NCBI RefSeq assembly: GCF_964355755.1
Contig: NC_092672.1
Coordinates: forward strand, 5,456,001 to 5,520,000
Length of the DNA: 64,000 nucleotides
Direction: 5' to 3'
DNA from: Antedon mediterranea
Taxonomy: Eukaryota > Animalia > Echinodermata
A program made the translations under genes and the position numbers. The notes beneath the pieces are model-generated. The model ran no database searches, was not told the origin of the DNA, and worked only from the letters and a program-made list of their open reading frames with translations. Below are positions 1 to 64,000 of this stretch, one piece after another. How positions within the stretch are numbered: position 1 is the stretch's first letter; every line of letters starts with the position of its first letter.

Positions 1-81
1 ATAAAAAATACATTACATTTCACAAATTAAATCTACAATCGCCGCAACTTCTTTGCTCCCTTTCACACTACTACCACTTAC

Positions 82-1696
82 CTTCGCTCTGAAAGCCAGT
101 GATACTGCTGGTATCATCACGATCAGAATAGTCATGTGAATCCATCGTTGACTCATCAAGACTAACATTTGAAGGGGAAGCTAAACAACAAAAAATAAAT
201 AATATTTAAAGATTTACATTTTACAGACAGAAAAAAATTACAGGATAACATTAATCCATTTTGTGCCTTTTACATTCTTTGCTGATGGTTCAGAGCTTAG
301 AGGTGCCCTGCAATTTGCGCTATATAAATTGAACATTACAGTATTATTACTATAACAATTAGTTACTCATAAGGAGTGACTTGTCGCCAGCACTTTTCAC
401 TAGACTGTAGATGAAGACTTACCCGTTCTATCTTCATCAATTAGAGCAGTAACATCCCTGTGGCGTAGTGGTTCATGTCTATTGAGGTTTGTTGACATGG
501 AAGACTCTAAATTTTAAAATATATAGAACTGCACTGATTAAGATAATAGCCCACCACCCTAAAGCTCTGTCTATAAAACTATCAAACTAGTTTGACAAAA
601 AAACTGTTCCAAAATATGGTAGTGATGTTCCCAAATATGGTAGTGATACTGACATCATAATGTCCATATATGGGCACATCACATTTTGTTTTTTTCACAT
701 AAAGTTTGATAGTGTAGGGAGAGCTTTAGGACAATACAGTAGCTATTATTTATTTATTTTTTTTAAATATTTTTTTATTTACATACTGGGCTTACAATAC
801 AGAATATCTGAAAAAATGCTTTTATTGTTTTGGGTTTTTTTTTTCATTAGATAAAATATTAAATGGAAAAGGATGGCAAAAAGAGCAATACTTGTATATA
901 CAATTGTTTGGCCAATAAAAAAAAGGCACACTTTACTAAACTTATGGTGGACTTGTACCTCCATTGAATTCAAAATATTATTTATATACCATCTTTTTTA
1001 TGTATATTTTCTGATGTTTTGTGTTGACTTGTATTCTCTGAGCTTCCTGGCAGACTGTTGGTGTTCTCATTACTATCAACACCACTTGTCTCTCCTTGCA
1101 CAGTGTCATTACTACTTGATGCCTGACTTCCATTTTCTGCTTTGTCTCCTCTTTCTTTGTTATCTGTAGTTTTTTTCTTTTCTTCTTCATCCTTATCATC
1201 TTTCGTCTCTTGTACTGGAATCCATTTATAGACCTTTAAAGTGGTATCTCGAACCGTAACCCACTTCTTTTCCCTATAAAAATGGAATGGTATCAATTTA
1301 TTTGTTTTCTGTATTCGGAACAAACATAAATTAATAATACACAATTAATAAATATTTGTTTAAAAAATAAATTCAATGCAAGATACTAAGTAAGGTATAA
1401 TAGTTATTGTAGATAGGCTGAAGAACGCTAACTAACAATAGCTGTACAAAAAAAAAAGAGTTCGGGACTAAACGACCTGGCATTTCAATGGCTAGTTCTC
1501 TCAGATCAGGAGAATGCATCGTTTTTGCTTCTTCTTTGTTTGTTAGGCCTAGAGTAGCAGGCTGCCTTAGGCCTAACCTACATTAAATTCAAACTAACCA
1601 TTTTCTAACTTTATCTATAGCTTGCATAACACGTTTGATTTCATCTTTGGCACGACTTCGAGTTTCAGCTCGTACAGAACGAGAAGATGTTAACAT
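82..1696 (-). CDS. BCL7: BCL7-family protein (BAF/SWI-SNF subunit), spliced
   Basis: Exons 1696-1599, 1273-990, 506-423 and 180-82 with GT-AG borders and consistent phase. The N-terminus [52 protein letters not shown] is the BCL7 N-terminal motif. The low-complexity C-terminal exons are less certain; the gene may end just after 82 (GKW*) or continue beyond the window. Confidence 0.85.
563..725. mobile_element. MITE family A (PIF/Harbinger-like, about 140-165 bp)
   Basis: TIR AGCTCTGTCTACACTATCAAAC...GTTTGATAGTGTAGACAGAGCT flanked by TAA/TTA, with internal CCCAAATATGGTAGTGAT repeats. About 13 copies or fragments in the window; partial ones lie near 30866-30973, 31695-31740 and 38937-39015. 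Confidence 0.8.
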
Positions 1697-2407
1697 TTTG
1701 ATGTTTAAAAAGACGCCGGTGGTGTTGACACGAACAAAGTAAACTTTAGATTTCTGTATGCTGACCTCTGACATTAAAATAACTAATTCTATTCGCACTA
1801 CGGCCGTGTATAAAATAACAGGGAATTGTATTGTCATTATACACATAGCCGCCGTGCTTATAACCTATGGCCTACTATATGCTAATTTTTGAAAAATAAA
1901 ATGGTTTTCTCTCGCGACACATGTTTTAAAACTTGCTAGGCCTAGCCTAGCTCTATTATTAATAGAGTAATTGAGGTTTGTTTGCTATGTGATGTACTTT
2001 TAATTTTACTTAGGCCTAGGCATATGATTATAAAATTGTATTTATTTAGATTATAAAATAATTGTCCTCTAGGCCTAGGCCTATCTAGCCGAGTCTATCG
2101 CTGCTACTACTATCTCTCTAGCTAGCCTAGGCCTACCTAGCCGGCCCACCACCCACGTAGGGTGGGTTGAACCGTCCTGGATAATTCTGTTTAATCATTT
2201 TCCTTCCAGCTCAGCAATCTAATTAATAATATAAAATTAAATCATGCATATATAGGTCTATATATAATACATTTTATATTAAATTTAAAATTTGTATCGA
2301 TTTTGTTTTGTTTTTAATTTGTCGAATACTACAGATTAATAAATCTTAAATGTATTACTATTAGTCTTCCTAAAGTAAATTGGCCCGTTGCTATTTTCCC
2401 TGACATT
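1697..2407. promoter_or_regulatory. Probable bidirectional promoter between BCL7 and TADA2A
   Basis: Head-to-head start codons 712 bp apart; GC-richer patch at about 2070-2180. TSS positions unknown. Confidence 0.55.
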
Positions 2408-5400
2408 ATGTCGCTTCAAGAAAGAGATAGCAAGCCCTGCCCTGGGTGCTCGTCATGTCTCATCGAGCCCTACATCCGTTGTATAACATGCCCACCTCCA
2501 AGTGTCTGCATCTGTTTACAGGTCAGTTTTTGAAAATTTATCATTTTTTATATGAATCTTTATGACAATTCAATACATACATTAGTCCTTAATTACTGAA
2601 ATAGCTTTTTTGGAGAACAATTTTAAAAGCTGTTTACGTGAGTGGGTCTTGCGGGTGCTATTATCTGTATAATAATGTGTTCACCATCTAGACTGTAATT
2701 TATCCTATAGTTTCTTTAGCATTCAGACGCTGAAAGTGTAAACTAAATTATTATGTGTAATTTTTTTTATTAGTGTTTTTCTCATGCTTGGGAAGATGGA
2801 AAACATCAGAGCGATCATGACTATGAAATTATTGTTAGTATATTCTTTAAAAATTCTTGATATATATGACATAATTATTTACAATGTTTATTATATTATA
2901 TAAATGTATTTTATTATTCTTGTATTTTTATATGATCAATTTAGGCTAATCAGTTTTCAATCTTGGATCCAAGCTGGACAGCTAAAGAAGAACTCAAATT
3001 CCTGGAAGCTATTGGTGACTGTGGCCTTGGTAACTGGTAAGAGGAACTACCATGATATCATTTTCTTGTTTTTATTACAAATACACTAGTCTTACCTCTT
3101 TCTGTTAAGGCTAGTGGCAAATAAAGCAGCCTCCCCCTTCAATATTCACAGAGACAAACATATACACAAGATGCTCTACACAAACAAAGTCTTATTACAA
3201 GTCTTTGGGAGTGAAGTTGTTGTGTTGGGACCCTAGGAGTGTTAGCCGAGCATCTAAACCACCAACTTTTCTTTACTATAAAATAATCTTTATTCCTTCC
3301 TTGTTTTTATTACAAATACCGAACTAGTATTTTTTTTAAATCTAGGCAAGATGTAGCAGTTCAAGTTCAAACTAAAACAAAGTTAGAATGTGAACGACAT
3401 TACCATCGTGTCTTTATCAACAACCCAAGAGGACTTTTTCCAAGTAAATGAATTACCTGCAATATTATAATTATAATATCTTAAATAACTTAACCTTAAC
3501 ACCCTAATGATAATTGAAATATTTGCATTACTATTTTTAAAGATCTTGTACTTTCTACTTTTATAGCTTTGCCTCAAACGACTGTGGTACGGACTTATCC
3601 AATAGTTTGCCGTGGTAAGTAGTACAATGTACAGTACAGTTCACAAAACCAAACTTGCCTCACCAAAATGTCAAGCACCATTCTAGAAATGTAAAAACAA
3701 AACTTTTCAATCAATTTTCACATAATATACAATGCTTTACTAGTAAAGTAATGTTTGTTTCCCCAAACAAAATTATAAAGTAAAATTTAGAATGTCTTGA
3801 CATTTTCAGTTTCTAAAATATATAAGGAATTAATATTAATAACTAATTATCTAACTCAATTTAATTAGTAAACAGGGTTACATCAGGTGGTTAAAATCAG
3901 TACCGAAAGTACGAACTAACTTTATATACCATCGAGTAAAAATTCTAGAAGTAAGGCGCGATTTACCGAATTTTGCCCTTACGTAAATTTATATATAGAT
4001 GCATCACTTGTGATTAACAAAATACTTATATTATGCACACTGTTCTTCTAGTGAGTGAAGACCCGCCCAGGCCTTTAAAAGAAGCACAAAGAGCTGATAT
4101 GGCTGGATACACACCTGCCAGAGGGGACTTCAATGCTGTGAGTACCATATCTGTTTCTTACTGCAGCTTTATGGAAAGCAAAAAGTTAAAGTAAAAAAGT
4201 GTATAGAGCTTGGTGGTTAAAATGCTTGCCTTCCAATCCCAAGGTCCAGGGTTCAATCCTGACCTAGTGAAGCATTGTTGTGTAACTCACGACTCTTTCA
4301 ACTCCACTCTCTAAGCCTCAAATGAGACTTAGTTTATAAGCATGATCAATAATAAAACAGTTTATCCATCCTGTAATTGGTGAGTTACTCGCTGTTGGAT
4401 GCGTATGAAATATACAAAATAAAAATAACAGTGGAATAATAGTTAGCAATGTTGTGTAATTTTTGTTTAAGGAATTTGACAACTACGCTGAACATGATGT
4501 ACTAGATATCTACTTCCAAGGAGAAGAAGAAGAACTACTGGAGGAGTTGAAAATGGCTGCTGTTGACATATACAGTGAAAGGCTACAGGAGCGACAGAGA
4601 AGGAAACGGTAGGGATAACAAGCAGATGTATGCCTAGTGTTATTTTATTTAACCTTATTTAAAGAGGTAACCCTAAACAGCATATGCTGACAATCAAGAG
4701 GCCCTCATATAAACATATAAAACAAACACATATGAAAAAAATATACAAAAATATATTATACAACTATACAAAAATGTACAGTACACTGTATTATACGTAG
4801 AAATTTTCTTTTGCCGTCAAATACCATTTTAAAACAGACTTAAAATAATTTATTGACACCGCATTTCTCCGTTTGGAGGGTAGAATATTTAGATGATGAT
4901 TTAGAATATCAGACTGACTCTTTAAATCGAACTCTGTCCTGTTCAAATAACAACAAAAATTAAAGACACTAATAAATCAATATAAATCAATCATTGGTAT
5001 AAATTATAAAAATCATTTATGCTTTGTGTTTTTCAGAATGATAAGAAATTATGGTTTAATAAATATTTCAAAAATACAAAGTAAGTATGATATAACTAGT
5101 ACAATTATTTTAAACCCAAAGGCTACTACAAAGATATGCTGACAACCTAGAACCCACAGCCTAACATTTGTTTAGTCATCATCTGGCCCTAAAATAGGAC
5201 TAAATTGACCCTTCAATGACACAATAAATTATTAATATAACATAACAAGTTATAGTATAGGTCATTGCAAATCAAAAACTTCCTATGCATAAAATAGACA
5301 AAATAAAGCTCTGTCTACACTATCAAACTTTATGTGTCAACAAAATGTGATGTGCCTAATATGGACATGATGATGTCATATTACTACCACATTTGACCAT

Positions 5401-8400
5401 ATCACTACCATGTATATCGACACATCACATTTTTTGTCACATAAAATTTGATAGTGTAGACAAGGTTTAAGAGATGGCAGCATACACAATTTGATTTAAT
5501 GTTATTCATTGTTTAGTGACTGAACTTGGTTATGACAAAATTACGAAGGAGTTAAATAGATGTCTGAATCCATTCATTAAGCTACAGACGCCACTTGCAC
5601 ATGATAAGTTATTAGAAGGAATGATATGTAAGTTCACTATTTTTTGTTTAAAAATATATATTACTAATTTAAATACCCAATTTAATGTATATTTAATAAA
5701 AAATTAAATTGAAAAACTTATTTTAATTTAATTTATGTCATATCAAAGGGTAGTCAAAACTTGTTTCTAGTTGTCTGCCCTCCTCCTGTATGTCGTTTAT
5801 ATATAAGCGTGTCGGCTAAGCCATTGTCAGTGTTTTTCTTGCAGCCTTTAAAGACAAGGCCTCTTTACGTCTCTCTAGCCTGGCCTTTACTTGCTATGCC
5901 TAGTCCTAGTAGCCCACTAGATGGGCCCGGCCGGACCTAGACCAGAGAGAGGGCTAGGGAAGGAGGCTAAACTAAAATCTTGCTAGGCTTGCGTCATATT
6001 CAAGGACATTATCATCCCGTTTGTATTATAGATAGAAGATGGTTGAGATTATGGGTGCAAATGTAGATTTATTTATGTTTTAATTAATTATTTGATTTTT
6101 GTTGCAGATGAAAATGATCTAAAGAAAGAAGTTAAAAGATTGCAAGAATTTCGACGGAATGGAATTGTATCTTTTAAAGGTTTTCTGTGCTTCCATAGTA
6201 TTTTATTATTATTAATTTGTCGTTGTTTTGCTTTACATGTTTGTTTGTCTTGTTTTGTTTCTGTTTGTTTAAACTCCAATATGATTACAATTTCTTAACT
6301 GGCTACCCGTCACAAGTTTTTTTGGAGGGAAACTTCCAAATGTTATTACTTTCTGGGTGTTGCCTCTTAATTATTTATATTTAAATTGTTATTTTGTTTA
6401 CTTTGAAATGATAAGAAATAAATGTTATTATGAATGAATGATGAATGAATGAGGTATCTTAATACTATCCATAGTACCCATATATTCCTGTGAGGCAAAG
6501 TGAAAACATTGTGCACTTATATGGATGTTATTAACTTATATTTTTGATCTTTACACTATTTCAGGTGCTAGAATATATGACCAATTGAAACGTCGACGAG
6601 AACGATCCAAACAGCAACGAACCAATCAGCTAAGCCAAGTACTTAGTAGTCTAGAAGATCCAGGGGCCTGCTGTCAAATGTTACAACGCTTTGCTCTCAT
6701 GTATGTATTCAACATGTATTCCAGTTATTAAGTTTTTCCGCCATATATTTATATTTAGCAAGATAAACATCCTATTTATATTGCCATGACCTTAACCTAT
6801 CAAATACATATGTTTAGCACCAAAGTAGTTATTTATAGTGAAATGTTTTTAGGAAGTGCCTAAAATGTATTCAAACAACTTTATCGATCAATGGCAAATA
6901 TTTAAATGTTAATTTATAGAATGACTCATTGACTATACAAGCATAACATGAACCAAAATTATGTTAAGTTATATACATAACACATAACATTCATAAATTT
7001 GTGACAGAACACAGAACAGCTGATGATGCAGTGAATCACCAAATATCTCGGATATATTTAGAGGTTTTTTTTTTATAGTGTGAATTATATCATAACATTA
7101 TGTTTCCCAAGATATGAGAGCATTTTCTTATTAAGAACATATGTAATACATATATAATACATTTATTAATTTTACATTTATTATATTATTATGACCTGAA
7201 TGAATCATTTAATATTTATTTCCTTTCAAAATAATGTTTCCTCACATTTTTTGAATTTATGACATTACATCTATATATTTGAGGATATTTGTCCCAGAGT
7301 ACTAAATTAGCCAGTCCTGGGATATTAGATTTTTTTTTCAGACCTTAAATGATTTAGGTCTTATAGTGTATTACAAAATATAAACATATCTAACATTGAT
7401 AATAGCACCACCATTATTTTTGGACAGCAATGAACAAAATGTTTATATATATTATAGGAAAGATGCCTCCATTTACATTAATTGAGTGTTAAAATAGTCT
7501 GTATATTTTGTATGAATTATTTTTCAGTGAAGCAGGGCATACAGAACTACCTCCTATTATTCCATCAATGAGGCGAACAGCGCCACCACTTAATCTTCAA
7601 GAATTTCCAGGCTTTGAGAAATTGAATGATAAAGAAAGAGAGGTAAGATTGATGTCTTTGTACAGAGCTCAATATGAGTCTCAGCTCAGTCAAAGTCGAC
7701 ACATTGTAAGAGTGCTTTATATACTGTATACAGTATTATATTGACTTGCATATAGGTCGCACAAATACACAAATTAGATTGAGAATTTTCATAATCAAAT
7801 TGTACATTGTCTTTGTATAAATGCATTTAGGAAATACAAAATTAATCATTATTTTTAAAATATTATATATATATAGCCTGCATAAGTGCTACACTACGTT
7901 TCAATACTGAACTGGCATTTATCAATCATAGTTAAGAAATTCTTAATTGAAAACTGAGGTTTTAATATCAAAACAGTTCTTTTTATCTTATGAATAAACC
8001 TAATCTAATATTAAAGGAAAAAGAAACCGCCCTTACAATACTTCCTTATCTTGAAAGTTAACTTGAGCAAAATCAAGATTATTTTTAACTAAGCATTTTG
8101 GATAAATGTGACACATAGCATCATGAGGTACTTTATATCTGCATGTATCATTTGGCATGAAATGAATGGACTTAAGCTGTGTCCGCATGGTACATTTATT
8201 GTTGGTATGTTTTTTCAGATGTGTGCATCTGTAAGAATAATACCAGAAGCTTACATTGAGTATAAACGCATCTTCCAGGCGGAATACAACAAGTTAGGGT
8301 GTCTAAAGCTCAAACACGCCCGCAATCTTATACGCATTGACGTCAACAAGACTCGAAAGCTGTTTGATTTCCTCGTCAAGGAATGTGTAATTAGCACAGG

Positions 8401-8452
8401 TGATCAAGAAGATGCACAGAGCATCTCGTCTGGTTTGCCTTCTCCCAGCTGA
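2408..8452 (+). CDS. TADA2A: Transcriptional adapter 2-alpha (ADA2a, ATAC complex)
   Basis: 13 exons: 2408-2521, 2774-2833, 2945-3036, 3346-3443, 3567-3614, 4052-4137, 4472-4608, 5037-5080, 5517-5627, 6108-6179, 6565-6700, 7528-7642, 8219-8452. Motifs: ZZ finger (CPGC...CITC...CLQCF...HQSDHDY), SANT (WTAKEE...GLGNWQDVA), GYTPARGDFNAEFDNYAE, and SWIRM (ARNLIRIDVNKTRKLFDFL). Confidence 0.95.
4201..4410 (+). mobile_element. tRNA-derived SINE (degenerate) in a TADA2A intron
   Basis: Pol III A/B-box-like TGGTGGTTAAAATGC...GGTTCAATCC followed by a non-tRNA body; no intact cloverleaf. Confidence 0.5.
5307..5467. mobile_element. MITE family A copy
   Basis: Same TIR and internal motifs as 563-725. 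Confidence 0.8.
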
Positions 8453-8477
8453 AAATAGGAGATGTTGCAATGGCATA

Positions 8478-8627
8478 AAACTGATGTAAAGCTTTATGAC
8501 GAAAAAATGTGATGTGCCCATATACGGACATGATGATTTATGATAACTACCATATTTGGGCATATCACTACCATATTTGGGCACATCACATGTTTTTGTC
8601 AAACTAGTTTGATAGTGTAGACAGAGC
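8478..8627. mobile_element. MITE family A copy just 3' of the TADA2A stop codon
   Basis: Right TIR GTTTGATAGTGTAGACAGAGCT intact; left TIR eroded. Confidence 0.75.
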
Positions 8628-8780
8628 TTAACTGTAGTGTTGAGAAGTAGGTAGTGTAGCTTATCTAAGAACATGGTTATTTCTACAGGAAAGTAGAGGG
8701 AAAGGGGAATATGAATGGTAGCCCCCACATTTGCAATGATTAGGTGTTCCATTGGCACTGAACAGATATAGAACCTTCCT

Positions 8781-8940
8781 AAAGCATGGTTCCCACAAGA
8801 GACACAATGCAAGGATGTACGTTCAATGCAAGCAAGTTGACCAATGACAAGCCACTGTTTAAACAATCCATCACTTGTGATTCATCAAATTACTTATACT
8901 GCGTTACGCCCGTGCTTTGCGCCACTAGCGGGAACCAAGC
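8781..8940. mobile_element. MITE family B (Harbinger-like)
   Basis: TIR AAGC(A/T)TGGTTCCCAC...GCGGGAACCAAGC and internal GACCAATSACAAGC; second copy at 23951-24108. Confidence 0.65.
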
Positions 8941-9012
8941 CATGTCTTAATATGAATGGAGGAACAAACCGACAAATCATGTAAAAACGGTGTCAGAGAT
9001 CATAACCCAGTG

Positions 9013-9305
9013 TAAAGTTGGTTTCTGTATGATCGCTGCGTCTCTGAGGCAATTAGTAGTTATCCGCTTTTCATTGCAAACAAATCAGAAAAGTTGAACA
9101 GGATTCAACTTTGATTTGTTTGTGTCCAATCGTAAGCAATGATGTCTGATTGTACAGAATATTGTCTGTGTAATCATTCATTGCAAGCTACATAACCAAT
9201 GCAAGGAAAACCTCAAAGCATTTTCATATAAACACTACCAACTATCGCTGACACGTATCGGCGACTGTCCCAGATGCAGTGGAACGATTATATGGAAACC
9301 AGAAT
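9013..9305. mobile_element. MITE family C (Harbinger-like)
   Basis: Degenerate TIRs TGGTTTCTGTATGATCGCTGCGTC / GATGCAGTGGAACGATTATATGGAAACCA. Confidence 0.5.
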
Positions 9306-9312
9306 AAACTGA

Positions 9313-9452
9313 AGTTCTGTCTACACTATCAAACTAGTTTGACAAAACATATTTTATGTGCCCAAATATGGTAGTGATATGACATCATCATGTCCAAATA
9401 TGGGCACATCACACTTTTGTGTCACATCAAGTTTGATAGTGTAGACAGAGCT
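9313..9452. mobile_element. MITE family A copy
   Basis: Both TIRs present. Confidence 0.8.
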
Positions 9453-10276
9453 TAAAAATAACTATTGCCACAGGTGTATGAAAGAACATATACAACAACC
9501 AGTTATATAAGATACCCATCAGCAGGCCTATTACACTAATTCTATACAGATTAGTTAAATACAGCAGCCTGAGACGGTGTTTATATTACTAATAGATGGC
9601 TATGATTTGTAAAAACATAACCTGGTGTTCCTAGATAAACCTACTATTGAACTAGTTGGCAAATCAGTACCATGTTTTGTACAAACATGTTTACATGCTA
9701 AAGGGGTTGGCACCATGTCAAACTACTATAATCATACATAACATTATTTATATATTAGATTTGTTTCTATTGTGTGCAATTTGAACAGTCAGGGGAAAAT
9801 GGCAAAATGCTTCCTACTTTCTAGGAGTTTTATCAGATAATCTATACTTTTGTAACATGACCACAGTGCTGATTTTGCCATTTTCCCCCAACTGTGAACA
9901 TTAACTCAGTATCTGTTATGAGAATAGCAGAGAATATTGATATAAAATATTAGATAAAAATTAAAAATAAAATAATAATAAATGATGCATTGAAACACAT
10001 TCATTTTACCGCTTGTTACCAGTTTTTAAAATAAGGACATTTTACAGTGGTTTAATTTATTTGGAGATGACGTGAGCTAGAAGTGTTATACACAAATTAC
10101 ATTTAATCGATTTTGAATGAGCCAATAGAGTATGATGCAAAACTAAATAAGAGCTATGGTATATAGTAATTCACAGACTAAATAGTGAATTTGACAGTAG
10201 GTCTGTGATTCACATCCTGCCATGGCAATGCGAAGGGCAAAGGGTCACGCCGGTACGAGTTTGATATAAAAGTGTA

Positions 10277-10760
10277 AGTGTACATTTATTTTTAAATAAA
10301 AAAACAACAAACCAGTACACATATTCTTTTCTAAATAATGATATAACATGTTATTAATTACATTTATTTTTAAATCAATAAAAAATATTAAAAAAACCAT
10401 TACACACATTTTTTTCTAATAATGATATAACATGTTATCAAGTACATTTAATTTTAAATAAATAAACAACAAACCAGTACACATATTCTTTTCTAAATAA
10501 TGATATAACATGTTATTAATTAAATTTATTTTTAAATCAATAAAAAAAAAACCCATTACACACATTTTTTTCTAATAATGATATAACATGTTATCAAGTA
10601 CATTTATTTTTAAATAAAAAAACAACAAACCAGTACACACATTTCTTTTCTAAATATGATATAAATGTTATCATGTAAATTTATTTTTAAATCAATAAAA
10701 AAAAACAGTACACACATTGTTTTCTAAATACATTTAGATACATTTATTTTTAATTCAATA
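10277..10760. repeat. AT-rich tandem repeat, about 160-bp period made of two related ~80-bp subunits, about 3 copies
   Basis: GTACATTTAWTTTTAAATAAA...ACAACAAACCAGTACAC recurs at about 10280, 10442 and 10598. Confidence 0.8.
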
Positions 10761-10869
10761 CCAAAAAAAAATGTTTTAAAGTAACGGTTGTGACGTTTTA
10801 AATTAGTAAAACTCGTTACACACTTTGACGTCATTTGCTTCCTTTGGCTCAACACCTTCGAAACTTATG

Positions 10870-11007
10870 CTCAGACTGTCTATAATATTAAACTATTTTG
10901 ACAAAAAAGTGTGATGTGCCCAAATATGGTAGTTTACGTCATCATGTTCATATATGGGCACATCACCTGTTTTTGTCGTATAATGTTTGATAGTGTCTGT
11001 AGAGGCC
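10870..11007. mobile_element. MITE family A copy
   Basis: Diverged TIRs with the same internal motifs. Confidence 0.7.
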
Positions 11008-11009
11008 TA

Positions 11010-11735
11010 AAGATTTCATCAGTTCTAGAATTCTTTTCAAAAGGCAACTTGATGAATCGCAAACTCATTAAGGCATGATTCGGTCGAAAAAAATCCTACA
11101 AAAATAACAAATGTCTAGTATAATTAGCACGTTCTTAGCAAAGAAGCACGTTATTACCGAATGTCTTTAGTAGAGGGTTGTTGCAGAAGATGTAGAAGCC
11201 GTCATCAAGGAACAAAGCTATATCACTATTTGATGAGGTTTTTACTGTAAACAAACATATCCAAATCATGGTAGTCAACTTGATGAAATAAAATACCCAG
11301 ATTATTGTATGATACCGGAAAGATTTAAGATTTTAACATCTCAATGAGACACGCAGAACATGTTGATGTACACTTGGTATACTACACTGTACTTATGCTT
11401 GTACAGTCTTTATTCCAAAGAGATATTCATTAACTTCTCAATGGAATTGTTCGATAAACAGGACCCTGGTAAAAACCACGCACACAAAGTTGATTAAAAA
11501 AAATGTTGGTGACTCCTGTTTTTCGTTTGATGGGGAAGCATTCCATTATCTTGAGGTATTGGTTTGAGGTAGTTTGTTCTAAAAACCTAGTGAAGAAAGG
11601 AAGCCTCGATGAGCCATTTTGCAGATTGGGAATGCTAATTTCCACAATTGAGGATGTTGTTCATTATACCTATTTGTTTTCTTGTCGTTCGTTTGACAGT
11701 TCTTCAAGGAAATCCATGGGTTAGGTTTCGCTACA
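11010..11735 (-). pseudogene. Decayed adhesion-GPCR-like fragment (GAIN/GPS-TM1-TM3)
   Basis: Minus-strand pieces across frameshifts and stops, in the expected order: TSSIVEISIPNL, STLCAWF, WNKDC...YTKC (GPS-like), GYFISSS*L (TM1-like), KPHQIVI*LCSLM (TM2-like), TESCL/MSLRFIKLPFEK (end of TM3-like). Assignment is by recalled motif pattern only. Confidence 0.5.
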
Positions 11736-14163
11736 ATTAATTGTTAGATTAGTTTGTTGCAATCTTATAATCTATACACCGCACTGATTTTGATAACGAA
11801 ATTACCACGCGTTTTTACTGTTGCGTTGGCAGAACGCTATGCCGTTGAACTTGTTGTCGGAAATGCTGTGGCCAGTTTTGTAGATTCAATTTTTCGGAAT
11901 TATGAATTTTATTTAGTCAAAAAAACTGTCATGTTTCAGGTGTTTAATATCGGTGAACCAATATTGTACCTTTTGAGACCCAAACAAGTCCGTTGGAACT
12001 ATTTGTGTGTAGTACTAATTGAGTATACAAATAGTGATCTTAGATAGCACAACGTGTTTTTATGGATGCATCATTTTCTTACCTAAATTTAATTGATTTA
12101 TACACTAGAAAAAATGTCGAAATAAAAACAATTCCAAAATCAATATTTCTGTTCAGGTAAACGTTGGCCTAATTAAGAAATATTTTCTTAGCAATAGATA
12201 TAAGGTATCTACATACATTTATGCATTCTCTATACAGGAAAAAACTTTCGATATCTGCTTCAATAAACGCTTCAAAATTGGCCCGGGTCCCTGCTGCCAA
12301 CTGCCAATAATTAGAAATACTTAATTGTAGACGATCTGTCGTTTCATCACCATCATCACGGATATATGTATTCTGTTGCATTAAACGCAACAACACCGCC
12401 AAGTCAAATACTCAGAAATACGACCTGTTTAAGGTACACTGTGGTTAATTTGTAAACAGGAAATAAAACTTTAAAATCACATGTTTTCTGACGCAATTTC
12501 AACTTATTTTTTGTCACAAATATTTTTTAAGTTAAAAAATAAGCTCCGTGATAAACACAAATGGTTATTGATGAAATGAAAAAGCTAGAAAAAAAAAACC
12601 AAAATCAAACAAATAGAAATAGGTAGGCCTAAATGTGAAGAAGAAGCAAAAGGGAACAGAGATTTTATCTATGGAAATTACTGTTTTTATAACAATTTGT
12701 GGGGTTCTTTCCATAGACTGAGATGAAAATCTGATTTCACCAAGAGAAATTAAATTTGTCGATTTCATTATTTATTGCAGACATGATAACAATTAAATGG
12801 CTTCTCATTAAGGTTTTATTTACAGTTAAATATAGAGAATATACTCTAAGTATGTTAACAAAAATGTAAAACATTTTTTTTAGTACAGCACAAGTAAAAA
12901 GAACAAAACACGATATATTTTTTTTAATGTAAAAATAAATAATGTTGTTTAACTATCAAACGTTATATAAAAATATCTGTATTTTGAATTAAATGGAAAC
13001 TGTAAGCTACTTGGTAACTATTATTATACACGTACGTAGTATATGATAATATATGAATAATAAATTAATGAATGAAAAACTTCAGCGGAAAATTGTTGAT
13101 AATTTTTTTATTCTAATATAGATTTCTATTATGGTAGTGAGTTGTTATTATCGATTAAATTTAGGATAGGATGATTACTAAGAGTAATAAATAGAAGCTT
13201 CCAAAAGTTATAATTTCTAATTTTTTAAAATTAATAATTCATTTTTATACACTATTATGAACGGAAGTCAGTAAAAAGTCATGCGCTCAACCTGCAGCAG
13301 AAATGCAGTCTTTTTACTAAATTCTGACATGTATAATCGAATTAAGTTTCATCCTGAGAGGGGAAATTCTTTTAACCAATTACATGCGCCACTCTAACTT
13401 AGTTCAGCTTGCCATTTTCATTTTACGCTAATATAGTTCTGAGGAAAGTTTGCAAATTAAAGGTAAGTTTTATTCATTTTTACTTTATATACTTTGTAAT
13501 TGATTTTTTATTAACAATATAGTTTTTTTATTTTACCTTCGTTAAAATAATGTTATTAAACATCAATCACCAAAGCCTATATTTGGCAATTTATCAAGAA
13601 AATGTCGATAGTTCCTTTTAAAACTTTATATATACTTCTATGGTTATAAGCTATGACAGATAGCTGGCCTGACACCACTATTAATTTCCTGAAAACTTAA
13701 CAGCAAGAAATGTTATTTATATTCGGCATATTTAAAGCTTAGAATGTTCATAAATATAGACAATATCAATTCTTTGTATACATTTTATATATACAAATTA
13801 TCTTTGTAAGGTAATATAATTAGTATGAAATGATTCACAAGTTTAAATTTATTTTGCTTTTCCTAAAACATTTTATAGGTTCAATGCTAATTGAATGCTC
13901 AATCTAAATTTATAAAAATACTGTATATGCAACAAAAAAACCATAAAATATCGTTGGCAAAATTTTTAATGTAACTTAACCGGCCGGACTGAAACACAAA
14001 ACATATCCTATGTGTTGGGATCTTCTGCCAGCGGTCTCGAGACAATGCATTTAATTGTACAATAATATAAGTAGCCCTATTAACTGTACATACATTAAAA
14101 ATGAAGGAATCACTATTTTCGTTTGGTTCTTTTTATCTAGAGAAAGAAATCTTCAGTATCATT

Positions 14164-17100
14164 ATGTCGGATAAAGATCCACCAACACCAAAACCAAGAT
14201 CGGTAAAGAAACCTCCGTTGCCGACACCTTTACCTAAAGCGCGCCGGCAAACCCCTCTAGTAACGTCCCCACCCCCTAGGAGGATACACAATCAAGACCA
14301 TGATGCACTTGTTATAGGCAACCCGTATGCTCAGTACCCCTTACTGGTTGACGTAACGTACGCAACTGCGCATTCAGGTCGTCAGGTAGAAGCTGCACCT
14401 AGTTCCGGACCGCCTTTGGATCCTCCGTCCTACGATTCAGTTGTAAGTTCATAAGTGAGAGTTAAATTTTAATTTGAAATTGTTACAGTTTTCCTTTCTT
14501 CGGTTGATTAATATACAATCTTATCTAAAATTTATCCAACCTTTTTCTTTTAATAATTATCCTAATTCTTCATCTAGACAAAAAAAGCTTTCAAACCTTC
14601 CCTTGGGTTGAGTACGGTCAAAAATCCTAAGAAAGGACATTTTTTTCTAAACTGAATTTACTAAAGAAGTAATTTTTTCTTTTCAAGTTTCTTTGGAGTT
14701 TGCTAACATGTTTGAGGAGATAAAGCAACAAGTCAGTTCATCCGTATAAGATGAATGGCTTTATTTCATTTAGAATTTATCCAAAATATATCGAAGTTAA
14801 AGTTAATTTTGATATGGAGTTCTGGGTCAGTAAACATTCGAAATTATGGAAATAACAATCCTAATGATTATGATGATATTGATTCACTTCAGTTACTTTA
14901 GTTATATGAGAGTGTAACAAACATAACAATCATCATATTTTTTTATTTGATTTTTATTAACTTTTGGCACAAAAGCAACTGGCATTTTGATTGTCAAAAG
15001 TGAACTTAATCACTACAAATATACATTCCGATGTATTACATGAGAATTTTAATTTTAATTAAAAGAGCCAAATGCTATATAAAACCTATGTTTAAAAAAA
15101 GTTTGAATTCTATTCTTTTTTTATTAAACTGCTTTTTCTAGACTTGTGATGAATTTAATCGCCTAATAAAACGTAATGTGTTTAAACAAAAAAAAAGTTT
15201 AAAAGTTATGTATACTTACAGTATATGTACTGCATTATAATTCTCTATAAATTGATGGAATGGCTATTTGGCTAATAACCTTTCTTCCATTTTCTTTACC
15301 AAGGCATATTCAACACCAGTAGAGCCAAATATACCCGAATATGCCAACACTACTGAAGCAATAGAAGTTGAAAGAGAAGAAGAAGAAGAGAGGGAAAAAG
15401 ACATACCAGAGAAAAAGAAATCAACCAAAAAATCATTTAGCAAGATTTATCCAAAAAGTTTGACCAGACGTCATAGTGAACACAGCGTAATAAAGGGCAT
15501 TATTGGCTTCTGTTTGGGGCTATTTTTCGGTGGAGTTTTGTTTCTTGGGTTATACTATGGATTGTTATACAGTTTCTTTACGTCTTGTGTCGTCACTGGT
15601 CTTGGAACCATGGCAATGTCGCTTAGTCTTGCTTGCACAGGTAAGTGGAAGATATTCAGTGTTTGGAATTTTAACAAGGACTTTATTTGTTTGAATTATT
15701 TGAGTTTCTTTTCGGTTTATAATTTCTTTATTAACTTTAAATTGCTAAGCATAATTGTTAAATATTAGGAACGTAAAGTCAGATATTGATTTTAGTTATT
15801 TTGTCGTCTGACATCAGACAGGAATGGAACCGCGAACTCAGGAAATAACCATGCACAAAGATCAAGTTGATACGCCCTTATCTTAAGCTTATGGCGCCCC
15901 ATATAAGCATACATCTAAAAGGTGAGATCTCCAAAGGATGTTCTTGTTTAGTAGTAAAAAGATTTTTATTTTCCATAATTTTTTTATATAGTTCGTGCAA
16001 GATGTATAGCAGCTTTAATGGCACCGACACTATGTACTTCAAGAGGGCGTGCTGCTTTTATAGCTTTCACTTTTACTTTACTGCTAAATGGTCCAGTTGC
16101 TAATATATTTCACAATAGTAATGTTATTTCAGAATCCATGAGCTGCAGTGCTGAGGTAAATAACATGCATAATGTCTCTTGAAAATAATGTCTATGACGT
16201 GGACATTTCGTTTTGTTCTAAGCATATGATATAAATAGAAATATACAAGCTTTCAGAATCCGTTTTGTTTTTTTATAAACTCTATCACCGTCTCTATCGC
16301 TTGAAATGCTTACAATTTTCACATTTATCTTCAACATTGATATAAAAAAATAATCCGATTTAATACTGACATGTCATGCGGTGACCGATAAGGTCAGAAT
16401 AAACTCAATTTCCTGATAAAAAGTTAGTGATGATGCACTAACAAGTCTCGCAGAATTATTACAGTACTTATCATATCCTCAAGTTTGTAATTTTGTCGCA
16501 AGAGAGTATAGGCTAGGCCTAATGCAAATTGTTTAAAAATGAAATAAGTACGGTACTAAATCTGTGTATCGTTACCCTTATTTTATAATTTTTTTTTGTT
16601 TAAACTTTAATAGGCCTATATTATATTTGTACTTTATAAATCCAAAAGAAAATGTTACAATGCTGTGTGTATCAATGGTTGGATTGGAGATACAAGTAAA
16701 ATAAACTAACAGCTAAATCAAACCGATAAAGTAAAACAGCTAGAAAGAATTTCCCATCTTTCGGAAAACACTATTCATAACAGCTAATGAGTGTTAGAAT
16801 GGAGAATAAAACGAGTGGAGAATAGTTAGCTAAGTGTTATAATACGGATAAAGAATTTCATATCTATGCATTATTGTTCCAATACAACACATAGTTTCAA
16901 CATGTTGTATTTTGTTTCTGTATATAGATGGTTCATGATCAAGGAAAACAGATTCAAGATGCTGCATTACAATCATTTGATAATTATGTCAAAAACATTG
17001 AAGAAAGTATACAGAGGCTTCAAGAAACTGCTGTTGATGTCAGGAATAAATTTGAACCGATTGAAAGAGGTCTTGATGAAATTAATCATGGCTTTCAGGT

Positions 17101-19437
17101 ACGTGGAATGTAAAACATTACAGTAACAATTGGAGAAAAAGAATCAAACTCTACAATTCATTACTTTGACAAAAACATAACAAAAATTATTAACAATTAA
17201 ATTGATAGGCTAGAGACACAAACTGCATTCACAATGTATACCAAGTTTGATATAAAAAACTATAGATTAAACCAAATATTCGAGGTGAAAATGTGGAATT
17301 TATGATTGTTTAGAATAAGTCTGTTAACAGTAGAAAAGGTTCGCCAATTGTTAACTTTAGTAATATTAGTTTTAGAGACTGATTGTGAGACAAGATTTCT
17401 TTTTATAGCATTTAGCACTTATGTACGTTACGTAGCTTAGAGATCTTCATAATGTATTTTCTAATATTTCTATTGCTCTTTTTAGAATAACATCTACTAC
17501 TATCTTTTTAACTAAAAGCAACACGCTTACGTTTGAAGGTGAGCTTTTTCCTATTAGTAAGAAACTTTTGCTCTTTTGGGTACAGTTACTATTTTCTTAA
17601 CTTTTTATTGCTTTCAGTTCTATTTCTCTCTCAATTATTCACTCTATTCTAAATGCTAAAACATAATTAACTACATCTTCAACAAGACTAATTAAAGATT
17701 AAGTAGAAACCGCACTTCCTGCTACAAAGCAAGCGAGGAAGTTGGAATGGGTGGGGTATAGAAGAACTCTTTATGATTATTTGTGTTGGCTTTTGTACTT
17801 CTGTAGGTAGCTGGAGAAGTTCTTTCAAACGCTGCTGATGCTTGTACCACCACAATGGACGTGGCTTATCGTGACTGTAAGGTGGTCTTAAATCGAATAT
17901 ACGAAAACTGTATACTTAAGTTAAGCAAGACTAAAATACGTAAGTTATGATTAATTCATTTGGCCTAAATGGTCTATGTCACAAAATATACTTATGCAAC
18001 ATGATGCTATTGAACATGATATTCCCTGATATTATGAGTTAAAACATCCGTTTCAGTAAGATCACTCATTTTCCTTGCTAACTAAATTTAAACATCAAAT
18101 GAAATATGAAATAAACTTGAAAATGTCAATAATATTTTTCAGCCGTTGAGCTATGCAAGCCACTTGATATAGATCCACTGTGCGAGATCATTTCCTTTGG
18201 AAACAGTATTTGTCAAGCGCCAGAGTTTGGCAGAGCAATTGTCGACGACGTAGGAGATGCCATCCAACATATATCAAATAAGATCAACGACGTCTTTCAG
18301 ACAGATATTCATTTTGAAGCTCACTGGGACACCAAAAGAAACGCAAGTAAATCTGCTGCTGGAATCGCAAGGGCGGTTCGACAAGAGCTTGAAGAAACTT
18401 TTAACATCTTTGACACCGCTGTGCTATTTGCGGATCGTCTGTTGGCACTATCCGTTGTGTATGTTCTCTACAGAGCGTATCTATATCATAAATTATATCT
18501 GACAAAAGATAGATTTGATAATTTTTACATTACAAAGGAATTCCGAGATCTTGATGTAAAAAGAACAGAAAGTGGTAAGGAATCGATATTACCACTGAAG
18601 AAACTAGAACGTGGAAAACTTATAGACTTAAAAACATTGGCATTGTCTAAGGTAGAAAGGGGAACCTTTTTGCTAGGTTTTATAACAATTTTTATGTATG
18701 TATTAATTGCTGGAATAATAATAATTGTGGATTATGGCATGTTTTATCTGCTTGATATAATTTCAAGACATGGACAGATTGAATATGAACTAACCGGTGG
18801 AGGAAAAGCTAATATGGACATTGCTGGAACTGGAGTGGTATCAGAATTTGCAAGAGCTTTATTGGGAGATGGCTTCGACACAAACAATGAGCACAACGCT
18901 TCTACCACAATCAACGAGTGTCTTCCACATCCACAAAGACCAGATAAGCAAACTAACATTATCATTGGTGCTCTGTATGGTGTAGCTATCCTAATGGTTC
19001 TTTTCCAATCCTATGCTTTAAGACTACGTCGCTGGATTGCATCGTTCTATTACCCAGCACGAGAAGCAGCACGTATAAACTATCTCTACAGTCAAACTCT
19101 TAAAAAACGCAAGACAATTCGTGACATGTTGCAACAGCTTATAAAAGAGAATGACAGAGAACAAAAAGCTCTGGAAAAAGTCAGCTTTCTATCTTGGATG
19201 TCGGCTAATAACACTTGTTGTCGTAGGATTCTTTGTCGCAACACTCGCGTTTGTATCGCGTGTGCTTCTGATGAAAACGGAGATAAGTTTTATAAATGTG
19301 AGACGATGGATTGTAAGGGAGCATACTGTGTTGAATGTATAAAAGAGGTCGGAGAATTGTGTACTCTTTGTGAAGAACCTTTGAATTATAATGTGGGAGA
19401 CACGGGTTCAGTCCAATGGAATCCTTATGTAGAGTAG
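14164..19437 (+). CDS. DC-STAMP-domain membrane protein with C-terminal C4C4 RING (DCST1/DCST2/sneaky/SPE-42 family)
   Basis: Exons 14164-14442, 15304-15640, 15992-16155, 16928-17098, 17807-17939 and 18143-19437. Motifs: RCIAALMAPTLCTSRGRA...GPVANIFHN, YLTKDRFDNFYITKEF...ILPLKKLE, CLPHP, YALRLRRWIASFYYPAREAARINYLY, and an 8-Cys tail CIAC...CVEC...CTLC. Probable 5'UTR intron about 13463-14140. Paralog identity not resolved. Confidence 0.9.
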
Positions 19438-20846
19438 GAAACCTCGCATACAGAGAATAAACTAGTTTTTAAATACTTTAAATTGCTGTGCAAACGTTAA
19501 GGTAGTGTGCCTTGAAACATTCATACAGTTCTATTTTTAGGTTATATCCACTATAATAGCTTCCTTAAGGCCGCCGGCCACGTGTTTTACAAACTGCCCT
19601 TAGATAAATGTAATTATCTAATGTCTATCAAAGATGATTCCCTCTTCTTTCTAATTGGCTACAGTAGTCACAGTTTCCAAGTTCTTCTTATTTGATACAC
19701 AACATTTGAAAACAAATTGTATTTTAATCGTGTCCCCTGTTGAATAGGCCATTAATACCGTGACCTAAATTATTCCCTTTGATAAAAAATTAGATTGGAA
19801 AATATCCAATAACCGCAATTTGAAGGGAAATAGTCACACGATGGAATTGTTAAATGACCCAATCAATATTTGGTTTTATCTCCATGTCATGTTTTAGGGG
19901 ACAAATTTAATTATTAAGGGATCGGTTAGCACTTGTAGGCCTACCAACCCATTACATTCTATAAGATCATTTCATATATCTGGTCTGGTACCAGCTTTTG
20001 TTTTCGTACTTTATATAGCGGTCCCATGGGACAGACATTTATATTATCAAATAGACAGATACTTCATGAAATAATATGTGCATTGTGATTGAAACACTGT
20101 GGAGGATTTTGGAAATGTTTTATCAGAGTGCTCAAACTAACGGCAATGGATAGATTTTACAAACGCAATACTGTGGTTTAAGAAACCGATGTGACATACA
20201 TAATGCCTCGACAGGATTTGAAAATGCGACCTCTCTAACAGAGGCGAGCGTACAACCATTGGAACTCGAGGCAGAAGTTCAAATACCCATGGAGTACATT
20301 AATTCACACAGTTACATAATATAATTTAGAGGAGGCTTGGATGAACAATGAAACATGACGTTTGAATTAAGTAGCAAAATAATAATATTAAAACAATCTT
20401 GTATATAGGCATAATTTAATTATGAAATAATGGCCAGTATAATATTATAATTAAATAGTACAGGAAATTAATAAGAGCATAATGGCAATTAGAGCATGAC
20501 TAATAGAATTATTCAATTAATTTGATAATGTCATAGTTTCTTTCCAAATGTCTTTATTGCCAGCTAGGGAATATCACTGCCAAATAAATATTATATCGTA
20601 TTGATTACAACCAGTTTTCAAGTTTCATTTTCTGTTCATATTATTGTCAAGATGTTTTGAGAGAGTCGCAGTGTTTATTATGATGATGTCTAGATTTGAC
20701 GCTAGTGATGATTATGATTACCCGGTGGTAATAAAGATGATTTTGTCGGGTTAAATATTACATTTAGGTGTTTATTTTAAGGTATTTCTTTTGTGATGAT
20801 GTCTAATTAAACAAGTTAAAATTACATTTGGCCCGAGGAACCAAAC

Positions 20847-20882
20847 TATATAAAAGATGTTTTGTCAACAGCAGAGGGCGTA
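20847..20882 (+). promoter_or_regulatory. ACADS core promoter candidate: TATA box and CTCF-like motif
   Basis: TATATAAAAG at 20847-20856; ACAGCAGAGGGCGT at 20868-20881 resembles the CTCF core; ATG at 20901. Confidence 0.4.
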
Positions 20883-20900
20883 TTGATAAACAGGGACATC

Positions 20901-23900
20901 ATGGCGGCAGCAGCGAAGGCATTTCAGAAAGTTTCCAGACAACTTTTTAGGTCAAAAGTGTGTTTTTTGGGTTAGTTTTTACAATGTTACATACATTTTA
21001 TGAGATTATATATGTTGCTTAACCAACTTAAATGTTGAATACAAAAATCGGTAGCGCCCAAGTAGATATTTATGTTAGTTGTTGCTAGGCCCATGACTTG
21101 GACAGGTCGACGGTGATTATAGCATTACTGCCCGTGTTGATTTAGTACTAGTGACGTATGCGTTATACGCACAAGAACCAGGCCTAGGCTAGACCGCTTT
21201 TGATTTGAAATTGGTCGTGTAGTAGTACGAAAAGCAAATATTAGTAAAGTAAATAAGTGTAATATATAGGACTATTGCCAACTGGGTCGTATTGCCCTAC
21301 AATAAATAATGAATTAAATAAAATAAGAAATTGGAAAATATAAATAATGTTTTATTTATATAGATAGTACTAGTAGTAGGGCCTAGCCTACTACTTCTTA
21401 GCTAGCTAGCTAGCCTTGCTGCCTACTATGTATACATTAATGTATATAGCTAGCCAGAGTCAGAGGCCCTATCTATTTAGTAGCGGTATATTCTGACTTC
21501 CCTAGCTACTAGTTAAACATTGAAGCAAATTGGCAGTAGCCTGAACTAATTCCATCAAGTGTAAATGTAATCAATCTACCTAGCCAAGCCCGGGTCTAAT
21601 TAAACTTCGCTTTTGGGCATTTATATTATACAGTATCTTATAACACACAATTAATGTTGTTAAAAAAGTGTTTGTGGTAGATTTCATCGTAATATTAATA
21701 TATGCATTTGATAGATGGTACCCTTATGTACTGTACCAGCAATATTGAGATTTTGCATCATTACGCTGTAATTGAATAGAACATGGTCCCAGTAATGAAA
21801 TCCTACTGGTCTGCTAATATGTAATCACTGCCTTGCTAGGTAACCCATTACAAAGAAAATATGATAAATATGTTATTTAAATTAGTTCTTAGGTATGATC
21901 CCACTTAGTCTACCAAATACAATTTCATATTGAGTAATGGATAGTTGTTGGTTACAATATTTAATATTTTAGTTATTCAATTTCTGCCATACAATACAAA
22001 GAAAAAGACAAAACGAAATATAAAAGGCAAGGAAAGACCAAACAGCTCTTTGTTTTTCAAATATAAATCATCAAATATTTAAAAGTTCAAGATACATACT
22101 TTACAGTACATACTGTACAATGTTGTTGGAGATTTATAAGTTATGCATTGTTTTTTAATTAGTTTTATAAAGAAATCTTAATTTATAGGCCAAAAGATTA
22201 AACTGTAAATAATATTAAAGAGGAGATATAAAAAAAACATAAAATAACGAAAAACATTTATTAGATTTTACAATTATTTTTTCTAAAACATTAGATGAGA
22301 GGGAGGGTGGTGTTCAACCACAAAAGATAAAACAAAATCTGAATTGCTAACTTTTTTTACAGGGTCATCATCTTCAATATGTAAGGCACACAGCTTGGCG
22401 TCTCTGTCTGAGACACATGCGATGCTTAGGAAGACATGTAGAGACTTTGCTGATAATGAGCTTGCACCAATTGCAGGAGAATTGGACAAGGAACATCGAT
22501 ATCCCAAAGAACAGGTAAAACCTTGTCTACACTATCAAACTTTATGTGACACAAAAATGTGATGATGTCGTATCACTACCATATTTGACCACATCACACT
22601 TTTTTTGTCAAACTAGTTTGATAGATAGTGTAGACAGAGCTTAAGAGTTGAAATACAGACATGCCAAAACATTTGAGGGTGGTATAGCAGTTTTAGGTAA
22701 TTCCCTTGTATGGTTGGTTGATCAACACTTAAATAATAATGTCTGTAAAATTTTAATATTTAAATAAAGACTTATTCATAGTGGGCTATCAGTGGTGTGT
22801 TAAACCAAAATAATATTTTTGACAACAATTGTAATGTAATTGAATTTTAATGTTATTCAATTCATCTCATATTATCTAAATTATGTAAAAACAAAATTTA
22901 TCGGGATGTACGAAAAAGCGTTGTTAAATCAATGCGTTAGAATAGGACAAGATGGCCGACCAAACTTTGTTTGTACCCAGTGCAGTCGGTAGCCAGGAAA
23001 CGTGACGTCACTTTTTCTCCCTATTATATTTGAAGTTTCTATATTGCTTGTCAAATTATAATATATAGATTGCAATGCATTATTAATATATCTTATCTTC
23101 CAAACTTGACCTTATACAAAGTCAAATGTACTAGCTAGCCTTATACTTCTTGAGTTAGTACAACCCTATCCAGCCTATTTTAGATGTTTTTATATTAACT
23201 GACTGTGGATGCATGTGCTATTTAATACAAAATGTCTAATCAAATCTATTGCTTATTAAAAAAAACTTAAATGTCATGCTTGCTTGACAGTCACATCTCC
23301 TTCATTTTTAACTAACTGTACTTGCTTGCTTGATATTTAAAATCTGTCATTAGCCATCATCAACCTGATCACATTATAATACTGTATTACCTGTGTCATT
23401 ACAACCATTGTTTTCATCATCATCATTGCCATCATTAAGTAGGTCGCTGTGTACAGACAGATAGTTCTATTCTATTTTTGTTGGGCCTATTTTTACAAGA
23501 AATAACAGTTAGAGAAAAATGGCAAAATCTGAACAGAGTTGTCAAAACATTGTAATACTAATCCTATATGATAACTTAACCACATAAAACTCCTAGAAAG
23601 TAGGAAGCCTTTTTCCTTTTTTTCCTGACTGTTAATTTATTATTATTTAGTAGTTATTATTTTACTATCTTAAGCATCATCTCCTATTTCATTGTATCTT
23701 TCATCAGGTGAAAAAATTAGGAGAGCTCGGCCTAATGGCAGTTGACGTTCCAGAAAAATATGGCGGGACAGGCTTAGATTACTTAGCGTATGCAATAGCT
23801 ATTGAGGAGATCAGTAGAGGATGTGCTAGTTGTGGTGTTATTATGAGTGTTAATAATGTAAGTTGATGCATACTAAAATAATAATGTAATAATAATGTAA

Positions 23901-26900
23901 TAATAATGTAAGTTGATGCATACTAAAATCAATGCCAATTTTAGGTTATTTAAGCTTGGTTCCCACTAGGGACGCAACTGAATGACACAAGTTGAACATA
24001 AGTAATTTGACCAATCACAAGCTATGGATTATTCAAACTGTCGCCTGTCATTGGTCAACTTTACTTGCATTGTGTCTACATCCTTGTGTATCTAGTTAGA
24101 ACCAGGCTAGGTAAAGGCAAAGGTTATATTAACTTCTACACCGTACATACACATGATAGCTTGTGTGTGAAGTAAGGTAAGGATATAATAAGTTTACAGA
24201 TCATAATTACTGTAGATGAGGTTCTATGTCATGGAAAAAAGTGTGCAGATTTGTTCTACCTGGTAAGGTAAGTATAAGGGAAAAGGATACCTACTGGGTA
24301 GCTGTTCAGATTAGCAATTGTGGTTTTTAGTGGTGTTGTATTTGCTATTTCAAGCGTTCCATCAAGCTTTTGTATACTGTTTATTCTAGAAAAAAAGTTT
24401 TTGTTGGAAATTTTTAAGTGCTGTCAGGTTTGAGTTGGTAATAATTTAGATTTATATAGGTCTGTAAATAAAAAAAAATAATTAAAAAAAAGGATTCAAG
24501 TTTAGGATGTCAGACAACAAACATACCAGTAATTGTTAAAGTACATAAGAAGTTTTAGCATTGAAAGACACAATAGTGGGACTTGAAATGAATACTTGAG
24601 ACATCTAGCACCTAAATTGAGATAGAGAAAAACAAGACAGATAGCAAGTGTGACAGTTTGTTGAATTCTTTTATAGATTAGGCACTCAGAGACACTTTTG
24701 GGCCAACCTACAAAAAACACATCATCATACAGTACCTACTATATTGCTCTTACCATCATTTACAATGCATTGATTAAGCAAATATATTTTATGCAATTCT
24801 ATATTAATGTTCGTATCTTATTCTACTTTATATCCCATCTTGTTTAACATTACTAATCCATGCAAATTCATACTGGATTCTTATTACCAATGAAGCTTCT
24901 GTTTTTGGTATCATTTCTGCATTTCATTTTCATCATGCCAATAGGCTAGTCATGTCATAGGCTGCCATTCTGACGTTCCTTAGCCATCTGCTTGGCTTGC
25001 ATAGTCTGCCTACAAATTGTAGAAATGCCCTGTACTTTGTATCAACCTCTACTTGGGTCTGGTCAGGTAAAGATGATGGGTGATCTAGGCCTGATGGCAC
25101 TTCAAGTACCAGATACATATGGTGGATCTGATCTAGATACTATGTCTTATGCCATTGCGATGGAGGAGATCAGCCGAGGGTGTGCAGCAACAGGGACAAT
25201 TTTAAGTGCTCACAATGTAAGTACCATATTGACTGCTATGAAAGAAACCAACGGCAACCGGTAAGATATTAATCATTATTGGTAGCCTAGGTCTGTATGC
25301 ATATGTATTTGTACTACTGTATGTCTCCAGTCAATACTATGAAAGAGGTCAGGTCATTGCTGTACATTTTGAGACTAGATGTGATTGATTTTGGTGTACA
25401 GCATTCATGTGTGTAAGTATACCTCATTTGTGAGTTTTTATTATTAGTGAATCTTAATATAAAATGTATAAAAACAAAAAATGTAAATAAAAATAAAATA
25501 CATGTAAAAACATATTGAACTATAAACACAATTGAATCTATGTGTACAACAATTTTTATTTAAACGTGAACTCATAACTGACTTTGATATGAATGTAAAG
25601 GAACATCATTAACAATATGACATCAACAACCATATGAATGACATCAACAACCATATGAATGACATCAACAACCATATGAGTGACATCATCAACCATCTGA
25701 TGAAGTGTATCCAGTAAGTCAGATACACAGAATTTTGCTTTCATACAAGGGTTAAATCGAATGAATTATTTTGATAATAGTTGTTTTTTAGTGAAAACAC
25801 TTCCTTTTCTTTCACTTGCAGTCATTATATTTATCACCAATAATGGAATTTGGAAATGAAGAACAAAAACAGAAATATATATCACCTTTTGTGGATGGCA
25901 GTCGTGTCGGTTGCTTTGGTCTAAGTGAACCAGGTATTGTAGAACCATTACATATCCAATATATTATTTAAGTAAATGTGGGGATAGCCTAAAACCCTAC
26001 CTTTCAACTTTTCTTTCTATGGTATTTTGTCTGCCAGACCATTCCATTTCAAAACTGAATGTAAATCAATATTATTCAGACAGTAATAAATATTATTTGT
26101 GACCAAATATGAATTTTAAGCATTACTATTATTATGATATTGCACTGAAGAAGAGTTTAGTGTTATCCAAAAGTTCTGCAACGTTTTAGCTTTCTGATTA
26201 TTTTATTTGTATCTCCATCCAGCCACTACTGATACCCACAGCATTTTCTTTTGATTTATAATTATGATATTATAAACAGTTAACTTTAAAATGTAACTGA
26301 TACACTGTTGAATAATTATTTAAATCAAAATAACAGCCATAACTGTCCAATCAGATGTCAGAATGTCACCGACCAATAAAATAACCAGCTTCTTTGAATT
26401 CTTACTTGAACCAACTCTTTTAGGTAATGGCAGTGATGCAGGCGCAGCGTCCACTACAGCACATCTGGATGGTGATCACTGGGTCTTGAATGGAACCAAG
26501 GCATGGATTACCAACGGGTATGAGAGCGAGGCCTCTGTCGTGTTTGCCACAACAGATAGAAATTTAAAACACAAGGTAATAAAATACAGTAGAACTCCTA
26601 TTAATGGGACATTTTTAGAACCAAAAATTTATTTTAAAATATAAATTTCCCCTCATTCTTTTCAGATAAATGTCCTGGTTGTTTTGTGTTGATTTGTCGT
26701 GTCCCATGTCCCGCTTGTCTTTGTCCCTTTGTTTAATGTCTGAGGCAGACCCTTTTCAAGGGTCCTGTATCTGGGAACCTGCTTTTTCCCAGATTTATTG
26801 TTATTTTTCTATGTTATTTCTTAATATTCCATTATTGTTTAAATCTTAAAAGGAAGTAAATAAATGTTATTTTGAATTGAGTGCAAGGTGTCCCCTTAAA

Positions 26901-28993
26901 AAAAGTGGTGTTTTCATAAGGAATAGTCTAAAAAAAAAAGGTCTAATAAACTTTGGTAATATCATGTATTTAATTCATCAATATGCCTTTGATTTTTAAT
27001 ATCCAGGGTATTAGTGCTTTTATTGTTCCAAAGCCCATTGATGGGTTATCACTGGGTAAGAAAGAAGACAAGCTAGGAATCCGGGCTACGTCTACTACAT
27101 ACCTTATATTTGAAGATTGTAGAATACCAAAAGAGAATCTTTTAGGAGAACCTGGATTTGGATTTAAAATTGCTATGGTAAGTTTATGATAATTATTACA
27201 GTACCTCCTCTAAGGAGGTTATGTTTTCATGTATGTTTTTTTTATTATTTTTTTTAAAAACTTTATTTAATGAGGGTGACATGCATGAGGCCCTCAACAA
27301 TGTGTGTATGTTTCTTTATTTCTATATTTGTTCATTAGCAAGATTACTCAAAAAGTTATTGCCCAATTTTCATAAAAATTGTAAAAGATGATTTCATAGC
27401 TGTATGGAAACACGTCATTAAATTTTCAATGCCTAGGCAAAGGTTTGTGCTCTTTGAGTGTAGTTCTAGTTTAAAAATAGATTTATTATGTATAACTGTT
27501 ATTTTTTTATGCATTGGTTATTTTTTTTATGTTTATTTTTTATTCTAACTCTTTTATATATTTATTTATATTGGTTCTTTTTAGACAACTCTGGATGCAG
27601 GTAGGATAGGAATTGCAGCGCAAGGTGTTGGTATTGCACAGGTTGGTTGAAGTCATCTGCCTTCTTTTACTTAATAAATACAGTGGCGTAACGGCTATGA
27701 ACGATCACTGGCTAAACCCAGGAGCCCGGAGCTTATGGGGGCCCCTGAGCAGTGCTCAGAGAAAAATCAGGCATTAAAATATGTCGAAAAGGGATAACAC
27801 TGCTCGATCCCTCCAGCGTTGGAGGGCCACTTAGGGTTCCTAAACAAGGGTCCTCAGGTCTCCGATTAAGTAGCTTTATTCTTAACTTGAGCTTTTCTTT
27901 TTACAGGCTGCCCTGGATTGTGCTATTGATTATGCAGCGAAGCGTGAAGCATTTGGAGCTCCGATAAGTAAGATGCAAATGATACAATCCAAGCTAGCTG
28001 ATATGGAGGTTAAAGTTCAAAGTTCACGGTTATTGACCTGGCAAGCTGCTGCATTCAAAGATGCAGGACTGAATTTTACAAAAGTAAGTGTATTAACTTG
28101 TGGAGAAGGTAGTGAATAAAAAAAGGATGTGTTTTTTAGATATAGTTATTTAATTCGTTAGACGTATTTTGGTAAAAATCAATAGGTTGTTAAGACAAGC
28201 AATCACTTCTAAACAGGTCTGCATCATTGTATTTTGTTTTGTGTTAATGTGATGACATAATTGTAATTCAATGGAATACAGTATTGGCTAATATGAGAGT
28301 AAAGAAGAGTAGGGGATCATGGGTCCATAGAGGGCCTAATCCGAAATTAAATATCATCTGTATATACAATTTTTTACGTTAAAACAGTATACATATTTAT
28401 GTTTTGACTTGTTGTCAACAAGTCTTTATCTGGCAATGACTAAATGTTAGTGGTTGCTAGTTGTAGAGCATTCGTAAACTTGGTAAACTAAAGATGAAAA
28501 CATTTTTCGCAGGATAAATACATTTACCTTTAATACTTTTTGGCAATTTATTTTGTAATAGGAGGCAGCAATGGCCAAACTAGCAGCATCAGAAGCAGCA
28601 ACCTTCAATGCACATCAGGTAATGTGTTACTGAATATGATATACTGATAATAATACTGATAAGCAATAATCTGATCATTATGTTCTCGTCAACACTTTTG
28701 TGCAGCATTTAAGTACGCTTTCATTGCCATATTTTATTTGCATGCATAAACAAAAATAAACAACTTAGCATCTTTGCCCTGTAATCTTCATACAAAATAT
28801 ATTTGTTCCATTGCTCATTGTGTTTTATTTTTAGGCCATTCAAGTACTCGGTGGAATGGGTTACGTAACGGATATGCCTGCGGAGAGGCACTACAGGGAC
28901 GCTAGAATCACAGAAATATATGAAGGAACTAGTGAAATTCAACGACTGGTTATTGCTGGACAACTTTTAAAAGAGTTTTCTCAGAAAGTTTAA
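20901..28993 (+). CDS. ACADS: Short-chain acyl-CoA dehydrogenase, mitochondrial
   Basis: Exons 20901-20970, 22363-22514, [23708-23857 or 25067-25216], 25822-25933, 26424-26575, 27007-27177, 27585-27641, 27907-28083, 28562-28618, 28835-28993. Motifs: [38 protein letters not shown], and the catalytic [14 protein letters not shown]. Confidence 0.97.
22519..22641. mobile_element. MITE family A copy inserted in the ACADS intron-2 donor site
   Basis: TAA TSD at 22516-22518 and 22642-22644. Confidence 0.8.
23708..23857 (+). CDS. ACADS: ACADS exon 3a (canonical SCAD-type)
   Basis: cag|GTG...AAT|gtaagt, 150 nt, encoding [50 protein letters not shown]. Confidence 0.95.
23951..24108. mobile_element. 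MITE family B copy between ACADS exons 3a and 3b
   Basis: AAGCTTGGTTCCCACTAG...CTAGTTAGAACCAGGCT. Confidence 0.65.
25067..25216 (+). CDS. ACADS: ACADS exon 3b (alternative, probably mutually exclusive with 3a)
   Basis: cag|GTA...AAT|gtaagt, 150 nt, same phase as 3a, encoding [50 protein letters not shown]. Confidence 0.85.
25615..25700. repeat. 21-bp minisatellite, about 4 copies
   Basis: Unit ATGACATCAACAACCATATGA. Confidence 0.85.
27681..27860. mobile_element. hAT-like MITE (family D), partial copy
   Basis: CAGTGGCGTAACGGCTATGA...CACTGGCTAAACCCAGG, homologous to 59410-59578. Confidence 0.6.
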
Positions 28994-29389
28994 TTGATCC
29001 AACGATCTCACATTTACCTCAGTGGACGCAAGAATACATAAATTAAATAAATTATTAAGAAGATTATATTGATGAATGATGTACGGACATAAAATCATTA
29101 ACTTTGATTGTGTGAGATGACTGCACCTTATTTTGTCACAGTCATTAAATCCATCTATAGTGATTCACTGTGTGTAATCTTGACCACTGTGGTTTAGTGG
29201 TCAAGATACTTGTTTGAATGCAGAATACAGATTTTTAACTAACCAAAATAAACCTGAAATATGTATGTTTATTGTATATTGTAATTAGCACAATACATTA
29301 TAAATATAAAAATTATTTATCAATTTAATGTCTGGAGTTAAATTTGCTTTTTAAAATCATTACTCATTATTTTGCTTACAAAAATTATG

Positions 29390-30560
29390 AAAATTATGAA
29401 CCCTTTATTTTTTTTACATAAGTAGTTACTATAAAATATTACACAATATATTTGCATTATATATAAATATTATCGCATAAGAATTCCCTAAAAATGGCCA
29501 AATTTGATTTGATTACTCAATATATATGCATATATTGTAATATTATTGTGTAATAATTTATAGTTAATAGTTTTTCCTTACTAGGCCTATTAGTGACATT
29601 TTTAAAAAATTGCCAAATTTCGACCCTTTTCTTTTTTGACATAACTAGTTACTATTGCTCTATAAAATGATGATAACACAATATATGTGCATATATGGCA
29701 ATATTATTGCATAATTATTGAATTTTAAAAAGTGGATATTTTGACCATTTTTTTAAAAAATCCCTGTACTATAGTACAGGGAAATTTTCGAAAAATCGCC
29801 GATTTTCGACCCTTTTATTTTTTGACATAAATGGTTACTATTGCATAATAAACATGCGCAGAGACAAATAATAGGTTCTGCGCATGTCAATTGTGCTATA
29901 GTAACCAGTTTTGACATAAATGGTTACTATAGCATAATAAACATGCGCAGAGTAGACTAATGGGTTCTGTGCATGTTAATTGTGCTATATAGTAACCAGT
30001 TTTATCGAAAAATTAAAAGGTCGAAAATTACCCATTTTTTGAAAAAATCCCTGTACTATAGTACAGGAAATCTTCGAAAAATTACCAAATTTCGACCTTT
30101 TTATTTTTTAACATAACTAGTTACTAAGATGATGATAACACAATATATGTGCATATATGGCAATATTATCGCATAATTATTGAATTTTAAAAAGTATATA
30201 TTTTGGCCGTTTTTTCGAAAAATCACTGTACTATAGTAAAGGGACATTTTCGAAAAATGACCAAATTTCAACCCTTTTATTTTTCGACATAACTAGTTAC
30301 TATTGCTCTATAAGATGATGATAACAATATATATTCGCATATATGGCAATATTATCGCATAATTATTGAATTTTAAAAAGTCCGGGATATTTTTTATTGT
30401 TTGACATAATTGGTATAACATAATATACATAATTACATGTGTATACCACATTATGTGCGTCTGAGCATGTCAATTTATGATATGGTAACTAATTAAAAGG
30501 GTCAAAATTTGGCACATTTTCGAATAAAATATCTGTACTATCAAGTACAGGGATTACAAA
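29390..30560. repeat. Complex tandem/inverted repeat with palindromic nodes
   Basis: Recurring TTTCGACCCTTTT...ACATAACTAGTTACTA blocks in both orientations; palindrome CCCTGTACTATAGTACAGGG and variants near 29760, 30048, 30223 and 30533. Confidence 0.75.
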
Positions 30561-30999
30561 AAAACATATTTTTATTTTAATTTTAAAAAAAAAGGAGTGG
30601 GTCGCAAATCGGTACAGGTATCTTTACTAGTGGTGTCATAACAATAAATAGACAATACAGTTTTTTATTTAACTAGGAAAATTTCAACCCTCTTAATTTA
30701 ATAAAAAATGTGACTAAGTACATCTTCAAACAGTTGCTGAAAACCCTTTCTTTCGCATAACATATGAAATGACGTCATTTCTACCTACCTCCAGCCTTGT
30801 GGTCGTAGCGCTTTAGAAAAAAATTATTTTGGTTAGGCGCTATACAAAAGACAATTATTATTATACATGGATACGATGACATCATATCACTACCATATTT
30901 GGTCATATCACTACCATATTTGGGCACCTCACACATTTTTTTTGTCAAACTAGTTTGATAGTGTAGATAGAGCAGGAATTGATAATCAAAATAATATTT

Positions 31000-33900
31000 T
31001 TATAATCCAAATTTGGATTTATATTTATTTAACATTTCTAAAGTTATAGAACATCCTCCACAAACAATGACCACTGCTGATTGGATAACAGTTTGTAACT
31101 TGCCCTGCTCTTGTAGTTTTGGTATTACATTGCTATAGATACCAGCGAGGGCGGCACCACATGCTGGCTCTACTAGAATTCTATGTTCATCTATAAAGTA
31201 TAGAACAAATTTGAAATTTAATTCTCAATATTATTATTTATTATTACTATTCACATGCATGCATTATGGTGGCTTGTTGAACCGTTTTATCATTCACTAG
31301 ATTTTCCATGATATCTCAATATACAAATAATGAATATTTATGAATGCAATAGTATAAATATTTTCATGGTGAGAATAGCACATTTCATTATTCACTGAAT
31401 GTAAATATTTGTTCCATTGCACGAATATAAACAAGTAGATTATTGTTTATTTTGAGGAGGGTCACGATTGCATATAACAAGAACGACCACTCATATATCA
31501 ATCCACTTGATGTTGTATGAGTTCAATGGAGCATGTATTTTATATCATGTTACCCACAATCATCAAATCAAATAATAACAATCTACTAAAGATAAAGATG
31601 ATGTATAAAATGAACATGGTCAGTCATTTTACTATAGATTGGTTTTGACTGGATAATTTTTTGACTTATATTGTGTGCAAATGTGTATGAGACGAGATGA
31701 AAAATGTGATGTGCTCATATGGACAGGATGATGTCATATATATAGAAGTCAGAACAAAGTAGTGTCCTACCTGTGAACCTGAGACAAGCATCAACAGCCT
31801 CCTTATCAGATATGACAACTGAATGCACCTCATGCTGACTGTAATAATCAAGGGCTTGCTGACATGCAGTCAGTGCTCCAAGACACTTGGCAACACTATA
31901 TAAAAATATGAAAGATTATGAAGAGGCATATAGAAGCTATTGCAGTGTGTTGAAAAGGCATACCACTGGTGCCTGATTAGACCCTCTACAGACCCACACT
32001 ATTCTTTCACCTTGGTTATATTAGATGTTTTGCCCTATTCTAACCAATGCCATCTAACAACAGGATGCTGAGCTCTGGAGATCAAAGGGTTTATCTGTGG
32101 CTGCGACATGATCAGTTCCATGCCCCTTAACAGACACCGCGCACCACATAGAACATGTACATAGTATAGTACTGTTGGTATTTGTCGCAGCCAGACATAA
32201 GATCAAAGGAATGTTACGATCGAGTTCCTATCTTAGCAAGGCGAGCTCAGTTTCCTGTTGTTAGATTGCCTGGTTCTGACATACATTGTATTTTATACCA
32301 ATTACAATTCAGAACATGCAAGTGATTTGAGTGGAACTTGACCCCACAACATCTAGAACACAAGCCTGGCAATCATATGTCTAGACCACCAAGATTGCAT
32401 TGATATCAAGCCCAATTTTAGCTCCCGATACAAAGTTACTTTGCAGTTTGTATAATACATACCTTGTTATGTCGTCTAGTGTTACCAACTCGCCTTTCTT
32501 AACAGCTGCATTGTAACAATCGGCTCCAACAGTCTCAATAGTAATGACAGGTACATCATTCCATCCAACCTTCTTTAAGCCCTCGATCACGCCACAAAAC
32601 AGACCACCACCTCCAACAACTGTTATCAGCACATCAGGCTTATGGGTCATGTCGTCTGCTATTTCTTCAATCATTGAACTATGACCCTGCCTGGGAGTAC
32701 AAGAATGATAAATTAGAAATGTATCAAAAAGTCAGTCTTTTTCATAACTAACAAAAATATATAAGGTAAACTAATACTATATATCAATGTATAGGTGTCT
32801 TAGTCTTAAGCTCTGTCTACACTATCAAACTAGTTTAAAAAAGTGTGCCCAAATATGGTAGTGATATGACATCACCATGTCCATATATGGCCACATCACA
32901 TGTTTTTGTCACATAAAGTTTGATAGTGTAAACAGAGCTTTAGAGGTACTCTTACCATATATCTGGATGATCAAAGGGGTGAATAATGGTGCCGTTTGAC
33001 TGACTAGCAATTTCTAACGCTCTTTTGTTTGCTTCGTCCCACACCTAAAACAACACAAATACAATCGGATTTTAGTTGACAGTACACGAAAATTACATAC
33101 TATATACATATTAAATTTATTCAGGTATATAGTAAAAACATGCAGCCAGAAGTCTGAAATTGTTGATTTAAAAAATATATTATTATTATTACAACTTGTA
33201 ATACCTTTCCATGATATTCTACTGTTGCGTTCTCATCTCTTAATTTTTGAGCTACAAATTCTGGTGTGCTTTTTGGTATGACAACTGTCGCTTTGACGCC
33301 AAGCTTTCTGGCTGCATAAGCTGCTGCTATCCCAGCATTCCCACCTGTATTTTACAACAATTCACAGCAAATTGTTTCACACACATTTATTTCAATGTTA
33401 TTGTTAGGCAGTAAATGTTGTATATCTATCCATTACAGTTGTATAAAGCTCTGTCTACACTATCAAACTCGTTTGACAACAAAAGTGTGTGCCCAAATAT
33501 GGTAGTGATGTGGCCAAGTGGTATGACATGTCCATTTGGGCACATCACATTTTTTTGTCACATAAAGTTTGATAGTGTAGACAGAGCTTTAGAGCAGAAA
33601 TACATGACAAAATAAATGATCTAACAACTTGAATAATTTGAACTTACCTGATGAAGAGACAATATGCTTTGAGCCTTTCTCAATTGCCTAAAAAAACAAA
33701 TACAAACATTTGAGCATAACTAGTAGGCTCTATTTACAATATTATGTTCGTACAGCATACTATACAGTTGATTCTATCCTTTTGCTTATACTCATAGAAG
33801 GCGAAATATTTATACAGTACCAATATGGACAACACCTATTTAGAGGATACCCTATTATAAAAGTTACACTTTGTTGAGTTCAAAAGGTGTCACTTTAAAA

Positions 33901-34224
33901 TAGAGTAAAAAAGTTTCAGTTTTTGTGAATGCATTTCGAAGCAGGGCAGGTGGGGTGAAGTATTTTCTTAAATATTAATTATATTAAATTATATGTATGT
34001 ATGTATGGATTGGTGGAATAAAATGTTATATTATACATTATCAAATAAGTGATCAAATAATTTACCTTTTTACATAAGTTTGAAATGCCACGTATTTTGA
34101 ATGATCCAGTGGGTTGGGTGTTTTCAAGTTTTAAATAAACTTTAAACGGAGCATGTTTAGAGAGTGCAGTGCTTTCTATCAATGGTGTACGAACATATAG
34201 CTGCTGTTTCTGTTTATCACTCAT
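31000..34224 (-). CDS. SDS: L-serine/threonine dehydratase (SDS/SDSL-like, PLP-dependent)
   Basis: Exons 34224-34066, 33687-33648, 33344-33205, 33044-32956, 32690-32463, 31895-31771, 31190-31000. Motifs: PLP lysine in KLENTQPTGSFKIRG, SSGGNAG, HPFDHPDIWQGH, VGGGGL, EPACGAALA and VIVCGG. Confidence 0.93.
32042..32275. mobile_element. MITE-like element with ~33-bp imperfect inverted repeats
   Basis: ATCTAACAACAGGATGCTGAGCTC versus GAGCTCAGTTTCCTGTTGTTAGAT. Confidence 0.6.
32809..32939. mobile_element. MITE family A copy
   Basis: Both TIRs present with TTA flanks. Confidence 0.8.
33447..33588. mobile_element. MITE family A copy
   Basis: Perfect terminal AGCTCTGTCTACACTATCAAACT inverted pair. 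Confidence 0.85.
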
Positions 34225-35003
34225 TTTGGAATACGTCTGTCGAGATTATATAATTATTGATTTAGGCCTAGGCCTATATAAAAATAAATATGTATCACTG
34301 TATAGTTACTTAATATCTATTTAATGTATTGTGTATTATGACATTATTTGCTATTATAACGCAAAGAATGTCAAGCCAGGCCTGTGCATGCCTAACTAGA
34401 CTGTAGGACACTCACGTCCACGACCACCACCAGTTACAGACTGCATTCCTCAATTATAGGCCTAAATAATATTAATATAGGCCCTAGGCCTAGGCCTAGC
34501 CTAGATCATAGGGCCTGGCTACCCTCCTTCGCTTAGCTGGCCTTATAACTCTGTTTGGCTAGCTCAATCATATACATATTAGGAATGAATAATGAGGCCT
34601 AGTAGTAGGCTTCACACCATTATAAATATGAAGAAAATGAAAAACTTCGACTATGAACTTACACACTTTATTAATCGATCAATTTGTTTGAAAACTGCGC
34701 CCTCATCTAGGTACCACAAATTATGTAATTAGGTGATGACGTAGTACGGTGATTCCCCCACCCAACACTCCGCCACTTCCTGGTCACTGCCACATGATGT
34801 AATATTATATTAATAAACTAAATTACTGTACTACAATGTAAATTAACCAGACCGTAATAATGAAAGGGGTAGACGGAAACTTAACTTAAAAAAACATTTA
34901 ATTGTTACTGGTATTTACTTGGTGTTAAATACAGTTTTAGATAAAGAGGAAATCCATACTTAGACTAGACAAGCACCACGACGAAGAAGTCGCATAAATC
35001 GTT
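34225..35003. promoter_or_regulatory. Probable bidirectional promoter region between SDS and UNC93A
   Basis: Divergent start codons 780 bp apart; GC-richer patch with ATGACGTA and CACTTCCTGG (CRE- and ETS-like) at about 34735-34785. Confidence 0.45.
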
Positions 35004-37261
35004 ATGACTAGGCCAAGTGAAACACCGCCTGTAACCCAGTCGACTGGACTCCATACCGGTAGGCCAATTGTGACATCGTCCCTACTGCCGAGGGCTAGAC
35101 GAAGGAAGACGTATTGGAAGAACCTGTTCGTTCTAAGTCTAGCTTTCTTCTTTGTTTTTACAGCGTATATGTCAATACAAAACTTACAAAGCAGCTTAAA
35201 CACTGAAGAAGACCTGGGAGTGATATCATTAACCATCGTGTATGGATCGGTTGTCTTTTCGTGTATTTTTATTGCACCGATTTTAATTAGAAAATTTGGC
35301 ACAAAATGGACTATGGCAGGCAGTATTGTTATGTATAGTGTATACACCGCTTGTAACTATTATCCAACCTACGGTACATTAATCCCATCATCATTTTTGA
35401 TTGGACTTGCCGCGGCACCTCTGTGGACAGCACAGGGCACATATCTGACGACATCTGCCATCAGTTTGGCAGACCTTACCAATGAAGTTCCGGAAACCTT
35501 GTTAAATCGCTTCAACGGTATCTTCTTTGTCATCTTCCAGTCAAATCAAGTTGTCGGAAATTTAATTTCCTCTTTAGTTCTGCAGCAGACGGATGAAACG
35601 AGCCCAAACAATACCGGTTACTGCGGACGTTGCAGTTGCAACAAGGCTTCTTCCAATAGTACTGGTGATAGTAGACAACCAGATAAGAGTCTGGTTAACA
35701 CACTGCTGACTGTTTACCTGGTGATAGGTATCATTGGGTTACTTCTGGTAGTGTTCTTCCTTGATACTCTGCCAACGTTTCAGTCATCTCGCATGGATAG
35801 AAGAGAATGTATGCAGAAGTGGTTGGAGACTCTTGGCATTCTACGGAACCCTATTCTTGTACTTTTGGTACCGTTAATGATGTACAGTGGCATTGAACAA
35901 GCATTCGTTGCTGGAGATTTTACAAAGGTGACATTATTACTATTCTAAGTTTATTTGAGCCCCATTGGCGTGTGCCCAGTAGGCTACTTCCCCTGCAATC
36001 CATCTCTCCTACGCAACACTTATGGCGGTGCCTGGCATGTTGCAACCTTATAAATGATACTTGTTGATCAGGGAAAATGATGCCTAAATGCTTTAGTTCT
36101 GCCCAATTTCAAAATCCAGCAGGATCTATCACTGACTCACTGTTAGTCAATGGTACTGTAGATCCTGTTATATTTTGAAATTGGAGGACATGGGATACAA
36201 GGCTGTAATTTCACTCTTCACTGGATTAACCTGTATCTTTCACATTGTATTTTACCAAATTTAGAAGGGGCGAGCTGGCTTTTAAAACATTACAATCCCC
36301 TTCCCTCTTCCGGATCTATTTCCGACTATAACCCTTTTAGTACATCAATCATATTTTTTTATTTACAGGCATATGTCACCTGTGCCAAAGGCGTTGAATG
36401 GGTTGGTTATGTAATGATCTGTTACGGAGGTGCAGACGCCGTCTCGTCGTACCTCCTAGGCCGCCTTGAGAAATACACTGGACGACTGATCCTCTTCTCG
36501 TTAGGTGGTTTAGTTCAGATGATCCTCATCGTAACCATGTATCTCTGGCACCCGAAGGCTGATGATGACATCTGGAAGTTTATGTTAATTGCTGCTGGAT
36601 GGGGATTTGGTGATGCTGTTTGGCAGACGCAAATTTGTTGTAAGCACAAAAAAACTGCTTATAGCAGCACTTTATTTTGAGTAAACGATTTGGCTTAAGT
36701 CAGTTTTACATTTTTCTTTCTTAAACTTTAGAGTTCATTCCATAAGATACGTCTTAATTTTCAGTTAAGCAGTGCGTCTTCTTAACTCTCTTGGTATTGG
36801 CAACAAGATTTTTTTTAAATGCCATATTTGGATTCCTCCTTTTTTATTTCTATTACGACATGATTCAAGTATAATTAAATCTCTCTGGACACATTTTTAA
36901 CCATATTTTTACAAGAATTGTGTCTAAACTCTTCAAATTTTTACAACTAAATTTAGTACTGATTATAAAAATGTTCATATACTGATATAAATTTATTTTT
37001 ATTTCAGCCATTGTTGGCGTACTTTTTCCTGACAAACAAGAGTCTGCCTTCGCTAATTTCCGTCTATGGCAATCCCTGGGATTCAGTGTGGCGTTTGCCT
37101 GTAGTATTCCCAACAACGTCTGTATCCACCATAAATTATTTGGCTTTGGCGGATGGCTAGTCATGTCAATGGTTGCTTACTACACTGTAGAAATCATCGT
37201 TCATCGCACCAAGCCTGGATATTTGGAAGTAAAGGTTATGGAATCAGATGCAATAGGCTAG
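35004..37261 (+). CDS. UNC93A: UNC-93-like MFS membrane protein
   Basis: Exons 35004-35927, 36369-36639 and 37008-37261. Motifs: KNLFVLSLAFFFVFTAYMSIQNLQSSLN, GLAAAPLWTAQGTYLT, YSGIEQAFVAGDFTKAYVTC, WGFGDAVWQTQ and AFANFRLWQSLGF. Confidence 0.92.
36101..36184. repeat. Short inverted repeat/hairpin (MITE remnant) in UNC93A intron 1
   Basis: CCAATTTCAAAAT..CAGGATCTA / TAGATCCTG..ATTTTGAAATTGG. Confidence 0.6.
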
Positions 37262-40193
37262 AGCGCTAGAGGAATCTTGGGTGCTGGGTGGGGGGGGGGG
37301 GGGGGCTGTTGGAGTTATTGTTTTTAATTACGGTTATATTGTGTTACAATAAATTTCCAAGAAATCTTTACTTGAATAACAAAAAAAATACATTCCATAC
37401 CTGTAATCGATCAACATAAACGTCAAAAAATGTAAAACGGTAGTGTGGTCATGTATAAAATTAGCTAAGTGTTATAGATTTGTTTTTAAAATTAAAAACC
37501 TAACACAAAAGTTGTTGTTGAATCATCAAACAACAATTGTTGGCCATATTAATGGTAGGCCTCGTGTATCTTTAAAGTTGTTAACTGTATGATCTGTGAG
37601 TGACCCTATTCTAGTAATCTACTCAAGTATCTGTTCTGTCGTCATAGCTGTATTAATATGTCGTTTATTACCAATTCTTTTGTAGATGTCAACTTTATCA
37701 ATGCAGTATCATTTGCTCTTTACTATTTAGTTTATTTAAATGACCAAAGGTCATTCTAAAACTAGCTAGTGTAACTTACCCTTTACAGTATTATACTCTT
37801 AAGGTTGTGTAATATTGAGATATACTGATAGTAGTATTGAAGTAGGCTATATATATTATATATATACATATTTATATAATGGCATTTATATAACATATAT
37901 ATAATAAATGTGTTTACCGGTTTAACTTTCGGCAGCTGCTTAGTATATTAAGTCTTAAATAATAAATGCAAGTTTATAACTAAGTTTGATATTTTTTAGA
38001 ATATTTGTAAAATAATTAATGTAAAAATCATATTGTATTTTGATAAAGACATTCTATTATACCTAATTCTTAGTTTTATGTGACGGGTATGTTTATTGTA
38101 GCTTATTATTATAATAATCACAAGAATAAAGAGAGGCTGAATACATTATTGCAAATATGAAACTTGGTTTTCTTTCTGTTATGTATACAGCCATCCGATA
38201 TGAATGAGTGTGACAAGTAACATCAAGAAGGCTTGAAATCAAATGTTCTTGGAAAAAATAACTTTGTAACCTATCGTCTTGAAGTCTGATAACCATTTAT
38301 ATATCTGAACTTAAATCTCTAATCCAGAAATTTCAAATTGAAAAAAATAGAAAGCGGTTTTCTTCTAATCGGTTTTAGCGGGAAAAAAGTGCTCAACGAA
38401 ATTTGACGATCGAGACCGGAATAATCAATTGTGGTTTCTAAACCGGTATTCACAATCGATTCGTTTTATGGGGACCAGTTTATTTTGGCAAGAGAACCGT
38501 TTAAAAAACCAGGTATTTTAAAGGCCAGGTGTGGGCAAAAAATTTCTATTGATCATACATTCCAAAAATTATCTTATTTTAGGGATTTTATTTGTGTTGC
38601 AGGAGCTTTTTGAAAATTAGCACTTTCATATCAGTGGGGGATAGTTCAAATTACACAGTAAAATCTCTATTCTTTTGTACACAAATTATCCACCGTATAT
38701 CCACCATCTTTTTTCACCTTCTAGGGAGTCATCAGACATGTTATTACATTATGTTAACTACCTAACTACTGAAAAAAAGTCTTCCTGGTTTTTTTGCCAG
38801 AATTTTGCCAAATTTTGTATTTGACCATATTAGGGGAAATTCATGGTTTTTCATCTTGATTTCTGTTACAAATATTTGATTTATGTACAAATAACCAAAT
38901 AGTATATTTAAAATTCATGCCTGTACCTGAGCTTTAAAGCTCTGTCTACACTATCAAACTTTAACAAAAAAAGTGTTATGTGACCAAATATGGCTGTGGT
39001 ATGATGTCATCGTGTCACTTAAAGTGTAATAGCTTAAGTTCGATTCTCTTGTTCAGTAAAAATTTGTTCTTGTCGCGCTTCCTGACTGGTTTTCTTGATC
39101 AACATTGGTAGCTTCCTATTCAAAAGTTGTTTTTCGACAATTTGGATTTTTATATAAACTATTATAGTACTTTCCTATGGCTGCTTCCTATATCCTTACT
39201 TTCACTCTAGGTCTTTGTCAAGTGGTGACGTGTGTTTAAAGGTCAGTGACTTTACAACTCTTTCAAATCGTCACAGGGGTACCGAAACTGTGTAAACCAT
39301 TTTCAAACAGTGCACGACGAATTTGATTACAAAGATTATTTTTCCATTTTTTCTAAAGTTTCCCGACTTTTATTCCAATATCGTACTTTTAACCGACTCT
39401 TGGAAACTTTATACCTATTTAAATGCTAATACCTAACAAAAAGAAGGAAGAGATAATAGCATCACACGTGTTACATAACCTTGGCATCACATGTGATACA
39501 CATGCGATGCTGTATTATACAGTATTACCATAATACTCATAACTATACATAGGCGTACATACATGTGGAGATAAGCAGTGTGGTGCTTCCAAATTGATAT
39601 ATTATAATGTTTCGTGTATAACTGTTAACCAAACATGAACATAACTAAATAACAATCTCGTGTCTGTACACGGCCGGTCTGTCCCGACCTAAATATTAAC
39701 GTTGATGCACAAGATAGGATAGGATAGGTCTACAGTAGGACTGGGTCCAGCTATTCATTTATCCTATTTGGCCTATATTTATTGGTATTATTGATTATTA
39801 GTAGGCTAATTAGTTATCAAAATGAAGGAGGCCTACTGGGAATTTTGAATCCGTTCTGAATAGGTGTTTAAACGGGTGTTTATACCACCCTATTTATAGA
39901 ATTTAATAGGAAATCAATACAAAGAATGGTATGTCAAATAGTTCAGCACATGACCAGAATGGTATCCTGTGAACAAATAGAAATAGGCACGGGATATTCC
40001 CTGTTGATTACCGTATATAAAGCAATTCGACTTGCACGTTTACCTTATAATCAACATACTGATTTGGTGCGGCTTCCTAAGGAAATAGTATGCTAATCGA
40101 ATACCAGAATACATTATCTAAAATTCAATTAGAGGCTTAATGCGTAGAGAAGTTTTACACAAGTAAAAGTCAGTGGCAGCTAACATCATAAGT

Positions 40194-42179
40194 ATGCCAC
40201 TTCACCCGGTATTGCGGGTAGCTTTACTGGGAGATGCAGGCGTCGGAAAAACAACGCTACTGCAGAAGTTTATGAAAGAAGATTGTCTGGTTACTAATGG
40301 AGATATTGCAGATACACAAGAGAAAGTTGTGGAGAGAAATGGCCGAAAAATTAAATTAGATATCAGAGATACAGCGGGTAAGTTTTCTTTCTAAATGTTA
40401 TCTATTCTATTCACCATTAAAAAAAAATATTCCCTACTTTAGCTGTGCAATAATACAAAATGTTTCAACAACATCATGAAATGAAGATAATAACTAAACA
40501 GTAGTATTATTCAGTTATATAAATTAATAAAATTGAAACAAAAATGAATAACATACATTACTGTCATGTGGTAATGCATTAAGCTCTGTCTCATCAAACT
40601 TTATGTGACAAAAAATGTGATGTGCCCAAATATGGTAGTGATATTGCCAAATATGGTAGTTATATGACATCATCATGTACATATATGGGCACATCACATA
40701 AAGTTTGATAGTGTAGACAGAGCTAATTATGTCAACTGAAATCAGTCCAATGACGACCTGTTTACTCAATAATAAAGATAATAAAAAGTATAGTTAAATT
40801 TTCCTGGTAAATGAGAAAGTTCGTAGAGAATTAATCAGGAATTGGGGACCGTTTGTAATATGGTTTAAAGGTTTATTAGAATAGTTTTAATTGTTTGCCA
40901 CAAATTAGAATGAACTAATGATTAGGACACCACTAATTAAGTCATTAATTAAGTCATTAAGTCTTTAGGACACCACTAATTAAGTTATGCCATATGATGC
41001 AACCGGACCATACCTTCAACGGTTATGTTTTATATTAGCTGTGGCCTATTGTCAGGAATAGAGTATAGTGTGTTGTGTTTGTGTTTCGTAATATTTATTC
41101 AACCAAGAAAAAACAAGTATAATAGTACATAAATATCTAAAATAAACATTTAACGTACTGTAACATAACAAGATCTGGTTAGAAGTAAAAAGTTGTCTCA
41201 CTCACACCCCTAAACAAAACAAAATATTATAAATTGTTGAATAAAGAAATATGTAGGCTCTAAACGCCATGTTTTAACCTCAACTTATATATGGAAACAT
41301 TAAAAAAAGAAGAATAAAGAAAAATAAAAACAACATACATTTACTCATGATATTTTGATAAATAATAATGTTTACATTTCTTTAAAATGGTTAAGGTTTT
41401 ACATTCAGTAAGTGTACATCTAAGTAATTCCATAAAGTTTTTCTGAGAAGGTTATGCACAATCTAACAAGTGGTACAAGCATCTTACGTGGATTTCTATC
41501 CAAATTATATTAAAAATCAAAATTAATTTGTGTAAAATTAACAATGACCTAGGAAGTTCAAACATTATTTTCTTTTAGGTCTTGAAAGATACAGAAGTTT
41601 AACACAGTCATATTATAGAGGAATTACGAATTTTATCTTCGTTTATGACGTCAACAACAAAGAGTCATTTAATAACCTTATGAAATGGTAAATATCGAAA
41701 TTATTTATTTGAATTTGTAGCCAAATGTTCATTGTGGTCCTCTATGAGAGAGGAATTAATTAGATCCGTGGTATCTACGACTAAAACGCCTGGCTCATCA
41801 ATTTGATAGGATTGAATTAAAGAATCAGATTATTTTTGATTTTTTTAAATGTATAAACTATGTCTTTTTTTATAGGTCTGAACAATACAATAGAAATTGC
41901 AATGATCCTGTAAACACCAATATTCTAATTGTTGGAAACAAACATCAAGAAGCCGATACAGACCGAGTACCTACCGAACAAGCCCGAAACTTTGCGAATC
42001 ATTTAGAAGCAGATTTCATCGAAATTAGTACAAGAAATAATACGAACATTGAGGCGTGTTTTTTAAGAATAGTCGATAATTACTTTGAAAGGCAAGGTAA
42101 ATGTCTGCGACGTATGTTTTCTACTCCATCAATAAAGCTGAAATACAAATCCAAGAAAAACAGTTGTTGCAGAACGTAA
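40194..42179 (+). CDS. Atypical Rab-like small GTPase (intact ORF)
   Basis: Exons 40194-40377, 41579-41687 and 41876-42179. G1 GDAGVGKT, G3 RDTAGLE, RabF-like RYRSLTQSYYRG and FVYDV, G4 GNKHQ, G5 EISTR, C-terminal prenylation-type CCRT*. Confidence 0.85.
40582..40723. mobile_element. MITE family A copy
   Basis: Same TIR and internal motifs. Confidence 0.8.
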
Positions 42180-45082
42180 TGAGACAGTACTAGGCCTACA
42201 GCTAAACAACTAAAAGAACACAAATCATGAAAAATGTAGTAAACGTGAATAACGTAAGGCATATAACGTACATAAATACTGTAGAAATATTTACAATCTG
42301 AGGATTGGTTACGAATACGGGTTAGCTCGATGTAAATGCTATTTAAACAAGTCAGAGATGTGTAAATAAAATTACTAAGAATTTAGATGATTGTCGTTGT
42401 TGTAAGTTATTGGACACCAAATAACACTTCTATGCTACTTTTCCGCCAGTAAAGGGGACAACAGCACACCATGCAGGCCGAAAAAAGGTCAGAGCTCCTA
42501 AAATCCGTTTAACTTTAGATGCTCTTCAGTCATCATGAAGGATTCACTCGCCTCGTTACAAGCTTGTAAAATATTCAAACACTTTTTTAATCGTAAAATG
42601 TGCTGCGATAGATAATTATGTCTTATTATCATTTAATATTATTAACTGATATCAATGAATTACTGTTTTTGTAAATAAACATTACTTTCAAATAACTAAT
42701 AACGTATTGTATGCTATCTTCCTAATAAAAAACAATCAATAAACATTACAAAGTCTACAATATAAAAATAACGGGTATTAGACTAGTCCAGATTTGAGAA
42801 AAATGAAATGCTGTAGGCATTTCGTGTTAAAAGCGAATAAACATATGTTTTAGGGTAATTTTGGGGTGCTGAATTCAAATTTGCTGTTTACCCGGCTCAA
42901 TTTTTAGATCTTCACCCTTAAAATGTGAAAAACAAAATGGCCGCCATTTCAGACTTATTTTGGCTTATAACTTGACTTTTAAGTGACGTAGCAAGTTAAA
43001 AATGGTGTCTATACCTATGTTTGTGATAGTGAAGATTCCAACTATATTGTTATTAAAGTTGAAAATATTCTATTTCAGCCGCCATGTTGAAATCCAAGAT
43101 GGCCGCCATTTTAAACGTATTTTGGCTTATAACTTGACTTTTAATTAACATAGCAAGTTTAAAATAGTTTCTATACCTATTTTTGTGATACTGAGGATTC
43201 CAAATATATTGTTATTAAAGTTGTAAATATTCTATTTCAGCCTCCATGTTGGAATTCAAGATGGTCGCCATTTAAAACGTATTTTGGCTTATAACTTGAC
43301 ATATAAGTAACATAGTAGGTTAGAAATGATGTCTATACAGTAGCAGTACCTATGTTTGTGATACTGAGGATTCCAAATATATTGTTTTTAAAGTTGTAAA
43401 TATTCTATTTCAGCCTCCATGTTGAAATCCAAGATGGCCGCCATCATTTTAAACGTATTTTGGCTTATAACTTGACTTTTAATTAACATAGCAAGTTAAA
43501 AATGGTTTCTACCTATAGTCCAGCAAAAGTATGGTTGAACCTAGAACAAATTGCAACATAATTTGTTTTTGTTTTTTCTGGTTGATATGGTCCAAATTAA
43601 CATCATATTCAAAGTTTACCAAAATCGGACATCGTGAAGTGGGTTCATTAGCATAAATTAAAAATGGCCGCCATTTACCATTTTGAAGCCCTGTATATTA
43701 TCTCCTTAACGGTTGGTTTTACTTATAGACCACCTACTGTAAGTGAATTACTATTAATTATTATTAATCAGATGTCTTGTTAATTTTGGACTGAACAAAA
43801 GATGCATGTTTCGAATTCATTCATAATTCATATCTTTGTTTCTTTGCAAGTACAGATCGTTTCTCATTCGAAATGCCATTGAAGATGTTGCCATTTGCTC
43901 TCCAGTGTTTTCTTCAACTACAGATTTTTCCACTATATTGCTTCTTCTGTCTTAAAATATTTTTTTAATGATTTTTAATACTGCTTGTTGTAGAAATTTA
44001 AATACTGTAATTAAGTACCAATTATCAATTTATTCACCATTTCAAATTATTTCAAATTCATAAAGATTTATAACAAATGCTGGTGTGGATGACATAAGAA
44101 CAAAGCTTGTTTACCGGTAACCGGTAGTGATGGCAAGTTAGAAAATTACCCAAACCCTTTGAATACCGTTGATATGCAGTATCTTTAACTGATGGTTCTT
44201 CATCCTTGTTGGCACAATATAATGTCCTTTATGCTCGATGAATCTTGGAAACAGCATTATAATATAAGCCAAAAAAGTTGTTGACTTGGTCACCAAACAG
44301 GTAAAATTCTGGCAATGAAATAGCAACTTTGATTGCAGATGAAGATGCTCACTTGTTATGCCAAAAACTGCAATATGACATTAGTTATTTCATGTGTCAT
44401 TTCAATTTTGGATGTTTCCATACACGTTTGATCCAATAGACTGGGGTAATAATGTTTCACAACATTAGGCGCTATATAAATCCACGATATTATTGTATGA
44501 AAACTATTAATTTGATATCTAATTATTATACTATAAATTAAACTTATATTTATGTGTGTAGGCCTACATTTTACCACTAATTGCAAAGCATATATAGCTT
44601 AATGTTTATTGCGTAATAATTGTTTAATAGGCTAGGCCGGCTATGTGCAGGTGTTCACAGGTCCCCAGGGCACAGAGAACTACATGCACAACAGGCCTAG
44701 GATATGCCCAAAAGCAAGGCAAGTCAGAAATTTATGCGAGGCATCGTTTAACATCATCAAAAAATGCGAGGCATCAGTTTATCATTTCCCAAAATTTAGG
44801 ATCGATTATTATTCTTTGAAAACAGAACAGTATCAGCAGTAACATATTACAGCATTTTTATTGACAAATTAACAAATATATTGAGATTAAACGTGTTTTT
44901 CACCAATAAATGCATGAGAAATTGACGCATTCCACTTTGTTTTAGTCCTCTATTATCATTTTGGCCGTGAAGCTAGTTAATTCTATTTCCTTATTCTGAA
45001 TTGAAGGCATTATATAATATAATACTGTAGATGAAAAAACCTCAAAACGAAACCTCTACTTCCTCTGGTATCCGGTCCGGCG

Positions 45083-45170
45083 AATCGAACATCAATGTTT
45101 CGTTTTCACGCGGCTATGCGCCAATCGATATGTGCGTAGCCGCGTGAAAACGAAACATTGGTGTTCGATT
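45083..45170. repeat. Near-perfect ~38-bp-stem hairpin nested in the long-TIR element
   Basis: AATCGAACATCAATGTTTCGTTTTCACGCGGCTATGC / GCGTAGCCGCGTGAAAACGAAACATTGGTGTTCGATT. Confidence 0.8.
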
Positions 45171-45527
45171 GGATTTCTGGCGCCGGAACGGAACCGTGCC
45201 GGAACAGGTGTGAAAGACCCTTTATACACGATATGACTTGAATGAAAAAAACAATCGTTACATAAAAATAAACAACATAGCATGATGAATGTATACACGA
45301 ATCTATTTCGATACGCTAGGCCTATTTTAAAAATATAAATAATTGATTATTAGGCCTATAATATAGCATAATAGCACGTTAAGAAATGCCTCGCACCTTT
45401 TTGAAATTGTAAACTATATGCCTCGCACCTTTTTGAAATTGTAAACTATATGCCTCGCATGCCTCACACTTATATTTGGTGTGCCTCGCTGCCTCGCACA
45501 ATCGAATTGGAACAATACAATGAAAAC

Positions 45528-45597
45528 CCCAGTGGTCTAATGGTTAGGAGATCTGCATATCAAGCAGAAGGTTCCGGGTTTGAATCTCGGAGAGGGC
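45528..45597 (+). mobile_element. tRNA-derived SINE head / tRNA-like relic
   Basis: AGTGGTCTAATGGTTAGG...GGTTTGAATCTC; degenerate T-loop and stems. Confidence 0.5.
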
Positions 45598-48588
45598 TTT
45601 TTCTCATTCTCACAGGTTTCGTCATTTTTATTTTTTCTAATTAATTAAATTTCATTATATCGGGCGGATTACAATTTATTCTGTGATGTTTATATACTGT
45701 ATATATATATATTTTTTTTTCTCTTTTGTGGCGCAAACACTACTTTTATTCACATTCCTATTATCTCATGTCATTAAATCATATTATTTAACACATTTTT
45801 GTTAATTCCAAATGTCATCAGTAACATTTTTACATTTATGAATTCCGTATTACCTCCTTTTTTCATTAATTTTCTTATATTTTTCTAAACACTTGACAAT
45901 GATCATCATTATCATCTATCTCGATGTAAAATATTTTACACATAAAGAACAATCCCTTTGTGAGTTTTTCATTTTCGCACTTTGTTACTACCCTGTGTGT
46001 GTGTATTTAAAATAGGCGCCATCTTTGATTTCAACATGGCGGCTGTTTACAACTTTAATAACAATATATTTGGAATCCTCAGTATCACAAACATAGGTAC
46101 TGTATAGACATCATTTCTAACCTACTATGTTACTTATATGTCAAGTTATAAGCCAAAATACGTTTTAAATGGCGACCATCTTGAATTCCAACATGGCGAC
46201 TGAAATAGAATATTTACAACTTTAATAACAATATATTTGGAATCCTCAGTATCACAAACATAGGTACTGTATAGACATCATTTCTAACCTACTATGTTAC
46301 TTATATGTTAAGTTATAAGCCAAAATACGTTTTAAATGGCGACCATCTTGAATTCCAACATGGAGGCTGAAATAGAATATTTACAACTTTAATAACAATA
46401 TATTTGGAATCCTCAGTATCACAAACATAGGTATAGAAACTATTTTTAACTTGCTATGTTAATTAAAAGTCAAGTTATAAGCCAAAATACGTTTAAAATG
46501 GCGGCCATCTTGGATTTCAGCATGGCGGTTGAAATAGAATATTTGCAACTTTAATAACAATGTAGTTGGAATCTTCACTATCACAAACATAGGTATAGAC
46601 ACCATTTTTAACTTGCTACGTCACTTAAAAGTCAAGTTATAAGCAAAAATAAGTCTGATGAAATGGCGGTCATTTGTTTTTCACATTTTAAGGGTGAAGA
46701 TCTGAAAATTGAGCTGGGTAAACAGTAAATTTGAATTCAGCACCCCAAAATTACCTTAAAACACATGTTTATTCGCTTTTAACACGAAATGCCTACAGCA
46801 TCTTATTAGAGTGGAAATATGACTATCTGGACTAGTCTATATTGAACTTGGTATTACACCACAACATATTATCAGAGTAAAGTTCATTCACATAATACGA
46901 ACCTATTGGAGATCAGTTTCACCCTCCATCTAATTCCAATCGACCAATCACAAGCGGCAGATCATCTTAACTGCAGCTTGTGATTGGTCAAATTAGGTAA
47001 TTTGGGTATGGGTCATTACGTTGCATCACAACATATTATCAGAGTAAAGCTCATTCACAAAATATTGGGAGATCAGTTTCACTATTACTACCCTTCACTC
47101 CAATTGTGTTGTGTACAGCTCGTCACCCCACGTTATGAGTACTTTGTATGCTTTTTACAATCTGGTGTATTCACATATTAATTAAAATATTAGGCCTACT
47201 ACCGTATTCCCTTTTGACACATATATTAGTAAAAAGATCATCTTCTATTATTATAATAATATATAATAGGTAGCATAAATATATGTAGCCTAAATTATGT
47301 TAGGGGATTGCAAGATAATTGCATTTAATTGGCTAAGAGATAGACGAGCCACCATAATACTAATCTAAGAAACACATTGTACCCGTGAATACGAGCGAAA
47401 ATGGTGTAATGAATGGCGAAGTAAATCGTATTCAGTAAAGAAAAAAATACAAATATAGGTCGCCGCCTGGACCTAGGCCTATAGACCATGATACCTATGT
47501 AAAGGTGAAGAGTGCGCAAATCGAAAGCTCATACCTGCTGTTTGTTAGTTTTTAGTAAATAACAAGTTAAATAAAACACATGTATTAATATATATATTTA
47601 TATATAAAATACTTAATCATGTGTCTTTGCCATTTAAATTGCATTTTAATATTAACAAACAAAAAGGCAGCAGGAAATGGGAAAACATTTCACTATCAAC
47701 TTTCATACTAGAACATGGACACTCGCATTGTCGATATACATAATTACTAAAACCAGGTCATGTTGTGTGTTGATACATTGCATATGTTGTTATTGCAGTG
47801 TCTAATTTTAAATGTAAAACAATACCAACAATAATTGGAAAAAGTATTCCTAAATCGCCAAATTGTTTAGATTATGGAGATACGTGTAGCGTTTTTCCAC
47901 ATGTTATTCATGATAAATAGAGGACACTCTGCACCCGTTTGATGCTGTTATCATTCTGCCATTTGGTACCTTTCAACAGACTTTCAACTCTCTGCTTAGC
48001 AACAACTGCAATTTTTTTTCCAACTGTACGATATATCAGGTATGTTGTAATATCTTTAATTGCACATTAGAATATGATTTATTTTAATACTTTCAATTTA
48101 ATTATATTAAGTGCTGGGTAGAAAAAGAGTTAATGCCATGAATATAAGATAGAAATATGTAAAAATTAGAAAAGATGAAACCATATGTTAATGTAAAGCC
48201 TATTATTTGATAATAAAATAGTGTGACGTTCGACCCCATTTTTATAAATGTATTTGTAAATGTAAAAGTTAAAGAAGCCGAATGTTCTATAATAGGCTAA
48301 AGGATGGAAGATCGAAATCAATCATCTTATGTAAGCCTATATATACAATGTAAGCTATATTAATTTATGGGACCTACTTTTAACACTGGATCGTCATATA
48401 AATGAGAGGAAAATATGTTTAAACAAAAAAATAAATTTCTTCTCGGTAATAATACTTGAGAAGTACGGAACATTACATTTAAACATATGCCTCGACATAT
48501 CTTGCTCCCGTAATAGATGCATTTTCTTTGAAATATAGGTACCCAGCATTTTTTTTAAGCCATGACTTTTAACTTTTGGCAGGTCATT

Positions 48589-50940
48589 ATGAAGACTCTG
48601 GTACTCTTTATGATCTTGGTGGTAGCTGGGGTGTACGCTACTCACTATCGTGGTGGCACGTTTTACTGGGAACGATTTGGAAAAAAACATATCCGTATTT
48701 TTTGGCGTCTCGCATTTGAACATAAACCCTACTACGAAGACGAGTATTTTTGTAATTTTATTGGACAAGAAAGGCAAGCAGAAACAGTTCTTGCTTTGAC
48801 CTGTACAGACTGCCGTGAAAATAAAACAATTTCTTCGCCACTAAATCTTGAATGTCAATTCACTTCAAAAGTAATGAAATGGAGTCTTTTTGATGGATAC
48901 GTTGATTATAAGGCAGACCGCGAGGCATTCACAATGGCTTTTAAAACAAAAGACAAATGTGAAGATAGTAGCTGGATTTACCTTCAAAACTACGGTGTTG
49001 GAAAATGTTGGTCACTACTGACCAAAGTTGACACTTCAATCAAATGGAACAACAATTCTCCAAGAGTTATGGCTGTTTTACCAGTTCATCGAGTCAGACA
49101 AGGCTGTAACAGAGTTATCGATCTCAACCCCATTGATATAGACGGAGACCCCGTTAAATGCCGATGGACAAGTACTAACGAATGCCCAGAGAGACGAAGT
49201 GATAGCACTGGTAATACTGATCCTGTGTGCGGACGTGCGACAGATTTTACAACACTTAATACGACATCATGCACGATCGAGTTTAATACCAGAGAAGATA
49301 GTGCGAAAGGTTGGTATGCCGCTTCCGTTATGGTTGAAGATTTTAAAGATGAAAGTTACAAAAAAGCTAAGAGCACAGTTCCATTCCAATTCCTACTCGA
49401 AGTTACGTCACCCGGCTCATGTATAGTACCAAAGATTGAGATAGAACATTGTTCTGAGATTGGTCTTGGAGAAACATGGAACAGTTCAGTTACTGCTTAT
49501 ATACAAACGGGATCAGATGAAACAAAAATAAAAGAAATCCAAGCAAGTGGAAAAGGACTGATAATAGGCGCCATTGTCCCCGGCCAAAACGTAACAGTAA
49601 ATGTGTCTTTCAAACCTGAAGCTGAAGGAATTTATGTGTTCAGCTTCACGGCAATAGATGATAATGGTGTACAAAGTGATCCGACATCTACACGAGTGCA
49701 TGTATTTTCCACACAGCCTGCCCCCTCTATTCTACCAAAAGAGTCGATCCCGGCCCAAGAATCTCTGTACGAGGGAACAGAAGATTATTGGACAATCAAA
49801 TTTAATACAAAAATTAGACGTCCTGAAAAAAATTCATTCATCAAGATACAAAATGACACTGCGAATGTAATTGTTAAGTATAATGCCCGTAAAAAAAGTG
49901 AAGTAACATTCCCAAAAGGTGATCCAACTATTCTTCAATTTCGTGCACCAACTGGACTAGAAGGAGGAAAATCATATTTGGTTTTTGTGGATGAAGGAGC
50001 TGGTGTTACAGACTATTCCGGTCTGTGTGGCGGAATTGCCACACAGACAAATGTCGCTTCCATCTATCAATTCAAAATCCCTAAGCCACCAGAACCGGAA
50101 GTAGAGTGTGGTAATTCTAAGATAAAAGTTCACATTCCTAAAACGTACGTGAATAACCTTCCAGCAAGTGAACTTCACCTCAAGGACACAAGATGCAGAC
50201 TTGAGGAAGATGAAGATGATCCAAAGTACTACCTGGCGGAATTTAGTTATTATGAGTGCGGAACCAGTATTGAGCGTTCATCAGAAAATCATACTAACTT
50301 CTACAACACAATCCGAGACGACCCTACGCCAATTTTCCCAGGTGCTCCGATAACCCGAGCACAGCATAATGTTGAAGTAGAAATTATTTGTGAAATGACA
50401 GGAGTTGTTGTCAATGACGTATACTTCAAAACAGTTGCAACCATCACACCTGTAAAATACAAAGCGACCGGAAGATTTAAGGCTTACCTTAAAATGTACG
50501 AGGACTCTGATTATAGAAATGATATCAACGAAACTGCTTCAGTAACAATAGACGACGTCATGTATTTTGCTGCTAAAAGTACCTCCTCTACAAACGTGGC
50601 CATCGAAAGCTGTAAGGCAATAACTATGTTAGCAAGAGAAACGGTACGGGAATACACTTTCATTCAAGATGGTTGTGGTACAGATCAATCGGTGATGCTT
50701 AGTTCTTCAGGTTTGGATCATCGTTTCTCCATCAAGTCATTTGAATTCATGGATCGAGTGTCTGACGAGATTCTTATGAAGTGTAAGATAATTTCATGTA
50801 ATAAAGAACATGATAACTCCAATTGCGCTACTCTCAAGAATGACCAATATTGCTCCAACAAAGGACGACGACGCCGCCGAGGTAACCGAATCGGTACGTT
50901 TGAAGACGAAACTAATGTATCCATGACATTTAAAATGTAA
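48589..50940 (+). CDS. Secreted multidomain protein with C-terminal zona pellucida (ZP) module; single coding exon
   Basis: Signal peptide MKTLVLFMILVVAGVYA; N-terminal THYRGG...NNSPR...DIDGDPVKCRW domain; Ig-like segments; ZP-N (ECGNSKIKV, TRC, ECGT, IICEM); ZP-C (IESC, QDGC, RFSIKSFEF, CKIISC); furin site RRRRR; no TM anchor. Probable 5'UTR intron 48040-48582. Confidence 0.9.
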   Translation: MKTLVLFMILVVAGVYATHYRGGTFYWERFGKKHIRIFWRLAFEHKPYYEDEYFCNFIGQERQAETVLALTCTDCRENKTISSPLNLECQFTSKVMKWSLFDGYVDYKADREAFTMAFKTKDKCEDSSWIYLQNYGVGKCWSLLTKVDTSIKWNNNSPRVMAVLPVHRVRQGCNRVIDLNPIDIDGDPVKCRWTSTNECPERRSDSTGNTDPVCGRATDFTTLNTTSCTIEFNTREDSAKGWYAASVMVEDFKDESYKKAKSTVPFQFLLEVTSPGSCIVPKIEIEHCSEIGLGETWNSSVTAYIQTGSDETKIKEIQASGKGLIIGAIVPGQNVTVNVSFKPEAEGIYVFSFTAIDDNGVQSDPTSTRVHVFSTQPAPSILPKESIPAQESLYEGTEDYWTIKFNTKIRRPEKNSFIKIQNDTANVIVKYNARKKSEVTFPKGDPTILQFRAPTGLEGGKSYLVFVDEGAGVTDYSGLCGGIATQTNVASIYQFKIPKPPEPEVECGNSKIKVHIPKTYVNNLPASELHLKDTRCRLEEDEDDPKYYLAEFSYYECGTSIERSSENHTNFYNTIRDDPTPIFPGAPITRAQHNVEVEIICEMTGVVVNDVYFKTVATITPVKYKATGRFKAYLKMYEDSDYRNDINETASVTIDDVMYFAAKSTSSTNVAIESCKAITMLARETVREYTFIQDGCGTDQSVMLSSSGLDHRFSIKSFEFMDRVSDEILMKCKIISCNKEHDNSNCATLKNDQYCSNKGRRRRRGNRIGTFEDETNVSMTFKM

Positions 50941-52303
50941 TCAAATAATAATTGTTGATTTTTAATTTATGATTACTAATTTGCAGAAGTAGCTAACTCA
51001 GTGATACACTGAACAAACTACATCGAATTAGATTTAATTGATAGTATATTTATTTATGTGTTTAGAATTCGATGTAGTCGGTCAATCGAATAACAATTTA
51101 AAATTGATAATATTTTAGTTATGTTACAATTACTTTGTGGAAGTAGTTGACTGAATAATCTTATCTTACTTACTTCTCATATAAAAACATACTTATACTT
51201 TCATTGTATTTAGTCAAATTAGTCAAAACAAATTGACAATTTGTTTGTACGGAAATAGTAGACTCGTTGAAAATGGTAGTTCTAAATAAATGAAGGTGTT
51301 GTAAATGAAATTGTATTGAATTGGCAATCATTAATGTAGGTCTATGACGGTTGTGGTGCTAATATCGGTGAATGTGAAAAAAAAACCCCCAAAAACAACA
51401 AAGAACGGAACACCTGCGGTTTTAAACTCTTTGAAGCACAAATTTGAGATATGTACTTTATAGTACTAGAGGGTGAGCTCGCTTCGCTCGCTCCCCCTCT
51501 AGAATGTGTAGACGATGGTTCTCGGAATGATAATGTTCTCCTTATACGTTTTCTGTCGGTTACCATTATTGAAAATGCTTGACATTCGTAAAACTAAACT
51601 ACTTTGTTTCACAGTGTTTTAGATGATTAATAACATTTTAAAGTATAGTTTTTATTGTTTGGTAGGGCCCTTTGGGGAGGCGGAGGTCATTTGAGGGAGG
51701 TGCTTATTCGAGGGATATATGTTAAATTTTTTAGTTTTAATAATATGGTAAAATTTATAATCAAATGAAATCCTCTAATATATATGAAAAGTGCTAAAAA
51801 AGAATAACAAATGCTTGGTAAATTGTAGATAACAGTGCGGTGAATTCTACTACAAATAGTATAATTTTGTTATTATAAATATGTGGATGGACGTTTATTA
51901 GATAGTTGGGTTGGGGGGCGGTTTATTATTCAAAGTGATGTTTTATTGGAGAGGCGTTTATTCAAATGAATACCATCCTAATAATTATTAATACATTATT
52001 TAATTTAATCATCTCTTGAAACTGCCGTAACAGAGTGGGCCCAAGAAAGAAGACATTACGGCTTGCAACATGGGCAGACATCTCGGTCCTAACGTGACAC
52101 AGGAAGATAGCCTACAGTTATTCCTGCAAGCTTACTCAATAAAACTCAGCTATCGGGATTTCACTCGAAAAATGTCTTATCATCAAATCTCCCTATGTAA
52201 TTTTATAATACTATTCCCCACAATATATTCTGATTCTTTATGACGTAGGCCTATATTTAATTTGATCTTTATTAATTTGCAGTATAATTTAACTACTGTA
52301 CCT

Positions 52304-52938
52304 TCACACACGCGTGGTATGTTTTAAAATAAACAAAAAAACTGAAATGGCTATGACTAATGGCCAACCACTCCTACTATCTGATTTTTTTTTCGTCTTC
52401 CAAAGGGACACTGTATTGATTGATGGAAAGTGCCTGTTTCCAATCACCTTTAGGGTCAAATCTATTATTTTAACTGCTCCCTTGTGTTTAAAAGAGAGAA
52501 AATATTTGAAACTAAGGTTGTTGCAAGGTGAACTTATCTTAAACCCGGAAATTACTTTGACCGGGAAGAATTGAAATTGAGAGGAAAATCCAATGTTGAA
52601 ATCATAAATGTTGTTAAAAAACTCTTTATAATATCTTCCTAAGATATAAATATGGAACAATAGCGTCGGCGTGCACACTAATGTTATCAAATCTACGTTT
52701 CGCGGTACATCTCGGATAGATAAGGTAGGTATCCAAGGCGGAGATTTGTACCGAAGTTTTTGCATTGTGCTCGCCTATGTCAGAATTAACCATAATTTAT
52801 ATATAGATGCGTATAAACAATTGGGTTATACGGTGTTCAAAGATCCTTTTAAAATTAAAACCCAGTGTTTATTTACAACCTTATTGAGGGCTGATGGCAA
52901 ATGCTTGACTGCAGTGTAGTATGTCAGTTCCGCCATGT
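52304..52938 (-). mobile_element. Degraded Penelope-like retroelement fragment (tentative)
   Basis: The minus-strand reading TYYTAVKHLPSALNKVVNKHWVLIL...KLWLILT*AS, with stops, resembles the linker between the RT and the GIY-YIG nuclease of Penelope elements. Recalled motif only. Confidence 0.4.
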
Positions 52939-53764
52939 TCGTGTTTGGGTAGATGTCTATCTAGTATGCCTATTTTTAACCGACTAAAATGTTTAATAAA
53001 TCATACATGATGGCATTGATGATCCTGTGAAATGACGTAATTGAAGCCACCATGGGAATGCAACCTCTAGAACTTAGAATACAGGTAGTGTTACTGGGGG
53101 ATGTAGGCGTCGGAAAGACAACGGCTGTTGAAAAAGTTCATGAATGAAGATTACAAACATACTAGTGACATTCAAGAGAAAGTAATCATGAGAAATGGAC
53201 AAAAAGTTTGGCTGATAACTATAAGAGACACGGCAGGTAAGTTAACCAATTTTCTGCTTGATTTTTGTTTTCTTTTATGAATGTTTTTTTTATATTTGTT
53301 GTGTATTTTCTGATATATTTATTGAAGTGGTATATTTTATCTTTTATGTGCTACTTGGTAAGAGGATTCACAGGCTCTTGTCATAAGGATTTAGTTCCCT
53401 TTTGTGTTTCTTGCCAATTACTTTGTAATTGTTTGTTATTTGTTGTTGTTGTTGATTGGCAATAAAGAATAATAATTTTGCTAGTTCACTAAAATCAGTC
53501 ACAATTCTTATATACTACTATGATACAAGTTAATTTGCGTACAACAGTTGTATCCATCACATTTAATTTATAAATTCAGTTCTAATATTTTGTGTAGGTC
53601 TTGAAAAACACAACAGTATTACCACAATCATACTATAAAGGTGTCAAGAGGTTCATCTTCGTATATGACGTCAACAGTGCAAACTACTCCGTCAACAATG
53701 CGAACAACTCCTTCAACAACCTTCCAAAATGGTAATGTGTACAGTATTTGAATACGAATACGAA

Positions 53765-56700
53765 TACCCTTGCTCGCGTCTACCTACATCAACTAAATGT
53801 TCTAAATAGATTACCCTTGCTCGCGTCTACCTACATCAACTAAATGTTCTGAATAGATTACCCTTGCTCGCGTCTACCTACATCAACTAAATGTTCTAAA
53901 TAAATTACTCTTGCTCGCGTCTACCTACATCAACTAAATGTTCTAAATAGATTACTCTTGCTCGCGTCTACCTACATCAACTAAATGTTCTAAATAGATT
54001 ACCCTTGCTCGCGTCTACCTACATCAACTAAATGTTCTGAATAGATTACCCTTGCTCGCGTCTACCTACATCAACTAAATGTTCTAAATAAATTACTCTT
54101 GCTCGCGTCTACCTACATCAACTAAATGTTCTAAATAGATTACTCTTGCTCGCGTCTACCTACATCAACTAAATGTTCTAAATAAATTACTCTTGCTCGC
54201 GTCTACCTACATCAACTAAATGTTCTAAATAAATTACCCTTGCACACGTCTACCTACATAAACTAAATGTTCTGAATAGATTACCCTTGCTCGCGTATAC
54301 CTACATCAACTAAATGTTCTAAATAGATTACTCTTGCTCGCGTATACCTACATCAACTAAATGTTCTGAATAGATTACCCTTGCTCGCGTCTACCTACAT
54401 AAACTAAATGTTCTAAATAAATTACCCTTGCACACGTCTACCTACATAAACTAAATGTTCTGAATAGATTACCCTTGCTCGCGTCTACCTACATAAACTA
54501 AATGTTCTAAATAGATTACCCTTGCTCGCGTCTACCTACATCAATTAAATGTTCTAAATAGATTACTCTTGCTCGCGTCTACCTACATCAACTAAATGTT
54601 CTAAATAGATTACCCTTGCTCGCGTCTACCTACATCAACTAAATGTTCTAAATAAATTACCCTTGCACACGTCTACCTACATCAACTAAATGTTCTAAAT
54701 AGATTACCCTTGCTCGCGTCTACCTAAATCAACTAAATGTTCTAAATAGATTACTCTTGCTCGCGTCTACCTACATCAACTAAATGTTCTAAATAGATTA
54801 CCCTTGCTCGCGTCTACCTACATCAACTAAATGTTCTAAATAGATTACCATTGCTCGCGTCTACCTACATCAACTAAATGTTCTGAATAGATTACCCTTG
54901 CTCGCGTCTACCTACATCAACTAAATGTTCTAAATAGATTACCCTTGCTCGCGTCTACCTACATCAACTAAATGTTCTAAATAGATTACCCTTGCTCGCG
55001 TCTACCTACATCAACTAAATGTTCTAAATAGATTACCCTTGCTTGCGTATACCTACATCAACTAAATGTTCTGAATAGATTACCCTTGCTCGCGTCTACC
55101 TACATCAACTAAATGTTCTAAATAGATTACTCTTGCTCGCGTCTACCTACATCAACTAAATGTTCTAAATAGATTACCCTTGCTCGCGTCTACCTACATC
55201 AACTAAATGTTCTAAATAAATTACCCTTGCACACGTCTACCTACATCAACTAAATGTTCTAAATAGATTACCCTTGCTCGCGTCTACCTACATCAACTAA
55301 ATGTTCTAAATAGATTACCCTTGCTCGCGTCTACCTACATCAACTAAATGTTCTAAATAAATTACCCTTGCACACGTCTACCTACATAAACTAAATGTTC
55401 TGAATAGATTACCCTTGCTCGCGTATACCTACATCAACTAAATGTTCTAAATAGATTACTCTTGCTCGCGTATACCTACATCAACTAAATGTTCTGAATA
55501 GATTACCCTTGCTCGCGTCTACCTACATAAACTAAATGTTCTAAATAAATTACCCTTGCACACGTCTACCTACATAAACTAAATGTTCTGAATAGATTAC
55601 CCTTGCTCGCGTCTACCTACATAAACTAAATGTTCTAAATAGATTACCCTTGCTCGCGTCTACCTACATCAACTAAATGTTCTAAATAGATTACTCTTGC
55701 TCGCGTCTACCTACATCAACTAAATGTTCTAAATAGATTACCCTTGCTCACGTCTACCTACATCAACTAAATGTTCTAAATAGATTACCCTTGCTCGCGT
55801 CTACCTACATCAACTAAATGTTCTAAATAGATTACCCTTGCTCGCGTCTACCTACATCAACTAAATGTTCTAAATAAATTACCCTTGCACACGTCTACCT
55901 ACATCAACTAAATGTTCTAAATAGATTACCCTTGCTCGCGTCTACCTACATCAACTAAATGTTCTAAATAGATTACTCTTGCTCGCGTCTACCTACATCA
56001 ACTAAATGTTCTAAATAGATTACCCTTGCTCGCGTCTACCTACATCAACTAAATGTTCTAAATAGATTACCATTGCTCGCGTCTACCTACATCAACTAAA
56101 TGTTCTGAATAGATTACCCTTGCTCGCGTCTACCTACATCAACTAAATGTTCTAAATAGATTACCCTTGCTCGCGTCTACCTACATCAACTAAATGTTCT
56201 AAATAGATTACCCTTGCTCGCGTCTACCTACATCAACTAAATGTTCTAAATAGATTACCCTTGCTCGCGTATACCTACATCAACTAAATGTTCTGAATAG
56301 ATTACCCTTGCTCGCGTCTACCTACATCAACTAAATGTTCTAAATAGATTACCCTTGCTCGCGTCTACCAAAGAACTTATAACACAAGAATCTCCTGTTC
56401 TTCAATTTGCATTCAAAACACAGTATCGGAAGTACAGGGTTAAAAGGTCAAACTGGGCGACGCCATTTCACAGCATGGAGCAGCGCCCCCTCCAAACTAG
56501 GAAGTCAATTACTCTACCCCTCTAGAGTATTAGCAGATCCCCTCTATGATTTTGACTTTCTAATTTGATGCGGGCGCCCTACTCCTCAGTCAATTACTCT
56601 ATCCCCCCTAGAGCATTAGCAGATCCCCTCTATGATTTTGACTTTCTAATTTGATGCGGGCGCCCTACTCCATGGCTCACAATGGCGCCACCCATAGCTC

Positions 56701-57608
56701 TATTCTATCCCACAATGCCTTTCGAAATTGTTACGCGCTTCGGACGAACAGGAGATTCTTGTGTTATAAGTTCTTTGGCGTCTACCTACATCAACTAAAT
56801 GTTCTAAATAGATTACCCTTGCTCTCGTCTACCTACATCAACTAAATGTTCTAAATAGATTACTCTTGCTCTCGTCTACCTACATCAACTAAATGTTCTA
56901 AATAGATTACTCTTGCTCGCGTCTACCTACATCAACTAAATGTTCTGAATAGATTACCCTTGCTCGCGTCTACCTACATCAACTAAATGTTCTAAATAGA
57001 TTACTCTTGCTCTCGTCTACCTACATCAACTAAATGTTCTAAATAGATTACTCTTGCTCTCGTCTACCTACATCAACTAAATGTTCTAAATAGATTACTC
57101 TTGCTCTCGTCTACCTACATCAACTAAATGTTCTAAATAGATTACCCTTGCTCGCGTCTACCTACATCAACTAAATGTTCTGAATAGATTACCCTTGCTC
57201 GCGTCTACCTACATCAACTAAATGTTCTGAATAGATTACTCTTGCTCGCGTCTACCTACATCAACTAAATGTTCTAAATAGATTACTCTTGCTCTCGTCT
57301 ACCTACATCAACTAAATGTTCTAAATAGATTACTCTTGCTCTCGTCTACCTACATCAACTAAATGTTCTAAATAGATTACTCTTGCTCTCGTCTACCTAC
57401 ATCAACTAAATGTTCTAAATAGATTACCCTTGCTCGCGTCTACCTACATCAACTAAATGTTCTGAATAGATTACCCTTGCTCGCGTCTACCTACATCAAC
57501 TAAATGTTCTGAATAGATTACTCTTGCTCGCGTCTACCTACATCAACTAAATGTTCTAAATAGATTACCCTTGCTCGCGTCTACCTACATCAACTAAATG
57601 TTCTAAAT
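53765..57608. repeat. 47-bp tandem satellite/minisatellite, about 55 + 18 copies, in intron 2 of the Rab pseudogene
   Basis: Unit TTACCCTTGCTCGCGTCTACCTACATCAACTAAATGTTCTAAATAGA; no spacers. Confidence 0.97.
56369..56777. mobile_element. 409-bp non-autonomous DNA transposon, P-element-like, inserted in the satellite
   Basis: Perfect 32-bp TIR CAAAGAACTTATAACACAAGAATCTCCTGTTC; perfect 8-bp TSD GCGTCTAC (56361-56368, 56778-56785); internal ~85-bp tandem duplication. Confidence 0.9.
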
Positions 57609-58316
57609 CAATTAAAATCACGTTCGCCATATTGTAGCTTTTGTCAGTAAAACGCGCGATTCGTTAAAAACTTTGACCAAATTTGTATCGAAAAAAATGT
57701 ATTTACCTAAAAAAACTGTCATCTAAGGCAAAATATAGTCAAATTGGCTGCCAGCCAATGAGTTTTTGAATAAATTATAAGTGAAAACATTGATTTTTCC
57801 GGGTTTTTTTCTACGAAAGTGAGTAACTTTATTAAAACTACAAAATATTCTATTCAAAGTCTGATTTTATTTTTGGGGGACAATACATCTTTAATTAATA
57901 TAGGCCTAAATCAATTTATATTTCCGCAGGAATGATGAATGCAATAGATACTGCAGCGATTTCGATGAAGGTAACATTCCTGTATTAATAGTTGGGAACA
58001 AACATCAAAAGCACGTTAAGGACAAAGTGAGAACCGAACGAGCGAGACATTTGTAGAACACTGTTTTCTAGATTTCATCGCAGTCTCTACAGCCAATAAT
58101 ACCAACAACGACAAATGAATTGTCGATGAAATAATCAGGTCTATTGAAACGTTTGAAAATCATTTATCAAATATCGGTACAACAGATTACAAATTAGAAC
58201 CCGGTAAAAATAGCTGCTGTACACTTAATTAATATTTATGCAATATTGAATCGGATAACTGTCATGTATTTAATAATGCAGGCGAATTAGTCGGAGAGTA
58301 ATGTTTAATTTAAATA

Positions 58317-58672
58317 TTAAATTAACCTCGATCTTGTTAAAGATGTATTGTTCCTCTAAAAAAAAATTATTGACAATTTTTTGTTGTTGAATATGCCATT
58401 TTAATGCCACTGTAGTTATCCACTTCTACCAAAAATCTGATCGAAACAAAAAATGATTTACCTGAAAAAATTGTAATTTAAAGCAAAAAATTGTCAAATT
58501 GGCTGCTAGCCAATGAATTTTTGGTTGAACCATTTATTTTGTCTTTTTATAAGTGAAAACATTTTTTTTCTAAAGCAGTGATTAACTTAACAAAAACTAC
58601 AAAATAACCTATTCAAAGTCTAATTAATTAATCTTCATTTTTCATGTTTTTGGGGGACAGTACATCTGTAAA
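58317..58672. mobile_element. MITE with TTAA-type ends; second, left-truncated copy at about 57610-57893
   Basis: TTAAAGATGTATTGT...GACAGTACATCTGTAA; body shared with 57685-57893. Confidence 0.6.
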
Positions 58673-59107
58673 TAACTTTTAATATACGGTACAAAAAGAT
58701 AGTTTTTAAGACAATCGACCAAAGATGTTGGTGGTATGCTAATGTTGTTAATCTAATAATAATTTCATATAAAAATAGAAGCCTAAATATATAAGATTTA
58801 TACTAGCCACTATAACACTTTAGATTGCTGTTTGTAAACAATCGTATTAAACTTATCCCATTCTATATTATCCTTTCTTGTTACGTTGTATGTCCTCACA
58901 AGCACCACAAGTCGGTGTTTTGTCAATGAAAAGAATAAGTTTTGTGTGCCATAATATTTTTCCTTTTCCGAATATGTATTGTACTATTTCTACAGTATAC
59001 TAACAATATATATGTATTCATATATATGAATGTGTAGCTCAGAGTGTTTTTACATTTAAATAATAATATATTCATCAAGTTAAATTAAATTAATTAAAGC
59101 ACAAATT

Positions 59108-62100
59108 CTAAGATTTTTGTTCTTGTTTTTTCTTGCGTTTTGCGAACCATTCGTCACTTTTATCTGCTTCAATTGCCTGACAAAAGAAACAAGTTTTAAC
59201 AATTATTAATATTCTGTTGTCATTAATGGGTTGTCTTTGGTTAGCTTATTTCCAGCTCAGAGTCTAGATAATTTTATTAATCAACAAACACTGAAAGCGC
59301 TCCGATCTTTACGGAATAGCCCTATATAAATGTTGCATTATTATTATTACGAACTTCTATTAAGTGCAGAAAATTTACTGATTTTCTAGGAGTCATAACC
59401 AGTTATTATCAGTGACGTAATGGCTATGAGCACTCACTGGCTAAACCCAGGGACCCCTGAGCTTACAGGAGCCCTGAGCAAAGCTAATATGTAGAAAAAG
59501 GCTAAAAACATCCAAGGCTATTGCAGGGCCACTTAGGGTTACTGAACTAAGGCATCAGGCCTCTGTGTTATGCCACTGGTTATTATTTATATCTCCATTG
59601 AGATCCCGTACTATTGTCATTTTATCCAGTAATTTGCCTTTTGATTTAACCAGTTATAGTAAAAAATATACTACACATGTACTGCACATCAATTTAAGAG
59701 ATTTAAAATCATTTTAAATTACCTTTGTAATCAGTTCATCAGCTTTAGGGTCGGTCTGGGACAGTGTTCGAAATGCTTCATCGCCCACAAAACAGATTTC
59801 ATGACCATCCTAAAAATATAGATATTATTATTAGTATTGCATGCTGATAAATAAATGGCTCACTGCATGGAAATCATTTTCTTTGATATCGTATTACCGT
59901 ATATCCTCGGGTATTATCCCACTTCGGGTCTAATCCCACTCCCTACTTTATGTCTAATGTCACAAACAGGCATATCCAAGGGTAATAGTCCCAGTATTGA
60001 CTTTTGGTCTGGATGTAGGCCTCTCTCTAGCCATTTCAGATGAGTTTTTACAAGAAATGCTTGGCAATCGTTTTTTTTCTGAACCAGGCTTTCCCTGGGT
60101 ATAGTATGTTCTAGTGGGGTGGGATTATACCAGAGGATATGGTAATAAACTGTGGATAACATATTTTGAGCACTCACTGGGTCTGCCAATATGACCACCT
60201 CTACAGTAGCCTTCCCTGGCGTGTCTAAGCTCACTAAAGGTGTGAGGATCGTCTGCTGTAGTTCCTTCATTTTCTTCTCAAGATCTGGAAGCTGCAGAAT
60301 TACACAATGAATAGCAAAGTTATTGAATACTGCATACAATCATTTTTTTTCTATTTTAAAATTTTATTTTTTGAATATAAAAATTTACTTTAAAAAAAAA
60401 AATTTATAGTTGCATTCTCTGGTTATTTAATATTACTCTGTCAACACTATCAAACTCTATGCGACAAAAAAATGTGATGTGCCCATATATGGACATGAAG
60501 TCGTATCAGAACCATATTTGGGCATATCACTACCATACTTAGGCACATCACACTTTTTTTGTCAAACTAGTTTGATAGTGTAGACACAAGGACAAATTTA
60601 AGTGGAAACTGAGCATAATTAGGGGGTACAGTAAACCCCCACTAAAATGTTCTCAACAGATTTGTGTGCTTTATGGGAGCTATTATTAAAAATAGCTGAA
60701 ACGGCAAAAAAATACACACCCCTGTTAAACTAAGTTGTTGGAATTGGTGAAAACAAACTCTTTACCTCAGATCTTGGACAAGCAAAGGCAACACGACCAA
60801 AAGCTGAAGCGTGATTCATTGTAGCACCTTCAAGGTCGTTCAACTCCAGCTTACACTGGTTATCAGAATAGCCTAACAGTGCCGTCTTATCCGTCTCAGA
60901 GTACACCTCCATACCACAGAGTTTTGACCAGTAATCTTTGATATCAAAAATGTCCACATAATACCCAAATATAATTAGGTACAGTAATACTGTACATCCA
61001 AAAGGTTTTAAGCTACTTTATAGAGTCCAGTTTTATGATTTACTTTAAATACAGAACTTCCAACACAAAATTTCTTCTCTTAACTGCCATCTACAAACAT
61101 TTTAGTACTGTACATAACAGCCACTGATCATCACTTGGCCCTCTGGAGTTGACTGAAGAGATGTTGCCCAGTATAAATAAAATATTTCAATTCAATTCAA
61201 TTGTAAAACTTACCAACAGACTTCTTCAGGTTCGTAGCACCAAGAGTTACTTTCTTAACTGGATCTGGAATAAACAATTTGCAGTTTGATCAACTCTTAG
61301 GTACAACTAAAACAAACCAGTAGCATATGAGATACAGCAGAATCCTTCCTTTGGGACACCCCTGTAAAAGGGGCGCCCTTAAAGGTAAAGGTAAAGGTAT
61401 TTATATTTGTCCTCAAGCTTAACTGGAAACTGAGGAAAATTTTGATTAGGTCCTCCACGGACCCACGGCAGCCAGCAGTGCAGCGTCTACCAGATCAGCA
61501 CACCGGGAGACGATCCCCTACTCTTTTCGAATAGTGTACCAAGTTCTTTAACGTGCACTGTTAAGTACACAGGACCAACGGCTTTACATCCCATCCGAAG
61601 GATGAGGCAATGAGAGTAAAGCATCTTGCCTAAGGATGCAATTAGTATGGTACAGATAACCTCGAACCCATGCCTATCACATGCTAGTCCGATATTACCA
61701 TTACACCATCCCTCTCCAGTGATCACAGCACCCGCCGCGATTTCTAGACGGTCTCCCATCCAGAACGCAACCGGGCCCAACGTTGCTTAACTTCGGTGAT
61801 CTAACAAGAACCGGTGTTTCAACGCAGTATGGCCGTAATTAAGGAGACACCCCTATACAGGGGACTTCCCTATTCAGGGAACACCCTTATTAAGGGGACA
61901 CCCCTATGCAGGGGACAGCCTTATTAAGAGAAGAGTTTTATAAAGAGGACAGCCTTATTGCGAGGACAGCCTTATTATGAGGACAGCCTTATTATGAGGA
62001 AAGCCTTATTGCGAGGAAAGCCTTATTATGAGGACAGCCTTATTAAGAGGACAGCCTTATTAAGAGGACAGCCTTATTAAGAGGACAGCCTTAATAAGAG

Positions 62101-63626
62101 GACAGCCTTATTAAGAGTACAGCCTTATAAAGAGGGCAGTCTTATTAAGAGGACAGCCTTATTAAGAGGACAGCCTTAGAGAACACTTTCCCATAAAAAA
62201 AAACGAGGAAAATATTAATCTTTCAACACTACGGCAAGCCTCTACTCAGCAGGAGATCTCTATCAAGGGGACACTTTGTTGGCTTTCTGTCCCCTTAATA
62301 GGGTTCTACTGAATAAGACACTACTATAAGTTAATCATAGATGTATTAGAACACTACCTCCTGATTCAGGTTTATTTACAAGGTAGAACTTGTAACCACC
62401 GGGTGCCACGGCAACAAACGTGTCATCACAGAGTTTTGTTAAAGGCCAGTCAACCTTCTTGGCATTTTCAATGGCTTTAGATGACTCAATGGTTATCCCC
62501 TACATCAAAATAAAAGATAAATAATTAATCATCATTTAGGGAAGTGGTGTAACACAGAGGGAAAAAGCCCCCTGGTTCAGCACTCCTAAAAAGCCCTCCA
62601 ACATTGGGTAGTTGCATTGGATTGCTCATGCTCTGGGGTTCTTGAGTTTAGCCAGTAAGCACTCATAGCTATTACACCACTGTTAGTATGTCTGCAAGCA
62701 TATCATATAATAATACGGCAAGCCTCTACTCAGAGGAGACCCCTATCAAGGGGACTCTTTGTTGGCTTTGTGTCCCTCCCCTTAATAGGGGTTCACCATA
62801 TAATAATACTCCTTCTGATAATAGAGTTTTCTACATGCTTTATTACTAACCTCATAAAAAGTAATTAGATTTATTCTTCCAGAAATTACTGAATTATACT
62901 ACTACTTATTTAAAAAAAAAGTATATATATATAATTACCTGAAAATCATTTCCTATTTCATAACTTTTAATGCCATAGTTATATGTAAGCTCAATAACAA
63001 AGTGACTGTCTTCATCTCCGTAACCAATCATAGACTTGCTCCACTTGCTGTCATATGGTCTGAAATTATTATTCAATACTCATAATTATTAATTCTAAAT
63101 TTATTCAACCATAATTGTATCATTCATCTAAATTCTTTTATTGATTTGGATGGACCATTTCAAGAATACAAATACAATTCATGATAGAGTCCCTACAGGG
63201 TTAATCCTGGTGACTAGCGCTAGGGGCGTGTGTTACCCTATCTACAGCTACTATGTTAGCACTGGATCCAGGAGCTACACTGGCCATTTTTTCCCTGTGA
63301 GAGGTTAAGGCAGGAATTATGAAAAATGCACAACCTTAATTATTTTCTATGATAAAGAATTGTATGATACTTGATAGCTGATCTACTTCCTACATATACC
63401 TTTTAACCCCTCTAAATAATCTCTTTCTCACATAAAGACGTGCTACTGATGGGGATCGAAACCAGAGCTCCAGTGTCATATACTTTTACTACTTTAATTT
63501 ACTACTTGACTCCACATAATTGATGTTATAATTATTCTCAGTTCTGTTTTAAACTAAAATAATGACGCATATTTACCCATTACATGAGGCTTTGCATCCT
63601 TCATCAAATTCTTCATGGCGCAGAAA
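59108..63626 (-). CDS. GLOD4: Glyoxalase domain-containing protein 4 (5' exon outside the window)
   Basis: Exons 63626-63577, 63059-62939, 62499-62358, 61264-61214, 60935-60766, 60291-60178, 59809-59723, 59176-59108. Motifs: [82 protein letters not shown] and ADKSDEWF. Confidence 0.95.
59410..59578. mobile_element. hAT-like MITE (family D)
   Basis: TIR CAGTGACGTAA/TTATGCCACTG with 8-bp TSD GTTATTAT; inverted copy at about 62543-62681. Confidence 0.75.
59893..60145. mobile_element. Tc1/mariner-like MITE (degenerate)
   Basis: TTACCGTATATCCTCGGGTATTATCCCAC versus GTGGGATTATACCAGAGGATATGGTAA. Confidence 0.5.
60435..60587. mobile_element. MITE family A copy
   Basis: Same TIR and internal motifs. 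Confidence 0.8.
61378..61837 (-). mobile_element. Chimeric 5S rRNA + tRNA-headed SINE with Deu-like core and (TACCTT)n tail
   Basis: Minus strand reads: 5S-like TACGGCCATAC...GATCACCGAAGTTAAGCAAC...TGGATGGGAGACC...GGGTGCTGT (61837-61722); a tRNA-like segment with GGTTCGAG; the core GGATGGGATGTAAAGCCGTTGGTCC...TTAAAGAAC...AAGAGTAGGGG...CCCGGTGT; then a simple-repeat tail. Confidence 0.8.
61944..62178. repeat. 17-bp tandem repeat (about 13 copies) inside a Tc1/mariner-like MITE (about 61335-62311)
   Basis: Unit GAGGACAGCCTTATTAA; flanking CAGCAGAATCC...GGGACACC and GTCCCCTTAATAGGGTTCTACTG ends. Confidence 0.8.
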
Positions 63627-64000
63627 CTTTAATAGAAACCAATCATTGTTAGCATGGTTAAAATGTTCAGTCCACTTAGCTTAACAAAAATTATGTAATC
63701 AATGCCCACACACAAATCTAGTTAATTGTTGATCTCCTATAGCAAGTGCATTTCATTTTAAACTTTTTACAGTATGTACTTGCAATTAGAAGCATATAAC
63801 GTTACTGTATGTTTTTACAGTAGCAATGTCTTTCTCAATATATCTTCTACGGATCTTTTAATATCTAAAGTAACCAATCTTTAAACCAATCTAATTACAA
63901 CAGTTAATTCCACTTTCATGATTGCATTAAATCATAGAGATATTTAAACTATAATATCTCTATGATTAAATTATGAACAACATGCAGATTTTGAAATTTG

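What the first reader, a model, noticed from the sequence alone, without database searches (positions are those of the whole stretch)
23708..25216. ACADS has two ancient, intact copies of exon 3: candidate mutually exclusive exons that swap the substrate-pocket helix
Seen: two 150-nt exons (23708-23857 and 25067-25216) with the same phase, canonical AG/GTAAGT borders and no stop or indel. They share 31/50 residues; 17 of those 31 codons differ synonymously, and the flanking introns show no similarity. That pattern indicates an old duplication kept under purifying selection. Exon 3a ends GVIMSVNN like vertebrate SCAD; exon 3b ends GTILSAHN. Known: this exon encodes the helical segment whose end helps form the acyl-chain cavity of acyl-CoA dehydrogenases, and xAH/xIH motifs occur here in IVD (GAHSN), ACAD8 (SIHN) and bacterial butyryl-CoA dehydrogenases (SAHT). 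Inference: one gene may encode two enzymes with different acyl-CoA specificity by exon switching, analogous to PKM or KHK. I do not know of this being described for ACADS. Including both exons would keep the frame but duplicate a core helix set, so active exclusion is expected.
Basis: partly seen in the sequence, partly recalled or inferred. Interest (0 to 1): 0.88.

Follow-up and report, generated by a model that had tools for sequence, protein, structure and literature searches.

The report
Twin alternative exons in crinoid ACADS
A feather star's gene for the fat-burning enzyme SCAD carries two old, intact copies of one exon, kept in two feather-star families and likely spliced one at a time; the second copy likely fine-tunes rather than switches which short fatty acids the enzyme accepts, a familiar kind of gene design.

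Summary
Observation confirmed exactly. The window's ACADS matches NCBI's Antedon mediterranea models letter for letter, and these already list 3a-only, 3b-only and 3a+3b isoforms; Anneissia japonica has 3a-only and 3b-only models. The copies pair by type across both species (3a 48/50, 3b 40/50 identical), and 3b keeps 21 of 23 family-conserved positions: an old duplication under selection. One spliced RNA run shows exon 2 joined to 3a, in a contig whose length, among the mixes simulated, fits only a 3a-or-3b bubble (3b inferred, not seen). The substrate-switch idea is weaker than proposed. The residues that block longer chains in human SCAD (S117, I275, Y391) are the same in both isoforms, and the Ala-His motif is an ordinary second state of animal SCADs. 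Yet 3b swaps two Val for Thr and Ala at positions that line the cavity in IVD and MCAD. Best reading: pocket tuning by homologous alternative exons, like ACOX1 3a/3b. No paper found. The scan had not noted this gene, but noted twin exons in HADH and an ACOT elsewhere.

The parts
20901..20970 (+). ACADS exon 1 coding part (ATG; likely mitochondrial targeting peptide)
   Evidence: spliced to exon 2 in RNA contig record 1 of X1
22363..22514 (+). exon 2 (shared; phase-0 donor to 3a or 3b)
   Evidence: RNA contig ends at 22516, the fork between 3a and the other path
23708..23857 (+). exon 3a: ancestral-like copy, ends V-N-N; NCBI Antedon isoform X2
   Evidence: spliced RNA contig record 7 of X1; 46-47/50 identical to brittle star, starfish and Saccoglossus exon 3
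23858..25066 (+). 1209-nt intron between the two copies (GT-AG)
   Evidence: no convincing pairing element
25067..25216 (+). exon 3b: diverged copy, ends A-H-N; NCBI Antedon isoform X3
   Evidence: 40/50 identical to Anneissia 3b; RNA use inferred from contig geometry
25822..25933 (+). exon 4 (shared; rest of helix E)
26424..26575 (+). exon 5
27007..27177 (+). exon 6
27585..27641 (+). exon 7 (carries I279, equivalent of human I275, chain-length barrier)
27907..28083 (+). exon 8
28562..28618 (+). exon 9
28835..28993 (+). exon 10 to stop (Y395 and catalytic E396, equivalents of human Y391/E392)

Best explanation
The feather-star ACADS gene holds two tandem homologous copies of exon 3, both kept by selection, and likely splices in one or the other, so that 3b would give a second short-chain acyl-CoA dehydrogenase with a likely retuned, not switched, substrate pocket. 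Shown: the duplication, its conservation in two crinoid families, exon 2-to-3a splicing in RNA, and unchanged barrier and catalytic residues. Inferred: 3b use in RNA, 3a as the commoner form, rarity of co-inclusion, and the pocket effect. 3a stayed ancestral-like; 3b fixed ten changes shared by both species, among them V-to-T, M-to-L, V-to-A and N-to-H around the barrier serine on helix E. These would slightly open or reshape the cavity base (broader C4-C6 or 2-methyl-branched tolerance, or altered kinetics or stability). Exon choice is probably set by ordinary splicing regulators acting on the weaker 3b acceptor.
For: Saturated synonymous and low non-synonymous divergence between copies. 3a-versus-3b differences: 2 of 23 conserved versus 17 of 27 variable positions, p = 1e-4. 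3a+3a and 3b+3b each form starred clades. NCBI models 3a-only and 3b-only in both species. X1 contig of 203 nt = 28 + 150 + 25, reproduced by a 3a|3b bubble with 1 of 24 simulated single changes (synonymous, in the only place where the unlisted mismatch can lie); co-inclusion mixes gave 178, 208 or 673, skipping alone 210, pre-mRNA 149-208. Exon positions 44 and 48 align with IVD L127/A131 and MCAD T121/A125, named as cavity residues. 3b isoform model pLDDT 88, best match rat SCAD, rmsd 1.5 A. Precedent: ACOX1 3a/3b differ in activity.
Against: No 3b-containing contig was seen; the bubble argument assumes k = 31 and unseen letters, and a fork 26 nt into exon 4 would give the same length. One RNA run only. 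NCBI lists a co-inclusion isoform X1. S117, I275 and Y391 are identical in both isoforms. A-H is the exon-3 state of the SCADs fetched for tunicates, copepods, rotifers and some insects and decapods, so it may be a neutral compensated pair. 3b evolves faster than the rest of the protein (10/50 versus 21/326, p = 0.004) and Anneissia 3b changes an almost invariant Asn to Ile. No assay, no contact map.
Confidence: 0.5

Rival explanations
1. True substrate switch: 3b makes an enzyme whose best substrate is a branched or longer acyl-CoA, so one gene serves two pathways.
For: T and A at two cavity-equivalent positions match MCAD T121/A125. T at 44 together with A-H is rare: 4 of 183 peptides, two of them the crinoid 3b copies. 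Two residues near the active site accompany the substrate switch in coq-2.
Against: Barrier residues S117/I275/Y391 and catalytic E392 are shared. Branched-chain specificity in IBD and IVD comes from replacing the Y391-equivalent, which lies in shared exon 10. The helix-E deletion that widens MCAD and IBD is absent: both copies are 50 residues.
Confidence: 0.2
2. Catalytically equivalent isoforms: V-N and A-H are a compensated pair, and both exons persist because each is used in different tissues, stages or conditions (subfunctionalised regulation, stability or assembly).
For: Positions 48-49 covary: V-N 112, A-H 59, A-N 5, V-H 1 of 183. At least 10 state changes on the tree of the rest of the protein; independent pairs 5 same, 0 opposite, 1 no difference, p = 0.06. 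Barrier unchanged.
Against: 3b carries further shared changes at positions conserved elsewhere (L96M 2/58, A97S 2/58, V114T 4/58 in other rows). Asymmetric divergence from outgroups: 3a 44-47/50, 3b 31-34/50 to brittle star, starfish and Saccoglossus.
Confidence: 0.22
3. 3b is a relaxed, slowly decaying or unproductive copy, used at low level or co-included as splicing noise.
For: Faster rate than the rest of the protein and departures G92D (Antedon) and N120I (Anneissia) at conserved sites; co-inclusion model X1 exists; weak acceptor.
Against: Open frame, exact length and splice sites kept while synonymous sites saturated; 21 of 23 conserved positions kept in both species, within the range of other SCAD rows (9 of 58 miss two or more); no fork directly after 3a in X1.
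Confidence: 0.07
4. Assembly or haplotype artefact.
For: None specific; no listed DNA contig spans the whole stretch laid.
Against: Copies differ at 53 of 150 nt with unrelated introns; the same pair is in an independent species' gene models.
Confidence: 0.01

Closest known systems
ACOX1 exons 3a/3b (peroxisomal acyl-CoA oxidase 1; PMC12318918, PMC3791418, PMC9741552, passages read)
   Same: Single gene for an FAD-dependent acyl-CoA alpha,beta-dehydrogenating enzyme with two homologous, mutually exclusive exon-3 copies about half identical (28/55 there, 31/50 here); cofactor-binding residues kept in both.
   Different: ACOX1 isoforms are biochemically shown to differ (1a lower on palmitoyl-CoA); here untested. 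Different enzyme family and compartment. Whether the two exons cover the same part of the fold was not tested.
coq-2 exons 6a/6e of helminths, annelids and molluscs (PMC7434440, abstract and passages read)
   Same: Lineage-restricted mutually exclusive exon pair; one copy resembles the pan-eukaryote sequence, the other has a few fixed changes near the active site.
   Different: coq-2e switches substrate, with genetic proof and a known physiology; here the main specificity residues lie outside the changed set and no physiology is known.
Tandem exon duplication-derived substitutions generally, e.g. KHK, PKM (PMC9741552 passages; PMC8373072, PMC7954323, PMC4465641 listings or passages)
   Same: Same-length, same-phase homologous exons; binding residues conserved, neighbours varied.
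   Different: A word search of PMC9741552's main text found no ACAD gene; supplements were not checked. The pair was seen only in crinoids here.
Vertebrate SCAD (ACADS; PDB 1JQI, 2VIG, 7Y0A, 8SGS)
   Same: About 70% identity, same fold (rmsd 1.4-2.3 A), gap-free alignment, catalytic Glu and barrier residues kept.
   Different: No alternative exon 3 in the vertebrate clusters listed.

Membership tests
SCAD / ACADS subfamily | ACAD three-domain fold, best match to SCAD | tested here: met
SCAD / ACADS subfamily | Catalytic Glu392 and barrier S117, I275, Y391 | tested here: met
   S121, I279, Y395, E396 by gap-free alignment to residues named; same in both isoforms
SCAD / ACADS subfamily | Preference for butyryl-CoA | not testable with these tools
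   needs enzyme assay
Tandem-duplicated homologous mutually exclusive exons | Adjacent homologous exons of equal length and phase with intact splice sites | tested here: met
Tandem-duplicated homologous mutually exclusive exons | Both copies conserved in relatives | tested here: met
   Anneissia models, (2 species; protein level only)
Tandem-duplicated homologous mutually exclusive exons | Each copy spliced between the same flanking exons | tested here: inconclusive
   exon 2-to-3a seen in RNA; 3b inferred from contig geometry and NCBI models
Tandem-duplicated homologous mutually exclusive exons | Co-inclusion rare or absent | tested here: inconclusive
   no fork after 3a in one run, but NCBI model X1 includes both; contigs drop rare variants
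Tandem-duplicated homologous mutually exclusive exons | An enforcing mechanism (steric, U2/U12 mismatch, NMD, competing RNA pairing) | tested here: not met
   1209-nt intron, AG-free zone 42 nt, all GT-AG, both 150 nt, no convincing inverted repeat in one species; protein-regulated choice not testable
Substrate-switching exon pair (ACOX1, coq-2 type) | Changed residues line the substrate site | tested here: inconclusive
   positions 44 and 48 map to IVD/MCAD cavity residues but are not in the SCAD lists read; no coordinates available
Substrate-switching exon pair (ACOX1, coq-2 type) | Isoforms differ in substrate use | not testable with these tools
   needs assay
Branched-chain ACADs (IVD, IBD/ACAD8) | Tyr391-equivalent replaced (Gly in IVD, Ile in IBD); IVD catalytic Glu moved to helix G | tested here: not met
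   Y395/E396 retained in shared exon 10

The most novel reading that the evidence does not exclude
Feather stars make two acyl-CoA dehydrogenases of clearly different specificity from one ACADS gene, holding in a single genome both states of a V-N / A-H switch on helix E that has flipped at least ten times across animal SCADs. The pair would then be a natural controlled experiment explaining that switch, and the first exon-switched mitochondrial ACAD. A duplication older than echinoderms with repeated loss is also not excluded (3b falls among A-H exons of other phyla, unstarred; AU p 0.13 and 0.31).
Probability: 0.2. Interest if true: 0.65.

Novelty: new member of a known kind. Interest (0 to 1): 0.4.

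Why it matters
It adds a mitochondrial acyl-CoA dehydrogenase to the list of metabolic enzymes diversified by homologous alternative exons; I found no paper describing this for ACADS, though NCBI's models already hold the isoforms. Because the two proteins differ at only 19 of 418 residues, all in one exon, they offer a clean test of whether the first half of helix E, and the V-N / A-H pair that varies widely across animal SCADs, affects substrate choice. For human SCAD biology it is of modest, indirect value.

Tried and rejected
No whole genome held, so other crinoid ACAD genes and unannotated 3b copies in other echinoderm introns were not checked. No RNA holder on record; X1 was listed as a guess and proved spliced. 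DNA runs X2, X3, X5 show no cover over 3a, which the tool says proves nothing. Contig depths 33.4 (3a) versus 51 (exons 1-2) hint at about two-thirds 3a, but the tool warns against ranking by depth; not used as evidence. Metagenome scan: 0 of 51 loci had a tandem exon-3 pair; they were protist- or bacterial-like, and four held two whole paralogues. Short-protein search: 24 hits, 13 read, none a crinoid 3b. Other animals: 0 of 31 members of 9 echinoderm, hemichordate and amphioxus clusters and 0 of 57 listed (of 73) members of 10 further clusters showed an alternative exon 3; weak, since an alternative isoform can sit in its own cluster as Antedon X3 does. Armadillidium P0003 has two exon-3-like stretches but is two whole genes fused in one model. 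Single-sequence fold was useless (pLDDT 36). Exon-3 trees (50 and 48 columns) cannot date the duplication. Covariation of Tyr95 with His119 not supported. Inverted repeats were AT-rich and unconvincing. No divergence date for the two species was found. Search for SCAD Val90/Val94 papers gave nothing relevant. Six acceptor positions were misplaced; one search corrects them.
Full report
Observation. Two 150-nt, phase-0 exons at 23708-23857 and 25067-25216 have AG and GTAAGT borders, open frames, 31/50 identical residues and 17 synonymous differences among those 31 codons. Third positions are 19/50 identical, pS is 0.78 (saturated) and pN 0.23; the introns share no real similarity, and the window holds no third copy. 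Both peptides match human SCAD residues 71-120 best.

Gene and organism. The 3b peptide is 100% identical to a protein that NCBI names SCAD-like isoform X3 of Antedon mediterranea; the next hit (82%) is isoform X2 of Anneissia japonica, and the other 118 of the 120 hits listed (297 passed, of 305 candidates) are 73% or less. Ten exons from 20901 to 28993 translate exactly to that protein. NCBI holds three Antedon models: X2 with 3a, X3 with 3b, and X1 (468 aa) with both. Anneissia has X1 and X3 with 3a and X2 with 3b, and no co-inclusion model in that 3-member cluster. So the isoforms are already in public annotation. That such models usually rest on RNA alignments is recalled, not checked.

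Age and selection. Across the two species 3a is 48/50 identical, 3b 40/50, and the rest of the mature protein 305/326; within each species 3a and 3b share 31/50. 3a+3a and 3b+3b each form a starred clade, so the duplication predates the split of the two lineages. I found no date for it. Of 23 positions conserved in 90% or more of 58 other SCAD rows, both 3a copies keep 23 and both 3b copies 21; 3a-3b differences fall on 2 of 23 conserved and 17 of 27 variable positions (p = 1e-4). Against this, 3b changes faster than the rest of the protein (p = 0.004), with G92D in Antedon and N120I in Anneissia at conserved sites (human numbering). Cross-species dN/dS could not be computed. 3a is 44-47/50 identical to brittle star, starfish and Saccoglossus exon 3, 3b 31-34/50. 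No alternative exon 3 appeared in 31 members of 9 deuterostome clusters or 57 listed members of 10 further clusters, nor in 51 metagenome loci. A crinoid-only duplication is not rejected (AU p 0.129; 0.311 without the two motif columns); nor is it shown.

RNA. No run was on record as RNA, but X1 is spliced. Its record 1 joins exon 1 to exon 2 and stops at 22516, the two letters that 3a, 3b and the intron share. Record 7 is 203 nt: 28 nt before 3a, 3a, then 25 nt that do not follow the intron, with one mismatch not listed in the table. I infer that listing skips differences within about 30 letters of a contig end, which places it in the last five bases of 3a. Simulating a k = 31 graph, a 3a-or-3b bubble gives 205 with the window's letters and exactly 203/28/25 with 1 of 24 single changes, a synonymous one at 23854 (adding a skipped form does not alter this). 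3a alone gives 1558, 3a plus skipping 210, co-inclusion mixes 178, 208 or 673, and pre-mRNA 149-208. This supports alternative use with little co-inclusion in that sample. It is an inference: 3b's own contig and the 25 letters were not seen, and a fork 26 nt into exon 4 would give the same length.

How exclusion might work. The intervening intron is 1209 nt, all borders are GT-AG, both exons keep frame (so decay would not remove co-inclusion), the AG-free zone before 3b is 42 nt, and inverted repeats are AT-rich and unconvincing. The 3b pyrimidine tract is 0.60, tied for lowest among internal acceptors, versus 0.75 for 3a. Regulated competition with some leak fits best, and fits model X1. This is inferred.

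What the exon changes. With a 62-row alignment the 3b isoform folds confidently (pLDDT 88) and matches rat SCAD at rmsd 1.5 A. The exon covers the end of one helix, a loop, the helix at 99-112 and the first 11 of 21 residues of helix E. Ten differences are fixed in both species: K73M, L74M, E76D, L96M, A97S, I102M, C112T, V114T, M116L, V118A, plus N119H as the eleventh (one search lists 11 FIXED rows; my notes said ten, and 'ten' in Best explanation should be read as eleven). By ungapped local alignment, positions 114 and 118 correspond to IVD L127/A131 and MCAD T121/A125, which PMC10709515 (passages) lists as cavity residues; 3b has T and A there. Helix E shapes the cavity in LCAD, MCAD, IBD and GDH (PMC11153573, PMC5798300, passages). 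But in human SCAD the barrier to longer chains is S117, I275 and Y391 (PMC13027082, section 2.3 read; Ile251 in rat), and all three plus catalytic Glu are identical in both isoforms. The hallmarks of branched-chain ACADs (loss of the Y391 equivalent) and the helix-E deletion are absent.

The A-H motif. Among 183 distinct exon-3 peptides from proteins of 300 aa or more fetched here, positions 118-119 read V-N 112 times, A-H 59, A-N 5, V-H 1, other 6 (the set is biased towards A-H by my queries). A-H marks the SCADs fetched for tunicates, copepods, rotifers and some insects and decapods, changes at least 10 times on the tree of the rest of the protein, and covaries in 5 of 6 independent pairs with none opposite (p = 0.06); some rows may be paralogues. 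C. difficile butyryl-CoA dehydrogenase also reads S-A-H-T. So A-H alone does not signal a new substrate. T114 with A-H is rarer (4 of 183).

Comparison and verdict. This works like ACOX1 3a/3b, whose isoforms differ in activity (PMC12318918, PMC3791418, passages), and is built like coq-2 6a/6e (PMC7434440, abstract and passages). It meets the structural and conservation tests for tandem-duplicated alternative exons; strict exclusion and functional difference are open. Four searches (listings only) found no description for ACADS or crinoids; the library lacks most subscription papers and I read no supplements, where lists of such exons could hold it. Earlier scan notes report twin exons in HADH and an ACOT/BAAT gene in other invertebrate genomes (unchecked). 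Verdict: real, selected, already annotated, a new member of a known kind; pocket tuning 0.5, equivalence 0.22, true switch 0.2; interest 0.4.

Noticed in passing
window, about 50 nt downstream of the 3a donor (23857): A local tandem duplication repeats the last bases of 3a and its donor site 50 nt further on; using that copy would give a 200-nt exon with a frameshift and an in-frame stop at codon 53, a possible decoy or unproductive splice. Not seen in the X1 contigs shown.
   Followed up: partly
P0123 versus P0124 (Anneissia X3/X1); P0126 versus P0235 (Amphiura X1/X2): NCBI isoforms of equal length that differ by one residue (I217V in exon 6; V356E at the exon 8/9 junction). Could be a near-identical duplicated exon or an annotation slip; no second exon 6 in this window.
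   Followed up: no
P0007 (Pollicipes), P0015, P0033: SCAD-like proteins with T114 plus A-H, the rare combination fixed in crinoid 3b; the barnacle protein is closer to 3b (36-37/50) than to 3a (31-32/50) although the rest of the protein is unrelated to crinoids. Possible convergence on the same pocket.
   Followed up: partly
P0074/P0081 (ants) and P0035/P0067 (decapods): Close relatives with opposite states at 118-119; paralogues or unannotated twin exons are both possible.
   Followed up: partly
window 18133-19437 (+): Large last exon of a DC-STAMP-domain gene (PF07782, E 1e-56) ending about 1.5 kb before the ACADS start.
   Followed up: partly
window about 31000-33350 (-): Exons of a PLP-dependent enzyme (PF00291), serine-dehydratase-like by recalled motifs, tail to tail with ACADS.
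   Followed up: partly
window 53757-57608: 47-bp tandem array, 82 copies, 86% matches, interrupted near 56503-56671; causes the strong C skew.
   Followed up: no
window 22516-22646: Very high-copy repeat with an internal inverted repeat at the start of intron 2, a likely small transposon; similar sequence is visible near 30880-30970, 32810-32940 and 33450.
   Followed up: no
window 22415, 22420, 22481: Run X1 differs from the window at three exon-2 sites (one silent, two missense), so it is a different individual or population.
   Followed up: partly

Follow-up and report, generated by a model that had tools for sequence, protein, structure and literature searches.

An atypical Rab-derived protein of Antedon mediterranea and its relatives with altered switch I and guanine-reading motifs

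A three-exon gene in the 64,000-nucleotide stretch of Antedon mediterranea DNA analysed here (the window) encodes a protein that, judged from its sequence, descends from the Rabs yet departs from the switch features by which that family is defined. The canonical features that it does not display are the switch I Thr with the RabF1 element IGVDF, WDTAGQE, NKxD and SAK. The initial annotation considered this gene, which we call gene A, to encode a non-cycling or altered-nucleotide Rab-like protein, and that reading fits the sequence. Atypical and pseudo-Rabs are an established kind of protein, and gene A is a variant of this kind whose range is wider than was supposed at first.

Gene A is organized as listed below, with positions counted along the window.

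40064..40193, + strand: 5′ UTR, its extent being the reach of a spliced contig (run X1, record 1, 40064-40376, 0 differences)
40194..40377, + strand: exon 1, with the P-loop GDAGVGKT (aa 13-20), a degenerate switch I (aa 29-41) and RDTAG; Pfam Ras 3e-8
41579..41687, + strand: exon 2, 109 nt, with Leu63 at the catalytic Gln position, switch II ERYRSLTQSYY, beta4 and alpha3
41876..42179, + strand: exon 3, with G4 NKHQ (aa 119-122) and G5 EISTR (aa 147-151); Pfam Ras 4e-10
within 41876..42179, + strand: C-terminal part of exon 3, with a CIM-like IKL (aa 184-186), CCRT and the stop
42180..42805, + strand: 3′ UTR; X1 record 1 spans 41875-42805 with 0 differences

Exon 1 leads into a phase-1 intron placed in DTAG, the second intron is of phase 2 and interrupts the alpha3 Trp codon, both introns are GT-AG, and the joined exons (597 nt, 198 aa) gave an open frame from one of the two combinations tested when GT-AG splice sites were enumerated. 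The translation is 100% identical to the 198-residue A. mediterranea 'uncharacterized protein' XP_071945363.1 (P0001), which bears out the earlier claim of an intact three-exon frame with GDAGVGKT and a terminal CCRT. When exon 3 alone served as the query, the window's own protein was the sole match (1 of 20 candidates). The X1 contig, 1353 letters long at depth 68, aligns to 40064-40376 and to 41875-42805 with 0 differences in either part, and the 109 letters left over equal the length of exon 2, which points to splicing; X1 is taken to be an RNA run by guess only. Intron 2 is read through by DNA-type contigs, and the 3′ UTR contains AATAAA at 42365, 42674, 42724 and 42738. Gene A is a real and conserved gene that appears to be spliced and transcribed. 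Intron 1 harbours, at 40590-40730, one instance of a short palindromic repeat of very high copy number, built on a 21-bp unit, which also occurs near 605, 8546, 25617, 30882 and 60504 and whose contig depths add up to more than 300,000 in each of the three runs.

The unusual motifs RDTAGLE, GNKHQ and EISTR are all present as first described, and switch I is indeed devoid of T-I-G-V-D-F and two residues short, the distance from P-loop to G3 being 37 in gene A and 39 in 71 of 99 reference Rabs. These references were obtained by thinning 360 domains at 62% identity, and 97 of them were parsable for some counts. Given that the G4 Asp is present in 99/99 references, and that just 2/99 combine two of the losses at W, Q, D and A and 0/99 combine more, the combination found in gene A goes beyond chance. 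Gene A is at most 43% identical to any reference Rab.

All three exons match Pfam Ras, and an AlphaFold2 model (mean pLDDT 83.7, pTM 0.79) adopts a Ras fold, with pLDDT lowest (<50) at switch I residues 32-35. Rabs are the best Foldseek matches (TMq 0.73-0.77), a further fold search aligned Ypt31 over 168 residues with Z 23.9 and an rmsd of 2.2, and the top PDB sequence matches are all Rabs. On sequence and predicted model, the protein qualifies as a small G domain of the Ras superfamily. Its RYRSLT, YYRG and FVYDV segments resemble RabF3-5.

A search with P0001 found an ortholog in Anneissia japonica (64% identity over 85%) with RDTAGLE, NKRQ and EVSTS, as well as sea-urchin relatives with RDTAGME, GTRCH and EISVE, and a Patiria relative was added from a 50%-representative library. 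A six-sequence profile then contributed proteins from Acanthaster, Asterias, Amphiura and Diadema and, more weakly, from Gigantopelta, Owenia, Pecten, Saccostrea (two) and Patella, together with three further proteins. From 375 proteins fetched, 18 members were picked by motif, four near-duplicate urchin proteins and two fragments having been dropped ahead of the counts. In the 18-member profile, all members but one fragment (17/18) outscore every canonical Rab, a ranking that is partly by construction. Relatives are present in at least four echinoderm classes; hemichordate, chordate, arthropod and cnidarian members were absent among the matches listed (the best 120 of 867, best 120 of 1982 and best 150 of 44785), and the ESM Atlas placed P0001 and P0291 in generic Ras/Rab clusters only. 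The automated names of the members are scattered (RABD2a-like, RIC1, Rab-3A-like, RYL1, Rab-8B-like and Rab-10-like).

The losses in switch I, G4 and G5 recur among these orthologs, as expected if the motif changes of gene A are conserved. The initial annotation regarded the family as lineage-specific. This holds for the exact signature of RDTAGLE, NKxQ and ST, which is confined to the two crinoids (Anneissia having NKRQ rather than NKHQ at G4), but the switch I, G4 and G5 losses are common to sea urchins, sea stars and a brittle star, and probably also to molluscs and an annelid.

In the comparison of the clade with the references, counts refer to sequences and not to independent events. The P-loop Lys and Thr are found in 17 of the 18 members, the 18th being an N-terminal fragment, and D59 and G62 of DxxG are found in all of them. 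Pairwise identity of the P-loop is 0.77 in the clade and 0.78 in the references, which comprise many subfamilies chosen by similarity to the query and are therefore not a like-for-like control for regional identities. Switch II reads ERxRSLTxS in 18/18 members vs 2/97 other Rabs. Switch I, by contrast, shows the lowest conservation anywhere in the clade (0.15, with ordinary strands and helices at 0.31-0.40): its T-I-G motif is found in 0/18 vs 81/97, and the region is 34-55 residues long, varying by up to 21. The F28-type aromatic survives in 2/18 vs 95/97 and the interswitch Trp (RabF2) in 5/18 vs 94/97. In the residues that read the base, Asn (4/18 vs 94/99), Lys (4/18 vs 98/99) and Asp (2/18, both of scallop type, vs 99/99) of G4 and Ala of G5 (0/18 vs 91/99) are largely gone. 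His or Gln occupies the G4 Asp site in 13/18 vs 0/99, and Asp or Glu lies two residues past the G5 Ser (G5+2) in 13/18 vs 1/99. Judged from these residues, the clade has a rebuilt nucleotide pocket and not a decayed one. Within it, the two crinoid proteins are atypical in having N-K-x-Q and a G5 with no acidic residue (STR, STS). The catalytic Gln is replaced by Leu or Met in 10/10 echinoderm-side members and kept in 7/8 of the others (7/18 overall). What is presumably the third aromatic of the triad is His in all eight non-crinoid members of the echinoderm side. At least two Cys occur in the last 45 residues of every member (18/18), and in 6/18 the final Cys stands 9-22 residues before the C-terminus. 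In these six echinoderm-side proteins (P0003, P0004, P0290, P0291, P0293 and P0294) a Cys cluster, often CxxCC, occupies this position, which is non-standard for a Rab; it may be palmitoylated or bind metal.

The 18 members form a clade with support of 99/99 in a tree that includes 33 of the 99 references. With 36 references, among them 14 divergent decoys, the clade is again obtained at 99/96, the bootstrap being not fully settled, and its halves receive 90/81 (echinoderm side) and 86/63 (spiralian side). Within the clade, the crinoids are sister to echinoids plus asterozoans, matching the species tree; P0293 is placed on the echinoderm side by tree position alone. When the trait columns (switch I, W58, L63, G4 and G5) were removed, leaving 130, the clade was not recovered with 36 references: Owenia falls out and four references fall in. 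Given that the clade is lost under these conditions, yet the data do not reject it (AU p=0.366), the members from different phyla are likely, rather than demonstrated, orthologs. No tree resolved a sister Rab subfamily, and the crinoid stem branch is long (1.37-1.45).

A second copy of the gene, copy B, lies downstream in the window and has the following parts.

53052..53236, + strand: pseudogene B exon 1, with the P-loop, a +1 frameshift, a stop at 53145-53147 and RDTAG in another frame
53598..53731, + strand: pseudogene B exon 2, with a +1 frameshift and a short tandem duplication
53757..57608, no strand assigned: 47-bp satellite, 82 copies, filling pseudogene B intron 2
57930..58228, + strand: pseudogene B exon 3, with GNKHQ, then frameshifts and stops, and a remnant KNSCC tail

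The initial annotation took copy B to be a diverged paralog. It does carry RDTAG|LE, GNKHQ and ST, but it is a frameshifted pseudogene, and a role as a second functional family member was rejected because of the frameshifts in exons 1, 2 and 3. The first of these lies just past the P-loop and the stop follows 31 codons from the ATG, and X2 and X4, two runs of one sample that is possibly the assembly's own, have DNA-type contigs that span copy B exon 1 with 0 gaps and 0 differences. The three-exon plan is common to both copies (185/134/299 in B vs 184/109/304 in A), and the G5 of copy B, AVSTA, has lost its Glu. Over 173 aligned codons the two copies differ by dN 0.30 and dS 1.10. The resulting dN/dS of 0.27 (bootstrap 0.15-0.43) is not near 1, and purifying selection has therefore acted on at least one branch of the pair; together with the apparent splicing and transcription of gene A, this agrees with what the initial annotation expected of a working gene. 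At 150 sites compared with the Anneissia ortholog, 28 are shared by A and Anneissia only, 21 by A and B only and 7 by B and Anneissia only. Copy B is therefore the fastest-changing of the three. An unspliced X1 contig (57818-58404) extends over copy B exon 3, for which X1 and X2 also contain an allele with an 8-letter insertion; X1 depth is low over exon 1 of this copy and was not counted as evidence. Within the satellite, an insert of about 400 bp at 56370-56780 has terminal inverted repeats and an internal 86-bp duplication, and looks like a MITE from its sequence.

The window as a whole is animal DNA with a high AT content. One long open frame (48559-50937, + strand), measuring 793 aa from stop to stop and containing the zona pellucida domains ZP-N and ZP-C, sits between gene A and pseudogene B and is partly covered by X1 contigs, some with many differences, hinting at paralogs. 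A lone full-length 5S rRNA match (61720-61840, - strand; 65 bits, Rfam RF00001) adjoins a 17-bp tandem array at 61838-62178 and may be either a 5S copy that has dispersed or a repeat derived from 5S. The following neighbours are usable as synteny markers.

985-1864, - strand: BCL7 exon match
8093-8449, + strand: SWIRM domain match, below cut-off
15256-19434, + strand: DC-STAMP exon match
22299-26641, + strand: acyl-CoA dehydrogenase exon match
32384-34245, - strand: PALP enzyme exon match
34998-37258, + strand: UNC-93 exon match
59917-60339, - strand: GLOD4 exon match

Literature searches by member accession and gene id, and through echinoderm and sea-urchin Rab surveys, retrieved no description of the group, subscription papers lying outside their coverage; a search on the G4 of IFT22 gave no match. 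The group may be included in a survey of sea-urchin small GTPases from 2006 and in a Rab phylogeny from 2012. Among known proteins, Rab25 has a natural Q->L and the same DTAGLE as gene A and keeps its other G motifs; identity with Rab25 was rejected, and Rab11-like references branch apart from the clade. Among named proteins with solved structures, the clade profile scores a Q->L mutant of Rab3 highest (198 bits), followed by Rab1 (189) and Rab8 (186). Gene A resembles these Rabs of Klopper group I in fold, in a RabF3/RabF4-like switch II and in the Cys tail, but has no T-I-G-V-D-F, interswitch Trp, G4 Asp or G5 Ala. Rab3 orthology was rejected because Strongylocentrotus purpuratus has a separate canonical Rab3; the Rab3 reference is outside the clade in both full-column trees and inside an unsupported group when trait columns are removed.

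One sea-urchin member, matching P0003, does appear as StPu_Rab3a in supplement S7 of Klopper 2012 (PMC3425129, in part; here and below, 'in part' marks a source represented by a portion of its content). There it occupies one row of the group IV alignment, RDTAG occurs once in the nine Klopper files as available, and the accessible main text has 0 matches to 'Rab3a' and does not define the subfamily. The same survey holds canonical StPu_Rab3 and StPu_RabX4 as separate entries (PMC3425129, in part), and RabX4 identity was rejected because the urchin has this separate RabX4. RabX6, an invertebrate Rab1 derivative lost in vertebrates, is also divergent, with Met or Ala at the Gln position, but in the rows available it keeps the G4 Asp (7/7) and has another switch II (RYRSLT in 0/7), and identity was rejected on these grounds. 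EhRabX10 and EhRabX3 of Entamoeba resemble the clade in keeping G1, having no G2 Thr and altering G3-G5 (PMC8514894, in part); EhRabX10, as described there, is from an unrelated lineage and keeps the G4 Asp with a broken G3, whereas in the clade G3 and switch II are hyper-conserved and the Asp is lost. RabL5/IFT22 is likewise a highly divergent Rab-like protein devoid of the switch II Gln, but it is pan-ciliate and has neither RabF4/F5 nor prenylation, whereas gene A has RabF4/F5-like motifs and a Cys tail (PMC5902210, in part). More broadly, AAGAB contains an established pseudoGTPase domain (PMC12490416, in part), p190RhoGAP, Rnd and CENP-M are pseudo or atypical GTPases (PMC10211241, in part), constitutively active small GTPases have been reviewed (PMC13236570, in part), and many RabX proteins are still unclassified in Rabifier (PMC3192815, in part).

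We give about an even chance to the reading that the product of gene A is a Rab-derived adaptor that is anchored by lipid, binds NTP weakly, does not switch and works through switch II. Nucleotide would be held weakly via the intact phosphate site, and a fixed switch II surface would be offered to a dedicated partner. The proposal starts from a Ras/Rab fold, as modelled, in which the P-loop Lys-Thr and DxxG are intact and the switch I Thr motif and all three guanine contacts (F28-type aromatic, G4 Asp, G5 Ala) are lost. The retention of the phosphate/Mg site over a long time span suggests that nucleotide still binds. We infer every nucleotide step by analogy with Ras/Rab point mutants: HRAS D119N lowers nucleotide affinity and A146T raises spontaneous exchange (PMC8936000, in part), and the corresponding residues of gene A are Q and T. 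Thus G4 D->Q and G5 A->T would permit fast, GEF-independent exchange, with the site tracking the cellular NTP pool, and a protein devoid of switch I, the triad Phe and the interswitch Trp would not relay its GTP/GDP state. Effectors, REP and GDI all bind Rabs on a shared surface made up of switch I, interswitch, switch II and the aromatic triad (PMC5902227, in part). Given that switch I and most of the triad are lost, the surface that signals state to these partners would be removed; standard effectors and GDI would presumably bind poorly, and the near-invariant ERxRSLTxS switch II may be the working interface. The Cys pair is predicted to be lipidated (geranylgeranyl or palmitoyl), which would put the protein on a membrane, and activity would be set by expression and location rather than by a cycle. 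Judged by its letters, CCRT fits the XCCXX geranylgeranylation form (PMC5902227, in part). REP binds via RabF1-F4 and the CIM, with a minimum of nine residues from CIM to Cys (PMC5902227, in part), and prenylation of gene A is uncertain because RabF1 is gone and eight residues separate IKL from the first Cys. Counting against the non-switching reading, EhRabX3 is described as hydrolytically active although it has no G2 Thr (PMC8514894, in part).

The consistent G4 His/Gln and G5+2 Glu/Asp of the clade look like a new specific pocket, which argues against a merely weak one. Altered base preference is therefore the main rival, an unlikely one in our judgement: the pocket would be rebuilt for another base, making the protein an ATP-preferring or base-promiscuous Rab-derived NTP-binding protein or NTPase. 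The paired charge change at G4 and G5+2 and the invariant phosphate site speak for it. So does the precedent of SpoIVA, an ATPase derived from an Era-like GTPase, and of engineered Era, in which loss of the NKxD Asp with a G5 SxE gives ATP preference (PMC7952092, in part); 13/18 members resemble SpoIVA in both motifs. SpoIVA, however, is bacterial and polymerising and, as described there, keeps a sensor Thr that the clade does not have. The two scallop-type members retain the G4 Asp, and the case is weaker for the crinoid protein itself, since gene A and its crinoid ortholog have no acidic G5 or SxE and keep N-K. The acidic G5 residue might instead re-read guanine, as such a residue reportedly does in IFT22. 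Xanthine preference, raised in the initial annotation, is documented for D->N (PMC7952092, in part), but our searches found no literature on D->Q or D->H, and xanthine specificity was rejected because D->Q has no such support. A still bolder and unlikely extension is that a bilaterian-ancestral Rab subfamily swapped its guanine readout, with G4 Asp becoming His/Gln and G5 Lys becoming Glu/Asp, to yield an ATP-preferring or base-blind, switchless membrane NTP sensor. If so, a Rab-type protein running on ATP would have been kept in echinoderms, molluscs and annelids.

We also consider it unlikely that the protein still cycles as a GTPase with its own GEF, GAP and effectors fitted to the odd motifs. 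P-loop, DxxG and switch II are intact, and the crinoids keep N119 and K120. The Q->L change, first taken as evidence of impaired hydrolysis, proves to be the weakest clue, because 7/8 spiralian-side members keep the Gln and because TBC GAPs supply the catalytic Gln: they give Arg and Gln in trans, a Q mutation in Rabs costs only 3-10-fold, and Ypt1 Q->L is still inactivated (PMC3919269). Against cycling, all three base contacts are changed, and switch I, variable in length and with no conserved Thr, leaves the protein devoid of a gamma-phosphate sensor. A nucleotide-free (class i) pseudoGTPase scaffold similar to AAGAB, which binds its partner through an altered G5 loop (PMC12490416, in part), would suit the degenerate base-reading motifs and is quite unlikely, because GK[T] of the P-loop and DxxG equal those of working Rabs in conservation, in echinoderms and spiralians alike, which is hard to explain if the phosphate and Mg are not bound. 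The decay of copy B next door and the long crinoid stem branch might suggest that gene A is itself a decaying Rab duplicate with no special role. This reading is very improbable and largely refuted by the intact frame, the spliced contig, the dN/dS, the 64% ortholog and the relatives that branch as the species tree in at least four echinoderm classes.

The catalogue of animal Rabs is usually regarded as close to complete. Should the clade prove real, it would constitute an old animal Rab subfamily that was overlooked because its members have been found only in non-model invertebrates. The group would also be a natural experiment on which residues a Ras-fold protein needs for nucleotide binding and sensing, with the phosphate site and switch II fixed while switch I and the base pocket are rewired. 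S. purpuratus has one member, so binding assays, localisation and knock-down would be feasible in that species.
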